A stretch of 49,437 nt of DNA, counting the filler, from Jimgerdemannia flammicorona (lineage: Eukaryota), in NCBI GenBank assembly GCA_003990765.1. It is 2 parts of 2 records of this genome, joined end to end, with 100 filler letters (N's around TTAATTAATTAA, not from the genome) between each part and the next. Parts side by side here need not be neighbours in the genome. Positions count along the whole stretch, not along the records: positions 1 to 24,671 come from RBNJ01000944.1; 1 more part is not named here. One strand, given 5' to 3'. How positions within the stretch are numbered: the stretch's first letter is position 1; the number at the start of each line of letters is the position of its first letter. Both the position numbers and the translations under genes were made by a program. Below, piece by piece: positions 1-49,437 of the stretch. The notes beneath the pieces are model-generated. The model was not told where the DNA came from and did no database searches. It saw only the letters and a program-made list of their open reading frames with translations.

Positions 1-113
1 AAAAAAAAAAAAAAAAAAAAAAAAAACCGATTCAGCACGCGTATTGTAATAGCCAAGATGAGCAGGGTGGATTTTACAGAAATGTACAAATGGAAAGAAA
101 TGCGGTGGGTCAC

Positions 114-1066
114 CTTGAAGAACTTGCTCTTTGTAATGACTTCCTTCATCACTTCGCCTTTTGATTTTTTGTGCCCTTCGGCGTCCACTTCGCTTGGGGG
201 TTCGACGAAACCGCCAAAATGGGAGCGCGAAACGGTTTCATTGTCGATCGTGCCTGTTTCAAAGTTATACGAAGGTTAAAAAAATCAAGTGCAAAAACGG
301 CAAACATTGATCTCTCTCCATTGATATTGGCAACCGCCTTCACATTCACCATTACAACAATCTCTTCACGATAACGAAGACCAAGAAATACGAAAATGGC
401 AACGCACCCTTATCATCCTCATCACTCAGCCCCAGATCTGCCTCGTCAAAATCGTCAATGTTCGCCAGCGACTGCCCATAGTGGGTCAGGTCCTCATCAT
501 CGTCCAGATTAAATAGAGTCCCTCCACGCGCCCTCTTCTGCTTCTCGCGCGTGAAGCGCTCGAGCATGCGCTCCTCGGCGGTAAGAGTGGGGTCGTTCTC
601 GCCGAACCGACGATCCACAATACCGCCAGCCTTGTTCTTACGGTTCATCTCCACGAGGAGGGTTTTTTTGCGCTGGAGGATGCGAGATTATGCGAGAGCA
701 GTCCAATTGATGTCTATGGGATGAGGGAAACAAGGCGAAGGACAGGCGGCAAATCCAAAAGCGCAGGCTCAGACTTACGTTGTCGTCGCCGACCTGCTTG
801 GTTAACGTGGGCCTACCGACGCTGCCTTTTACGCGACGCCCCAGTATGTCAAACTTTGTGTGAGTGGTCTTCATTTCGAAAGGGTTCATTTGGTGTTTGA
901 TGGCGTCGAGCTTGCGGGCCACATCGTTCCGGTTTGCGGCGTCGTTCGGCTTCCCTTTCTTGCGATCCTTTTTCGATGTGGAGGCGCGCGAACCCGGGCC
1001 GATGGCTCCAGCTGCCTTGAGCGAGGATTTTAGACGCTTCAGCGCAGATGCCTTTGAGGAGCTCAT
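114..1066 (-). CDS. NOP14: Nucleolar protein Nop14 (SSU processome), 5' part; exons 1066-779, 672-408, 253-114; continues beyond window start
   Basis: Spliced translation [13 protein letters not shown]...NPFEMK...KFDILGR...GRPTL...[47 protein letters not shown]...[16 protein letters not shown]...HFGG...[18 protein letters not shown] matches Nop14 N-terminal motifs. GT-AG introns 778-673 and 407-254 keep the frame; the third donor is at 113. Confidence 0.93.
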
Positions 1067-1235
1067 GGCGAAGAGGGGGGGGGGTGGGTGCGGGTGCGAG
1101 ATGGGTAGGAGCGAGGTGCGAGGTGGTGTGTCCAAGCCACCCATAAAAAATAATTCATGATGACGTAAACACATAACTGAAGTATGTATTTAAAATGCCA
1201 TTACAAAAGCAGTGGCCTGAGACCCTGCTACAGAC

Positions 1236-2650
1236 ATGGATGCACTGCATCTTTTGTCGCCCACTTATTATAATAATAATTCGGCTTCATTCAAAGATTT
1301 GTGGGCGATCATTAACGTAACCGTACGAGTTATTGCGCAGCAGGGACATCTCAATTATTTTTTATTGGAGTTCGTGCCATTGATAGAGGAACTCGATCCG
1401 TTATCCCATGGGTTCCTTTTGACACTGTTGTCGGGCAATCTGCCTACATCTGCTATTACATTCCTGTTCGCCGTTGATGGTGGTTCTGATAATACTGAGC
1501 CCTAGCGCTACACCACTGGAGCAGCCGCCAGTTCACTGCCACACACCACCCTCTTCACATGCACTGGTGCCGGTGGAAGCACTTTTCGACATGTTCGATT
1601 GCGGTGATATCATTGAAGATGGTCCAGTTACTGGAGAGAAGAGATCTCGAGAAAGCAGCGAAGAGGATGTTGACATGAGTGGAGAGGTAGTATCCACCCC
1701 AGTGGTACCTGCCGACAAACCCCAGGCTGGTGAACCGGCACAGATACTCGAATCACCAAAAAAAGGCAGAGGCAGGCCCAATAAGCCTTGCAGGAAACGT
1801 AGAAAACAGTCCCTGGGTAGCAAAAAACAAACGTCTTTGGGTGATACCACGGGTGCTACGGATGATACAGATTCTGAAGGTGAGTCTGGGTGAACCTTCA
1901 AGATTTGTTGACCCAATGTGTGTTTATTTGGTTCGTTAAACTGAGTCCCTTTTTTTTTAAAAAAAAGACATATCAAATGCCTCGTTTGACGAGGCAGAAT
2001 TCTTCGGAGCGATTGCTGACGCGCGAGAACGTGCCCAGAGTCTGATCTTTGACCCAAACCCCGCGCGGATAGGCCCAATTACCGATGAGATATCTATTGC
2101 CGATCTTGAGCATGCTTTAAAAACGAACATTGACAATGACGCCAAAAGTAATGCTCAAAAGATTCTTATCCGATTTTTGTTGGGAGCGCGTGTTGAACGT
2201 ATTACGCAGGAGATAACTGGGGTCGAACCCAGCAGGACACTACGTAAGCTGAAGCTCGAGACCGAATACTGTGAAGAGGCTGGCATACTTCATTCATCGA
2301 ATACTAAAAACCATATACAAAGATCTCGTATTGTTTACACAGCCCTGAAATCCCTCCCCCTAAATGTAATCCCGGCTATTCAAAACGTTAATGTATCGGA
2401 ATTGTATAAGCTTGGTCTTGCCAAAGCTCGGGACATCTGTAATCAACTTTCAACCCTGATAGATGAATAAACCTGGCTATGTTCGTAAAGGGACTTGAAA
2501 GGCAGTGTAAACAACAGGAGATCCTCGTATATGATTTCGATGTATCCGTGATTACTGACAAAGACCGTTTGCAGAGGATATATGGGGCGTGCTGCAACAA
2601 AACCAGACAAAGTGAACATCGAGCAATTGTGGCTTTGGTGGTTGAAAAGA
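1236..2650 (+). pseudogene. Hypothetical multi-exon gene (acidic/basic linker with KKGRGRP AT-hook-like motif, then helical domain), disrupted and 3'-truncated
   Basis: ORF segments ~1506-1879 and 1968-2650 are joined in frame by phase-1 intron 1880-1967 (GTGAGT...AAAG). There is an in-frame TAA at 2468-2470 with the frame continuing afterwards. The gene abuts the AT-rich block at ~2650; the first exon is uncertain. Confidence 0.5.
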
Positions 2651-2652
2651 CA

Positions 2653-3700
2653 CTATTTTCCTTGCCTCTTGGCAGGCCTCCTCATTAACATCCAGCATAC
2701 CATCGCTGTTATCCCAGCCATAGCCAAGATGGCTGGTATTAGCCATAAAGATGATATTTTTCTTTCTAATTCAGTTGTTTTCCTACCTCAGATTTTAGCA
2801 TAACCTTCAGGATCACGGAGTTTTTCGGCAATATGTTCGCTTTCCATAGTGCCTGAAATTTTGTTATCAGTAGGTCGTGCTTCATTTGGTAGTCATCACT
2901 TTTGCAGTTTGTATCTAGGAAATAAACCAACTACCAGCTCAGAATTACGATAATTATTAACAAAAGCTGCAGGAGTTTTTGATTCTTCATTTTTAAGATT
3001 TCACTCTTCTCAAAGTCAAATTTTAACAGTGAAATCATGACAAGCATCTTTATCTTCCATCTTCTGCATTAACTCTTTGAGCATTTCACCAATTTCTTTT
3101 CAAGTTTCTTGGTTGATAGCATTAATATCATTAGGTAAGTGAGCCTTGGTGGAGATGTCTGTAATTCCCATATTAGCATATAACTTAGCCACTATTTCAC
3201 TCTTTTTAGCAATCACTCTATTCTGATCTGACTGGAGAGCTGTTGTAATTTATTTGGCATTTTCTTCTATATAGTAATGTCAATTATTTTTTCAATCTGT
3301 CTCAACATTGCCCCAATACTTCTTTTACTTAGGCACTACCTGCATATAAAAATGAGGAGGTTTGTTGACTCCTGACAGTTTTCCAATAGGAATTTCTAAG
3401 AAATAACCTACTGAATGATAAACCTTATCAATTTTTTTGATACTATCTTTTAAGACTGGCAATATATCTACTCATTCTTGATCAGTTAAACCCCTTAAAT
3501 CTTTTATATGATGTTTAGTAATTACTACTATATGAGCTTTAATATTAGGGTGATAATTAACTGAAAAAAAAAACAGTTCTACCCAGATCAGATAATCAGT
3601 TTTTGAGTTGGTTCTTTTGTAAAGAAAAGCAAGCTTTTACACAGATCATATATTTTTTTTTTCTGATATAGCAGTAATAATTAATTTTTAATAAGAGTAG
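2653..3700 (-). pseudogene. Intron-less tandem HIT-family (histidine triad) hydrolase with C-terminal membrane anchor; reads best with TGA=Trp
   Basis: Minus frame ...NYHPNIKAHIVVITKHHIKDLRGLTDQE(TGA)VDILPVLKDSIKKIDKVYHSVGYFLEIPIGKLSGVNKPPHFYMQVVPK... follows the HIT pattern (P..GH..VIPK.H..DL..LT..EW; G...G....H.H.H/Q..P). A second degenerate copy reads HLPNDINAINQET(TGA)KEIGEMLK...LVVGLFPRYK. The C-terminus is hydrophobic: SLWLIPAILAMAGITAMVCWML-RRPAKRQGK, TAG at 2655-2653. The frame holds 10 TGA and 2 TAA; homopolymer frameshifts occur above ~3560. Confidence 0.75.
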
Positions 3701-4505
3701 ATATTACATTTTAAATTATTATTAGAAAAAAACACACATTTTTTCTAAGAAACTATTAGTAATATTAAATCAAAATTGTTTGCTATTTATAATAATCATT
3801 TTACTTATTTATTATCACTAGATACTGATAGTTTTGAATAAGTAATATCTTTGAATTTATCTTTCACAAATGGACAAATATTATAATAAAGATATTCTTG
3901 CTATTTTTATTTTATCAGAGGAGGTATTAATACTGAAAATAGTAAGGCCTTGATTTTTTCTAAGATCTTTGAAACTTCATATTTACTAATCTTTAGTAGC
4001 TTGAATTCTTGGAAAGAACTATTGGCCACTTCTTGGGCTTGGAGTTAGCACTAATAAAAAGAAAATACTGAAACTTTTATATACCTATCAGCTTCCAAAA
4101 ATATGTCACCAAACTACTTAAAATATCTAGATATTGAAAACCTTCTTTATTATTATAATACTGAGCTTTATTTAGTCTGGCAATACTAGACCTTCTCACC
4201 ATATCTATAATGTAATTTACACAATCTACCATAGTCTTATATAATAAAGTTTTTTAATCAGACTAAAGCTACCATTGCACTTAAATTTAATGTCCTGAAA
4301 CTATAAAATTTAATTCAATACTCTCATAATAACTAGCAATCACCAGATATAAGTAAAATCAAAGAGTTAGAAAGAAAAAAAAAAAAAAGTAAAATCAAAG
4401 AGTAGTATTATTTTTGTTTTATCTGCCTATATTATTATAAGTAATTTTAAGTACATTTCACTCTTATTCAATTGTTTAATTCCATCAAAGACTAGGCTAA
4501 GTATA

Positions 4506-7013
4506 CTATTCGGTGGATCTTTTCTTGGCTGGCATCCCACTCACGTTCCCAAAACAACCTCCGATGACATCATCATTGTCATCTGTTCTTTTTCTCCTAC
4601 GTGCTCAAGCATTGGACAGTGCAGCATCATTGGCCTTGTCGCAGATTATTCTCAAAGTAGCCTGATATTAAACAAATACATGGTGAGAAACTGGATGCGC
4701 CTGTTTGTCAGAAGATAATCATAGGGGTATTCACCTTAATGTCAGTCATAACAGTGCAGATCTCCTCCAGACATGCAATGGTTTCAATTGCATTGGGCAT
4801 CTTGGTCCAGTTAAGTCTGCCCAGCTGGCAGACATTTGTACCCTTACAATCCATAGCATAGACATCGTACATCCAGCCTTTTGAACACAGAAAAGAGCAG
4901 CGAAATTATTAGTTACAATGAATCCTACCGATACTAACCAAAGATCACATACCCCAAGATTGGACTCCAAGAACGAACATCTGGTGCAGCTTATCATCAG
5001 GGGTATTTGGATTTGCAGAGAAAAAGGCATATAATATATCTCTCATGGAAACAGCGAGATCTATGCAATCGGTGAATATTTTTTTGCGATGGGCTTCTGG
5101 GAGACCGCCGCTCCGAAGCCCGATGATCGCTTCAACCTTGTCAATACTTGACCTCAAAGTTCCCTTGAAGTCGCGCCTCTGACCGATTTGGGCACGAAGT
5201 ACGACGGATCGCCCTTGATTCCGACGTTGGGCAGATGCCCAGCAACAAATCTCGTCCCTACAGAAAAAGCGTAAGTAAGATACAGAAGTGGATCATGTGC
5301 GTGTGAACAGTCAGGACTTACACTTCCACTTTGAGTTGTTTCCAGTCAAGCAATTTTCTCGCCAGCATATTCGGAAACAAATTATCAAATGCCGCCTCTG
5401 ACATTGGCAGGTCGACTTCTTCGAGATTGTCCGCACTATATTGATTGCCATCAGTATTATTTGATGTCTGAGAAGAAAGAGAGAGAAAAAACTTACTAGG
5501 TCAAAATAGCACGTTTGATGGGGTAAGAATCAACATCATTGATATCCTTCAATACATGTTCAATGTCCCTTGGATTACTCAGGCCACTTCGGATAGTCTA
5601 TGCAAGGATAAATCAGTTAGCTTTATTATTAGATAAAGACCCATCATTACCAGATGTCTGAAATTAAAATGATCAATTCTTCCCAACTACCTCATCAATT
5701 TTGTCAAAGAGGTGGGATACATTGTCCGATATCAGAGTCTCCGAAAGCTTGACTTCTTATCTGAAACTCTGAACCATTTCTGCCCAATCTTCTTTGGTGA
5801 ACAGCACCTTACTTGCAATGCTGTCACCTGTAAGGTCTAAGATGCCCCAGTACGCAAGACTACAGGTACAAAAAGTAATTGGCAAGGCTTCAGGATAAGC
5901 ACGTCAGAAGAATCTAAGCACTCAGAAAATTCACAAACCACTCACTCGTCACACTTCTGCCCATCCGGAAGATCCTTCACGTAGGACTTGAGCACCGAGA
6001 CGACATCTGTGCCACTGGTTAAGATGTAGGGTCTCTTTCGATCTGGTGCTTCTGTAGACTCCAGACGCTCGATGTGGGGACCTCTGACTACGTTGGCCAT
6101 GGCATCGTTCTCCAGTCTTCCACTCACTTGATTTCCATTTTCGTCCTAATAAGCGAAAGTGCAAATGGTTCATAAATAGAATTGATCCAAAGGAGGGCAA
6201 GAATTAAATAAGCAAATGGCTGAAATAACAAACCAAAAGCATCATCGCACAAAAGCTATCACAAAATTTACATGCTGGAATCATCAAGACAAATTGCAAA
6301 AATGTAACTATACCTCTATATCTTCTTGATCATCGTCACTCATGTCATCTTCGTTAATCTCATCAACATCTTCTTCACCCATGTCATCACCAGACTTGTT
6401 TTGTTATATAGCATCACTTGGCTTTCACTTAGTTATTTGAACATCCCATAGTAAAATTCAACACATCTCTGAATTTTCCATTACAAGTTCCTTAACTGTT
6501 CCAGAGTATTTGACTTTACCTGGTTTTTTGTCAATGAACTTATTTCCTCATGGAGATCCAGATTTGTTTGACAGACAGAGTGACGAATGGACAACTATTT
6601 ATATTATTATTAGTATTGAGAGTCTCAAACAGTTCAAATCTATGGCAACTGCATATACCGCTGTCTTTTCTTGCATCCATTGTTCCCAATCTTGCTGAAA
6701 CCTTGTTTCCTAGCCGGAAGAAAGCATAGGCATTAGAATTACTGTTTGGCGACATGACATAGACTTGCAAAGAAAAAAATTATTTAGTTACATACACTGA
6801 GATCCTTTTGTATTTTTTGAAGCTTTTCTGTTATAGCTTGATCCTTGCTTCGCTCCAAGGCAATTGGAGGGTACTTTGATATTTTTCAAAGGCTCGAACT
6901 CGATGTGTTGAAAAGGCGAAGCGAAAGAATTCCAGCGGAGTAGGATTGCAACTATTGGTCATCCAGCCAATGTTCCGTTTTCGCATGGTAGAGTTACTTT
7001 GAGGCTTTGGCAT
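4506..7013 (-). pseudogene. Multi-exon fungal lineage-expanded hypothetical protein with a C-terminal restriction-endonuclease-like (CRN-type) domain, inactivated
   Basis: Starts MPKPQSNST... and has several GT-AG introns. The C-terminal exons read RRDFKGTLRSSIDKVEAIIGLRSGGLPEAHRKKIFTDCIDLAVSMRDILYAFF...FVLGVQSWG, and the last exon ATLRIICDKANDAALSNA*ARRRKR...KKRSTE ends at TAG 4508-4506. Premature stops are consistent with CAA>TAA and CGA>TGA. The domain call is by resemblance only. Confidence 0.55.
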
Positions 7014-7102
7014 TATGAACTTAGCAAAAAAAAAAATAGTGAGAATTTATTGACGAACAAAACTAATAAACAATCACTATAGTGGGCTTTTAACCACTCA
7101 AG

Positions 7103-7276
7103 GCCGGCCACCCCTACACGGTGACTTGCCATTACTGGCTTCCGACAGCTTAGTCTGCCGCAGACGCCTTGTGTGATTAACAAACCCTCACAATACTTCT
7201 TAGCAATGAAATCAGCCGGCCACCCCTACACGGTGACTTGCCATTACTGGCTTCCGACAGCTTAGTCTGCCGCAGA
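7103..7276. repeat. 62-bp perfect direct repeat, two copies (7103-7164, 7215-7276)
   Basis: GCCGGCCACCCCTACACGGTGACTTGCCATTACTGGCTTCCGACAGCTTAGTCTGCCGCAGA is present twice, 112 bp apart. Confidence 0.9.
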
Positions 7277-7991
7277 TGCTTCTTCCATGCTTAACAGAAG
7301 TAGCGGTACATTTATGAGAGGAAAAATTGTTCCTACGTACCCGATCATTGGAGTGAAGAGAGCAAAGTGCGCGGGGGGCGTGGTGTTTGTCTCAAAAAAA
7401 AAAAATCCAGTTACGTCACGTCTTGTTTTGTTGCAGCACGCCCCATATAGTGTACTTTATTAAGTCACTTATATCCTGCGCCTCAGTGACATTTACGAAT
7501 GACGTCAGCCTTCAGGGGGGGTAGTGCATTGCCATTCGCTCATGCAAAAAGAAAAACAGCACGGCGTCACCCAGTATAATGATGATGTCATCACCAAAGC
7601 CACCCGCAATTTTTACGCCTCATCAAAAACAACCCGTCGCGTCTTACTATATCAAACGGACGCACACATTTGAATCTAGCCAGTCGCGGTTTGTCAGATT
7701 TCTCATGTTTTTGCTGATTCATCTGTCTCTAACATACGTTTTTTGCCTTTTGGTTCCAAGCTGACGAGTCTCGCACGCGTTTGCTCCACTTCAGCACCTT
7801 AGACTCGCGAACTCTCTTGATTAAAGTTGTTTGGTAAGTATTGCTGGAGTGCACTGTGTTCACGGCAGAGTAACCTTGTGGGAGATGATTACTTGAGTGT
7901 GAGATTGGGCAGAGACAGTCTTGGTTCGAGAGAGTCAATAGGCACCTTTAGTTTCATCTTTTGCTGACCTTTTTCGATTTTACTGAACAGA

Positions 7992-8165
7992 ATGGCGAGG
8001 ACAAAGCAAACGGCAAAGAAATCGACAGGCGGCCATGCCATGACGCAGCCTCTACAGTTACTGGAAACAAGGTCCTCCAGCCTGACCCCTGCTGGTGCCT
8101 CCGCCCATCCATCGAAATGAAGGAAGACCGGGTCCAAACCCCCACACTACCAAGGTGATGACAAG
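7992..8165 (+). pseudogene. H3-tail-mimic gene, copy 1, first coding exon (downstream exons not found)
   Basis: MARTKQTAKKSTGGHAMTQPLQLLETRSSSLTPAGASAHPSK*RKTGSKPPHYQGDDK, then phase-0 donor AAG|GTATAT at 8166. An acceptor CAG lies just before the ATG. No histone-fold sequence follows. Confidence 0.8.
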
Positions 8166-8217
8166 GTATATATTCTCTCTAGAAAAAAAGCAGGGTTTTG
8201 ATCATCAAGGTCTGCAG

Positions 8218-8573
8218 AGTCCATTTGACACTGCTACATGACTATCTCGTCATCTTTAGTCAATCTGACAAAAGACATGGTGAGATTTCGCTCATATTGT
8301 GGACAGAGTGAAACTCTAGTCAATTTGACCAGTGTTTTCATATACTTCTCCGACACAATTGTGGTATGATGATTTGGATATCAGTGCCATTTTCATTATC
8401 CATCAGTCAATTTGACAGATGGCAATTTGTAGTTTGGGTTAAGGCGAATTCCAGTCAATTTGACAGGTATTCTTAACCCTCATACCATTAAACTGCAATA
8501 CATTGTCCTCAGTCAATTTGACAGACGACATTTTTGCGGTTGAGTTTGAGTCGAACTCCAGTCAATTTGACAG
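8218..8573. repeat. Array of ~7 palindromic cores AGTCAATTTGACAG with semi-variable spacers, inside the intron of H3-tail gene copy 1
   Basis: Cores at ~8218, 8258, 8318, 8405, 8453, 8511 and 8560. GTCAA-T-TTGAC is an inverted repeat, and alternate spacers are related (~106-bp higher-order unit). Confidence 0.85.
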
Positions 8574-8699
8574 GAGTTCATATACCTCATGCACGAAGGT
8601 GTCGGGTGAGGGAAATGATCAGAGGCACCCACTAAATAATTAGTAAAGCTTACCCAACAAAATGAGAGAAAGGGGCCAAAAGATAACATGTGCGCAAAT

Positions 8700-9410
8700 T
8701 CAGTCCCTGTTTATTGTCTCTGTTACAACGAATGATTTTTTACCCTCAAACGCTATCCCAAAAAGCAATTTTTTTTTTACATCATCTGAAACCCCCACCC
8801 AATACTGTTTTTCAATGATCTGATCAAGCGCCGTTTGCGCGAGTGTATCCAGGTTGTTTTCGCGGGCAACCTTGAGCTCCATCACAACCCCAGACAGTGC
8901 GCTCCGCAACTTAGGTTCTGCACGAACATCAAACCGCCCAAGCCCAGCCTCCCGATTGGATCTAACATTGTATCCGCGACGCTGCAGGGCAACAAACAAA
9001 CCCAGACAAAATGCATGGTAGAAAACCTCCGCCTTCTTCCCAGATTCACTCCCGCCAACATTGTGGAATGACAAGCACTCCATAGTCAGACTTTCAAACT
9101 CACGCTTGAATTTCTCGACATCACCCGACACCAACGACTTGAGAAGATCTTCCACCTCTCCAGGATTGCGGAGTGCCGGAACGATCCAGTCGACCCACTG
9201 CTCCGAATTCGGTACGACAAACTGACCGTCCCGGATGGTGAGATAGCCAGCATAGTACAGAAGTGTCCACAGTGCTCGATCGTCATGGACTGCAAGGTCC
9301 CCATAGGACATGTTGTCGCTGAGTATATATTTGACAGGCTTGCGGTCGACCAGATCTGAAACGGCATCCTTGAATTTCTGGCTCGCATTCGAAAGGTGGT
9401 TTTTGATCCT
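8700..9410 (-). pseudogene. C-terminal exon of AAA-ATPase-like / PD-(D/E)xK nuclease (DUF1703/PDDEXK_9-type) protein; upstream exons missing
   Basis: Family motifs LWTLLYYAGYLT, VPNSE, EVFYHAFCLGLF, RSNREAGLGRFDV, VVMELK, ALDQIIEKQY and GIAFEGK are present. The N-terminal part of the 304-aa ORF is intron-like low-complexity sequence. Confidence 0.85.
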
Positions 9411-9517
9411 CCTTTTTTTTTTTAAAAAAAAAAAGGGAATGAATAAATAAAGAAAATAAAATGAGACCCGAGCAACAAATGCGGACAATACACTCAGAAA
9501 ATATGTATAGTGCACCA

Positions 9518-10546
9518 CACTTATACTCAACTTTTTGCTACTCCTTTTTAATGTATTTAATAATAATAATAATAATAACATAAATTGATAGAACATCCTA
9601 TAAAGTTTAATCAAATAGAGAGCTTTTTTTTTATTATTACATATAATATTTTAATAAAAATAGTTTTTTCATTATTTTATAATAGATAATGAGACCGATC
9701 ACAATTTCGGCCTTAAATTAAAGCCAAATCACAAATTACTGGTCACAATTTCAAAGCCATAGGGGCTGAAATTATAGCCAGTTACACATTTTGGCCTTAA
9801 ATCAATTACTAAAATTGCTGAATTCCCCTTCAAGCCAGTCAGTTACTTTAAAAGTAAGCCAGCAAGCTGCTCAAGCCGCTTGTGCTGCTATCACTGAGTC
9901 TTCACCAAGTTCTTCCCAGAAAGAGAACTTGGCAAAGGGGAACTCGGCCTTCATAAAGCTGCTCAACCCAGCCAGTTACACAATTTTGGCCTTAAATCAA
10001 TTACCCTTTTGCCGAATTTCCCTTCAAGCCAGCCAGTTACCTTAAATCGATTGGTAATCAATTTAAGACCAAAATTGTGTAACTGGCTAGGTTGAGTAGC
10101 GAATTCTACTAAGTCACAAATTAATAGTTGCATGTGAACTTATGCTCAATTTTTTGTCACTCCTTTTTGCTACTCCTTTTTAATATATTTAATAATAAAA
10201 AAATAAAAATCATAAATTGATAGAATATCTTATTAAGTTTAATCAAATAGAGAGCTTTTTTTATTATTACATATAATATTTTAATAAAAATGGGTTTTTT
10301 TACTATTTATAATTTAGAATATTACAATATATAAATCCCTTCTCCTCTATATTAGCTATATTAAATAAAAATATTATTAGAAATATATATAGTAAATATT
10401 ATCTATTTTAATCAAATAGAGAGTTTTTTTTATATTTTTTTCTAGTTATAATAATATATAAATTTAAATAATATAGTTATTAGTATTATAATATAGAGAT
10501 ATTGTTACTCACAAAGGCCAAAATTGTGGCCGGTCACAATTTTGGC
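9518..10546. repeat. AT-rich repetitive block: ~165-bp direct repeat (~9520-9685 / ~10140-10310), repeated CACAATTTTGGCCTTAAAT motifs, terminal 12-bp hairpin
   Basis: The duplicated sequence is directly visible. GCCAAAATTGTG-GCCGGT-CACAATTTTGGC at 10517-10546 is a perfect inverted repeat. Probably a non-autonomous TE remnant. Confidence 0.6.
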
Positions 10547-10944
10547 ACTTTTACAAAGCCAAATCGAAATAAATCTGGCTATAGACCTGACCATGAAAAT
10601 GTTAATAACTCTATTAATATACATCCAATTTGGATATACTTTAGCTTGTTGGATCCACCTTTGATATGGGAATCTAGCACAACAAAGATAAATAAATTTG
10701 GAGGTATATTTATAAAGTTATTCACATTTATGTAAAATATCTATTTCATGAGTTTGTTCTCCGGTCAGGTTGGGTTTCAAGTTGCAAGTGTGACGTCTAC
10801 ATTTTATTTCTAACTCAGCTATAAGATCGTTCATCTGTCAATACTGTCAACAATCTTTCTTGATATCTTATAAAATCAAGGTATGTTATATATATATATA
10901 TTATGCAATAAATATAGGGAAGATACCATCCAAAACATCTCCAC

Positions 10945-11172
10945 GTCCCATCTCGTCTCAATCGTCAATCGTCCGTCCCATCCCATCTCGTCTCAATCGT
11001 CAATCGTCCGTCTCGTCTCAATCGTCAATCGTCCGTCCCGTCCCATCTCGTCTCAATCGTCCGTCCCGTCCCATCTCGTCTCAATCGTCAATCGTCCGTC
11101 CCGTCCCATCTCGTCTCAATCGTCCGTCCCATCCCATCTCGTCTCGTCCGTCCCGTCCCATCTCGTCTCAAT
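10945..11172. repeat. Compound microsatellite/minisatellite of CGTCC / CATCT / CGTCT / CAATCGT units
   Basis: Directly visible tandem units ending ~11 bp before the transposase ATG. Confidence 0.9.
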
Positions 11173-11183
11173 AGTCCCACAAA

Positions 11184-12300
11184 ATGCCAAGACTAGCTAA
11201 ACAAAACCAGCACTTACAAGTTCTAAGATACCATAAATTTGAAGAAGAAATTATAGGTAAATATTATTATATAAATAATAATAATAATAATAACAATAAT
11301 AATATATTAATTATAATTATAATTATAATTATAATATAGATAATGACAATGAGAGAGAAGATGAAGATGAAGATGAAGATGAAGATGAAGATGAAGATGA
11401 TAAAGATGATGATGAAAGAGAAGAAGATGAAGATGAAGATGAAGATGAAGATGAAGATGAAGATGAAGAAGATAATGAAGACAAAGATAAAAAAGCTGAC
11501 GGTAGTTGGGAATCTCATATCATTGCACTTCAAGTTCACATGAAGAGTTTAGAGAATCTATCTCTAAATTATATTCTAAAATACACCATATATCACAATA
11601 TATGGTATTTAGAAATAATAATAGGAGTGCTTCTCAAGCTAGTCATCTGATTGCAGAAAGTATCAACAAAGGCTTATATTATGCAAAGCTTTTGAGAAGA
11701 TGGACACAAGATTGGATTGACAACAGAATTCTTCCTATTTCTCAGCAAGGAAGACATACTAAGAAAAAAAAGTCTTCTTGAAGATATAGACATTAAACTT
11801 ATAGTTAAAACTTATTTAGACTTTTTCTATATCAGCAGAGTCTATAAAAATTCATGAAGAAACAGCAAGAAGATGGATGCTAAAGATGGGCTATACTTAC
11901 AGTAGGCGCAGAAAAGGACTTTATGTTGATGGTCATGAAAGAGATGATGTTAAAGTATCTTGTGAACAATTTTTAAAGCAGATGGCTGACTGGAAACCAT
12001 TTATAGTTCAATATGATGAGAATTTTCAACCATTACAACACAGTATTCCTCTTGGACAACAACATATTCTGGTGACACATGATGAGGTTACTTTTAATGC
12101 TAATGATGATCTAAACTATGGATGGGGACCAAAAGGACAATTTCCTCTAAGAAAAAAAAAGTAGAGGTGCTAGTATAATGGTTAGTGATTTTCTTCTGGA
12201 TACTGTTGGAAGACTGGCTATATCTGAAAGACAATACAAGGATATGAAGAGTCCAAAGAAACTTGTTGTCTACTTGAAATTGGACTGGAAATGATCTAAT
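11184..12300 (+). mobile_element. Degraded IS630/Tc1-mariner-like (fungal 'DGHER' type) DDE transposase, 3'-truncated
   Basis: Exon 1 MPRLAKQ... is followed by an intron and an acidic (GAAGAT)n exon. Later segments read YAKLLRRWTQDWI...LPISQQGRH, ETARRWMLKMGYTY...KGLYVDGHERDDV, ILVTHDEVTFNANDD and RGASIMVSDFL...GRL. Frameshifts and stops are present. Confidence 0.8.
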
Positions 12301-12319
12301 AGATCAGGTATATACACAG

Positions 12320-13107
12320 GATATCGCGATCGCCACCCGCGTCTTCCGGTCAAACTACGTTTAGACGAGAAGAGAATCATCGCCTACGAACTTCCTTTGG
12401 GGGTTCATGGAATACCGTGCTTCGAAATCGGGTTTGCTGTGCGCACCTGGAGCAATCTGATGGATTCCGTGCCCGAGTTTGATATCGTTACGGGCCCGAA
12501 CACATTTTGGACTTGTGATATTGCCTTCCGACCAATCAACCGTCCTCGACCTGCACCTGGCCAAGGATGTAATTCGGCTGGAGAGGCATATCCGACCATG
12601 GTGGTAGAAGTTGACGTAAACCAGAGCCATAAAAGCTTGTACCGAGCGGCAGCACACCATTTTTCTCCACGAACCACAATTCAGATATATCTCGCTATCA
12701 AGATTTTTCCTCGCCGACAGAACGGTACACGAACAATGGTTGCTTTACGTTTCCTTCGTACAAACAAGGCCCGACATCGTAAAATCGTTTGGAACAGCAC
12801 CAATCCCCAGGCAAATGAAAGACTATCTTCAGGCTAAACACGTTCCAGATGCTGCCATTACAGGTTTAAGAAGACATGGAGATCCTGCTTGCGACGCTGC
12901 TGGTATTGCATTATACCAAATGAATTTTCCTGCAGCTCTACTTTTCAACGGTGATCCGGCTGGTGTTCCTGGTGCATTAGCTGCTGGCTTCAACTTGGAT
13001 TTATGGATTGTACAGGCTGCAGCACTGAGAGGTATGTATACATTTGAGTTGAATCAATTTTATTATTACAATATTAATTTTTATAATTTTCTTTTCTGAT
13101 AGGTTAA
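12320..13107 (+). pseudogene. Crinkler-associated restriction-endonuclease-fold (Uma2-like) domain, C-terminal exons, frameshifted
   Basis: After acceptor CAG (12319): ...IIAYELPLGVHG...CDIAFRP...YPTMVVEVDVNQSHKSL...SPRTTIQIYLAIKIFPRR...MVALRFLR. After a frameshift at ~12765: PDIVKSFGTAP...LYQMNFPAALLF...FNLDLW. The last intron is 13032-13102 and the stop is at 13105-13107. Confidence 0.7.
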
Positions 13108-13466
13108 TGCTTAGATTTCGAATCAAAATTTTCTTCGCTCAAGTCCAAAGTGCCGACATCCATTATGTTCTCACATAGTCAGAAGATCGTCTGCGCTTCC
13201 CTTTTTTTGAATTGTCATGCAAATATTGAATGTACTTAGCTCGCATCAGATTCATTTATATTTTGGGCTCATCACGGAAAAAAAAATAAGGGGGATGGCC
13301 AGAGGTTAGAACATTAGAATCCGAAGGAAGGCACAGGGCCCAGATCACTCCAACATTGAAATGAAAGAAGGAACGGGAGCCGAATGGAAAAACAAGATGC
13401 CCACCCTCGACAAACTGATTAGAGAAACGAAACGAAAGAAGGAATAGAAACTCACCGAAGACGGAG

Positions 13467-13859
13467 AAAGTTTAGAACAAAGTCTTAATCTCAGCGGATC
13501 GTAGCAACAAGGCTACTCTACTGCTTACAATACCTAGTTCTATTTAAGTCGTCTGCAAAGGATTTATCCTCTCCAATATTTGAAATTGCAATTCGGAAGC
13601 AAGGAACGCAGCCATTCCGCTACGCACCCGGTACCCCCCTAGTATGATTCAGGAGCCGAGGCTCTATTGTTATTCGACTAAACATGGAGAAGGTATGGAT
13701 CGTCGCTTCTAGCACGGATTCTGACTTAGAGGCGTTCAGCCATAATCCAGCGGATGGTAGCTTCGCGGCATTGTCTTTTCAGACAACCGCAAATACCAAT
13801 TATCCGAATGTAGGGTTCCTCTCGTACTAACTTCAATTACTATTGCAACAACTTTTCAT

Positions 13860-13900
<41 letters not shown>

Positions 13901-14033
13901 CTATTAGTGGGTGAACAATCCAACGCTTACCGAATCCTGCTTCGGTATGATAGGAAGAGCCTATCCCTGTGGTAACTTTTCTGGCACCTCTAGCCTCAAA
14001 TTTCGAGGGACTAAAGGATCGATAGGCCACACT
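13467..14033 (-). pseudogene. Dispersed 3' fragment of 25S/28S rRNA gene with two internal deletions
   Basis: Reverse complement of the LSU 3' region: sarcin-ricin loop (GTTCCTCTCGTACT at ~13815), GGATTCTGACTTAGAGGCGTTCAG, TATCCCTGTGGTAACTT and 3'-terminal CTTAATCTCAGCGGATCG. Conserved segments are missing at ~13900 and ~13961. Confidence 0.93.
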
Positions 14034-15639
14034 AAATGATGTAGCAGGGGGATTTCTGCTAGATGCCGTTGCTCGCAAAAAGTAGCCCTGCAATGAGTAC
14101 AACCCACCCTCAACAAAACTCACTGGAATTACAAGCAGCCACACACCAAATCAAATGTAGCAGACAGTAGGATGGGTCAGATAGGCTGGAGTGCAATTGG
14201 ATAGGCTGGAGTGCAATTTCTGAAGGCAGGAAGTGATTTAGTGCAATTGCAATTCCCCGAAGCTCGGTGTCTTTATATATTTTAGAGAATTTGTTTCTGT
14301 ATGGCTAGCTATGCAGTTTCTCAACATGATGGATATACGTAACTAAGGGATTATGTTTTCCGATGGGTGACTTAGACCTAACTAACTGGAGTGTTTTTAA
14401 CCTATCTGTGAATTTCATGGGAGAGGTCCACGTGGACATTCTGTTTTCCTAAAATTTGCCTGTCAGAATGGGAAGGACTATCGACAACGCAAGAGCGACG
14501 GTAAAATTGTGGCCGAGACAACTGAGCATCCCATAATATCTCATTACATCTTAGTACAACGGCGTTTACATTGGTGCATGTCAGCAGGTTGTGGGTAAAT
14601 AAAAATGCCGGCTCAGGGTGATGCATGGGCCTAAGAAGAAAAGGCCCGTACATTATATGTATTATTTCTGGATCTCTATGGACAGGTCGAATGAGTCTAC
14701 AAACTGGCCTTTGGGGATTGTGAATCGCCGAACCTGGGATTCTGTGTCAGTGCAAAAGAGCCAGTGCGGCCCGCACCACTTCAGGATGACTATGCTGGTT
14801 TGGTCATTCAAGAAAGCAATACAAGCAATAAGAACCTGTTAATTCGGGTGCACGATCAGGTGACCGTCTGGGCGCACAATTTGTGGGTGATGTCACTGGT
14901 GGCACACCAAAGCTCTCGACGCGTTTGCTCCGCTTCTCCCTATTTCCCGACTCCTGAATTCAGATGCATGTTTGAATCTAGCTTGTCAGGCTGTCCAACA
15001 AAGAATCTCGAACTAAAACAACCATTCACCTATTTCCACGCATTTGCTGGTTTACAGTAGTGTTGTACAACAGACACGTTCATTCCACCTCTATCGTGTT
15101 TTTGCCTTTCGATCTCAACAAGCATCTTCAGTAGCTCATTCCGCCCGAGTTATTTGACAGACACTCAGCACATGCATCTTCACACAATAGCTCATTCCGC
15201 CCATGTCAACAAGTACTCGGATAGACACAAATCTCGACGCACTCTTCCAAATCTCGAGCTGACATATCTCAACCTTACACATAACGCATTCCGCCCAGCA
15301 CTCGGACAAGCTCATCACCTTAGACTCGTGGTAATGTTGCTGGGGTGCAGTGTGTTCACAGCAGGGTAACCTTGTGGTGGGAGATACTTAAGTGTGAGCT
15401 TGGGCAGGAGGCAATCTCGGTTCCAATTTACGCCTCTTACTGTTTACTTCATCTGTGTCTTATATATTGCATGTTTTCTCCTAACATACATTCAGACAAT
15501 GGCCCGCACCAGGTAAACAGCAAAGAAATCCACATTCGGTCGTGCACCAACCAAAGAATTGCTTGATCCACTACCAAAAGCGACAAAGCCTACTACGTCC
15601 AACCGAATGGCTTCGAGAGCTCTGAAGGTATATTTTGCA

Positions 15640-16530
15640 TATCGGCAATAATATTTCCCTTTTTATTTATTTTATTTTATGGGTTATATATCATGTCTGG
15701 CTATCTGCCTTGATGATTTTACCTTTTATTATTTATCCTTTTCATGGGTTATATATTGTGTCTGGCTATCTGCCTCAGCAATAATGTTTCCTTTTTATTT
15801 ATTTTATTTTATGGGTTATACATCATGTCTGGCTATCTGCCTTGATGATTCTACCCTTTATTATTTATTTTTTTCATGGGTTATATTATTGTGTCTGGCT
15901 ATCTGCCTCAGCAATAATATTTCCCTTTATTTATTTTCATGGGTTATATATATTGTGTCTGGCTATCTGCTTCGGCAATAATATTTCCCTTTTTATTCCT
16001 TTTATTTTATGGGTTATATATCATGTCTGGCTATCTGCTTCGATGATTCTACCCTTTATTATTTATTTTTTCATGGGTTATATATATTGTGTCTGGCTAT
16101 CTGCCTCAATGATTCTGCCCTTTTATTATTTATTTTTCATGGGTTATATATTGTGTCTGGCTATCTGCCTCGACAATAATATTTCCCTTTTTATTCATTT
16201 TATTTTATGGGTTATATATCATGTCTGGCTATCTGCCTCGATGATTCTACCCTTTTATTATTATTTTTTCATGGATTATATATTGTGTCTGGCTATCTGC
16301 CTTGGCAATAATATTTCCCTCTTTATTTATTTTATTCTATGGGTTATATATTGTGTCTGGCTATCTGCCTCGGCAATAATATTTCCCTTTTATTTATTTA
16401 TTCTGGGTTATATATTGTGTCCGGCTATCTGCCTCGACAATAATATTTTCCTCTTTATTTATTTTATTCTATGGGTTATATATTGTGTCTGGCTATCTGC
16501 TTCGGCAATTTCATTTTCCTTTTATTACAG
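15640..16530. repeat. Intronic tandem array, 13 units of 64-68 bp, core ATGGGTTATATA(T/C)(T/A)GTGTCTGGCTATCTGCCTCG, two largely alternating subtypes
   Basis: TCTGGCTATCTGC cores at 15696, 15761, 15828, 15894, 15958, 16026, 16092, 16156, 16224, 16288, 16356, 16420 and 16488. Confidence 0.95.
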
Positions 16531-18170
16531 GTTCACTAATATATTAACCTTTTATTATTCTAATTATACAAGTTATAACTGAATCTGATATCGGAAGACT
16601 TCCAACATCCCTATGTTGTATGTGCGGCCATGGAGATCGAGTTTTTGAAACCTGCAATATTGTAGGATGCCTCAATATGATATGCATTGAGCACAACGAC
16701 AGCAACGAGAAATCACCACTCTGTGCTTCTGGAGTACCTGAAAATACATGGATATGTCCTATGCATAACGAGACTGATGTTAGTATTATAATGATCACTT
16801 TTAACCAGTTTATATTATACACATAAATATTATTCTAATTCAAATTATCTCTAATCAGGTTCAAATCAAATATGATGTTAATATCAAAGTGGACATTCAA
16901 TCATTGGCGTTTAGTGAAATGGCATGGAATGCTATCATGGGGGCTGTGAATAGTACATTTGGAGGATATTGCGTAAGTGTTTATATTTTGGATGGGAGAG
17001 GTTGTAATATAATTATTATTAATTTATTTATAAATATTAAATATCTTATCTCATTTATTATTTATTTATATAAAAGCAAGGTCAAATATCCGTCTATTCC
17101 CACATCTTTAATGGTGGCAATTCTCTTCAACAATGTATACAAGATAGCATTCCAAATGGCGATCTGATGCACACAAATGGCTAATTATAAAAACACATGT
17201 GAATGAAGTTGGAGATCTTTGGATAGTGATGGGAATCCATGGTCACTTGCCAACAGTACAGTGAGTAAACTATATAATTTATTCATATATATATATATAT
17301 CAAATTCTAGATCTAACTATTGTAATTAGTTTTTCAACGCTCTTTTTGAGCAGTCAGAATACAGCGATATCAATCTTGTTCTTCTTGTCTGTGGTACTGT
17401 AATTCAACCTAAATCCAATAACAAAGAACAGATATTGCAGGCGCACATCTCGATTATTGATATTATCAAAAGGTCAGTTTATTAACATATATCTCAATCG
17501 TTGATATCAAAGGTTATTTGTATTAAGTATTATATATTATATAATAATATCAACCATCTACAATTTAACAGAGTTACTACTGGACGAGCATTACTATTGA
17601 AGGTTATGAATTTCAGCACATCCCTCTTGTCGTATCGGTCACTGTAAGATTCAATAGCCTTATGGGACACCAGTTTGGGTTCTGGAGGGAGGACAGGGAA
17701 CATATGTGCATCGAAAGGTTCAGCCTTGCAGCAAACATCCTCGGGCACATAAACACCAGAACAAGTTTTGTATAGATATTGGAAAATATGAGGATAAAAA
17801 CTATGTTGTACGTATTTTCAGATGCAATGCACCTAGGGTAGCCATTTAGCTATTGAACTATCATTTTGCCAATAAATGTAAATTTGCCATTATTGTCTTG
17901 CTATTCTATTCTTGAGCATTATAAAATGACACTTCGAGGTGTTTGAAATACATGAATATTTCGATGACAATCTCCGGGGTAATTTGTTTATTGAATTCCG
18001 AAACCTTTACCCATATACATCTATCTCGGACGCTGCCCCTCAGATATTCACTAACACTCAAGGTGGGATTTTTCAAAATATATCTCTTAAAGCATTCCTG
18101 TTGTAATTATATGGTTTTATGAGTTTATCAAAACCGTAAAGCCGTTGTACGTGACTATAGTCGATTGGTA

Positions 18171-18285
18171 GATCTGCCTCGACGATTATACCTCCCTTTG
18201 AATTTTTGTTTTTATTTCATGAGGTTATATGTCGTGTCTGGCTATCTGCCTCGACGATTATATCTCCTTTTTATTTTTAATTTAT
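18171..18285. repeat. Two further units of the copy-2 array motif in the presumed last intron of copy 2
   Basis: ATCTGCCTCGACGATTATA...GGTTATATGTCGTGTCTGGCTATCTGCCTCGACGATTATA matches the 15640-16530 unit and is followed by acceptor TTTTGAAAG|GTG at ~18294. Confidence 0.85.
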
Positions 18286-18733
18286 TTTTGAAAGGTGACA
18301 CCTCGTTGTGGTGTTCACGGTGTTCACAGAATTTATAACGAAGATGTGGCTTGTTCAATATGTTCCACCAATTTTGATCCCACCAAAACAAAAACGCGTT
18401 CACCCCCCAGTAACACACCTATGTTGCCCTTGTCTTCGGACATTCCGAGTTGTTCACTTTATATGTTCACCCGAATCGCTTAGCAAGCTTTGCCAGTATC
18501 GTCGGACGAGCTCATTCACCTCACACGTTCACCTGAGTTGTTCTGTAAGTGTTGTCTGTGTTGTTGGAAGGGTTCATTCACCTTATAAACCGAATCGCTT
18601 TGCAAGCTCTACCAGTGTCGTCGGACGAGCTTGTTCAACTCACACTAGCTCATTTACTAGTACGTTCCCCCAGGTTGTTGAGTATCCATCACCAGTAACT
18701 GTCACAGGCTCTCTTGCCGGTACCGACTTCGGA

Positions 18734-20885
18734 ATGGCACGCACCAGACAAACCGCAAAGACGTCGACCTTTGGTCATGCAGCCTGAAAAAGCCTCAACC
18801 ATGTCCAGGAGTCCGATCACTGTACCTACCAACCCCCCTACAAGGACACCGAGGCGTTCTGCTACAGTCAAGACCTGGCCATCTAATCAGGTATATCATG
18901 GTGTGGGGTTTTGATACAGAGATAGATGAGAGGAAGCCATATGACTATTCTTGCATTTACCTGGGATTTTTGGGCGAATGTGTGCGTGATTGAAGTCATT
19001 TTCACCACATTATTATTTTTTTTGGTTGGCGAATGTCTCTATGACTGAAGCCATTTTCACCACATTATTTATTTTGGGTTGGCGAACGTCTCTGTGACTG
19101 AAGCCTTGGTGAATGTCTCGTGACTGAAGCCTCCAGACCTTCCTTTCTATCGTACCACATTATTATTTATTTCGGTTGGTGAACGTCTCTGTGACTGAAG
19201 CCATTTCATTTATTTCGGTTGACGAACGTCTCGTGACTGAAGCCATTTCATTTATTTCGGTTGACGAACGTCTCTGTGACTGAGCCTTAAGACCTTCCTT
19301 TTATCATATGAATGGCGAACGTCTCTGTAACTGAAGCCATTTTCACCACATATTATTATTTTGGGTTGGCGAACGTCTCTGTGACTGAAGCCTTAAGACC
19401 TTCCTTTTTATTATTTATTTTGGGTCGGTGAACGTCTCTGTGACTGAAACCTTACGACCTTTCTTTTTACTATTATTTATTTTGGGTCGATGAACGTCTC
19501 TGTGACTGAAACCATACGACCTTCCTTTTTATTATTATTTATTTGGGTTGGCGAACGTCTCTGTGACTGAAGCCTTGAAAGACCTTTCTTTTTATTATTA
19601 TTTATTTGGGGTCGGTGAACGTCTCTGTGACTGAAGCCTTAAGACCTTTCGTTTATTATTTATTTGGGGTCGGTGAACGTCTCTGTGACTGAAGCCTTAA
19701 GACCTTTCGTTTATTATTTATTTTGGGTCAGTGAATGTCTCTGTGACTGAAACCATACGACCTTCCTTTTTATTATTATTTATTTGGGTTGGCGAACGTC
19801 TCTGTGACAGAAGCCCCTTTTTATTATTTATTTTGGGTCGGTGAACGTCTCTGTGACTGAAACCTTACGACCTTCCTTTTTATTATTATTTATTTTGGGT
19901 CGGTGAATGTCTCTGTGACTGAAACCATATGACCTTCCTTTTTATTTATTTGGATTGGCGAACGTCTCTGTGACTGAAGCCTTGAGACCTTTCTTTTTAT
20001 TGTTATTATTTTGGGTCGGTGAACGTCTCTGTGACTGAAGCCTTAAGACCTTTCTTTTTATTATTATTTATTTTGGGTCGGTGAACGTCTCTGTGACTGA
20101 AACCTTACGACCTTCTCTCTGTGACTGAAGCCATTTCACTACATTATTATTTATTTGGGTTGGCGAACGTCTCTGTAACTGAAGCCTTAAGACCTTCCTT
20201 TATCATATGATAATCACAATTTTCTAACATGATGTTTCCAATTTATTTTATTTTTAAAAACAAATCAAATATCAGGTTTCTCGAACCATCGACATTGGGT
20301 GCGTTCAGGGCACCATGTACTGTCTGTGTGGGACTGGAGGCTGTGTTCTCGAAGGGTGCAGCATCAACTACTGTTCCAATGCCATTTGTGTTGAGAATGA
20401 TCGGAATCATCCATGCGCACCTTCTATCGCTGAAGGAGCATGGCGATGTCCAACTCATGATGGCAGAACATCGGTATGATGGAACTCGTCGAATCGATAT
20501 TCAGACTATTGAGCTTGAATCTTTTTCAGAATGGGGGATACTCCTCTCAGCAACCAGATTGATGTTTGCTTCATATGTGTATGTATTCAGATGAGTGTTA
20601 TGTATTTATTCTTGGTGCTAATATTGATTAGATTTAGCTAACATGCTATTTCTATCTATATAGCATGATCAGATCTTGTTTACAAACCACTCTTTCTCTA
20701 ATGGAGATATGCTTGAAACTGTATTGACCGGATGTGAGTTTTACTCGGTTTATTTCATTTTGGGTTTTGGGTATTATGCTCTAACCAAAGCTCTGTTTTT
20801 TAAATTACATCATGTGGCTGAGCTATCTGTGAAACCTTCTCATTGGTCCTCAGATGGCATTCCTGGCCAATGGCTATATTCATGA
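18734..20885 (+). pseudogene. H3-tail-mimic gene, copy 3: H3 tail exon, array-containing intron, PHD/ADD-like finger exon and downstream exons homologous to copy 2
   Basis: Exon 1 (18734-18890) reads MARTRQTAKTSTFGHAA*KSL.../...TRTPRRSATVKTWPSNQ|GTATAT with one frameshift. The intron runs 18891-20275. Exon 2 reads VSRTIDIGCVQGTMYCLCGTGGCVLEGCSINYCSNAICVENDRNHPCAPSIAEGAWRCPTH. RYDGTRRIDIQTIELESFSEWGILLSATRLMFASY and HDQILFTNHSFSNGDML align with copy 2. Confidence 0.75.
18975..20200. repeat. Intronic tandem array, about 22 units of mostly ~55-62 bp, core GG(C/T)GAACGTCTCTGTGACTGAA(G/A)CC
   Basis: Directly visible conserved core separated by T/A-rich linkers of variable length. Confidence 0.95.
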
Positions 20886-21225
20886 GGTGTTAGTAAATAT
20901 GATTATTCATGGCCAATAGCAAATACAGATCTACAATTCATATTACATATGTACAACATTGATCGAACTCTGTTACAATATATTCGCTGCTTATTTTTCC
21001 ATTTGCAAATAGCATTCATTTCTAATATAACTACAATATGAACAAGCCAACCTTGAAGAGCCATTGTCGACTCACCCCCCTATACAGAACAAGCGAACCA
21101 AGTGCACTGAAGGGCCATCAACATCAAATCCAAAGAGGCGAAACAAGCGTCGTGATAAATCTAACAATAGTCCATTGATTGGAAAAACGCCTGTCAGACA
21201 CCACTGGCACCTAATGTGGTATATA

Positions 21226-21955
21226 ATTGGGCACACAGTCATGTGACCAATTTGTGTGAAGTAATCTGTCTGGCATAATATATATAGATATCATTTTTAC
21301 CTGATGCAATATAGCTCTGTAATTATATAGAGAGATGTCTAGAATACAAAGATACAGAGCCAGAATTTGTGATTGCTACTTGGCAGTAAAGATATTAGCT
21401 ATTAAAAAGGACTTTCAACAAAGCTAAATTATAAATACAATAAGCAGCAATTTGAGCTAGTTAAAAATTATCAGCGAAATTAAAGTGGTCTGTCTATATA
21501 GATATCATTTATACTTGGTGCAATATAGCTCTATATTTATGTAGAGAGATATTTGAATACAAAGGTATAGAGCCAGAATGTGTTCATTAGCAGATAGTAT
21601 TTTATACTAACCAAATTTCAGAAATCTAGAGATTGTATTTTAAGAACATATAGAGAAATTAAAACTAGATGTAATACATATGTATGGAAGTGAAATTAAT
21701 ATGCTCTGACCAACATTACTCCTTCAGATGTTATATATTTAGCAAAATATAGCTCTGTAACTATGTAGAGAAATACCTAATGTACAATATTACAGAGCTC
21801 AAATATATAATTATTGACAGATTACAGAGAAATTAATTATTGAAAAGACATTTTATAAAATAAAATTTCAAGATATAATGAGCTGATCAGAGAGTATTTT
21901 ACACTTCAATTTTGCTGCCTTTTGCGAAAATTAGTCACATGACCATATGCCCAAT
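21226..21955. mobile_element. MITE-like element with 28-bp imperfect TIRs and internal ~120-bp direct repeats (a fourth unit lies outside at ~22090-22215)
   Basis: ATTGGGCACACAGTCATGTGACCAATTT (21226-21253) versus the reverse complement of 21928-21955, ATTGGGCATATGGTCATGTGACTAATTT: 4 transitions. The unit AATATAGCTCTGTAA..ATGTAGAGAGAT...ACAGAGC recurs. Confidence 0.6.
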
Positions 21956-22709
21956 GCACCCAAATATAATTTGTCGAGACCTGTAGTGGAGTATGAGTTT
22001 TGTATACCAGGTTGTGTTTATATATGTGCTGTATATATTAGTTAGGTCATGCCATCTGACAAATACCGTTACTAAATTTAATGGAAGCGAAATTAAAGTG
22101 ATCTGGCTAGCATTATTCTTTCAGATGTCGTATACAACTGGTAAAATATAGCTCTGTAACTATGTGACGAGATACCTGGTGCACAATGTTACAGAGCTCA
22201 AATTCATGATTGCTGCCGGACTGCATTAACTGTGTTTAGATCGTGTCAACCTTGGGGTGTAAAAGAGAACGAGGCATAATTTTGCTATTAGCTAATACAA
22301 TATATCCATTCAGAGTTAGCGATCGTGCACCCGTGCGCCCTATTTTGTCGTGCACTATTAGTCTCCAGTTCGCCGAGTCTAATCCAAATGAGATGCATGC
22401 GCCCAATAAGTCCACGTGATCGTGCGCCCTTTGCGCACCCAAAACATACACCACAACCACTATGGCCCCTAATAATAATACGCCACAACCGGGTCTCACC
22501 TTTTTAACATTTGAAGAGGCCCGCGAAGATTAATTGTTGAAAAGACATTGACAGATAATATTTTACACTAACCAAATTTCATATCACTTATTGCAGCCAA
22601 ATTTGGCTGCGAAAATTGTAGAACTTTGAGGTTCTCCAAAGACAATAATAATAGGCAATTTACTCGAGTATATCCCTCAGCCACTTTATTTTTCATATTG
22701 AATGAACGG

Positions 22710-23082
22710 CAAGACAAGGCCGTAAGATGACGGATAGTCCGTAAGACGACAATAGGCCGTAGGATGACGAATAGTCTGTAAGACGACGATAGGCCGCCAG
22801 ACAAATGCCAGGATGAATGCCAGGACGAATAGCAAGACAACGATGAACGGCAGGAGACGACGCGTTTGTTAAGGAAATTACTAAGTAAAGCGTCGCGGGT
22901 CCACCAGTGGAGCCTGAAAAGTGACCAGATATTCCACTGGGTTGTAAGAGGAACCAATGATTCTGATTTCATTCGGGGTGGTGGTATGTAGCCTGAAATT
23001 GTTGGATGTACAGCGACGTGTTTGTTAAGGAAATTACTAAGTAAGGCATCGCAGGGCCACTGGGGGAGGCCTAAAAAGTGAC
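22710..23082. repeat. Short tandem repeats (~19-bp GTAAGACGAC(A/G)ATAG unit) followed by ~65-bp direct repeat (22861-22925 / 23017-23082)
   Basis: Directly visible; TTTGTTAAGGAAATTACTAAGTAA..GC.TCGC.GG occurs twice. Confidence 0.8.
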
Positions 23083-23208
23083 TGACAACAACCGGAACCA
23101 CCCCAACCCCGGGCAGACGTGCTCTTACGCGTTTTTCAAAATCAGGAAATATATTCAAAGCAAGAACCCCGAGTTATGAAATACAGATATTGTATAGATG
23201 AATCAAAA

Positions 23209-24541
23209 TCATTTAAAAGCACTGCTTGTTGTAAGGTCCTGTGTTGTCTCCACCGCTGACGATATTATCTCAATCGACGTCCTCCATCATGTCCCTCTTC
23301 TGGCAATGTTTCTAGCCCCGGCGGGATTATCACAACCCTAATGATATCTCTCACGAGCCATCGGATTTAGTTCCCTCTGGCGACAACCATGCAAACTTGT
23401 CTTCCGGTCGTCCGAAGCAGAAGGCAACTGTGTCATCGTACGCTGGTAGCGAATCGGAATCTGAAGGTCGTCCATATAAAAGATGTAGATCGGAAGCAGG
23501 TATGGATTCAGAGCATCCTTGTCAACTTTTGAAGCTGATAAAAGTGGAGTATGGGATTCATAAAAGCAGGTTTGTGTATGATTATAAAGATTGCGCATTG
23601 TGTTGTTGATAGAAGTCCTTTTTTAACAATATTTATTTGCCTTACCCATAGTCGAGCATTCATCGTAACCATACCTACGCCTGGCGTTAAGGATACGGAT
23701 GGGCTTGTAATCGTTGTTGATGACAATGATCGATCATTATCAGCGGATTTATAAAGTATGCTGTACATGGCAAGCGTCTTGCTGGTTTGTACCATTTGAA
23801 GTCGGGGCAGTTCGAAGTGTCGTTCATGCTTCCAAACAAGTTGAAGTGTAATGTTGGTTAGTACTCATTTAAAGTAAAGACTCATGGATTCCCCCTTACA
23901 CATGTAGAATCTCTGTGCCGACGATATCAAGGCTTTCATTGCTGATGGTGTAACCACGATAACCTTGGTAAAGGAAGTTCAATCTACCCAAAAGGTTCAC
24001 ATTGGTAGTTCTTTGGATGTGAATCGGCATTAGGTCTTACCTCGTAGTGTCTCCAGAGACGTCACTGGATGTGACTGTAGTTGAGATAGTCCCACTGGCA
24101 CTAACCATGGTGGGTGCGATATGCGGAGGTGATGAGAGTGCATGTAAGACTTCTTCCACCTAAAAAGGAGAAGGGGATAAGGATGTGTATACACTTAAAG
24201 TAGACATGAAAGGATCAAGCAAACGAACGAACCTTGGGATAGTGCACCTTCCACTCCTGTCCATAATGCTTGGCTGGGGTAAACTTGACATAACCCTCAT
24301 TAGGGCCTATATAGTTCCTTCCACTCATGGCATGATAGAATCGGCAGGCATCCACTGCAGTTTTGAAATGCATGTGGCCATATCTGTAATAAAATTCAAT
24401 ATAAAAATTGAGAACACAAACCAGGAACACAAAGAACGAATCAGGAACAAGGTTATTACTCACGTCATTAATGGTTTTAAGGACTTGAGTTCCGTGATAC
24501 CTCTAAGCCAAGTTGCGATGAGGTCCTCTTAATGATAACGC
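23209..24541 (-). pseudogene. Degraded multi-exon gene with an RRM-like segment
   Basis: Successive GT-AG-flanked segments include YGHMHFKTAVDACRFYHAMSGRNYIGPNEGYVKF (RNP1-like, followed by a DA...AM.G helix), VEEVLHALSSPPHIAP..., LNFLYQGYRGYTISNE... and HERHFELPRLQ.... Internal stops are present and the 5' end is missing. Confidence 0.45.
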
Positions 24542-24624
24542 CTGATACTAAAACAGATTTCTCTGCTTTTCCACAGCAATTGCGTGTTTGCAACATATTG
24601 AGTTTACGAAGGAGCTTTCACGAA

Positions 24625-24671
24625 GGGTTGGGATGGGATGGGATGGGATAGGATGGGATGGGATGGGTTGG
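24625..24671. repeat. (GGGAT)n microsatellite at contig end
   Basis: Directly visible. Confidence 0.95.
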
Positions 24672-24771
24672 NNNNNNNNNNNNNNNNNNNNNNNNNNNNN
24701 NNNNNNNNNNNNNNNTTAATTAATTAANNNNNNNNNNNNNNNNNNNNNNNNNNNNNNNNNNNNNNNNNNNN
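24672..24771. other. Artificial 100-nt scaffolding spacer (44 N + TTAATTAATTAA six-frame stop + 44 N)
   Basis: Symmetric N runs around a palindromic linker with stops in all frames. Confidence 0.97.
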
Positions 24772-24929
24772 GAGACGTCAACCTGAACTTAAAATCAAAA
24801 AGCATAGAGGATGTACTCCATATGAAATTGATCTTGACCATAAGAAAACAGTTTTCCAGAACTTCCAGAATATCCAGAAAACCCTTCCAGAACTATGTAA
24901 CGGTTACCCAAAAAAGTAACCCTCTTACA
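24772..24929 (+). mobile_element. 3' end of a family-B LTR (3' or solo LTR)
   Basis: Matches ~39921-40078 and ~47346-47502, ends AAGTAACCCTCTTACA, and is not followed by the PBS. Confidence 0.9.
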
Positions 24930-25493
24930 GTATCAGTATTAGTAGACTTGTTCTACTTATTTTCAGAAATATCATATATATAGCTTATTCTTCTCTATTT
25001 CAACTATCTACCCTCTCTTTATTATATCTAATATCTCAAACTGAATCCTATATATACTTCTTACCTTTATAATCTCCATAACTCTCCTTTTCTAAGCATT
25101 GGTTCTCACTGTATAATTCTTCTCTTTCTTTCAGATCTCAAGTATACTATCATCATAGATAATACTTCTAAATGAATCAAATCAATTCAAATTGAATCAA
25201 ATTAAGGGTAATTTGAATCAAATTGAATTGAGGTCTGATTGAAATTTGAAATACAATAACTTGATGAAAATATGTCCAAATTTAATAAATGTTAGTATTT
25301 TGGATTTGTCTTGATAAGGCAAATCTAGTATAATAAAGGTCATTAAATTTAGATATATTTTTGTCAAGTTATTGAATTTCATAAATTTTATTATTGAAAT
25401 TTAAAGTTAATAGCTTATATTAATCTTTTATTTATTATTTAATATAATACATATATTCAGTACTTGTAATACTTGTCTGATATATTTTACTCA

Positions 25494-26681
25494 TGACGCT
25501 CCTTTCTCTGCTACCTTACCGGTCACAAGGTTTGGTAGGCGACCTTCCGAGTTCCCTTTCCCCTAATATTACCCCTCTACCTCGGGTTGGTTTGCTGTGC
25601 CTGCAGGGGCATGGTGGGAGGAGGGCAATGGTGCTGAGTTGCCTCTTTATCGGTGTCGGATCGGTGCTTCTGCCACTTTTTCGCGGATTCTGGTGCCTTC
25701 AGCTGCATCTGGGGTATACCCGTTTTGGTGCGGCGCCTTCTTCCTTTTGCTGTCGCCAACAAGGAGTTGTCTCGGTGTGTCTCAGGCTACATAGGGAGTC
25801 AGCCGACCTTGGGCGTCAAGTACTCAGTGTAGGTTACCTGCAGATCCTCGGTGCCTGTGGTGGGGCCCTCTGGCTTTGGCGAGCTTCCCGGCAAGCACAG
25901 TTCTGGCATAGGTGACTGCTTTTCGGGTGTTGTCAGGATGGGAGGGGAGATGGCCATCACAGATAGGCGGAAGGGCGATTACGGTGAACCAGTAGGGTGC
26001 CAGGCTGGGGGTGGTCATCAGGGCTGGGGCAGGTGCTGCTTCGGTGGGGCCTTTTGATTGGTGTGGTATAGCTAGGTGGTAGGTGTCACTCTCGGCTTCT
26101 TTTGGCAGATAGCGGGGTGAGGCCCCAGTCGTCAGGGGGGGTCGGGGGGCCCGAGGCTACCCATTTCAGGCGTCTTGGCTGCACTCAACTGGAACCGGGA
26201 GCTGACACGGCAATGTGATCGAGGCCGACAGGCTTGAGTAGTGGGGTATTGGGGGTTTCCTCCCACCTCACGTGTAAGTCCTTTACTCATCTCGACTGGG
26301 AGAACTAGGCCCTACCCACCGTGTTGTGCTTTGATGAGGGTTTTTTATTTGCCTGTCATTCTCTTTGGGGTGGCAGGGGCTATTCTATTCGGCTCAGGTG
26401 TGGCCTTGTACATACGTTGGGTTCTCAGGCATGCGCTTTCAGTCATTGGCATATGGTTGGGTTTCCCCTGGTGGTAGGAAGAGCATGGTGTGCAGAATGA
26501 GGTGTGGGCTTATCAGTCCTGCTGCGCCTGGCATGGTTGAGCTGCTGGACAATAGCTAGCCTAGGTTAATGAGGGGGCAGTGCTTGGTGGGTGGTGGGGG
26601 AGAGTTTTGGCCTATATAGTCTAGGTTCTCTTCCAATAAAAATCCGTGGGACATGAGTCTATTAAACAAAAAAAAAAAAAA
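25494..26681 (+). mobile_element. Non-LTR retroposed insertion (SINE-like or 5'-truncated LINE 3' end), ~1.19 kb
   Basis: Perfect 15-bp TSD GATATATTTTACTCA at 25479-25493 and 26682-26696, a 14-nt poly(A) at 26668-26681 and AATAAA at 26635. The insert is GC-rich in AT-rich surroundings; no RT or endonuclease motif was seen. Confidence 0.88.
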
Positions 26682-26924
26682 GATATATTTTACTCACTCA
26701 ATATATTTTACTTACCTAATATATTCTACTTGCCTGATACTCAGTATCTAGCAGCATGCCTGGCTGAAGCAATAGTCAACTAATAGAAATTATCATAAGG
26801 CATTTTTCTCAAAAATAGACCAGAAGTCAATAGGTTCAACTTCTGACAAATTTTAGAGAGGATACTATAAGTCTTCCCATATCATCTGCAATTATTACAA
26901 CTGATCCAAGGATGGTCTCTTGGC

Positions 26925-27730
26925 TTTGAGGTGACTGGGACAACTGAGACTAGGAGAGCTGGGGCTAGGGATACTGGGGCAATAACTAGAGCGAGAATGA
27001 TAACTGAGGCTGAGAAGATAACTGGGGTAATGACTAGGGCTGGGGTGATGATCAGAACTAGAGGGGTGATCAGGGTAATGACTATAACTGAGGTGATGAC
27101 TGGGGCTATAGAGGTGACTGGAGTAGCTAGAAGGATCAGAGCAATAGCTGAGATAAATCACTCAATCACTTTATTAATTATTTTCTTCTTTTTTATATAT
27201 TTATCTTAAGTAGCATTAATTTCATTAGTTGCTATCCAAATAGATATCTTGTCAATTACATAGTTCATATCTTTGAAATAATTTGAGATAAGCTTAAATA
27301 TATGTACATTTTGATTTATTTTTATTAGGTTTTATTATTTTTTTAATTTTTTATTAAAAATGGCAGCTTAGATAGCTTATTTATATATTTTTAATATCAA
27401 ACCAACAAGTAAACTCTGAGAGCTTCATAAGCCATAGTAACACAATTAGAGCTTTGAATATAGCTAAGAGTTATAATGATACAATTAATGAGTAAGTCCT
27501 GAGAGCTTTGAATATTGTACCAAGAGCATAAGTAAGCTAGAAGATAGTACCAAGAGCTGTGGTGATACAATTAGAGCTTCAAATATAGCTGAGAGCTATA
27601 GTGATATAATTAATGAGCAAGTCTCAAGAGCTTTAAATATAGCACCAAGAGCATAAGTAAGCTAGAAGATAGTGCCAAGAGCTATAGTAATACAATTAAT
27701 AAGCCAGCCCTAAAAACTTTAAATATAGTA
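26925..27730. repeat. Degenerate tandem repeats inside the hAT element (~15-bp ACTGGGGTGAT-like units 26925-27160; GAGCTTT(G/A)AATATAGC-containing units 27420-27730)
   Basis: Directly visible imperfect repeats. Confidence 0.7.
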
Positions 27731-28567
27731 GTATATATATTAGAAATTATATTCAAATATTAAGATATATAAATATATTTATTTGGTATTTTGAGATTAA
27801 ACTATATTTTAAGATATTTCAACTATATTTTGAGATTTCAGGATTATTCAGCTTATTACCATGCCTTTAAATACATATATTTATGAATTATTTCAGAGTT
27901 TAAAGTATCTCCTTTAGGTGCTACAAGATCTTTATCTTTTGAAAAAACTCTCTCTATAGATGTATTTATTGCTAGGATAGCTAAATAGTTATATATCATT
28001 TTTGCTAGATTTGGGTAATCTCTGCTATAGTCCTAATATTCCTAATGAATTAAATCAAATTAATAATATTTCAAATTAGACCAACTTACTTATCACTAAG
28101 ATAATATATCAACTTCTAGTTGAAATTTAACAGTTTCACTTTTTAAATAATTGTCTAACTCCTCCTTAAGATTTATTATCAGTTTTTGACTTTTTTTGTT
28201 AAAAATATGTTTAGATAGTTCAGCAATATTATTGACATTGACATTATCTCCTATTTTAGTATAATCTTCAGAACTTGTATGATAAACTAATAGAGGGATA
28301 TAGTTTTCATTATAGATTGTATAAATAGTTATTTCAGTCACTTCAATCCAAATAGTTTCTCAATTGTAGTTTGAATAATATTATAGTTTAAGCCTGGAAT
28401 CAAGAACTGGTTTTTATTCAAATAAATTTTAAAATGAATTCATAGTTCAAAAATTTGAAATAATCTTCAGTAATTAGCAAATTTTCGAAATATTTACTTT
28501 TCAGATCAATATAATAAATTAGATGATCTGTCATTGAATAGTATTTCTTCAACTTATCAATAGCTAC

Positions 28568-29813
28568 TGTGATAAACCAAAACATACCACCCAAATTATA
28601 TCTTAACCAGATGACATAAACAATTAGGCAAGATGATGTGAATACACAGCATAGTAACCAGCAACCATTGCTGTGAAAAACTGTATAAATAGCCAGACAT
28701 ACCAGAAAGGGTCTGTTTACCTGTATAGACTCTGTACACCCACTATAAGTAGCAGATCTATAGTTAGCCACATAGTAACCAGATAGCAACCAACTTGTAT
28801 AAATTACCCCAGAGACAAGAGTGAATAAAGACAAGTCTGTCTACCATACTTCGAGAGGAACTCTATAGCCACTGCTAGGAGATTGTGAGCTTATTTCCCC
28901 TTTCCACTCTGGTCCACTTTCCGATACAAAGAACAAGTTTGTTTTTGGTTTGCTTGCCAGATTAGCCTGAAGATTCCCACCTAAGAGAAAGCTACCTTGC
29001 TCAAGCCAGTTTCTGATGCAACTTTGCAGTGATTTATTGCGCAAATGAAGCCAGTCTTTAACATAACTTTGTCAAGAGACCCTTTTCATGCCATTGTATT
29101 TCCAGAAGCCTGCTGATTCAGGAAGAATCCATGCCACCTGAGTTATCTGAGTTATCTATCGTTTGTAAGTTATCTACCATATTCCCAGTTGAAGCCACCA
29201 ATTCAGAAAGAATCCATGCCATTTGAGTCAATTCCCAGTTAAGCTGCCATTTTCAAGAAGTTTGCCGATTCAGAAAGAATCTATATCATCCACCATTTTC
29301 AAGTTATCTACATTCCCAGAAGAGCTCGATTCATGCCATCCAAGTTATTTGTTGTTCCCAGTGAGCCCGAACATCCCGCATAAGGAACCCACTGCACTAC
29401 ACAGAGATCGCCCACCACCCAAGAAGTAAAATTGCTAAATTGCCAGACCGTCATGCATAGAGATCATCGCACTATACAGAAATTGTTGCACCACACAAGA
29501 GACCATCACCCCAGAAATTGCATACTTTTGGAGATTGCCTTGCTATACAAAATCATGGCATTTCCAGTTAACCCAAGAAGAAAATCTATTCATACACACA
29601 AACCACCACTATACCCAGAGAACCATCCCAATTAGGAAATCAACACACAAATTACTTGCAGATATCCAGCTTTGACTATTATACCACTAAACACCAAGGA
29701 CCTCAGGAATCTTAGAACATTTTGTTGCTTTTTGACAAAGTAACTGGGGGCTCAAGCTAAACTACATCAACCCCCAACCTTGTAATTTGCCCCCATTGAG
29801 CTGGCATGTTACA
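28568..29813 (+). mobile_element. Solo LTR (~1.25 kb) inserted in hAT transposase
   Basis: TGTGAT...GTTACA termini, 4-bp TSD CTAC/CTAT (one transition), TATAAAT at ~28685 and AATAAA at ~28824. The transposase frame resumes on both sides. Confidence 0.75.
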
Positions 29814-30579
29814 CTATTAATAGCTCTTATTGAATAAGAGTATTTGGCTCTCTAGTTTCTTCTGGTTCTGCTATATAATTTTAAAATACTTTGATGTTAT
29901 CTCATATCTAGTAAAAAGTTATAAATTGGAATAGTAGAATAAATTGTTAGATATTTTTGCTGAGTTGTAAGATCTGTTACATGTTGAAAATTCTTTAACA
30001 CCAAAATGATATCTTTTAACAACTGCTAAGTATAATCTCTAATAGCATATTATCATAAATCTTTATCAGCTATAATTGTTGAATTTAAGGACTATTAATA
30101 AAAATTAATTTATTAGATTAAACTTAGATATAATTACAGACTCATATTCCCAACATACTCAATCAACAAATTAAATATAATTAAATACAATTATCTCTAA
30201 TAATTTGATAATCTATTCAATTATTAAATATATCAAGTTCTACTAAATCTTAATATCCAAAATAAGTTCCTTTAGATTATTGATTTCATAGACTTTATAT
30301 TGTGTAAAAAATCTCTCACAATACTGTAGTATTGATCAGATCTTGCTAATACTCATTTGGAGACTTAAAATTATTTCTCCATCATTATCAGCCTTAAAAA
30401 GACTTAAACAGCCAGATTAATAATATGAGTCATACAGTATATATATTATATTGACTAATAGTTGAGGCCATAATCAAACTCTATTTCAATTGTTTGAAAA
30501 AATATATTATTGTTAGATATATTGTCTATTGTTATAGCTAATATCTAGAGTGAAAAATCAATAATTTAAAATATAAGAT

Positions 30580-30790
30580 AACTGTTTTTCAAAAATCCAA
30601 CCTTTATTGAAAACTCAATCTTTTTCAAAACCCAAACCTTTTTTGAAAACCTAATCTTTTTTGAAAAATATCCAACCTTTTTTCTTTCAAACTTTTTTAA
30701 AAACCTGACCTTTTCAAAAACCTGATCTTTTTTGAAAACTTTATCTTTTTTTTGAAAACCTGATCTTTTTAAAAATTCTTTTGAAAAGGC
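30580..30790. repeat. Tandem AAAACCTGATCTTTTT-like hairpin units, probably within a hAT transposase intron
   Basis: About 9-10 units of AAAA(C)C..(T)CTTTTT, with a minus-strand donor-like CTCAC at ~30789-30798. Confidence 0.7.
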
Positions 30791-32067
30791 TCACTCACTC
30801 TTTACATACATACTATTGTCTGTATACTAAAATCTCAAATATAGCTCCCAAAGGCATCAGTAAAGTTTTCACTAGAATGAAATTCCAATAGCTTATAACA
30901 TATAGTTGATTTGCCAATTTTGATAAATTCAATGTGCATTAATTTCAAGAAATATGTATATATATATTCAGTGATGTCTATGTATTAATAGTAAAGGATA
31001 TTCAGCCTAATATATTCTATTTTGAAATAAAATTAAATCAAACTAAGATTAATTTGAAATATTGGAATTAGTATTCAAAGTAATATTAAATCTTACCTAT
31101 AGTATAATTTTGACAGCATTATTATTCCTTTGAAAGGCTAGTTTAATTTCACTTTATATAGTTCCAGTAGAAGGAATAGTAATATCTGATTTCAGAAGAC
31201 AAAAAAGATCTCTCTACTCTAAATTCTGAATAATTATAAAAGGCTGACTATTATGAATAATTTAGCAAACAAACATATCTTAAAATAATTTTGTAGAAAA
31301 TCTTGGCTTTTAATATAAAAGAGAAATATCAAATAGTAATAAATTAATACAAAAAAAAAACAAAAAACAAAAAACAAAAAACAAAAAACAAATAATATAA
31401 AAGACAATACTTTTAAGAAAATGATTCTATTACTCCTGCTTGATGACTTTTGTGAAATTTGTCAAAATAATCTATAAATTTATTATAAAGCTATTGTAAT
31501 GGTACAGCCAAATTTGGAAGAAGGAAATATGGAATAGACACTTGATCACACCCAGTCCCAAAGTAGTATAGCCTTATAGTTAGCAGTCCTTGATTTCGAC
31601 ATTGTCTAAATTCTTAGACATTATTCAAATCAAACACCCTGATTTAGTACAGCATTTAGATATTGTCCAAATGTTTCAACAAAGTCCAAATGACTCATTT
31701 ATTACTTGGCCACCCTCTCATAGCTAGCAAACTTGTATAAATAACCCAGTATCTTCAAGTGAATAAACCTCAGATCGAAATAGTTCAAAGCAAAGAGATA
31801 GCAAAGGAACTAGTAAGCCTGCGGGCAGATACACTTCAAACTCACCCACCCTCCCCTACAACTTCAAGAAGACTCTGCGAGAGTCTGAACAGTCAAGTTT
31901 TCAAGATACAGAAATCTGACGTACTTTCAAGAGTAAGCATCCACTATATTACAACTTGGTACTCATTTGCTGGTGATTTAAGACGAATCCCTCACTTTCA
32001 AGCTGAATAACAAACAACCACCACTATCTGAACAACCATACAAACTGAGCCCCAATACCCAGACAAG

Positions 32068-35000
32068 ATGGATATAAGACCACCAGTATTCCATGGATAT
32101 ATCTCACATAAATCAATCATTACCTTCATTGATGATTTCGAGCAGTATGCTGCTGTAAGGACTCTGACAGCAGCACAGCAAGTAGCCCTCATGCCCTTCA
32201 GCCTATGAGGTCCTGCCAGAGCAGCATTCACAGCTGCAACCCATGCAGGAAATGATGCCGATGCCATACTGACAGCACAGAAGACCTGGCTCTGAAATAC
32301 ATATTACACAGACGAGATCAAGCAAGCCCTGAAGGATCAGCTCAACACAACATGCTAAGGAATGAGTGAGGATCCAAACACATTCTATACCAGAATTCGA
32401 TATCAGATAATCCTTGCAGATTATGCTACTGCTATCTGAGATCAAGTAGCCAAAGCAACCTTCATGAAAGGAGTCCATCCAGAAATAGCCATGGCCATCT
32501 GCTCATCACCAGTGATTCTGGATCTGCCACAGAAGGTCACCTATGCTCAGCAATACTGGATAGCCAGACACCCACAAGACCATATAATGGAGAGAGTTAC
32601 AGGAGTCAGAATTGAGGCACCCAAGGCAACCAGTGTAATCTCTACCACAATGACCAATCAAAACACACCTCAGCCAAAAGCTACAGAGCAGCAAAAGAAC
32701 AGTGACCCTATAGAGGAACTTGCCAAAAGGTTTGCTGAAATAACTGCCCACCTGGGAGATGTGGTAAAGGAAATCTGAGGAAGAGATCACCGTCCTGTTC
32801 AGAAGTTTGCCACCACCTCAGACAAGAAGAAAGGTACCTGCTATAGCTGCAGAGAAGAAGGCCACTACTCCTATGAATGTATGAGTGAAACCAAACACAA
32901 GGCTCAACCAAGCAATGCCACACAAAACAAAGAGCAGACCAATATAATTACCTTTGAAGAAATCGGAGAATCTGATGAAGAGGAATGGGAGGCCTATCCT
33001 GCTCAGACCACCAAGAAGGATGCTTGCAAAGAACCCTACAAGAGACCACAACCCAGTGGAAAAGTGGATGGAAACTGCCACAGAAAGCCAAGCCAAAGAG
33101 ATGGACCAAGATATCGAGCTGGAGCAAGCAGTTCAAGATATCATCTGAGGAACCACTCCAGCCAGTGAAGGAGAAAAAGAAAAGAAGCTTCGCAAGACCA
33201 AGACCTTCAAGTATAATATCTTCAAGGATCTCAGTCAACAAAAGGTCAATGCAACCTTTGGTCAGCTCACAGAAATCCCAACATTCAGACAGCAAATGAG
33301 GTTTGAACTTGCCGAAACAACCAAGGAACAAGGATGGAAGACAACTGAGACCAATAATGCTCAAGAAGACTCAGGAGAAGAAAGTAAGGACAATCGCAAA
33401 ATATCTGCTTATGCAACATACCAAATCAAGGATCGAGTCTTTGAAGCCATCATTGATACAGGAGCAGGAGGATGTCTTCTCAGTAAGAAGGCAGCAGACC
33501 ACCTAGGTTGGGATGTAGAAGAAGCAACTAAGCTAGTATTCATCACAGCCAATGGCACAAGAGCCACACCTCTGGGAAAGATCCGAGATGTTTCCATCAA
33601 GATCAGAGGAGCAACAATTCCAGTAGATGTAATCATAACCAATGCCACCAACTATGACATCCTCATTGGCAATCAATGGCTTCATAAAGCCAAGGCAGTA
33701 ATTGATCTCAATGCTCAGAAGATGCAGATCACCTACCGGGGACAGAAGATATGAATTCCCATCAATGTCAACAAAGGAGTCCTGCCCAATATGGAGGAAG
33801 AAGAGAGTGAGCAAGAGGAAGCTTATATGGTGACTATCCCAAAGAAGAAGAAAGTTGGATGGATGAGTGAAAAAGAATGGTGCAAGAAGATCGCAGAAGG
33901 CTATGCCCCACAAGGAGTCTGTCCTCATAGAATCAAGATGTACTGTATGGAGCATGTCAATGATTGCTACCAGTGCACCATTGGAACCAAGAAGATCTAC
34001 CAGGAAAGAAGGCAGAAAGCTCTCAAAAAACAGATCGAGGAAGAAGAGAAGGAGGAAGATGACAAACCACCAGCCCTCCTGGAGGACAGTGATGATGAAG
34101 AAGAAATCAAGGTCAAGATTCGAAAGATCCACCCTGATGCAGTCTTGCCAGAATACAAGTCAGAAAATACAGCTGGAATGAACATCACTACAATAGAAGA
34201 AACTGTACTTGAACCCCAGACAACCACCCTACTTGCAACTGGACTAGAGATGACTATCCCAAAGGATCATGTCAGGATTCTCAAGACAAGAAGCAGCCTG
34301 GCTAGAAGCGAAATCACAATCAAAGGAGGAGTCATTGATTCAGACTATACTGGAGAAATTCTACTCATTGCTAGGAACCACAATCCTACAATTCCATTCC
34401 CAGTCAAGAAGAAGGACTGATTGGCACAGATGTTGATCTTCCCAATCCTACAGCCAAGGATCATAGAAGTCAAGAATCTGGAGGAAATGAAAAGAGGAAA
34501 GAAAGGATTCAGATCCACAGAAAGAGGAGTATTTGCCAGCACCAAGATCACCAAACTCGAGCATAAGAAGGAGGAAAACACAAGCAAGCACAGTTACACC
34601 ATTGGAGACAAATTTCCACTCAAGGAGGAACTCAAGAAAATACTCAACAAATTCAAGGATGTCCTTACCACAGATTTCAAGGATATCAAGGGAAAGACCC
34701 CATACTACTATCATGAGGTAGATACCGGAGACACTGAACCAATTTATCAGAAGGCAAGACCTGTCCCGCCAGCCTACCAAGAATGGCTCAGAGAAGAAAT
34801 CAAGCAGATGGAAGAAGCCGGCATCATCATAGAAGCCAGCAGTCCCTGGTCTTCACCAGTTGTACTAGCCCCAAAAAAAGGAAGCAAACTCAGAGAATTT
34901 GCCCCAAGGCTCTGTGTCGACTACAGAAAGCTCAATGCAGTTATCAAGAAGGATCGCCAACCACTGCCGCTCATCAGTGACATCCTTATAACACTGGAAG

Positions 35001-37245
35001 ACAAAGCACAGTACTACAGCATCTTGGACTTATACTCAGGATTCCACCAAATCGGACTCACAGAAATGGCAAGTGAAAAGTCAGCCTTCATCACCCCAGA
35101 TGGAACCTACATCTACCTATGAATGCCATTCAGAATGTGCAATGCACCAGCAAGCTTTCAGCGAATGATGAACAAAATCTTCTACTATGATATGGGAAGA
35201 TGGATGATGGTCTATGTCGATGATGTAATCATCTACAGCAAGACATCTGAGGAATATCTGCAGCACATACAGCAGATAATGGAGAGACTAAGACAACATG
35301 GCCTTTATATCAAACCCAAGAAGTGCAAGTTTGCAGAAATTGAGATCTCCTATCTTGGCCATATTATCAATTGAGATGGAACACACATGGACCCCCTCAA
35401 AATTCAAGCGGTAGCAGCATACCCAAGGCCCACTACTGTTACAGAAGCCCAAGCCTTCATGGGACTTGCCTCCTACTATCGCAGATTCATTAGAGGATTC
35501 TCCAACATCGCAGATCCAATCTATGAGCTCAACAAGAAGGATACCAAGTTCCAGGGGACTGGCAGACAACAAAAAGCATTTGACAAACTCAAGATCAGAC
35601 TAACTCAGGTACCCATCCTCAGATGACCCAATTGGACCCAAGAATTTATCCTTCAGATGGATGCAAGCACACAAGGACTAGGAGCAGTCCTAGCTCAAAA
35701 AGAAGACAAAAAAGAGTATATCATTGCATACCTTAGCCGTGGAACCTGAGGGGCTGAAAAAGAATACAAGTTCCTACAAGTTGGAATACCTTGCAGTCAT
35801 CTGGGCTGTGGAAAAGTTCCACTACAATCTGGCCAGAAGACATTTCACCATCCAGATGGACCACTCAGCTCTGACAACTGGACAACCCAAGGGAATCTAT
35901 GCCAGATGGATAATGAAGTTACAAGCCTATGATGTAACCATTGTACACCGCCCTGGAAGAACAAATTCCAATGCAGATGCTTTCTCACAGACACCTCAAA
36001 CTACCTCCAACCAACAAATCAATCATGAATAAGGAGCTCTACTACAGAATTATCACATACCTGGGACAGCGAAAGATGCCCCAACATCTGGAAGAATGGA
36101 CACAAAAGATTATCAACAGGACATGGAAACAATTCGAAACTGACAGAGAAACACTGAAGAAAGGAAAACTACTAGTCATACCAGAACACAAGAAGGAGCA
36201 AGCAATGAAATCAGTACACAAACTTGGCTATCTAGGAGGAATGAATACATATGATAAGGCAAGAAGAACAATATGGTGGTCAGGGATAGAGGAAGATATC
36301 AGACAATTTGTCAAGACATGCAATAAATGCCAGAAACAGAAACAAGACCAACGGAATCAAGCCCCAGGATCAGCACACATAGAACCAGTACCATTTGCCC
36401 ATATAGCAATAGATGTAATCGGCCCTCTACCCTTGACCCTGACTGGTAGCTGATACATCATTGTCATCGTAGACCTTTTACAAAGTGGATCGAAGCAGGA
36501 CCCCTCAAGGAAGCCAATGTACAGTCAATCACCAATTTCTTCTACAAGGAAATCATCTGCTGGTTCAAGACCCCAATACAAGTAACTACAGATAGAGGAA
36601 CAGAATTCGTGAACTAGCTCTTTGAGGTTCTCTACAAGAAGTACAAGATCCAGCACATTTGGACCACAGCCTATCACCCCCAAGGAAACAGACAAGTAGA
36701 AAGAACCAACAAAACTTTCAAGAATGTTATTGCCAAGATCTGCGATAACTACGAGAACTGGGATCACTATCTGCCAAAAGCATTATCTGCTCTCCAAGAT
36801 ATCTGATCACAAAGCACCCACTTTACCCCTCGAGAAATGCTGTTTAGAGAAGAATGTTCTCAAGAAACCCTATCATCCAATGGAGATGCTGTATGGAAAC
36901 ATGTGGACATGGAAATACAGAGACTACACCAAATCAGGAAGAAGGCTGAGGATTACATAACCAAGGCGCAGACACTATAATAGTGAAATGTAGAAAGACC
37001 CACAAGCCCTTGGAGATTATCAAGATAGGAGACAAGGTCCTAGTGTATCAGAATATGGTAGAAGCTTCATGGTCATGAAAACTGGAGCCCAAGTGGGAAG
37101 GACCTTACCTTGTGCAAGATATAAAAGGGACCACCTTTTGGCTACAAAAACCCTCAGGCACAATAATCCCCACCACCATTCACTGAAACCGACTCAAGAA
37201 ATATCATGGCCAGCAACAAAAGTACTGTGATGGCACTCAAGATCA
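32068..37245 (+). pseudogene. gag-pol of family A
   Basis: MDIRPPVFHG (capsid), CYSCREEGHYSYEC (CCHC), IIDTGAG (protease), SPWSSPVVL...RLCVDYRKLN...LDLYSGFHQI...YVDD (RT), MDAS.QGLGAVL (RNase H), H..GY...CNKC, IAIDVIGPLP and TDRGTEF (integrase), and W.GPY motif. Many stops are present and no chromodomain was seen. Confidence 0.95.
34103..34530 (+). pseudogene. dUTPase domain between protease and RT of family A
   Basis: IKVKIRKIHPDAVLPEYKSENTAGMNI (motif I), TRSSLA (II), GGVIDSDYTGEI (III), D*LAQML (IV) and KRGKKGFRST (V). Confidence 0.92.
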
Positions 37246-37667
37246 CTAGTGCTGCCCAAAGAGCCATCGAAAGACAATGGCACACCACCAAGCCTCTGAC
37301 CATAGAGGCATACTATGAGGATATTCAGAATATTGTACAGACTCATCTCTCTCAGATCTCACACTTTAGAGCCTATCAGTATCATGCAGAATTCCAAGAG
37401 TACTTCAAGCTTGGACAGGTGCTCAATCAGGATCCAGCAAAGACCAAAGAGGACTGGATTGCCAAGTGTCAACTCTCCCACTCACAGATCACTATCGCCA
37501 AAAGGATCCACAAGTTATTTCGAGAAGATGAAGCAGCGATAGACCACCTGAGAGGAGTAACCCCTACCGACTTTGAGAAAGTGAAGAGATATCATTGAGA
37601 AACAGTCATACAGCAAATTGCACAGTACAAGACCATACAGACCATTGAAGCCTGAGAGTTTGAATAG
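37206..37667 (+). pseudogene. Extra ORF (~153 codons if two TGA are read through) between integrase and 3' LTR of family A; not env-like
   Basis: MASNKSTVMALKITSAAQRAIERQW...YFKLGQVL...AKRIHKLFREDEAAIDHLRGVTPTDFEKV. The ATG overlaps the end of pol; no signal peptide or TM segment. Confidence 0.7.
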
Positions 37668-39029
37668 ATGCCTCAGAGACGAGACCATCTATTCAGGAGG
37701 AAGTTGTGACAGTACAGCCAAATTTGGAAGAAGGAAATAGGGAATAGACACTTGATCACACCCAGTCCTAAAGTAGTATAGCCTTATAGTTAGCAGTCCT
37801 CGATTTCAACATTGTCTAAATTCTTAGACATTGTCTAAATTTTAGACATTATCCAAATCGAACACCCTGATTTATTACAGTATTTAGACATTGTCCAAAT
37901 GTTTCAACAAAGTCCAAATGACTCATTTATTACTTAGCCACCCTCTCATAGCTAGCAAACTTGTATAAATAACCCAGTATCTTCAAGTGAATAAACCTTA
38001 GATTGAAATAGTTCAAAGCAAAGAGATAGCAAAGGAACTAGTAAGCCTGTGGGCAGATACACTTCGAACTCACCCACCCTCCCCTACAACTTCAAGAAGA
38101 CTCTGCGAGAGTCAGAATGGTCAAGTTTTCAAGATACAGAAATCCGACATACTTTCAAGAGTAAGTGTCCTCTATGTTACACTATCAATAAACTTATATA
38201 TTATTTTATAGTAATTATATTTGACTTTTCTGATGTCTTCATTATTTGCATACTCTTTTGTAAACTCTTTCCAAATATATACTAGAGCATTTTTTTGCTT
38301 TTGCTTTTACTTTCTTAGACTATTGTATTGAGACTGTACTTATTATAGCTATATATACTTGTTGAAGTTGTATCTGATACTGAAGTTATTGTCATAATAT
38401 TTATCATAAGTAGTACTGTAGAAGATATGTCTGATATACTTGATTACAATATACTTGATTGTATTTATGTATATATATTATTGTTGTGAGTTATATGTAT
38501 ATAAGTTTTAAATTATCATATTTAGTTTTGAATTGAACTTCAAATTGAATTTTGAATTATGACTTGATTTTATTTGATTTGATTTATAGTTAAGAGTGAA
38601 TCTAGTATAATAAAACTTATTAAATTTAGATATTTTTATCAAGTTATTGAATTTTAAAAATTTAGATTTAAATTGAAATTCCAATGAAATTAGATCTTGA
38701 TTCAAATCAAATCAAATTAAATTGGACCTCAATTTGAATTGATTTGAATTAAATTGGGTCTCAATTTGATTTAATGTTTTCAAATTAAATTGAATTTGAT
38801 TTAATTCAATTCATTGAGAGCACTAATCATAGAGCCACTAACTCCTTGTCTTTCTGCTCTCTGCCATACTCTCTTTCTTCTTCTCTACTCTATCATCAGC
38901 CCAATTACTTATCTTTACTTCTTTTAAACCTTTCTTAGCCTCAGTTATTATCTTCTTCTTCAGACTTACTAATAGATCTCTCTGTCTCTGACTCTTATAG
39001 TTAATCTAGGAGATCATCAATTCTGAGTA

Positions 39030-39300
39030 AGAGATAGATATATTTTTCTTTGACTAAGTTGAACTTTTGGTAATCTATATAGAGTCTCTATTCTCTATTC
39101 TTAGATATAATAAGTATAGGACTAGCTCAGGGGCTGGTAGAGAGTTAGATGACTCTATTATTATCTAAGAGTTCCTAAATATATTCTTTCTTAAATATTT
39201 TTAGATAATAGAGTATTTTATAAGATTTCTGCCAGATTGGTATTATGTTTTCTATATTTATATTATAGTAATATTATGAGTTATATAATAGATTACTATA
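39030..39300 (-). mobile_element. Highly decayed Ty3/Gypsy RT fragment
   Basis: Minus strand IIPIWQKSYK...RLYIDYQKFN resembles RT 'PI.QK.YR' and 'RLCIDYRKLN'. Confidence 0.5.
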
Positions 39301-39333
39301 GTTATATAGTAGTAAAGATATCTTGATATTTAT

Positions 39334-42300
39334 TAGATGACTACTTAATCAGAGATGATATCATTAATGGTGATGTCATCAAAGTACCCAGAGAGTGTCT
39401 AAATCTATAGATAGCTTAGCAGTCATAGTATAGTTAGATTAGTCTTGTATGACATGACTGTAAACTGACTCAGCAGTAAGATGATCTCTTGATATGTCAA
39501 ATCATACTTGTACTATGTGACTATATTCTAACTCAGCAAGGCACTAAGTGTTATATCTATATTCAGTATAGTCCAGATAGCCCCTCACTAGTATAAATAC
39601 TCTCTCCTCCAGACCTCAGAATCTTATACTTGAACATACAAGAACATTCCTGAATACTTTCCCCCAATATCCCTTTACACAACTACTCCTAGTATAGTAA
39701 TATCATGAATAGCAAATAAATCTATTTAATAATCCACAAACTACTCTTAAGTAAATCTGCTCACTGTTAGGTCCCACTCCTAACCCCATTATGAAATTTC
39801 CTAATTGGGTATTGTCTGCAGTGATACACCAATCCAACTAAGCTGGTCTTAGTTTTTTGAACTTCCTGAAATATGGAAAATCCTGAACATCTAGAACTAG
39901 TCTGAAAAAGGACTTTGGTTGAGATGTCAACTCAATCTAGAAATCAATAAATGTAGAGGATATACTCTATATAAAATTAATCTTGACCTTAAGAAAATAG
40001 TCTTCCAGAATATTCACAACTTCCAGAAAACCCTTCCAAAACTATATATCAGTTCTCCTAACAAGTAACCCTCTTACAACTTGGTAGTAGTGATTTATAA
40101 TCCAATTCTGCTTCAAGATACTTCCTCATCCTATTATAAACCCCTCTGAGAATTCCTATAAGTTGGTATAAAGCCCAACCTCTGAACTGGAATTTATCCT
40201 GAACTATCTGACAATTTGGAGAGAATTGAACCTGATGTACAAGGACAATTTGACCTCTACACCTGCAACAAGTGGGACAAACTTCATTCAAAGAAAGAAG
40301 TACTCTGATTAAATCAGCAGATAGGTGAAACTCTATTTACCAAACTCCTTGCTCTACACCCTACAAGTCAAGATGAAGAAGGTCTTATAGAAGTCTTTTT
40401 TACTCTTCTCAACAAGAGTTTTGTCAGCTCTACAAATCTGAGTGATCTAGGACAACTAGCAGCAGTCTTTCTAGCCTTAGTTCCTCACAAAGCCTAAGCC
40501 TCTATAGCCAAGTAGCTCAACTCTACTGACTTTCACCATACTAGGACTAAGACTGCATTATACTACTGATTCCAGAACAGCAAGGCCTGCTATATTCTTA
40601 AAGAAGAAGCAAGAGAAACTCTTCATCAACAACCTGACTCTGAACCAGAAGCAGGCCCTACTATAGCTCTACCTGAACCTGAAATCAATACTGAACCAGA
40701 ACTTGACTTTGAATTAAGTTCATCAGAAATCAGATATATAACTGATTCTGTCTACTTCAATGCTGAGCAAACCCAACTACACAGGGACCAAACTGAAGAG
40801 GAGGAGTATCTCAGTGAATTCAATCCCAGATATACTACTGAAGAGGATGTACCTCTATAATGACAAAATATACCTATACAGCAACAGATAGCTATCTATT
40901 AAGTCCTTACTCCAGACCAATAACTATTACTCCAGCACCTCACACAGACTCAAAGAACCCCATCATACTCTACACCAGTACCTCAAGTAATATCTATAAC
41001 ACCACTACCAGTAGTCCAACTGCCTCCAGCAAACAATATGGCAAACCAACAGATTCTAGACCTTATAGCCCAGGTAGCAATAATAGTTATAACCATTACT
41101 GCCCTAGCTGAACAAATCTGATCTACTAAAAATCTGAGCCTACCTACCTTCAATGATACTGCACAAGAAGTCCAAAGCTTTATTAGTATAGTTGATATCA
41201 ACTTCAAAGCTAATCAATGGACCAATGAGTGAGTTGCTGACTGTCTTCTGACAAACAATCAAGACCACACTCTGGAACAACTCTTTGCTACCACTACAGC
41301 CTATATCCGCTGAGTTGTTATATTATTCTGAGGATCTGCTGAAGAATGATAGTGAACTCTTTCTGAAAAACCCCTCACATAGGACATCTGATCTGTAGTT
41401 GTTGCCCAAAATGTAGCAAACAATACCCCAGGATATAGAGCCCACCCTGTAGCCCCTGGACTGAAACAACTCATGATTGCTCAATACCACAGCAAAACTA
41501 TGATTACTGAATCTTAAGTAAAACTCCACAACCTCAAATTTGATATATATGGCAAGGAAGAATTCAAAACTTTCTGTACAAAACTTGAGTAACTCCTGAA
41601 TACTGTTAGCCTAGGATATATTGCCAATGACAAAGCACAAAACAGTATAAGAGCAGACTATCTATTTGATGCACTACCTGAATGGCTTACAAGAAAAATC
41701 CGAGAACAAGGATGCCCAGTTGATTGTGACTACCAATAATGGTACCTGGCAAGAATCAAGACTATGGTCAAGTGAATCCTAACAGCTGGACCAATTCTGC
41801 CCCAAAGACAATTCAACAACAAGAAAAAGACTTGGACCAAGAAAGAAGAATCCAAGCATGAAGCATCCTGAGCTCCCTCAACATCCACCTCATGGATACC
41901 CAGAAATCATAAATCAACCCAGCTGAGTATCTTCAAGAAACTCACTGAAGGAGAAAGAAATGAACTTCAAAGAAGCAGAGCATGCTTCTATTACTGAAAG
42001 ACAGGACATATGGCCAGTGCCCACCCCAACTGAAAACCCTGAACAGCAATATGAGCAACTGTTACTACTCTGTACCATCTCAATAACCTGACCACCAGAG
42101 CACTGGACTTCATCAAGTTAAGACAAACTGCCAAGACCCCAAGCAAAGAAAGTCAAAAAGCAGCTAGATATGACCTGTATGCAGCCAATGAAGCTACAGT
42201 TTCCAACTGAGAAGTCAAGCAAGTCTATACAGGAATCAGTATCCAAATCCCTGAAGGATATATTAGAAGAATATGCTGTTGCAGCAGCCTAATATTGAAA

Positions 42301-45196
42301 GGACTCTCAGTAGAAAGAGGAGTCATTGATGAAGATTATACAGGTGAAATTATTATCCTCATCTGAAACCATAGTTGGACACCCTTCAAGATCCCCATTG
42401 GCTTCTATATTGCTCAGATCCTATTTGAGAAAATTGAATCAACTCTGACAGTCAAAGAAGTCTCTGAACTACTACCCACTATCTGAGGATCCAAAGGATT
42501 TGGCTTATCAAACAAGGCCCCAGCCCAACCTACTATGAACAAAGAAGAACAATTCTATAAGAAGATCGAAGACAGACATGTACCAAGTGGCCAATATCTC
42601 TATGGCATTGGAATGTACTCTTCCCAAATAATTGATAATTGCTTCTCTTATATCAATGAACTGGCTCAAAGAAGAACCAACAGAAGAAAAGCTCCTACAA
42701 CCAAAATCACCACTATTAGATCAGACAAACTACTTATACTTCAAGCTTTTGTCAACTGAGCACCTGTCAATATTATGATAGACAGTGGTGCCTCAGGCAA
42801 CTTTATTAATAAAGAAACAGCCAACAGACTTAAGGTCTTCACCTCTCCAGTACAACAAACTCAAGAAGTTGCCATAGCTGATAGAACCTCACATATTATT
42901 AGCAAGAAAGTCTGCAATCAACCCTTCTGAATAGGTGACTACTGAGTACATGGTACCCTCTAGATTATACCACTTCCTGATAATGAAATCATCCTTGGGA
43001 CTCTATGGTTGAAACAAGAGAACCTCATGATTGATTGGGTAAACCATTCTCTGACCATCAAGAAAGGATGCCACAACTTCAAACTGTAAGGTGAAAAGGA
43101 CCCACTCAGCTCTAGTGACTCTGGACTAAAGATCACCTATATTAATAAGCTACAGCTCAAGAAATTGCCCAAGAAGTACCCTCTCTTTGCCATCTCCATC
43201 TGCCCATCCAAAGGAGAACCTGAGAACCCTGAAGAAGATTTTTCCAAAGTAGACAGCCATATTAGACCTCTACTCCAGAAATTCTAAGACATATTTCTGA
43301 AAAAACTCCCAAAAGGCCTACCTCTTAAATGAGCAGTAGACCATACTATCAAGACCATTTCAGATACCAAGCCAGTCTTCAAGTCAATTTACCACATGTC
43401 CCTAAGAGAAATCGATATACTCAAGAAAGAAATTGACAAACTCCTAGAACAAGGATTCATTAGACCCAGTATATTACCCTATGGTACATCAGTTCTCTTT
43501 GTTGTAAAGAAAGGAGGAGATCTGCAAATGTGTATTGATTACCATGACCTCAATGAATAGACTATCAAGAACTGTTGCCCACTACCCAGAATTGATGAAA
43601 TATTCAATAGGCTCACCAATCTGCAATTCATGAGCTCTTTTGACCTGCAAAATAGTTACTGGCAAATTGCCATGAAAGAAGAAGATATCTACAAGATAGT
43701 CTTCCAAACTCACTATGGACACTTTGAGTTCCTAGTTATGCCTTTTGACTTAACCAATGCTCTGGCAACCTTCCAGACTCTGATGAACACTATCCTGCAT
43801 CCATGTTTGGACAAATTTATTGTTATCTATATTGATGACATTCTTGTCTTCAGCAAAACCCTGGAGGATCATCTTGAATACCTTAAATTAGTACTACTGA
43901 AACTCTGAGAAAACTGACTCTTTGCAAAACTTAGCAAATGCAAATTTCTCCTGAAAGAAATCCAATTCCTTAGACATATTATCATGCCAAATAGAATCAA
44001 AGTAGACCCTAGCAAAATCTCTGCAATTAAGGATTGGCCCAGACCCAAGAAGCTGAAAGACCTCCAGTCATTCTTGAGATTAGCAAACTATTACAGATGA
44101 TTTATTGCCAACTTTACCAAGATTGCTACTGCTCTTATCCAAATGACCAAGCATAGCAAGAAAGAAGAACAGCTCTGGACTATGAAATAAGAAAAAGACT
44201 TCAACAATCTTGTAAATTGGAGACCTGAGCAAGATACCACCTTTCAAGCACTAAAGGATGCCTTGATAATCACTCCAGTACTTCAAGTAGCAAACTCTGT
44301 TCTACCATACAAAGTTACTACTAATGCCTCTGACCTATCACTCTTGAAAGTTCAACAATGCTGAAATCAACTATATAATATGAGAAGGAAATGTTAGCCA
44401 TTGTAGACACTCTGATCAAATGGCAACTATACCTAAAAGGAGCACACTTCACTGTATTGACTGACCACAAGTAATTAGTCAACATCAATATCCAGGCTAC
44501 TCTTTCCTGAAACCAAGCCAGATAGATGAAAGTCCTTAACAACTTTGAGTATAAAATCCAGTATCACCCTAGCAAGGAAAATATTGTTGCTAATACAATC
44601 TCCAGACCACCAATCAAAGAAGTTATCCAAACCCTCACCATGGTTACAAACTCTATCATAGAACAAATTATCACAGCATGTGCTGATGATAAAGAAGCTC
44701 AAGTACTCTGAGAAATTCTAAACAGTGATAATGCTGACAACTATATCTAGTATCATCAATACTAATTATAAGATAATGTAATCTACTATATGGACAGACT
44801 GTATGTTCCAAATAGCCAAGACCTCCAAAGGATTAACCTATTCAAATATCATGATGTCCCTGCAGCTGGACATTTAGGATTTGACAAATACTAAGAAGTT
44901 ATCTCCTGAAACTTCTACTGGCCCCATATGGCAGATCAGCTAAAGACCTATATTACTTTCTGTGATGCCTACCAATATAATAAGTCCTCAATAGTAGCAA
45001 AACCTGGCCTACTTCACCCCATCCCAGTACCAGCTGCTAATTGGGAATAAATCTCTATAGACTTTATTATACAACTACCCCAAATTAAGAATGGGAAAGA
45101 TGCAATTGTTGTCTTCATAGACTATCTCAGCAAACAAGCTCACTTTGTACCAACTACTACTACTATAATAACACCAGACATAGCCACACTCTTGTT
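39334..45196 (+). mobile_element. Ty3/Gypsy family B, copy B1: 5'-truncated LTR (39334-40078), PBS, long gag, dUTPase, PR, RT, RH, partial IN; interrupted by a MITE
   Basis: The LTR ends CTCTTACA and is followed by TGGTAG (tRNA-iMet-like PBS). Motifs: LSLPTFN (capsid), CFYY*KTGHMASAH (decayed CCHC), MIDSGASGNFI, MCIDYHDLN, FDLQNSYWQI, YIDDILVFS, YEKEMLAIV, HDVPAAGHLG and ISIDFI. Very many stops. Confidence 0.92.
42100..42512 (+). pseudogene. dUTPase domain between nucleocapsid and protease of family B
   Basis: LDFIKLRQTAKTPSKESQKAARYDLYA (motif I), CSSL (II), GVIDEDYTGEI (III), IAQILF (IV) and *GSKGFGLS (V). The protease DSGA lies downstream at ~42780. Confidence 0.9.
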
Positions 45197-45449
45197 TAGT
45201 GCTCCCAATGAATCGAATCAAAGGTCCAATTTGATTCAAAGTTTGATTTGAACCTTAATTTTCAAAATATAATACCTCAACGAAAGCCCATCCAAATTTA
45301 ATGTATTTTAGCTTGTTAGATTCACCATGTTAATGTGATTCTAACAAGCTAAAGTATGTTAGATTTGAATGAGTTTACACTGAGTTATTTCATTTTGAAA
45401 ATTAGGGTTTGAATCAGACTCTCAACTCGATTTGACTCATTGTAAGCAC
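45197..45449. mobile_element. Fold-back MITE with hAT-type TIR (TAGTGCTCCCAATGAATCGAATC), right end cut by LTR insertion
   Basis: The TIR is related to that of the 25160-38825 hAT. The interior is a long imperfect hairpin (TTTAGCTTGTTAGATTCAC / GTGATTCTAACAAGCTAAA). The expected TSD CTCTTGTT is absent on the right. Confidence 0.8.
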
Positions 45450-48400
45450 ACAACCTCCAAGCCACTGAAATTACATGTCACCCTCTGAACAAACCACTGA
45501 AATCACACACGACCTCTGAACAAATCTGGAAATCACCTGCTTGATCACGAAGCTGAGTCAAACTAAAGTCACAGTGCACAAAGCTGAGTCAATATGTAGT
45601 CACAGAACACAAGATTTATACAAACAGAATCTTACCAATCAGGATTAAATGTATATATACCGAGCACCGAGATGCGTCAAATCAGAAAACCAAAAACAAA
45701 CAAACAACTACAACTTCCAAACACACAAACATGACCACTGAGATCTACAACCATATCCGCGCTGACATTTGGAATGCCATGGTCAACCAAGCCACACCCT
45801 CTCTGCCCCTCATGAATATCCATAGCCTGGCACCACTCTACTTTGTGGAAGCCCAATGGAATGCTCTGAACATGCTTAGTGAGGGCCACCGAATCGGACA
45901 AATCTCAAGCTACTACCAGATCAGCTGTCTCCTGAAAGACATGGTCAAACACCACCATGATACAGACATTACCCAGATGTCTCAACACCAGAAGCTCATC
46001 ACCCACAAACATCGAGAACTCTTCTACAAGTACAGTATCTTTATTCCCCGCCTCTGAGTCACTACCAGTGAAATGGTTGCTACCCTGTCCTATGGTCAAA
46101 TCAATGACATGATACAAGAACTCAACCAAAAATATCTCGAGTACATCGAAACCACAGACAGAACCTTCCCACACCCCAATGATCATATCCTGCAAATGCC
46201 CCAAGTTGGATACCGCATGAAGGACATCTACGATATAATCCACTTCGATGAAGACAAAGCAGAAGACAATGATCCCTCTGATGCCGACATGACCTCTAGC
46301 CAAGGATCTCTGCCAACCCTGATCACTCCACCAACCTTGCCAATGAACTTACAACAGTTCATAACTACATACAAGACTTATTGGGACAATGACCACTGGC
46401 ACAAATACCAACCTGCGCTCACTCCTAATTACTTCAACTACAATGAAGAGACCGGAGAACACAATCTGTACCTCTAGACAACCCTCGAGATTGAACCAAC
46501 CACTCCACCACCTGAGTATAAGCGACATGAACCACAGCCACCAGCTTACTACAATCCTGCAACTCATAGTGCTGTAACCTATAGAAGGTATGCAGACAGT
46601 GAATCTGATGGAAGTGAAGACAATACACCCATCCTTTGTCCACCAACACCTTATCCAGCCTACGAGACAGATGATGCAATCCTGTGGGATGGAGACGAAG
46701 TCCCAATGTACTACTACCTCAGCAAACAAGGAGAAGTAATTCGCGAACCACTCTTCCTAGACGACTACTTTATCAGAGATGATATTATTGATGGTGATGT
46801 TATCGAAAACTACCCAGACAGTACCTAAACCTATAAATAGCCTAGCAGTCATAGTATAGTTAGATTAGTCTTATACAATATGACTGTGAACTGACTCAGC
46901 AGTCAGACAATCTCTTGACATATCAGATCACACTTATACTATGTGACTGCATTCTGACTCAGCAAAGCACTTAGTGCTACATCCATATCTAGCATAGTCC
47001 AGATAGCCCCTCACTAATATAAATACCCCCTCCCCCAGACCTCAGAATCTCAGACTCGAACACACAAGAACATTCCTGAATACTTCCCCACAATATCCCT
47101 TTACACAAATACTCCTAGTATAGCAATATTATGAATAGCAAATAAACCTATTCCATAACCCACAAACTACTCTTAAGTAAATCCGCTCCCTGTTAGGTCC
47201 CACTTCTAACCCTGTCACGAAATTTCCTAATTGGGTATTGTCTGCAGTGATATGCCAATTCAACTAAGCTGGTCTTAGTTCCTTGAACTTCCTGAAATAC
47301 AGAAAATCCTGAACATTCAGAACTAGACAAAAAAGGACTTTGGTTGAGATGTCAACTTGATCTTGAAATCAATAAGCATAGAGGACATACTCCATATGAA
47401 ATTGATCTTGACCATAAGAAAATGGTCTTCCAGAACATCCAGAATATCCAGAAAACCTTTCCAGAACTATATATGGTCACCCTAAAAAGTAACCCTCTTA
47501 CAACTTAGTAGCAGTGGTTTACAATCCAATTCCACTTCAAGATGCTTCCTTACCCCACTACAAACCCTTCTGAGAATTCCTACAAGTTGGTATAAAGCCC
47601 AACCTCTGAACTGGAATTTATCCTGAACTATCTGACAATCTGGAGAGAATTGAACCTAATGTACAAGGACAATTTGACCTCCATACCTACAACAAGTGGG
47701 ATAAACTTCATTCAAAGAAAGAAGTACTCTGGTTAAACCAGCAAATAGGCAAAACCCTATTCACCAAACTCCTTGCACTACACCCCACAAGTCAAGACAA
47801 AGAAGGTCTTATTGAAGACTTCTTTACTCTTCTCAATAAGAGTTTTGTCAGCTCAACAAATCTGAGCAACCTAGGCCAACCAGCAGCAGTCTTTCTAGCC
47901 TTAGTTTCTCATGAAGCCCAAGCCTCTGTGGCCAAGTGGCTCAACTCTACCGACTTCCACCATACCAGGACCAAGACTGCATTATACTCCCAATTCCAGA
48001 ATAACAAGGCCCACCATATTCTTAAGGAAGAAGCAAGAGAAACCCTTCACCAACTACCTGACCCTGAACCTGAAGCAGGCCCTGCTACAACCCTACCTGA
48101 ATCTGAAACCAATATCAAACCAGAACTTGACTTTGAATTAAGTCCATCTGAAATCAGATATACAACTGATTCTGTCTACTTTGACGCTGAGCAAACCCAA
48201 TTAGACAGAGACCAAACTGAAGAAGAGGAGGAGTATCTTACTGAATTCGATCCCGGGTATACCACAGAAGGAGATGCACTCCCAGGAGGACAGAATACAC
48301 CTACACAGCAACAAACAGTTATCTATCAAGCCCTCACTCCAGATCCACAACTATTACTCCAGCAACTTACACAGACCCAAAGAACCCCATCACACTCTGC

Positions 48401-49437
48401 ACCAGTACCTCAAGTAGTATCAGTAATACCACTACCCACAGTCTAATCGCCTCCAGTAAACAACATGGCAAACCAACAGATTCTAGACCTTACAGCCCAA
48501 GTAGCTATAATGGCAGCAACCATTACTGCCTTAGCTGAACAGACTCGACCTACAAAAAATCTGAGCCTACCTACCTTCAATGGTACTGCACAAGAAGTCC
48601 AAAGCTTCATTAGTGTAGTTGACACCAACTTTGAAGCCAATCAATGGACTAATGAGCAAGTTGCTGACTGTGTTCTGATAAACAATCAAGACCACACCCT
48701 GGAACAACTCTTTGCTACCACTACAGCCTATATCTGCTGAGTTGTTACATTCTTTCGAGGACCTGCCGAAGAATGGTGGCGAACCCTTCCTGAAAACCCC
48801 CTCATATGGGATACCCGACCTGCAGTAGTTGCTCAGAATACAGCAAACAATACCCCATGATATGGAGCCCATCCTGCAGCCCCTGGACTCAAACAACTCA
48901 TGATTGCTCAATACCGCAGCGAAACCATGATTGCCGAATCTCGAGTAAAACTCCACAACCTCAAATTTGATATACATGGCAAAGAAGAATTCGAAACCTT
49001 CTGTACAAAACTCAAGTCACTCCTGAACACTGTTGGCCTAGGATACATTACCAATGATGAAGCACGAAATGGTACAAGAGCAGACCATTTATTTGATGCT
49101 CTGCCTGAATGACTTACTAGAAAAATCCAAGAGCAAGGCTGCCCAGTTGGTTGTGATCACCAACAATGGTGCCTGGCAAGAATCAAGACTATGGTCAAGC
49201 GAATCCTAACAGCTGGACCAATTCTACCTCGAAGACAATTTAACAACAAGGAAAAGACTTGGACCAGGAAAGAAGAACCCAAGCATGAAGCATCCCAAGC
49301 TCCCTCCACATCCACCTCTTGGACATCCAGAAACCCTGAACCCACCCAGCTCAGTACCTTTAAGAAACTTACTGAAGGCGAAAGGAATGAACTCGAAGAA
49401 GTGGAGCATGCTTCTATTCCTTTTTTTTTTTTTTTTT
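45441..49437 (+). mobile_element. Ty3/Gypsy family B, copy B2: ~2.06-kb 5' LTR (45441-47502), PBS and gag; runs off the window
   Basis: TGTAAG...CTTACA termini. 46756-49410 is colinear with B1 (39334-41990) but less mutated. Confidence 0.88.
45731..46828 (+). pseudogene. ~365-codon ORF of unknown function inside the putative family-B LTR
   Basis: Single frame MTTEIYNHIRADIWNAMV...FIPRL*VTTSEMVATL...HNLYL*TTLEIEP...LDDYFIRDDIIDGDVIENYPDST with TAA at 46826-46828. The two internal stops are TGA and TAG (CGA/CAG-derived). A TATA-like element lies at ~45652. Confidence 0.75.

Follow-up and report, generated by a model that had tools for sequence, protein, structure and literature searches.

Tandem arrays with unrelated, conserved cores in the first coding intron of histone H3-tail-mimicking genes of Jimgerdemannia flammicorona: putative binding-site clusters

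Results

The window (the entire 49-kb stretch of J. flammicorona DNA analyzed here) contains three tandem copies of a gene belonging to a small Endogonales family, whose first exon mimics the N-terminus of histone H3. The family product consists of the H3-tail mimic, a zinc knuckle and an alpha/beta body of ~290 aa. Features from copy 1 to copy 3 fall within ~7832-20576 and lie on the + strand unless stated otherwise. An AG/GTATAT donor is conserved at the end of the H3-like exon of all three copies, and all three are disabled in the assembly, whether through stop codons, frameshifts, the loss of an acceptor or truncation.

Copy 1 begins with a conserved upstream block of 97 nt (7832..7927) that follows a GTAAGT-like site and is probably part of a 5′UTR intron. 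Its H3-tail exon of 58 codons (7992..8165) has an in-frame TGA at codon 43 and ends at the donor GACAAG/gtatat (8166). Array 1 occupies 8218..8571 and is followed by an ORF on the - strand (8700-9650) with a PDDEXK_9 domain match. Copy 2 has the same upstream block (15329..15423), recognized by blastn and by alignment with copy 1; at 82% identity (7832-7927 vs 15329-15423), it is the sole blastn match between the copies beyond the arrays. The H3-tail exon of copy 2 (15499..15627, 43 codons) carries an in-frame TAA at codon 6 and ends at CTGAAG/gtatat (15628). After array 2 (15642..16526) comes the zinc-knuckle exon (16572..16790), where the homologous acceptor is caa rather than cag and both neighboring AG sites run into stop codons. 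The remaining exons of the body lie at approximately 16860..17834, as located by tblastn with P0002-P0006; 16871-16978 corresponds to the segment following the zinc knuckle and 17646-17834 to the C-terminus of P0004 and P0005. Two stray array-2-type units (18172..18290) lie in the stretch that separates genes 2 and 3. In copy 3, a frameshift in the H3-tail exon (18734..18890) leads to a stop after 17 codons, and the +1 frame is open as far as the donor AATCAG/gtatat at 18891. Array 3 (18973..20200) is followed by the zinc-knuckle exon and the next segment (20276..20576), with the acceptor tatcag/. The knuckle (20276-20473) and the conserved segment at 20475-20576 are in different frames, indicating a second frameshift.

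When aligned with H3 chains, the copy 1 peptide matched residues 1-39 (E about 1e-3) and agreed with them at 14 of the first 15 positions; the copy 2 peptide beyond its stop aligned weakly with residues 6-34 (E 0.2-1). Within the first 16 codons of this exon, each pair of copies differs by 6-7 synonymous vs 3-4 residue-changing codons, a pattern which suggests that this was a real gene in the past. A histone fold does not follow the tail: the exon stops at 43-58 codons, the zinc knuckle comes next and Pfam Histone gave no match. The zinc-knuckle exons of copies 2 and 3 are homologous, with an identity of only 34.5%; the copy 2 pattern is CxCG...C-x4-C...C...C...W-x-C-x2-H. Domain searches of the encoded protein recognized no DNA-binding domain, and the family body (P0004) had no Pfam match. 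The predicted P0004 model is poor (mean pLDDT 55), and its best Foldseek matches were paracaspase, caspases and SAVED-CHAT (E 1.6e-4 to 6e-3, TM only 0.29-0.43). Atlas leads for the body were DUF6642 and CHAT, both scoring <0.9. The modeled body may weakly resemble a caspase/CHAT-like fold. Predicted models of P0005, a named relative, and of P0006 begin without the H3 tail.

An exhaustive protein search returned seven matches, six of which are family members; the seventh, P0007, is an unrelated repeat protein and was rejected. A word-based protein search with the copy 3 exon found zero relatives, a family profile search recovered three proteins, all known already, and none of the 258 pattern matches from a metagenome scan with P0002 is a relative. 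The only locus to emerge from 116 pattern matches in the alignment A2 scan (L001) was rejected as a 15-residue chance match on a high-GC bacterial contig without a tandem repeat. Literature listings contained nothing on the family, nothing on fungal repeats with H3-tail mimics and nothing on Endogonales introns with paralogue-specific arrays.

The first-pass annotation reported a tandem array in each copy, and the motif counts of 7, 13 and 19-20 are indeed far above chance. The array 1 motif, the dyad-symmetric 12-mer AGTCAATTTGAC, occurs seven times in the window with at most one mismatch (five exact, two with one mismatch), all at 8218-8571; the expected number is 0.54, and 0 of 100 shuffles reached seven. 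While the annotated count of ~7 palindromic copies stands, the array is no regular tandem: spacings range from 40 to 87 nt, and Tandem Repeats Finder (TRF) reported 8394-8590 with a period of 107 x1.8. It is an irregular cluster built on a decayed ~107-nt two-core unit plus three older cores. Array 2 agrees with its description as 13 repeats of 64-68 bp. Its units surround GTCTGGCTATCTGC, fall into two alternating subtypes and gave a TRF period of 64 x13.4 (15642-16526), with higher-order periods of 132, 198 and 330. With at most two mismatches, GTCTGGCTATCTGC occurs 15 times in the window (expected 0.25): 13 times at 15695-16500, once at 18236 and once, weakly, at 1430. Array 3 is made of units of about 49-64 nt around GTCTCTGTGACTGAA, a few of them irregular. 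Its annotated period of ~60 bp fits the TRF period of 62 (x12.9, at 18973-19283 and 19351-20114), and against the annotated ~22 copies we counted 19 occurrences of GAACGTCTCTGTGACTGAA with at most three mismatches (expected 0.00), confined within the window to 19031-20183, and 20 cores with a shorter anchor. TRF also reported a higher-order unit of 178 nt here, and match levels for periods 64/132/198/330 and 62/178 were 79-85%.

All three arrays start 14-82 nt downstream of the AG/gtatat donor. That they share one intron is supported for copies 2 and 3, each of which pairs its donor with an acceptor and continues into a homologous zinc-knuckle exon; copy 1 consists of a 5′ fragment without any downstream exon, so its "intron" is one that we infer. 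Arrays 2 and 3 fill 94% of a 944-nt intron and 89% of a 1385-nt intron, respectively; array-2 units also lie outside the intron (18172-18290). A coding role for array 2 was dropped, as its 265-aa ORF is Phe/Leu/Ile-rich and stays open as a by-product of the 132-nt (44-codon) period. No + strand ORF of at least 70 aa crosses array 3. Rfam identified no known RNA family within the arrays: matches on 7000-22000 were LSU rRNA fragments and one sub-threshold snoRNA-like match outside the arrays, and the idea that the arrays are RNAs of known families was dropped. Comparable arrays elsewhere in the window number three to four (TRF, about 47 kb beyond the H3-tail loci). Sampled words were matched in two sequencing runs at fractions of 0.30 and 0.23; no RNA run was among the matches listed.

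The cores are better preserved than the linkers, most clearly in array 1. There the 12-mer is preserved in 82 of 84 cells, whereas same-type linkers are 44-68% identical over all aligned columns and, of 21 linker pairs, 19 do not exceed shuffled sequence. In the two youngest dimers, the four cores show 0 differences and the linkers are 48-68% identical; within a single dimer, both cores are the same 12-mer and the linkers are unrelated. In each of arrays 2 and 3, non-variable columns continue for up to 15 in succession, a length that 11 and 1 of 5000 permutations reached, respectively, in agreement with the annotated conserved cores and variable linkers, although units in this test were anchored on the core, which favors that result. 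Variable columns often reflect a few subtype-defining changes spread by higher-order duplication, and cells therefore overcount events. CpGs and T-runs mutate faster, which may account for part of the contrast. In array 3, columns at CpG sites have 3.2 departures per column vs 1.17 elsewhere (2.7x more variable). Variation adjoining the array-2 core is almost entirely CpG to TpG/CpA: three flanking sites that are CpG in a stray unit are TG or CA in 13, 6 and 13 of the 13 units (site 1, TG in 9 and CA in 4; site 3, TG in 5 and CA in 8). CpG decay as the cause of all linker variation was dropped, however, because it accounts for only part of it. Observed/expected (o/e) CpG is 1.05 in array 3, 0.53 in array 1, 0.44 in array 2 and 1.59 in the stray array-2-type units. 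The window's transposons are strongly depleted (0.16-0.19), which would point to a CpG-directed process acting on repeats of this genome.

The claim that the three cores are unrelated was borne out: in ungapped comparisons covering the two strands, the observed score was attained in 395, 49 and 638 of 2000 shuffles, and in 1071 of 2000 for the core side of arrays 2 vs 3. A GTC-N5-GAC dyad common to all three cores was dropped because it was not above chance. "Complete motif turnover" was nevertheless too strong a description, since arrays 2 and 3 have a T-rich...GGGTT linker in common. This linker spans 31 alignment columns and was reached by 9 of 1000 dinucleotide shuffles; the likeness is of low complexity, and shuffling disrupts T-runs. 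TTATTTATTTTGGGT (at most two mismatches) has a single occurrence in the window beyond arrays 2 and 3. Unit periods are also alike (64-68 in array 2, about 61 in array 3), and a whole-unit cyclic test of the two gave 28 of 500; sensitive self-blastn produced no match of array 2 with array 3. The stray units are 78% identical to a reference array-2 unit and retain CpGs that the array has lost. Array 1 has nothing detectable in common with arrays 2 or 3 (542 and 663 of 1000 shuffles, respectively, reached the observed score).

Given the shared period and linker and the stray array-2 units, common descent with turnover is simpler than three independent births, and the period and linker of arrays 2 and 3 weakly favor it. 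Higher-order repeat structure likewise weakly favors inheritance with concerted evolution. It had been argued that retention of an array at this position reflects selection rather than chance slippage. Three arrays arising by chance are unlikely, since three to four comparable arrays in about 47 kb make independent hits in three ~1-kb introns improbable, but an inherited ancestral array subject to concerted evolution suffices and "selection for having an array" is not needed.

Discussion

We read the arrays as non-coding repeats, arranged in tandem within the first coding intron of a small Endogonales family that was itself duplicated in tandem. Our preferred but tentative interpretation, to which we assign a probability of roughly 0.4, is that they are putative homotypic binding-site clusters remade by unequal crossing-over. 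Each array would be a homotypic cluster of a short core of 12-20 nt, dyad-symmetric in copy 1, that appears to be under constraint. The cores would be bound by a sequence-specific factor, which makes each array a putative docking platform with a cis effect on the promoter, only a few hundred bases upstream. Unequal crossing-over or slippage would generate and rebuild the arrays, giving rise to higher-order units, and by unequal exchange a new core variant could sweep the array of one paralogue. A single ancestral intronic array would be the source of arrays 2 and 3 and probably also of array 1, in place of three births. Motif arrays within introns of the gene itself have a precedent in VANDAL21 (PMC5735166). 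With all three gene copies disabled, any function in cis would belong to the past or would not depend on the protein.

Almost equally likely is a neutral minisatellite inherited by all paralogues: one ancestral intronic repeat that slippage and unequal exchange (concerted evolution, molecular drive) have since altered, without any function for the organism. The dead gene copies, the higher-order structure of the arrays and the linker and period common to arrays 2 and 3 all agree with it. The window is also rich in repeats and pseudogenes (an LTR element, a 7.4-kb duplication, an rRNA fragment), and the closest named genome is reported to consist of >77% repeats (PMC10386755), so arrays would be common in that genome. 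The cores might then owe their persistence to the low mutability of CpG-free sequence outside T-runs, to few events and perhaps to re-amplification of units with slippage-prone cores; that near-core variation in array 2 is mostly CpG to TpG/CpA, and that CpG columns in array 3 are the more variable, speaks for this. Harder to accommodate are the identical cores of the youngest array 1 dimers beside linkers of 48-68% identity, the recurrence of the same 12-mer in each dimer despite unrelated linkers, and the invariant 15-column runs of arrays 2 and 3. The array position was also retained although the zinc-knuckle exons have diverged to 34.5% identity, a persistence that would be long for a neutral minisatellite. 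Intronic minisatellites and higher-order tandem repeats evolve by unequal crossing-over (concerted evolution). Like them, the arrays are head-to-tail, non-coding repeats of 60-68-nt units with higher-order periods, and identity within an array exceeds identity across arrays; array 1 fits this pattern only in part (107 nt x1.8 plus three older cores). Unlike minisatellites, the arrays hold their position in three deeply diverged paralogues, and their 12-15-nt cores are conserved well past the linkers.

By analogy with plants, the protein of each paralogue might bind the array of that paralogue and change the chromatin there (anti-silencing or silencing), with protein and core co-evolving; we consider this doubtful. 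The Arabidopsis model was given accurately in the first-pass annotation: Hosaka et al. (2017, PMC5735166) describe VANC21 motifs of VANDAL21 within tandem repeats that change fast, located upstream of VANA21 and inside the VANC21 and VANB21 introns. As in VANDAL21 (PMC5735166), short motifs have accumulated in tandem in non-coding parts of the locus, including an intron of the gene itself; arrays of related copies differ sharply, with repeats gained and lost, and units of one array diverge together. Arrays in the gene's own intron, with array-2 units recurring in the flank of gene 2, would match the VANC21 signal, which is seen in introns as well as in non-coding regions that are intergenic or terminal (PMC5735166). 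Cores that differ from paralogue to paralogue, a protein with an H3-tail mimic and a Cys-rich module, and the CpGs retained by array 3 (1.05) against the depletion of the window's transposons are in keeping with such a system. A fungal VANC counterpart, equally doubtful, would use its H3-tail decoy and zinc knuckle to recognize a paralogue-specific core in its own intron and flank; histone-tail-modifying enzymes might be recruited or diverted at the locus, with co-evolution by repeat turnover. However, nothing in our analysis connects the cores to the encoded protein. The protein has no recognized DNA-binding domain, its modeled body has at most a weak likeness to a caspase/CHAT fold, the P0005 and P0006 models start without the H3 tail, array and zinc knuckle occur together in only two copies, and arrays 1 and 2 are CpG-depleted, which leaves CpG o/e a mixed proxy for the loss of DNA methylation that a VANC-type protein causes. 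The locus also differs from VANDAL21 in having no transposon frame of the Mutator-like kind, with neither inverted ends nor a transposase beside the genes, in its protein of no recognized family, in its fungal host and in its dead copies.

En/Spm and Ac-type DNA transposons carry subterminal clusters of transposase-binding motifs, which array 1 resembles as a 12-nt motif repeated at irregular spacing over about 350 nt. In contrast to those clusters, array 1 has no element end, inverted partner cluster or transposase, and its motif occurs nowhere else in the window. We found no inverted repeats flanking the genes, and rejected the arrays as transposon ends on that ground. None of 32 neighboring ORFs scanned has a transposase domain (Nop14 was the only match), and a weak DDE_3 match 3.3 kb upstream (E 0.091) is all that hints at a transposase. 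Histone-mimic motifs reportedly occur in chromatin proteins, an example being a preprint on SetDB1 automethylation (10.1101/2025.01.21.634156). The family's non-histone product similarly carries an H3-tail-like peptide, but here the mimic is the extreme N-terminus, about 15-30 residues, in its own exon.

It is less probable still that the arrays were small-RNA sources or targets of repeat-directed cytosine methylation that shut off the duplicated family. Compared with the stray units, array 2 has lost CpGs on either strand (TG and CA; o/e 0.44), which would fit silencing, as would a CpG-directed process on repeats of the kind suggested by the window's transposons, but array 3 is not depleted and the conserved cores are left unexplained. 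Least probable is a separate origin of each array in a T-rich, slippage-prone intron following the H3-tail exon, which the unrelated cores and the distinctness of array 1 would allow; the linker and period common to arrays 2 and 3 and the scarcity of comparable-score arrays (only three to four others in about 47 kb) count against it.

Conclusions

If the arrays prove neutral, this locus would be a clear case of an intronic minisatellite whose position was retained while its unit was replaced. It would also be a caution that CpG decay and T-run slippage can yield a pattern of conserved cores and variable linkers. Documented examples of paralogue-specific cis-codes produced by repeat turnover have to date come from VANDAL transposons of plants. 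The host gene has an H3-tail mimic, and so any connection of the arrays with the control of chromatin would be directly testable. If the cores are binding sites, this early-diverging fungus would show how repeat turnover, with the intron position fixed, can endow every paralogue with a cis-code of its own.

Three arrays after the H3-tail exon, with no detectable kinship among their cores

Tandem arrays follow the H3-tail exon in all three gene copies, as the first-pass annotation had claimed, and its observation was largely correct. This was demonstrated by motif counts over the whole window and by Tandem Repeats Finder. The core of array 1, AGTCAATTTGAC, occurs seven times at ≤1 mismatch, all within 8218-8571, against 0.54 expected, a count reached in 0 of 100 shuffles. 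The array 2 core, GTCTGGCTATCTGC, was found 15 times at ≤2 mismatches (0.25 expected), 13 of them within 15695-16500; the other two are at 18236 and, as a weak match, at 1430. All 19 occurrences of the array 3 core, GAACGTCTCTGTGACTGAA, at ≤3 mismatches lie in 19031-20183 (0.00 expected), and a shorter anchor finds 20 copies. Tandem Repeats Finder reported 64 nt x13.4 for array 2 (also periods of 132, 198 and 330), 62 nt x12.9 for array 3 (also a period of 178, with shorter blocks at 18973-19283) and, for array 1, only 107 nt x1.8 at 8394-8590. Units begin every 64-68 nt in array 2 and mostly every 49-64 nt in array 3; the spacing in array 1 is irregular, at 40-87 nt from start to start. The arrays occupy 94% of the 944-nt intron of copy 2 and 89% of the 1385-nt intron of copy 3. 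That all three sit in the same intron, as had been proposed, is established for these two copies and can only be presumed for copy 1, where no zinc-knuckle exon follows (tblastn with the six family proteins matched only copies 2 and 3). The interval separating gene 2 from gene 3 also contains two array-2-type units (18172-18290); the motif is therefore not restricted to the intron, though it stays within the gene cluster.

The cores were likewise described as unrelated, and their comparison bears this out. With both strands compared ungapped, 395, 49 and 638 of 2000 shuffles scored at least as high as the real pairs; once the common GGGTT was left out, the anchored core sides of arrays 2 and 3 were equalled by 1071 of 2000. 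Kinship among the three cores is thus not detectable from sequence. The consensus units of arrays 2 and 3 do resemble each other along 31 alignment columns, in a T-rich stretch that closes with GGGTT (score reached by 9 of 1000 dinucleotide shuffles), with a weaker result for whole-unit cyclic alignment (28 of 500); both tests are lenient because shuffling breaks T-runs. Of the window's 16 matches to TTATTTATTTTGGGT at ≤2 mismatches, 14 fall in array 3, one in array 2 and one elsewhere. A sensitive self-blastn returned no match between arrays 2 and 3, and array 1 resembles neither of them, its comparison scores being equalled or exceeded by 542 and 663 of 1000 shuffles. Common descent of arrays 2 and 3 is suggested, not proven, by these comparisons.

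Conservation of cores and linkers

Conserved runs were defined for arrays 2 and 3 as consecutive columns from which at most one unit departs. The longest run is 15 columns in each array, against 6.6 and 4.4 expected, and was reached by 11 and 1 of 5000 permutations, figures to be read knowing that the units were anchored on the core, that gaps in the T-rich part were scored as departures and that many departures trace to a small number of subtype-defining changes copied by higher-order duplication. Variation among the units is in part mutational. The stray unit carries CpG at three sites adjoining the array-2 core; the 13 units of array 2 read TG in nine and CA in four at the first, CG in seven, TG in three and CA in three at the second, and TG in five and CA in eight at the third. 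In array 3, departures per column number 3.2 at CpG sites vs 1.17 elsewhere. The signal of core conservation is cleanest in array 1. Here the 12-mer is retained in 82 of 84 cells, while 19 of 21 linker pairs align no better than shuffles, same-type linkers are 44-68% identical with all aligned columns counted, and unrelated linkers flank the two cores of one 107-nt unit.

The host genes

The exon before each array (7992-8165, 15499-15627 and 18734-18890, all on the plus strand) begins MARTKQTAKKSTGG, MARTR*TAKKSTFG or MARTRQTAKTSTFG. The copy 1 peptide aligns to residues 1-39 of histone H3 chains (E about 1e-3), and a six-frame search found no H3-tail exon in the window beyond these three. Their donors are alike (GACAAG|gtatat, CTGAAG|gtatat and AATCAG|gtatat). 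Pairwise comparison of the first 16 codons gave 6-7 synonymous codon changes vs 3-4 residue changes for every pair, the pattern expected of a peptide on which purifying selection once acted.

In copies 2 and 3 the exon after the array encodes a Cys-rich, zinc-knuckle-like module (34.5% identity between the two over 84 residues, E 1e-10). A search of 1.84 billion representative proteins returned six relatives of this module, the best at E 5e-10. A seventh match, P0007, is an unrelated repeat protein and was rejected as a family member. The ten invariant columns of the alignment are six Cys plus E, N, W and H. Copy 2 reaches about 17834, matching the C-terminus of two of the relatives, P0004 (292 aa) and P0005, the latter from Endogone sp. 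FLAS-F59071; P0005 also has a Rad52_Rad22 domain at residues 338-465. The family is unusual in joining an exon that copies the H3 N-terminus to a Cys-rich zinc knuckle and then an alpha/beta body of ~230 aa (7992-8165, 15499-17834 and 18734-20576).

Searches found no Pfam domain for the family and no sequence match to it in the PDB. The structure model of P0004 is poor (mean pLDDT 55, zinc knuckle not resolved); Foldseek consistently ranked paracaspase, caspases and SAVED-CHAT highest for it, though at TM 0.29-0.43, and a protein atlas gave DUF6642 and CHAT leads, all below 0.9. A caspase/CHAT-like body is a lead only, and none of the domain, PDB, Foldseek or atlas results points to DNA binding.

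All three copies are disabled in this assembly, as follows from stop codons, a lost acceptor, frameshifts and an absent downstream exon. The reading frame of copy 1 meets a TGA at codon 43, and a minus-strand PDDEXK_9 ORF begins 130 nt past its array. Copy 2 has a TAA at codon 6 and reads tacaaGTT where copy 3 has the acceptor tatcag|GTT; both nearby AG sites run into stop codons. Exon 1 of copy 3 is frameshifted, and a second frameshift separates its zinc knuckle from the conserved segment that follows. Assembly errors possibly account for the apparent disablement.

A 97-nt block that closely follows a GTAAGT-like site 5′ of the H3-tail exon is 82% identical between copy 1 (7832-7927) and copy 2 (15329-15423), better kept than the first 48 nt of the coding exon (73%, 35/48). 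It may be a conserved element in a 5′ UTR intron; an Rfam search gave no match to it. A 62-nt unit is repeated x3.0 upstream of the copy 3 ATG (18465-18645, Tandem Repeats Finder score 152), and copy 2 is preceded by a GC(TC)ATTCCGCCC motif in three spaced copies (15120-15300). The family thus has repeats on both sides of the H3-tail exon.

Genomic surroundings and CpG depletion

The left edge of the window carries a Nop14 fragment 98% identical to Jimgerdemannia flammicorona Nop14. Together with Endogone as the source of P0005, the sole named relative of the host gene, this match places the window in the Endogonales (Mucoromycotina). An LTR retrotransposon ends at 31.5 and 37.8 kb, its ends 95% identical to each other, and a 7.4-kb tandem duplication lies at 39-49 kb. 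The retrotransposon, the duplication, the PDDEXK_9 ORF and the minus-strand fragment of the LSU rRNA 3′ end fit the description of Jimgerdemannia genomes as about 240 Mb with >77% repeats, given in a review (PMC10386755).

Observed/expected CpG is 1.00 on the Nop14 side (1-2700) and 0.99 in the PDDEXK ORF, 0.19 in the LTR element (31500-38100) and 0.16 in the duplicated 7.4-kb repeat (40000-49437); CpG loss therefore affects repeats in this genome. The contrast between the repeats and the Nop14 region is a strong signature of repeat-confined CpG-directed mutation, presumably acting through cytosine methylation. Ratios are 0.53 in array 1, 0.44 in array 2, 1.05 in array 3 and 1.59 in the stray array-2 units. 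CpG loss thus partly affects array 2 and spares array 3, a result compatible with several readings that decides none.

Several smaller features were also recorded. Three adjacent pieces of the LSU rRNA 3′ end (13467-14026, minus strand; model positions 2764-3399 of 3401; 238, 88 and 31 bits) form a stray rDNA fragment, alone between the Uma2-like ORF region and copy 2. Another minisatellite (10944-11178, C-rich 63-nt unit x3.3, score 348) and a GAAGAT microsatellite (11357-11481, x20.8, readable as an Asp/Glu-rich ORF) adjoin DDE_3-like transposase fragments at 11506-12164. Near the PDDEXK_9 ORF, a 48-nt inverted repeat at 9958-10100 (arms 90% complementary, 47 nt apart) resembles a miniature inverted-repeat element. 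Downstream of copy 3 (21281-22225), a dispersed local repeat of 56-95 nt with ATATAGCTCTGTAA...ACAGAGC recurs 3-4 times at spacings of 214-438 nt. A 158-nt segment directly after the N runs (2 x 44 N, 24672-24715 and 24728-24771) recurs at 39921 and 47346.

Origin and possible role of the arrays

Based on these observations, we tentatively favor, at a probability of roughly 40%, the reading in which each array is a homotypic cluster built on a short constrained core and would dock a putative sequence-specific factor close to the promoter. Unequal crossing-over would create and renew such arrays, and would allow a new core variant to displace the old one within a single paralogue. One ancestral intronic array would have given rise to arrays 2 and 3 at least.

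Nearly as likely, though still doubtful, is that the arrays are neutral minisatellites passed on by inheritance. The gene copies are dead, the genome is repeat-rich, and CpG and T-run effects contribute to unit variation, all of which speak for neutrality. The array 1 pattern is difficult to explain unless the core is constrained or some process favors core-bearing units.

The boldest idea of the first-pass annotation, that the protein of each paralogue binds the array of its own gene, is unlikely. Its analogy was accurately drawn, in that VANC21 motifs of the Arabidopsis VANDAL transposons lie in dynamic tandem repeats, intronic in VANC21 and VANB21 and upstream in the case of VANA21, according to PMC5735166. 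Against a comparable system here stand the lack of a transposon frame at the locus and a protein without a recognized DNA-binding domain; further, only two copies allow protein and array to be compared. The first-pass annotation's interpretation as a whole is plausible, though not proven; inheritance combined with concerted evolution is a history that it overlooks.

A small-RNA or methylation role for the arrays is less likely again. Independent births of the arrays, with no detectable kinship among their cores but a T-rich stretch common to arrays 2 and 3, are the least probable of all.

Docking clusters remade by unequal crossing-over are thus our preferred, if tentative, reading. The arrays belong to a known type of feature, the intronic tandem array with a conserved core, and there is a small chance that they represent something far more unusual.

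Follow-up and report, generated by a model that had tools for sequence, protein, structure and literature searches.

We judge, with a probability of roughly 55%, that the window (the whole 49 kb stretch of Jimgerdemannia flammicorona DNA in which all searches for copies were made) holds the decayed remains of a family of histone H3 N-terminal mimics whose tail was read by a PHD-type finger, possibly the protein's own. Its three members are paralogues with a common exon plan; they carry disabling lesions, their tails bear the mark of past selection, and a second family, with no sequence relationship to theirs, has the same plan. Mimics of the H3 N-terminus have been described in viruses and in a few animal proteins, and they usually span some four residues. 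In the present case a 16-residue copy of H3 was retained by selection on non-histone proteins, beside a finger resembling those that read histone tails, and an expanded family of ectomycorrhizal Boletales, not related to this one, shows the plan once more. If tail and finger interact, they would constitute a natural, genetically encoded pair of reader and ligand, from which the H3 residues necessary for reading could be learned; they would also give access to a little-studied layer of fungal chromatin control or genetic conflict. For the window itself the implications are more modest: no copy is more than a pseudogene or fragment, and a reading of the tails as modification states fails.

Three broken copies of one gene

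Three H3-like starts lie in the window, all on the + strand, at 7992, 15499 and 18734 (copies 1, 2 and 3; Table 1). A degenerate pattern built from them gave 3 matches in the window and 0 in 100 dinucleotide-preserving shuffles, and the starts are therefore not chance. Translation of copy 1 begins at ATG 7992; copy 2 reads MARTR*TAKKSTFGRAP... from ATG 15499 and copy 3 reads MARTRQTAKTSTFGHAA* from ATG 18734. Between 11 and 13 of the first 15 tail residues agree with canonical H3, whose residues are also present in P0017 and L002; "substitution" is used throughout relative to the canonical H3 named in an earlier, sequence-only reading of this DNA, which may not be the host's own H3. Real H3 genes with lysine at position 8 occur in metagenomes. 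All three copies start with Met-Ala; with a small residue behind the initiator methionine, the H3-like residue 1 would be exposable. R2 is present in all three, while K4 is found in copy 1 and R4 in copies 2 and 3. The translations bear out the residue states that the sequence-only reading had listed (position 4 K/R/R, K8 in 3/3, T9 in copy 3 only, position 12 G/F/F, position 14 H/R/H), and codon comparison likewise upholds its statement that A1-R2-T3, T6-A7 and S10-T11 are invariant across copies though their codons differ. Its range of 15499-18790 does take in copies 2 and 3, but copy 1 lies outside it, at 7992-8168.

Table 1. Features of the three copies and their surroundings in the window
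Feature	Positions	Strand	Content or basis
Upstream element common to copies 1 and 2, copy 1 version	7832..7927	+	starts with splice-donor-like GGTAAGT
Copy 1, exon 1 alone	7992..8168	+	H3-like tail, K4 retained, TGA at codon 43, ends at GTATAT donor
Upstream element, copy 2 version	15329..15423	+	blastn self-comparison, alignment
Copy 2, exon 1	15499..15627	+	H3-like tail, TAA for Q5, ends at GTATAT donor
Copy 2, minisatellite in intron 1	15642..16526	+	Tandem Repeats Finder: 64-base unit, 13.4 copies
Copy 2, Cys-rich finger exon	16569..16778	+	8 conserved Cys/His and a conserved Trp; phmmer, tblastn, invariant columns
Copy 2, rest of gene body (alpha/beta domain and C-terminal part), several frames	16859..17846	+	tblastn, HMM pieces
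Two-unit remnant of copy-2-type minisatellite, between copies 2 and 3	18172..18289	+	blastn
Copy 3, exon 1	18734..18891	+	H3-like tail, frame lost after codon 17, ends at GTATAT donor
Copy 3, minisatellites in intron 1	18973..20115	+	Tandem Repeats Finder: units of 42-62 bases
Copy 3, finger exon and domain start	20273..20591	+	frameshift near 20466; gene truncated after 20591

The copies comprise one lone first exon (copy 1), one gene of near full length (copy 2) and one truncated gene (copy 3), and the DNA in which they lie is rich in repeats and contains retroelement ORFs. Copies 2 and 3 follow a common plan, in which a tail exon and its GTATAT donor are followed by a minisatellite-filled intron, a Cys-rich finger exon and an alpha/beta domain; downstream of copy 1, finger or domain homology was looked for by tblastn and by HMM searches of the window ORFs, and was not found. 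The three starts are old paralogues and not separate captures from H3. They have derived states in common, K8 being found in every copy while copies 2 and 3 agree in R4 and F12 and copies 1 and 3 in H14; the GTATAT donor is identical in all three; and copies 2 and 3 both have the minisatellite intron and a homologous finger exon. The upstream elements of copies 1 and 2 are 82.5% identical over 97 bases (blastn of the window against itself; also aligned). The remnant between copies 2 and 3 is 74-82% identical to units of the copy 2 minisatellite (blastn), which the copy 3 minisatellite partly resembles (tblastx), and the two fingers are 38% identical over 55 residues (tblastx). Within the copy 2 body, tblastn places P0002 residues 75-111 on 16871-16978 (E 7e-5), P0005 residues 241-287 on 17646-17786 (E 4e-7) and P0004 residues 235-288 on 17661-17834 (E 1e-5); on copy 3, P0002 matches at E 2.7e-25, the two reading frames of that copy being 64% and 60% identical to it.

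All three copies are disabled, being pseudogenes or fragments, and their lesions had escaped the sequence-only reading. In copy 2 a stop replaces Q5, a further frameshift lies near 17176 (by eye), and the splice phases disagree, the donor being in phase 0 and the sole acceptor found in phase 1. The copy 1 stop is in frame and places the stretch RKTGSKPPHY behind it. The reading frame of copy 3 ends after 17 codons of an exon whose 158 bases are not divisible by three; the tail-to-finger splice is phase-compatible in this copy alone, using the shifted frame, and since that frame is +1 a frameshift is indicated, with a second one farther along, in the finger exon. Given that all three are broken, no window copy need function today.

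None of the copies is a histone gene. That they might be genuine H3 variants with histone-fold exons farther downstream is next to impossible: the tail alone speaks for it, and what follows the tail exon of copies 2 and 3 is an exon for the Cys-rich finger. With the H3 proteins from L010 and L003 as tblastn queries, both full length, only residues 1 to about 50 matched, at the three starts, with nothing else below E 0.4, and the 49 kb thus hold no histone fold, which refutes H3 variant genes for the window. A Pfam search of downstream ORFs gave no match. Beyond residue 17, local alignment of exon 1 with the three H3 tails from L002, L010 and L003 (2000 shuffles each) gave shuffle p values of 0.12-0.54, 0.10-0.64 and 0.18-0.52 for copies 1, 2 and 3, so the likeness that had been seen between RKTGSKPPHY of copy 1 and the later H3 tail is not above chance.

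Finger, domain and a second family

The gene family of the window is very rare and of fungal type. Among 1.84 billion representatives it has five relatives (P0001-P0005), homologous in finger and domain and found by phmmer at E 6e-10 to 9e-5; the H3-like tail is absent from all five protein models, which start inside the finger exon. In the finger, columns C6, C8, C18, C23, C28, C36, C47 and H50, together with W45, are invariant in 7/7 aligned sequences, a layout of eight ligands, with an aromatic ahead of the final ligand pair, that we take to be the PHD pattern. The finger thus resembles, in its apparent two-zinc, PHD-like arrangement of ligands, the PHD-type fingers that read histone tails. 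Ranked by protein-language-model features, the ten named clusters most similar to it are all PHD-finger clusters (0.83-0.88, to be read as a lead only); neither a Pfam search nor a profile search of PDB sequences gave a PHD match, and the AF2 pLDDT is below 50. For the alpha/beta domain, Foldseek with P0004 places MALT1 and caspases among its best rows, with E from 3e-3 to 2e-2 and no row reaching 1e-3; VIA-align ranks Rossmann-type oxidoreductases (Z 9.7) above Dronc (8.9) and SAVED-CHAT (8.0), and the atlas lead is DUF6642/CHAT at 0.77-0.88. A Cys present in the copy 2 domain is absent from P0004 and P0005 (by eye).

A second family came from a search that left the tail aside and took as its query the domain ORF from metagenome locus L004; it returned 17 Pisolithus/Scleroderma proteins (P0007-P0023). 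Nine of the 17 carry an H3-like stretch, MA[RQ]T..., followed by linker, finger and domain, although in four of these nine models the tail is internal rather than at residue 1. Their finger profile, searched against the PDB, gave 34 rows with a best E of 0.0026, of which 32 are PHD-finger proteins by name. The structural model of P0017 gave flavodoxin-like and caspase rows intermixed, and H267 and C316, a candidate His/Cys dyad judged from sequence, are invariant in 14/14 members. Paralogues are many and some nearly identical, a 90% cluster containing as many as 9 sequences. Homology with the window family was not shown by hhalign, whether for whole proteins (A6 against A3, E 0.59) or for the fingers alone (E 0.44), and the HMM of the second family (A6) found nothing among all 2036 window ORFs (best E 1.9). 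A plan common to two families that are unrelated in sequence could be convergence or coincidence.

Past selection and the pattern of tail variation

Over tail codons A1-A15, the three copy pairs have pS of 0.60-0.86 and pN of 0.07-0.16, giving pN/pS ratios of 0.26, 0.18 and 0.11 with synonymous sites near saturation (Fisher p 0.006, 5e-5 and 8e-4, the pairs not being independent). The past purifying selection proposed by the sequence-only reading is thereby supported. The same figures weaken the idea that the copies are functionless debris, that is, 5' pieces of real H3 genes moved beside unrelated exons by repeat-driven rearrangement and never selected, since the peptide was retained after duplication while synonymous sites came close to saturation. 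A repeat-rich region, a lone exon in copy 1, the broken state of every copy and an H3 likeness that ends after about residue 16-20 all suit such debris; the common derived residues and exon plan point instead to a single origin followed by duplication, and the same plan stands in annotated genes of Boletales fungi. We regard this explanation as very unlikely.

Across the 12 distinct tails of both families, positions 1-3, 7, 9, 11, 13 and 15 are retained and positions 4, 8, 10, 12, 14 and 16 vary. The H3 residue is kept in 9-12 of the 12 tails at positions 7, 9, 11, 13, 15 and 17 and in 1-7 at positions 8, 10, 12, 14 and 16, so that each odd position from 7 to 17 exceeds each even one from 8 to 16 (exact P=1/462, post hoc); K9 and A7 are retained in 11/12 tails, R8 in 1/12. 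Judged from these alignments, tail variation is positional, alternating along the peptide, and does not track modifiability. Against this stands the proposal that substitutions target modifiable residues and that each paralogue mimics a different fixed H3 modification state, for example a permanently K4-unmethylated tail. The changed sites do include positions 4, 8, 9 and 14, replacement of lysine by arginine prevents its methylation as a matter of established chemistry, and all three lysines fall within the five changed positions (P=0.022, a narrower and post hoc test). Enrichment as such is not significant, however: four of the five changed positions are modifiable against 9 of the first 15 (hypergeometric P=0.29), counting the residues that we take to be modifiable. 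Further, G12 and the variable position 16, which are not modification sites, change too; where positions 4 and 14 are replaced in the 12 tails, the new residue is R, T, S, H, A or F, none of them a usual state mimic such as Q or M; the modifiable K9, R2, T3 and T11 are among the best-retained residues of those tails; and every window copy is disabled. We regard fixed-state mimicry as very unlikely.

Viral histone mimics are known to act in trans. By that route, the tail might serve as a decoy or surrogate substrate engaging host H3K9 or H3K4 methyltransferases, HP1-type chromodomains or PHD readers, by which a multicopy, fast-evolving and possibly selfish family would blunt or redirect silencing, the finger merely bringing the protein to chromatin. 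The retention of K9 and A7 beside the near-total loss of R8 is consistent with this, as are the retroelement ORFs around the copies, the many-membered clusters of the Pisolithus family and the precedent of PAF15 as a trans-acting mimic (PMC7060239). The proposal nevertheless names no partner, has no transposase or terminal repeats tied to the window copies, and leaves the constant attachment of a finger of the tail-reading type unexplained; we consider it rather unlikely.

The favoured reading, a mimic tail read by a PHD-type finger, would have an intact ancestor in four parts: H3-like N-terminus, linker, finger and alpha/beta domain. Removal of the initiator methionine would create a mature N-terminus matching roughly the first 16 residues of H3, which a short Ser/Thr/Pro-rich linker would join to the putative two-zinc Cys-rich finger. 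We infer that the tail is an H3 N-terminal mimic that a tail-reading module keeps extended. Most simply, this module would be the protein's own finger, binding either in cis, as self-inhibition, or head-to-tail from one molecule to the next. The contact face would be made up of residues 1-3 and, from 7 to 15, of the odd positions, K9 among them, with positions 4, 8, 12 and 14 pointing outward; on such a geometry the substitutions singled out by the sequence-only reading would lie on an unconstrained face of the peptide and carry no modification-state code. It is a quite unlikely extension that, in at least two fungal lineages, sequence-unrelated families each tethered a copy of the H3 tail to their own PHD-type reader and an alpha/beta domain, as chromatin-gated proteins or as selfish anti-silencing decoys. 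In the gated version, the built-in pseudo-histone tail would shut the reader (and perhaps a caspase-like histone-tail protease) until real H3 displaced it; in the alternative, the tail of a selfish multicopy family would be the anti-silencing decoy. The bound face would show itself in the alternating conservation of residues 7-17. If true, this would define a new class of chromatin-gated proteins.

Relation to known systems

Window tails and canonical H3 agree at residues 1-3, 5-7, 9-11, 13 and 15, whereas the histone fold of H3 is absent here and the following exon encodes a zinc finger. With the Pisolithus/Scleroderma proteins (P0007-P0023) the window family has in common the order of H3-like start, Ser/Thr-rich linker, Cys-rich finger and alpha/beta domain, and the same freely varying tail positions; the invariant H267 and C316 of their domain are lacking in P0004 and P0005 (by eye). 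Among human proteins, Chen et al. 2021 describe H3 N-terminal mimicry proteins (H3TMs, e.g. VRK1) bound by PHD and Tudor readers, and PHD fingers that bind non-histone N-termini on set conditions, namely Met removal together with R2 and K4 (PMC8166343). Like the window family, these are non-histone proteins in which the residues after the initiator methionine imitate the start of H3; as portrayed there, they carry a mimic of about 4 residues and no linked reader (PMC8166343), whereas the window family is fungal and has a copy of about 16 residues and a PHD-like finger in the same gene; K4 is not kept, being present in 6 of the 12 tails of the two families. PAF15 also has an N-terminal H3-like sequence, which the UHRF1 PHD binds in the same mode as H3; its mimic is short and is bound in trans, for ubiquitin signalling at replication (PMC7060239), and nothing similar is known for the window family. 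The mechanism favoured here has its parallel in BAZ2B, where a histone-like linker binds the protein's own PHD finger, reducing the affinity of that finger for H3, an intramolecular mimicry with histone-like stretch and finger in one polypeptide (PMC5663869). The BAZ2B linker is internal, and its resemblance is a Lys-rich one only, whereas in the window family the likeness runs residue by residue and stands at the very N-terminus.

The window's three copies and their lesions

The wider search leads to two fungal families in which a 16-residue candidate H3 mimic, kept by selection, is linked with a PHD-like finger. A degenerate pattern drawn from the window's three H3-like starts (copies 1 to 3; see table) has 3 matches in the window and 0 in 100 shuffles. 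The residue states reported for these starts in the sequence-only reading are correct, with unchanged residues encoded by different codons, and its range (15499..18790) does hold copies 2 and 3, leaving copy 1 outside. A GTATAT donor closes the first exon in all three copies, and in copies 2 and 3 the first intron is filled by a minisatellite and followed by a Cys-rich exon, here called the finger, with 38% identity between the two across 55 residues. Copy 2 extends on to about 17846 in pieces that match P0002, P0004 and P0005, three protein relatives of the family (E 7e-5 to 4e-7). Past about residue 16-20, resemblance to H3 is no greater than in shuffled controls (p 0.10-0.64). Since no histone fold is found in the whole window, where two complete H3 proteins from metagenome loci match the three tails only, these are non-histone genes with an H3-like N-terminus.

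Judged by their sequence, all three copies are disabled and are pseudogenes or fragments. Copy 1 is a lone exon, without any homology downstream; its codon 43 is an in-frame TGA, which places the RKTGSKPPHY that had been loosely likened to H3 behind a stop. Copy 2 has TAA at the place of Q5 and an additional frameshift, located by eye, near 17176. The start frame of copy 3 ends after 17 codons of a 158-base exon 1, whose donor is reached in a phase compatible with exon 2 by the +1 frame only; comparison with P0002 places a further frameshift near 20466, and the match to relatives ends after 20591. Repeat-induced point mutation (RIP) as the source of the two C-to-T-type stop codons was rejected, as the dinucleotide indices over the copies are not RIP-like (TpA/ApT 0.35-0.83; (CpA+TpG)/(ApC+GpT) 1.13-1.72).

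The window as a whole is eukaryotic, rich in repeats, and contains introns; nothing in it suggests a connection with KDZ transposons. The retroelement pol-like ORFs have an observed/expected CpG of 0.19 and the PDDEXK_9 gene one of 0.99, a depletion restricted to repeats that looks like methylation-driven loss. Among the fingers and neighboring ORFs, the PDDEXK_9 domain of that gene is the sole Pfam match above cut-off. The upstream element shared by copies 1 and 2 differs far less between them than do the synonymous sites of their tails; it opens with a donor-like GGTAAGT/GGTAATG, an acceptor-like CAG precedes each ATG, and Rfam gives no match there. A 5'UTR intron is one possible identity, a conserved control element another. 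Of the words sampled, a fraction of 0.22-0.24 occurs in two sequencing runs; the matching runs listed include none of RNA.

Coordinates of features in the window and in metagenome loci (L001, L008, L012) with an H3-like start
Feature	Position	Strand	Remark
Copy 1	ATG 7992	+	H3-like start
Copy 2	ATG 15499	+	MARTR*TAKKSTFGRAP...
Copy 3	ATG 18734	+	MARTRQTAKTSTFGHAA*
Upstream element, copies 1 and 2	7832-7927 and 15329-15423	+	~97 bases, 82% identical
Minisatellite in intron 1, copy 2	15642-16526		units ~62-64 bases; T-rich core in common with copy 3
Minisatellite in intron 1, copy 3	18973-20115		units ~62-64 bases; T-rich core in common with copy 2
Copy-2-type minisatellite remnant	18172-18289		two units, between copies 2 and 3
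Finger exon, copy 2	16569-16778		Cys-rich, after intron
Finger exon, copy 3	20273-20467		Cys-rich, after intron
PD-(D/E)XK nuclease domain (PDDEXK_9, E 8e-13)	8700-9650	-	316-residue ORF, immediately downstream of the lone exon in copy 1
LSU rRNA 3' end, eukaryotic	13467-13958	-	two adjoining matches (238 + 88 bits), model positions 2884-3399 of 3401; between copies 1 and 2
Retroelement-like ORFs, long	~32-37 kb and 40-49 kb		as read from the ORFs
Retroelement pol-like ORFs	33149-36453
L001 ORF	126-740	+	intact, 204 codons from ATG to stop (stop-to-stop frame 208 aa)
L012 ORF	1205-1867	+	221 residues, non-histone, H3-like start
L012 divergent ORF	588-1130	-	Cys-rich finger; back to back with 1205-1867 ORF
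L008 ORF	650-1000	+	16-residue H3-like start directly into unrelated ORF

Relatives and a second family with the same gene plan

Scanned in full with the copy 2 finger, a set of 1.84 billion representative proteins yields 6 matches at E <=1e-3, 5 of them relatives (P0001-P0005). The sixth, P0006 (E 4.8e-4), was dropped as unrelated: it is a repetitive protein, matched over six short stretches. A profile search with A3, the alignment standing for the window's family, returns only P0004, P0002 and P0001, all already known; a metagenome search with P0002 alone gives 258 pattern matches with none confirmed, and copy 1 exon 1 against longer proteins gives 14 candidates, none of which scored. All five gene models begin within the finger exon, and Pfam finds no domain in their family part. 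P0004 comprises 292 residues and comes from an ENA assembly. P0005, a hypothetical protein of Endogone sp., is a gene model fused to a Rad52 domain, with the family domain at residues 1 to ~330 and the Rad52/22 domain at 338-465 (E 3e-19); it is probably a merger of two neighboring genes.

The finger of the window's family keeps 8 Cys/His positions and 1 Trp invariant in 7/7 sequences. It is not recognized as a PHD by Pfam or by PDB sequence-profile search, and a PDB sequence search with the family gives no meaningful match; by language-model features the ten named clusters closest to it are all PHD (0.83-0.88), no more than a lead. AlphaFold models P0004 at a mean pLDDT of 57.9, with a confident alpha/beta core at residues 60-220 and an unconfident finger. 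Fold searches reach nothing at E 1e-3 or better, their results mixing caspase-like, flavodoxin-like and Rossmann-like folds.

A search of metagenomes for the tail, the H3-like N-terminal ~16 residues, with K forced at position 8, finds 13 loci. By their translations, five run in frame into an apparent histone fold (L002, L003, L009, L010, L011) and five into non-histone ORFs (L001, L004, L006, L008, L012), the other three being L005, L007 and L013. The next exon carries a Cys-rich finger in L004 and L006, both splice sites of L004 being phase 0. The L001 ORF follows the H3 tail for its first ~26 residues and is then acidic and of low complexity, without a histone fold; on this composition it is a stand-alone long H3-tail mimic. 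Pfam gives no family for either L012 ORF and no match for that of L008.

With the downstream domain ORF of L004 as query, the tail left out, 17 hypothetical proteins of Pisolithus and Scleroderma were found (P0007-P0023). An H3-like MA[RQ]T... stretch occurs in 9/17, at residue 1 in five and internally in four, where it may lie behind over-extended gene models. In those nine the tail is followed by a Ser/Thr-rich linker, the finger, and a domain in which His267 and Cys316 are invariant, so the gene plan recurs. The profile of this finger retrieves PHD-finger proteins, by name, in 32/34 PDB rows (best E 0.0026). Homology between the second family and the window's is not detectable. P0007-P0023 form an expanded family, in which a cluster among the 17 matches can comprise as many as 9 near-identical members; in their domain KIIFVTVHS is invariant and a STLFMLTCG-type stretch is conserved (Cys invariant), and P0008 and P0011 have long extra C-terminal parts with one stretch in common. 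The AlphaFold model of P0017 predicts a beta-bridge in tail residues 15-23 (APRVRLILG), at pLDDT >=50, with residues 1-14 and 24-97 below 50.

Selection on the tail and its positional pattern

Over codons A1-A15 of the three copy pairs, pS is 0.60-0.86, near saturation, and pN 0.07-0.16. The resulting pN/pS values of 0.26, 0.18 and 0.11 (Fisher p 0.006, 5e-5 and 8e-4; the pairs are not independent) bear out the past purifying selection that had been proposed from synonymous divergence. Derived states are held in common, K8 by 3/3 copies, R4 and F12 by copies 2 and 3, and H14 by copies 1 and 3. Because these are shared along with the exon plan, the copies are paralogues that arose once and were then duplicated, not captured from H3 separately, so the genes themselves were the target of the selection.

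That substitutions are aimed at modifiable residues, as had also been proposed, finds no significant enrichment: 4/5 changed positions in the window copies are modifiable against 9/15 of the first 15 residues (P=0.29). The narrower claim that all three lysines are changed gives P=0.022, post hoc. In a set of 12 different tails of 20 residues each (the window supplies 3, the Pisolithus family 8, and L004 one, its positions 1-11 fixed by the search pattern; two of the 12 differ at position 18 only), the H3 residue is kept at positions 1, 3 and 15 in 12/12, at 2, 7, 9, 11 and 13 in 11/12, at 17 in 9/12, at 16 in 7/12, at 4 in 6/12, at 10 in 4/12, and at 8, 12 and 14 in 1/12. From position 7 on, conservation at any odd position exceeds that at any even position (exact P=1/462 in a post hoc test). 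The modifiable K9, R2, T3 and T11 rank with the best kept, the non-modifiable G12 and P16 belong to the free positions, and what replaces the H3 residue at positions 4 and 14 (R, T, S, H, A, F) differs from the usual state mimics. Such a pattern resembles one side of a peptide in extended form, not a modification-state code. On these grounds, the idea that the paralogues imitate different fixed H3 modification states is unsupported as a functional account, and the window's own copies are broken.

A tail that may bind its own finger

Paralogous genes, their plan and its recurrence, their lesions, and selection on the tail are established, and form the ground for a proposed mechanism. The tail would be an H3 N-terminal mimic, its M-A start such that loss of the Met would leave residue 1 exposed, as it is in H3; such exposure is one of three PHD-binding rules stated in PMC8166343. 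The finger in the same protein resembles the kind that reads the H3 N-terminus. At a probability of roughly 0.55 for this account as a whole, the tail would bind the finger of its own protein, either in cis or in a head-to-tail arrangement, and make contact through residues 1-3 and the odd positions 7-15. The main rival, on which the tail acts in trans as a decoy or substrate for the host H3K9/K4 machinery, we consider unlikely; self-binding is favored because an H3-mimic tail and a reader-like finger occur in one protein and because PAF15 and BAZ2B offer precedents.

A fungal family in which an H3 tail is linked to a finger was not found described in the open-access papers and bioRxiv preprints covered. 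H3 N-terminal mimics as such are already known from animals and viruses. In PAF15, an H3-like N-terminus is bound by the PHD finger of UHRF1, as reported in PMC7060239, a precedent for the reading of such a tail. Likewise, PMC5663869 describes a histone-like linker in BAZ2B that binds the protein's own PHD finger and lowers its binding of H3, a precedent for self-binding.
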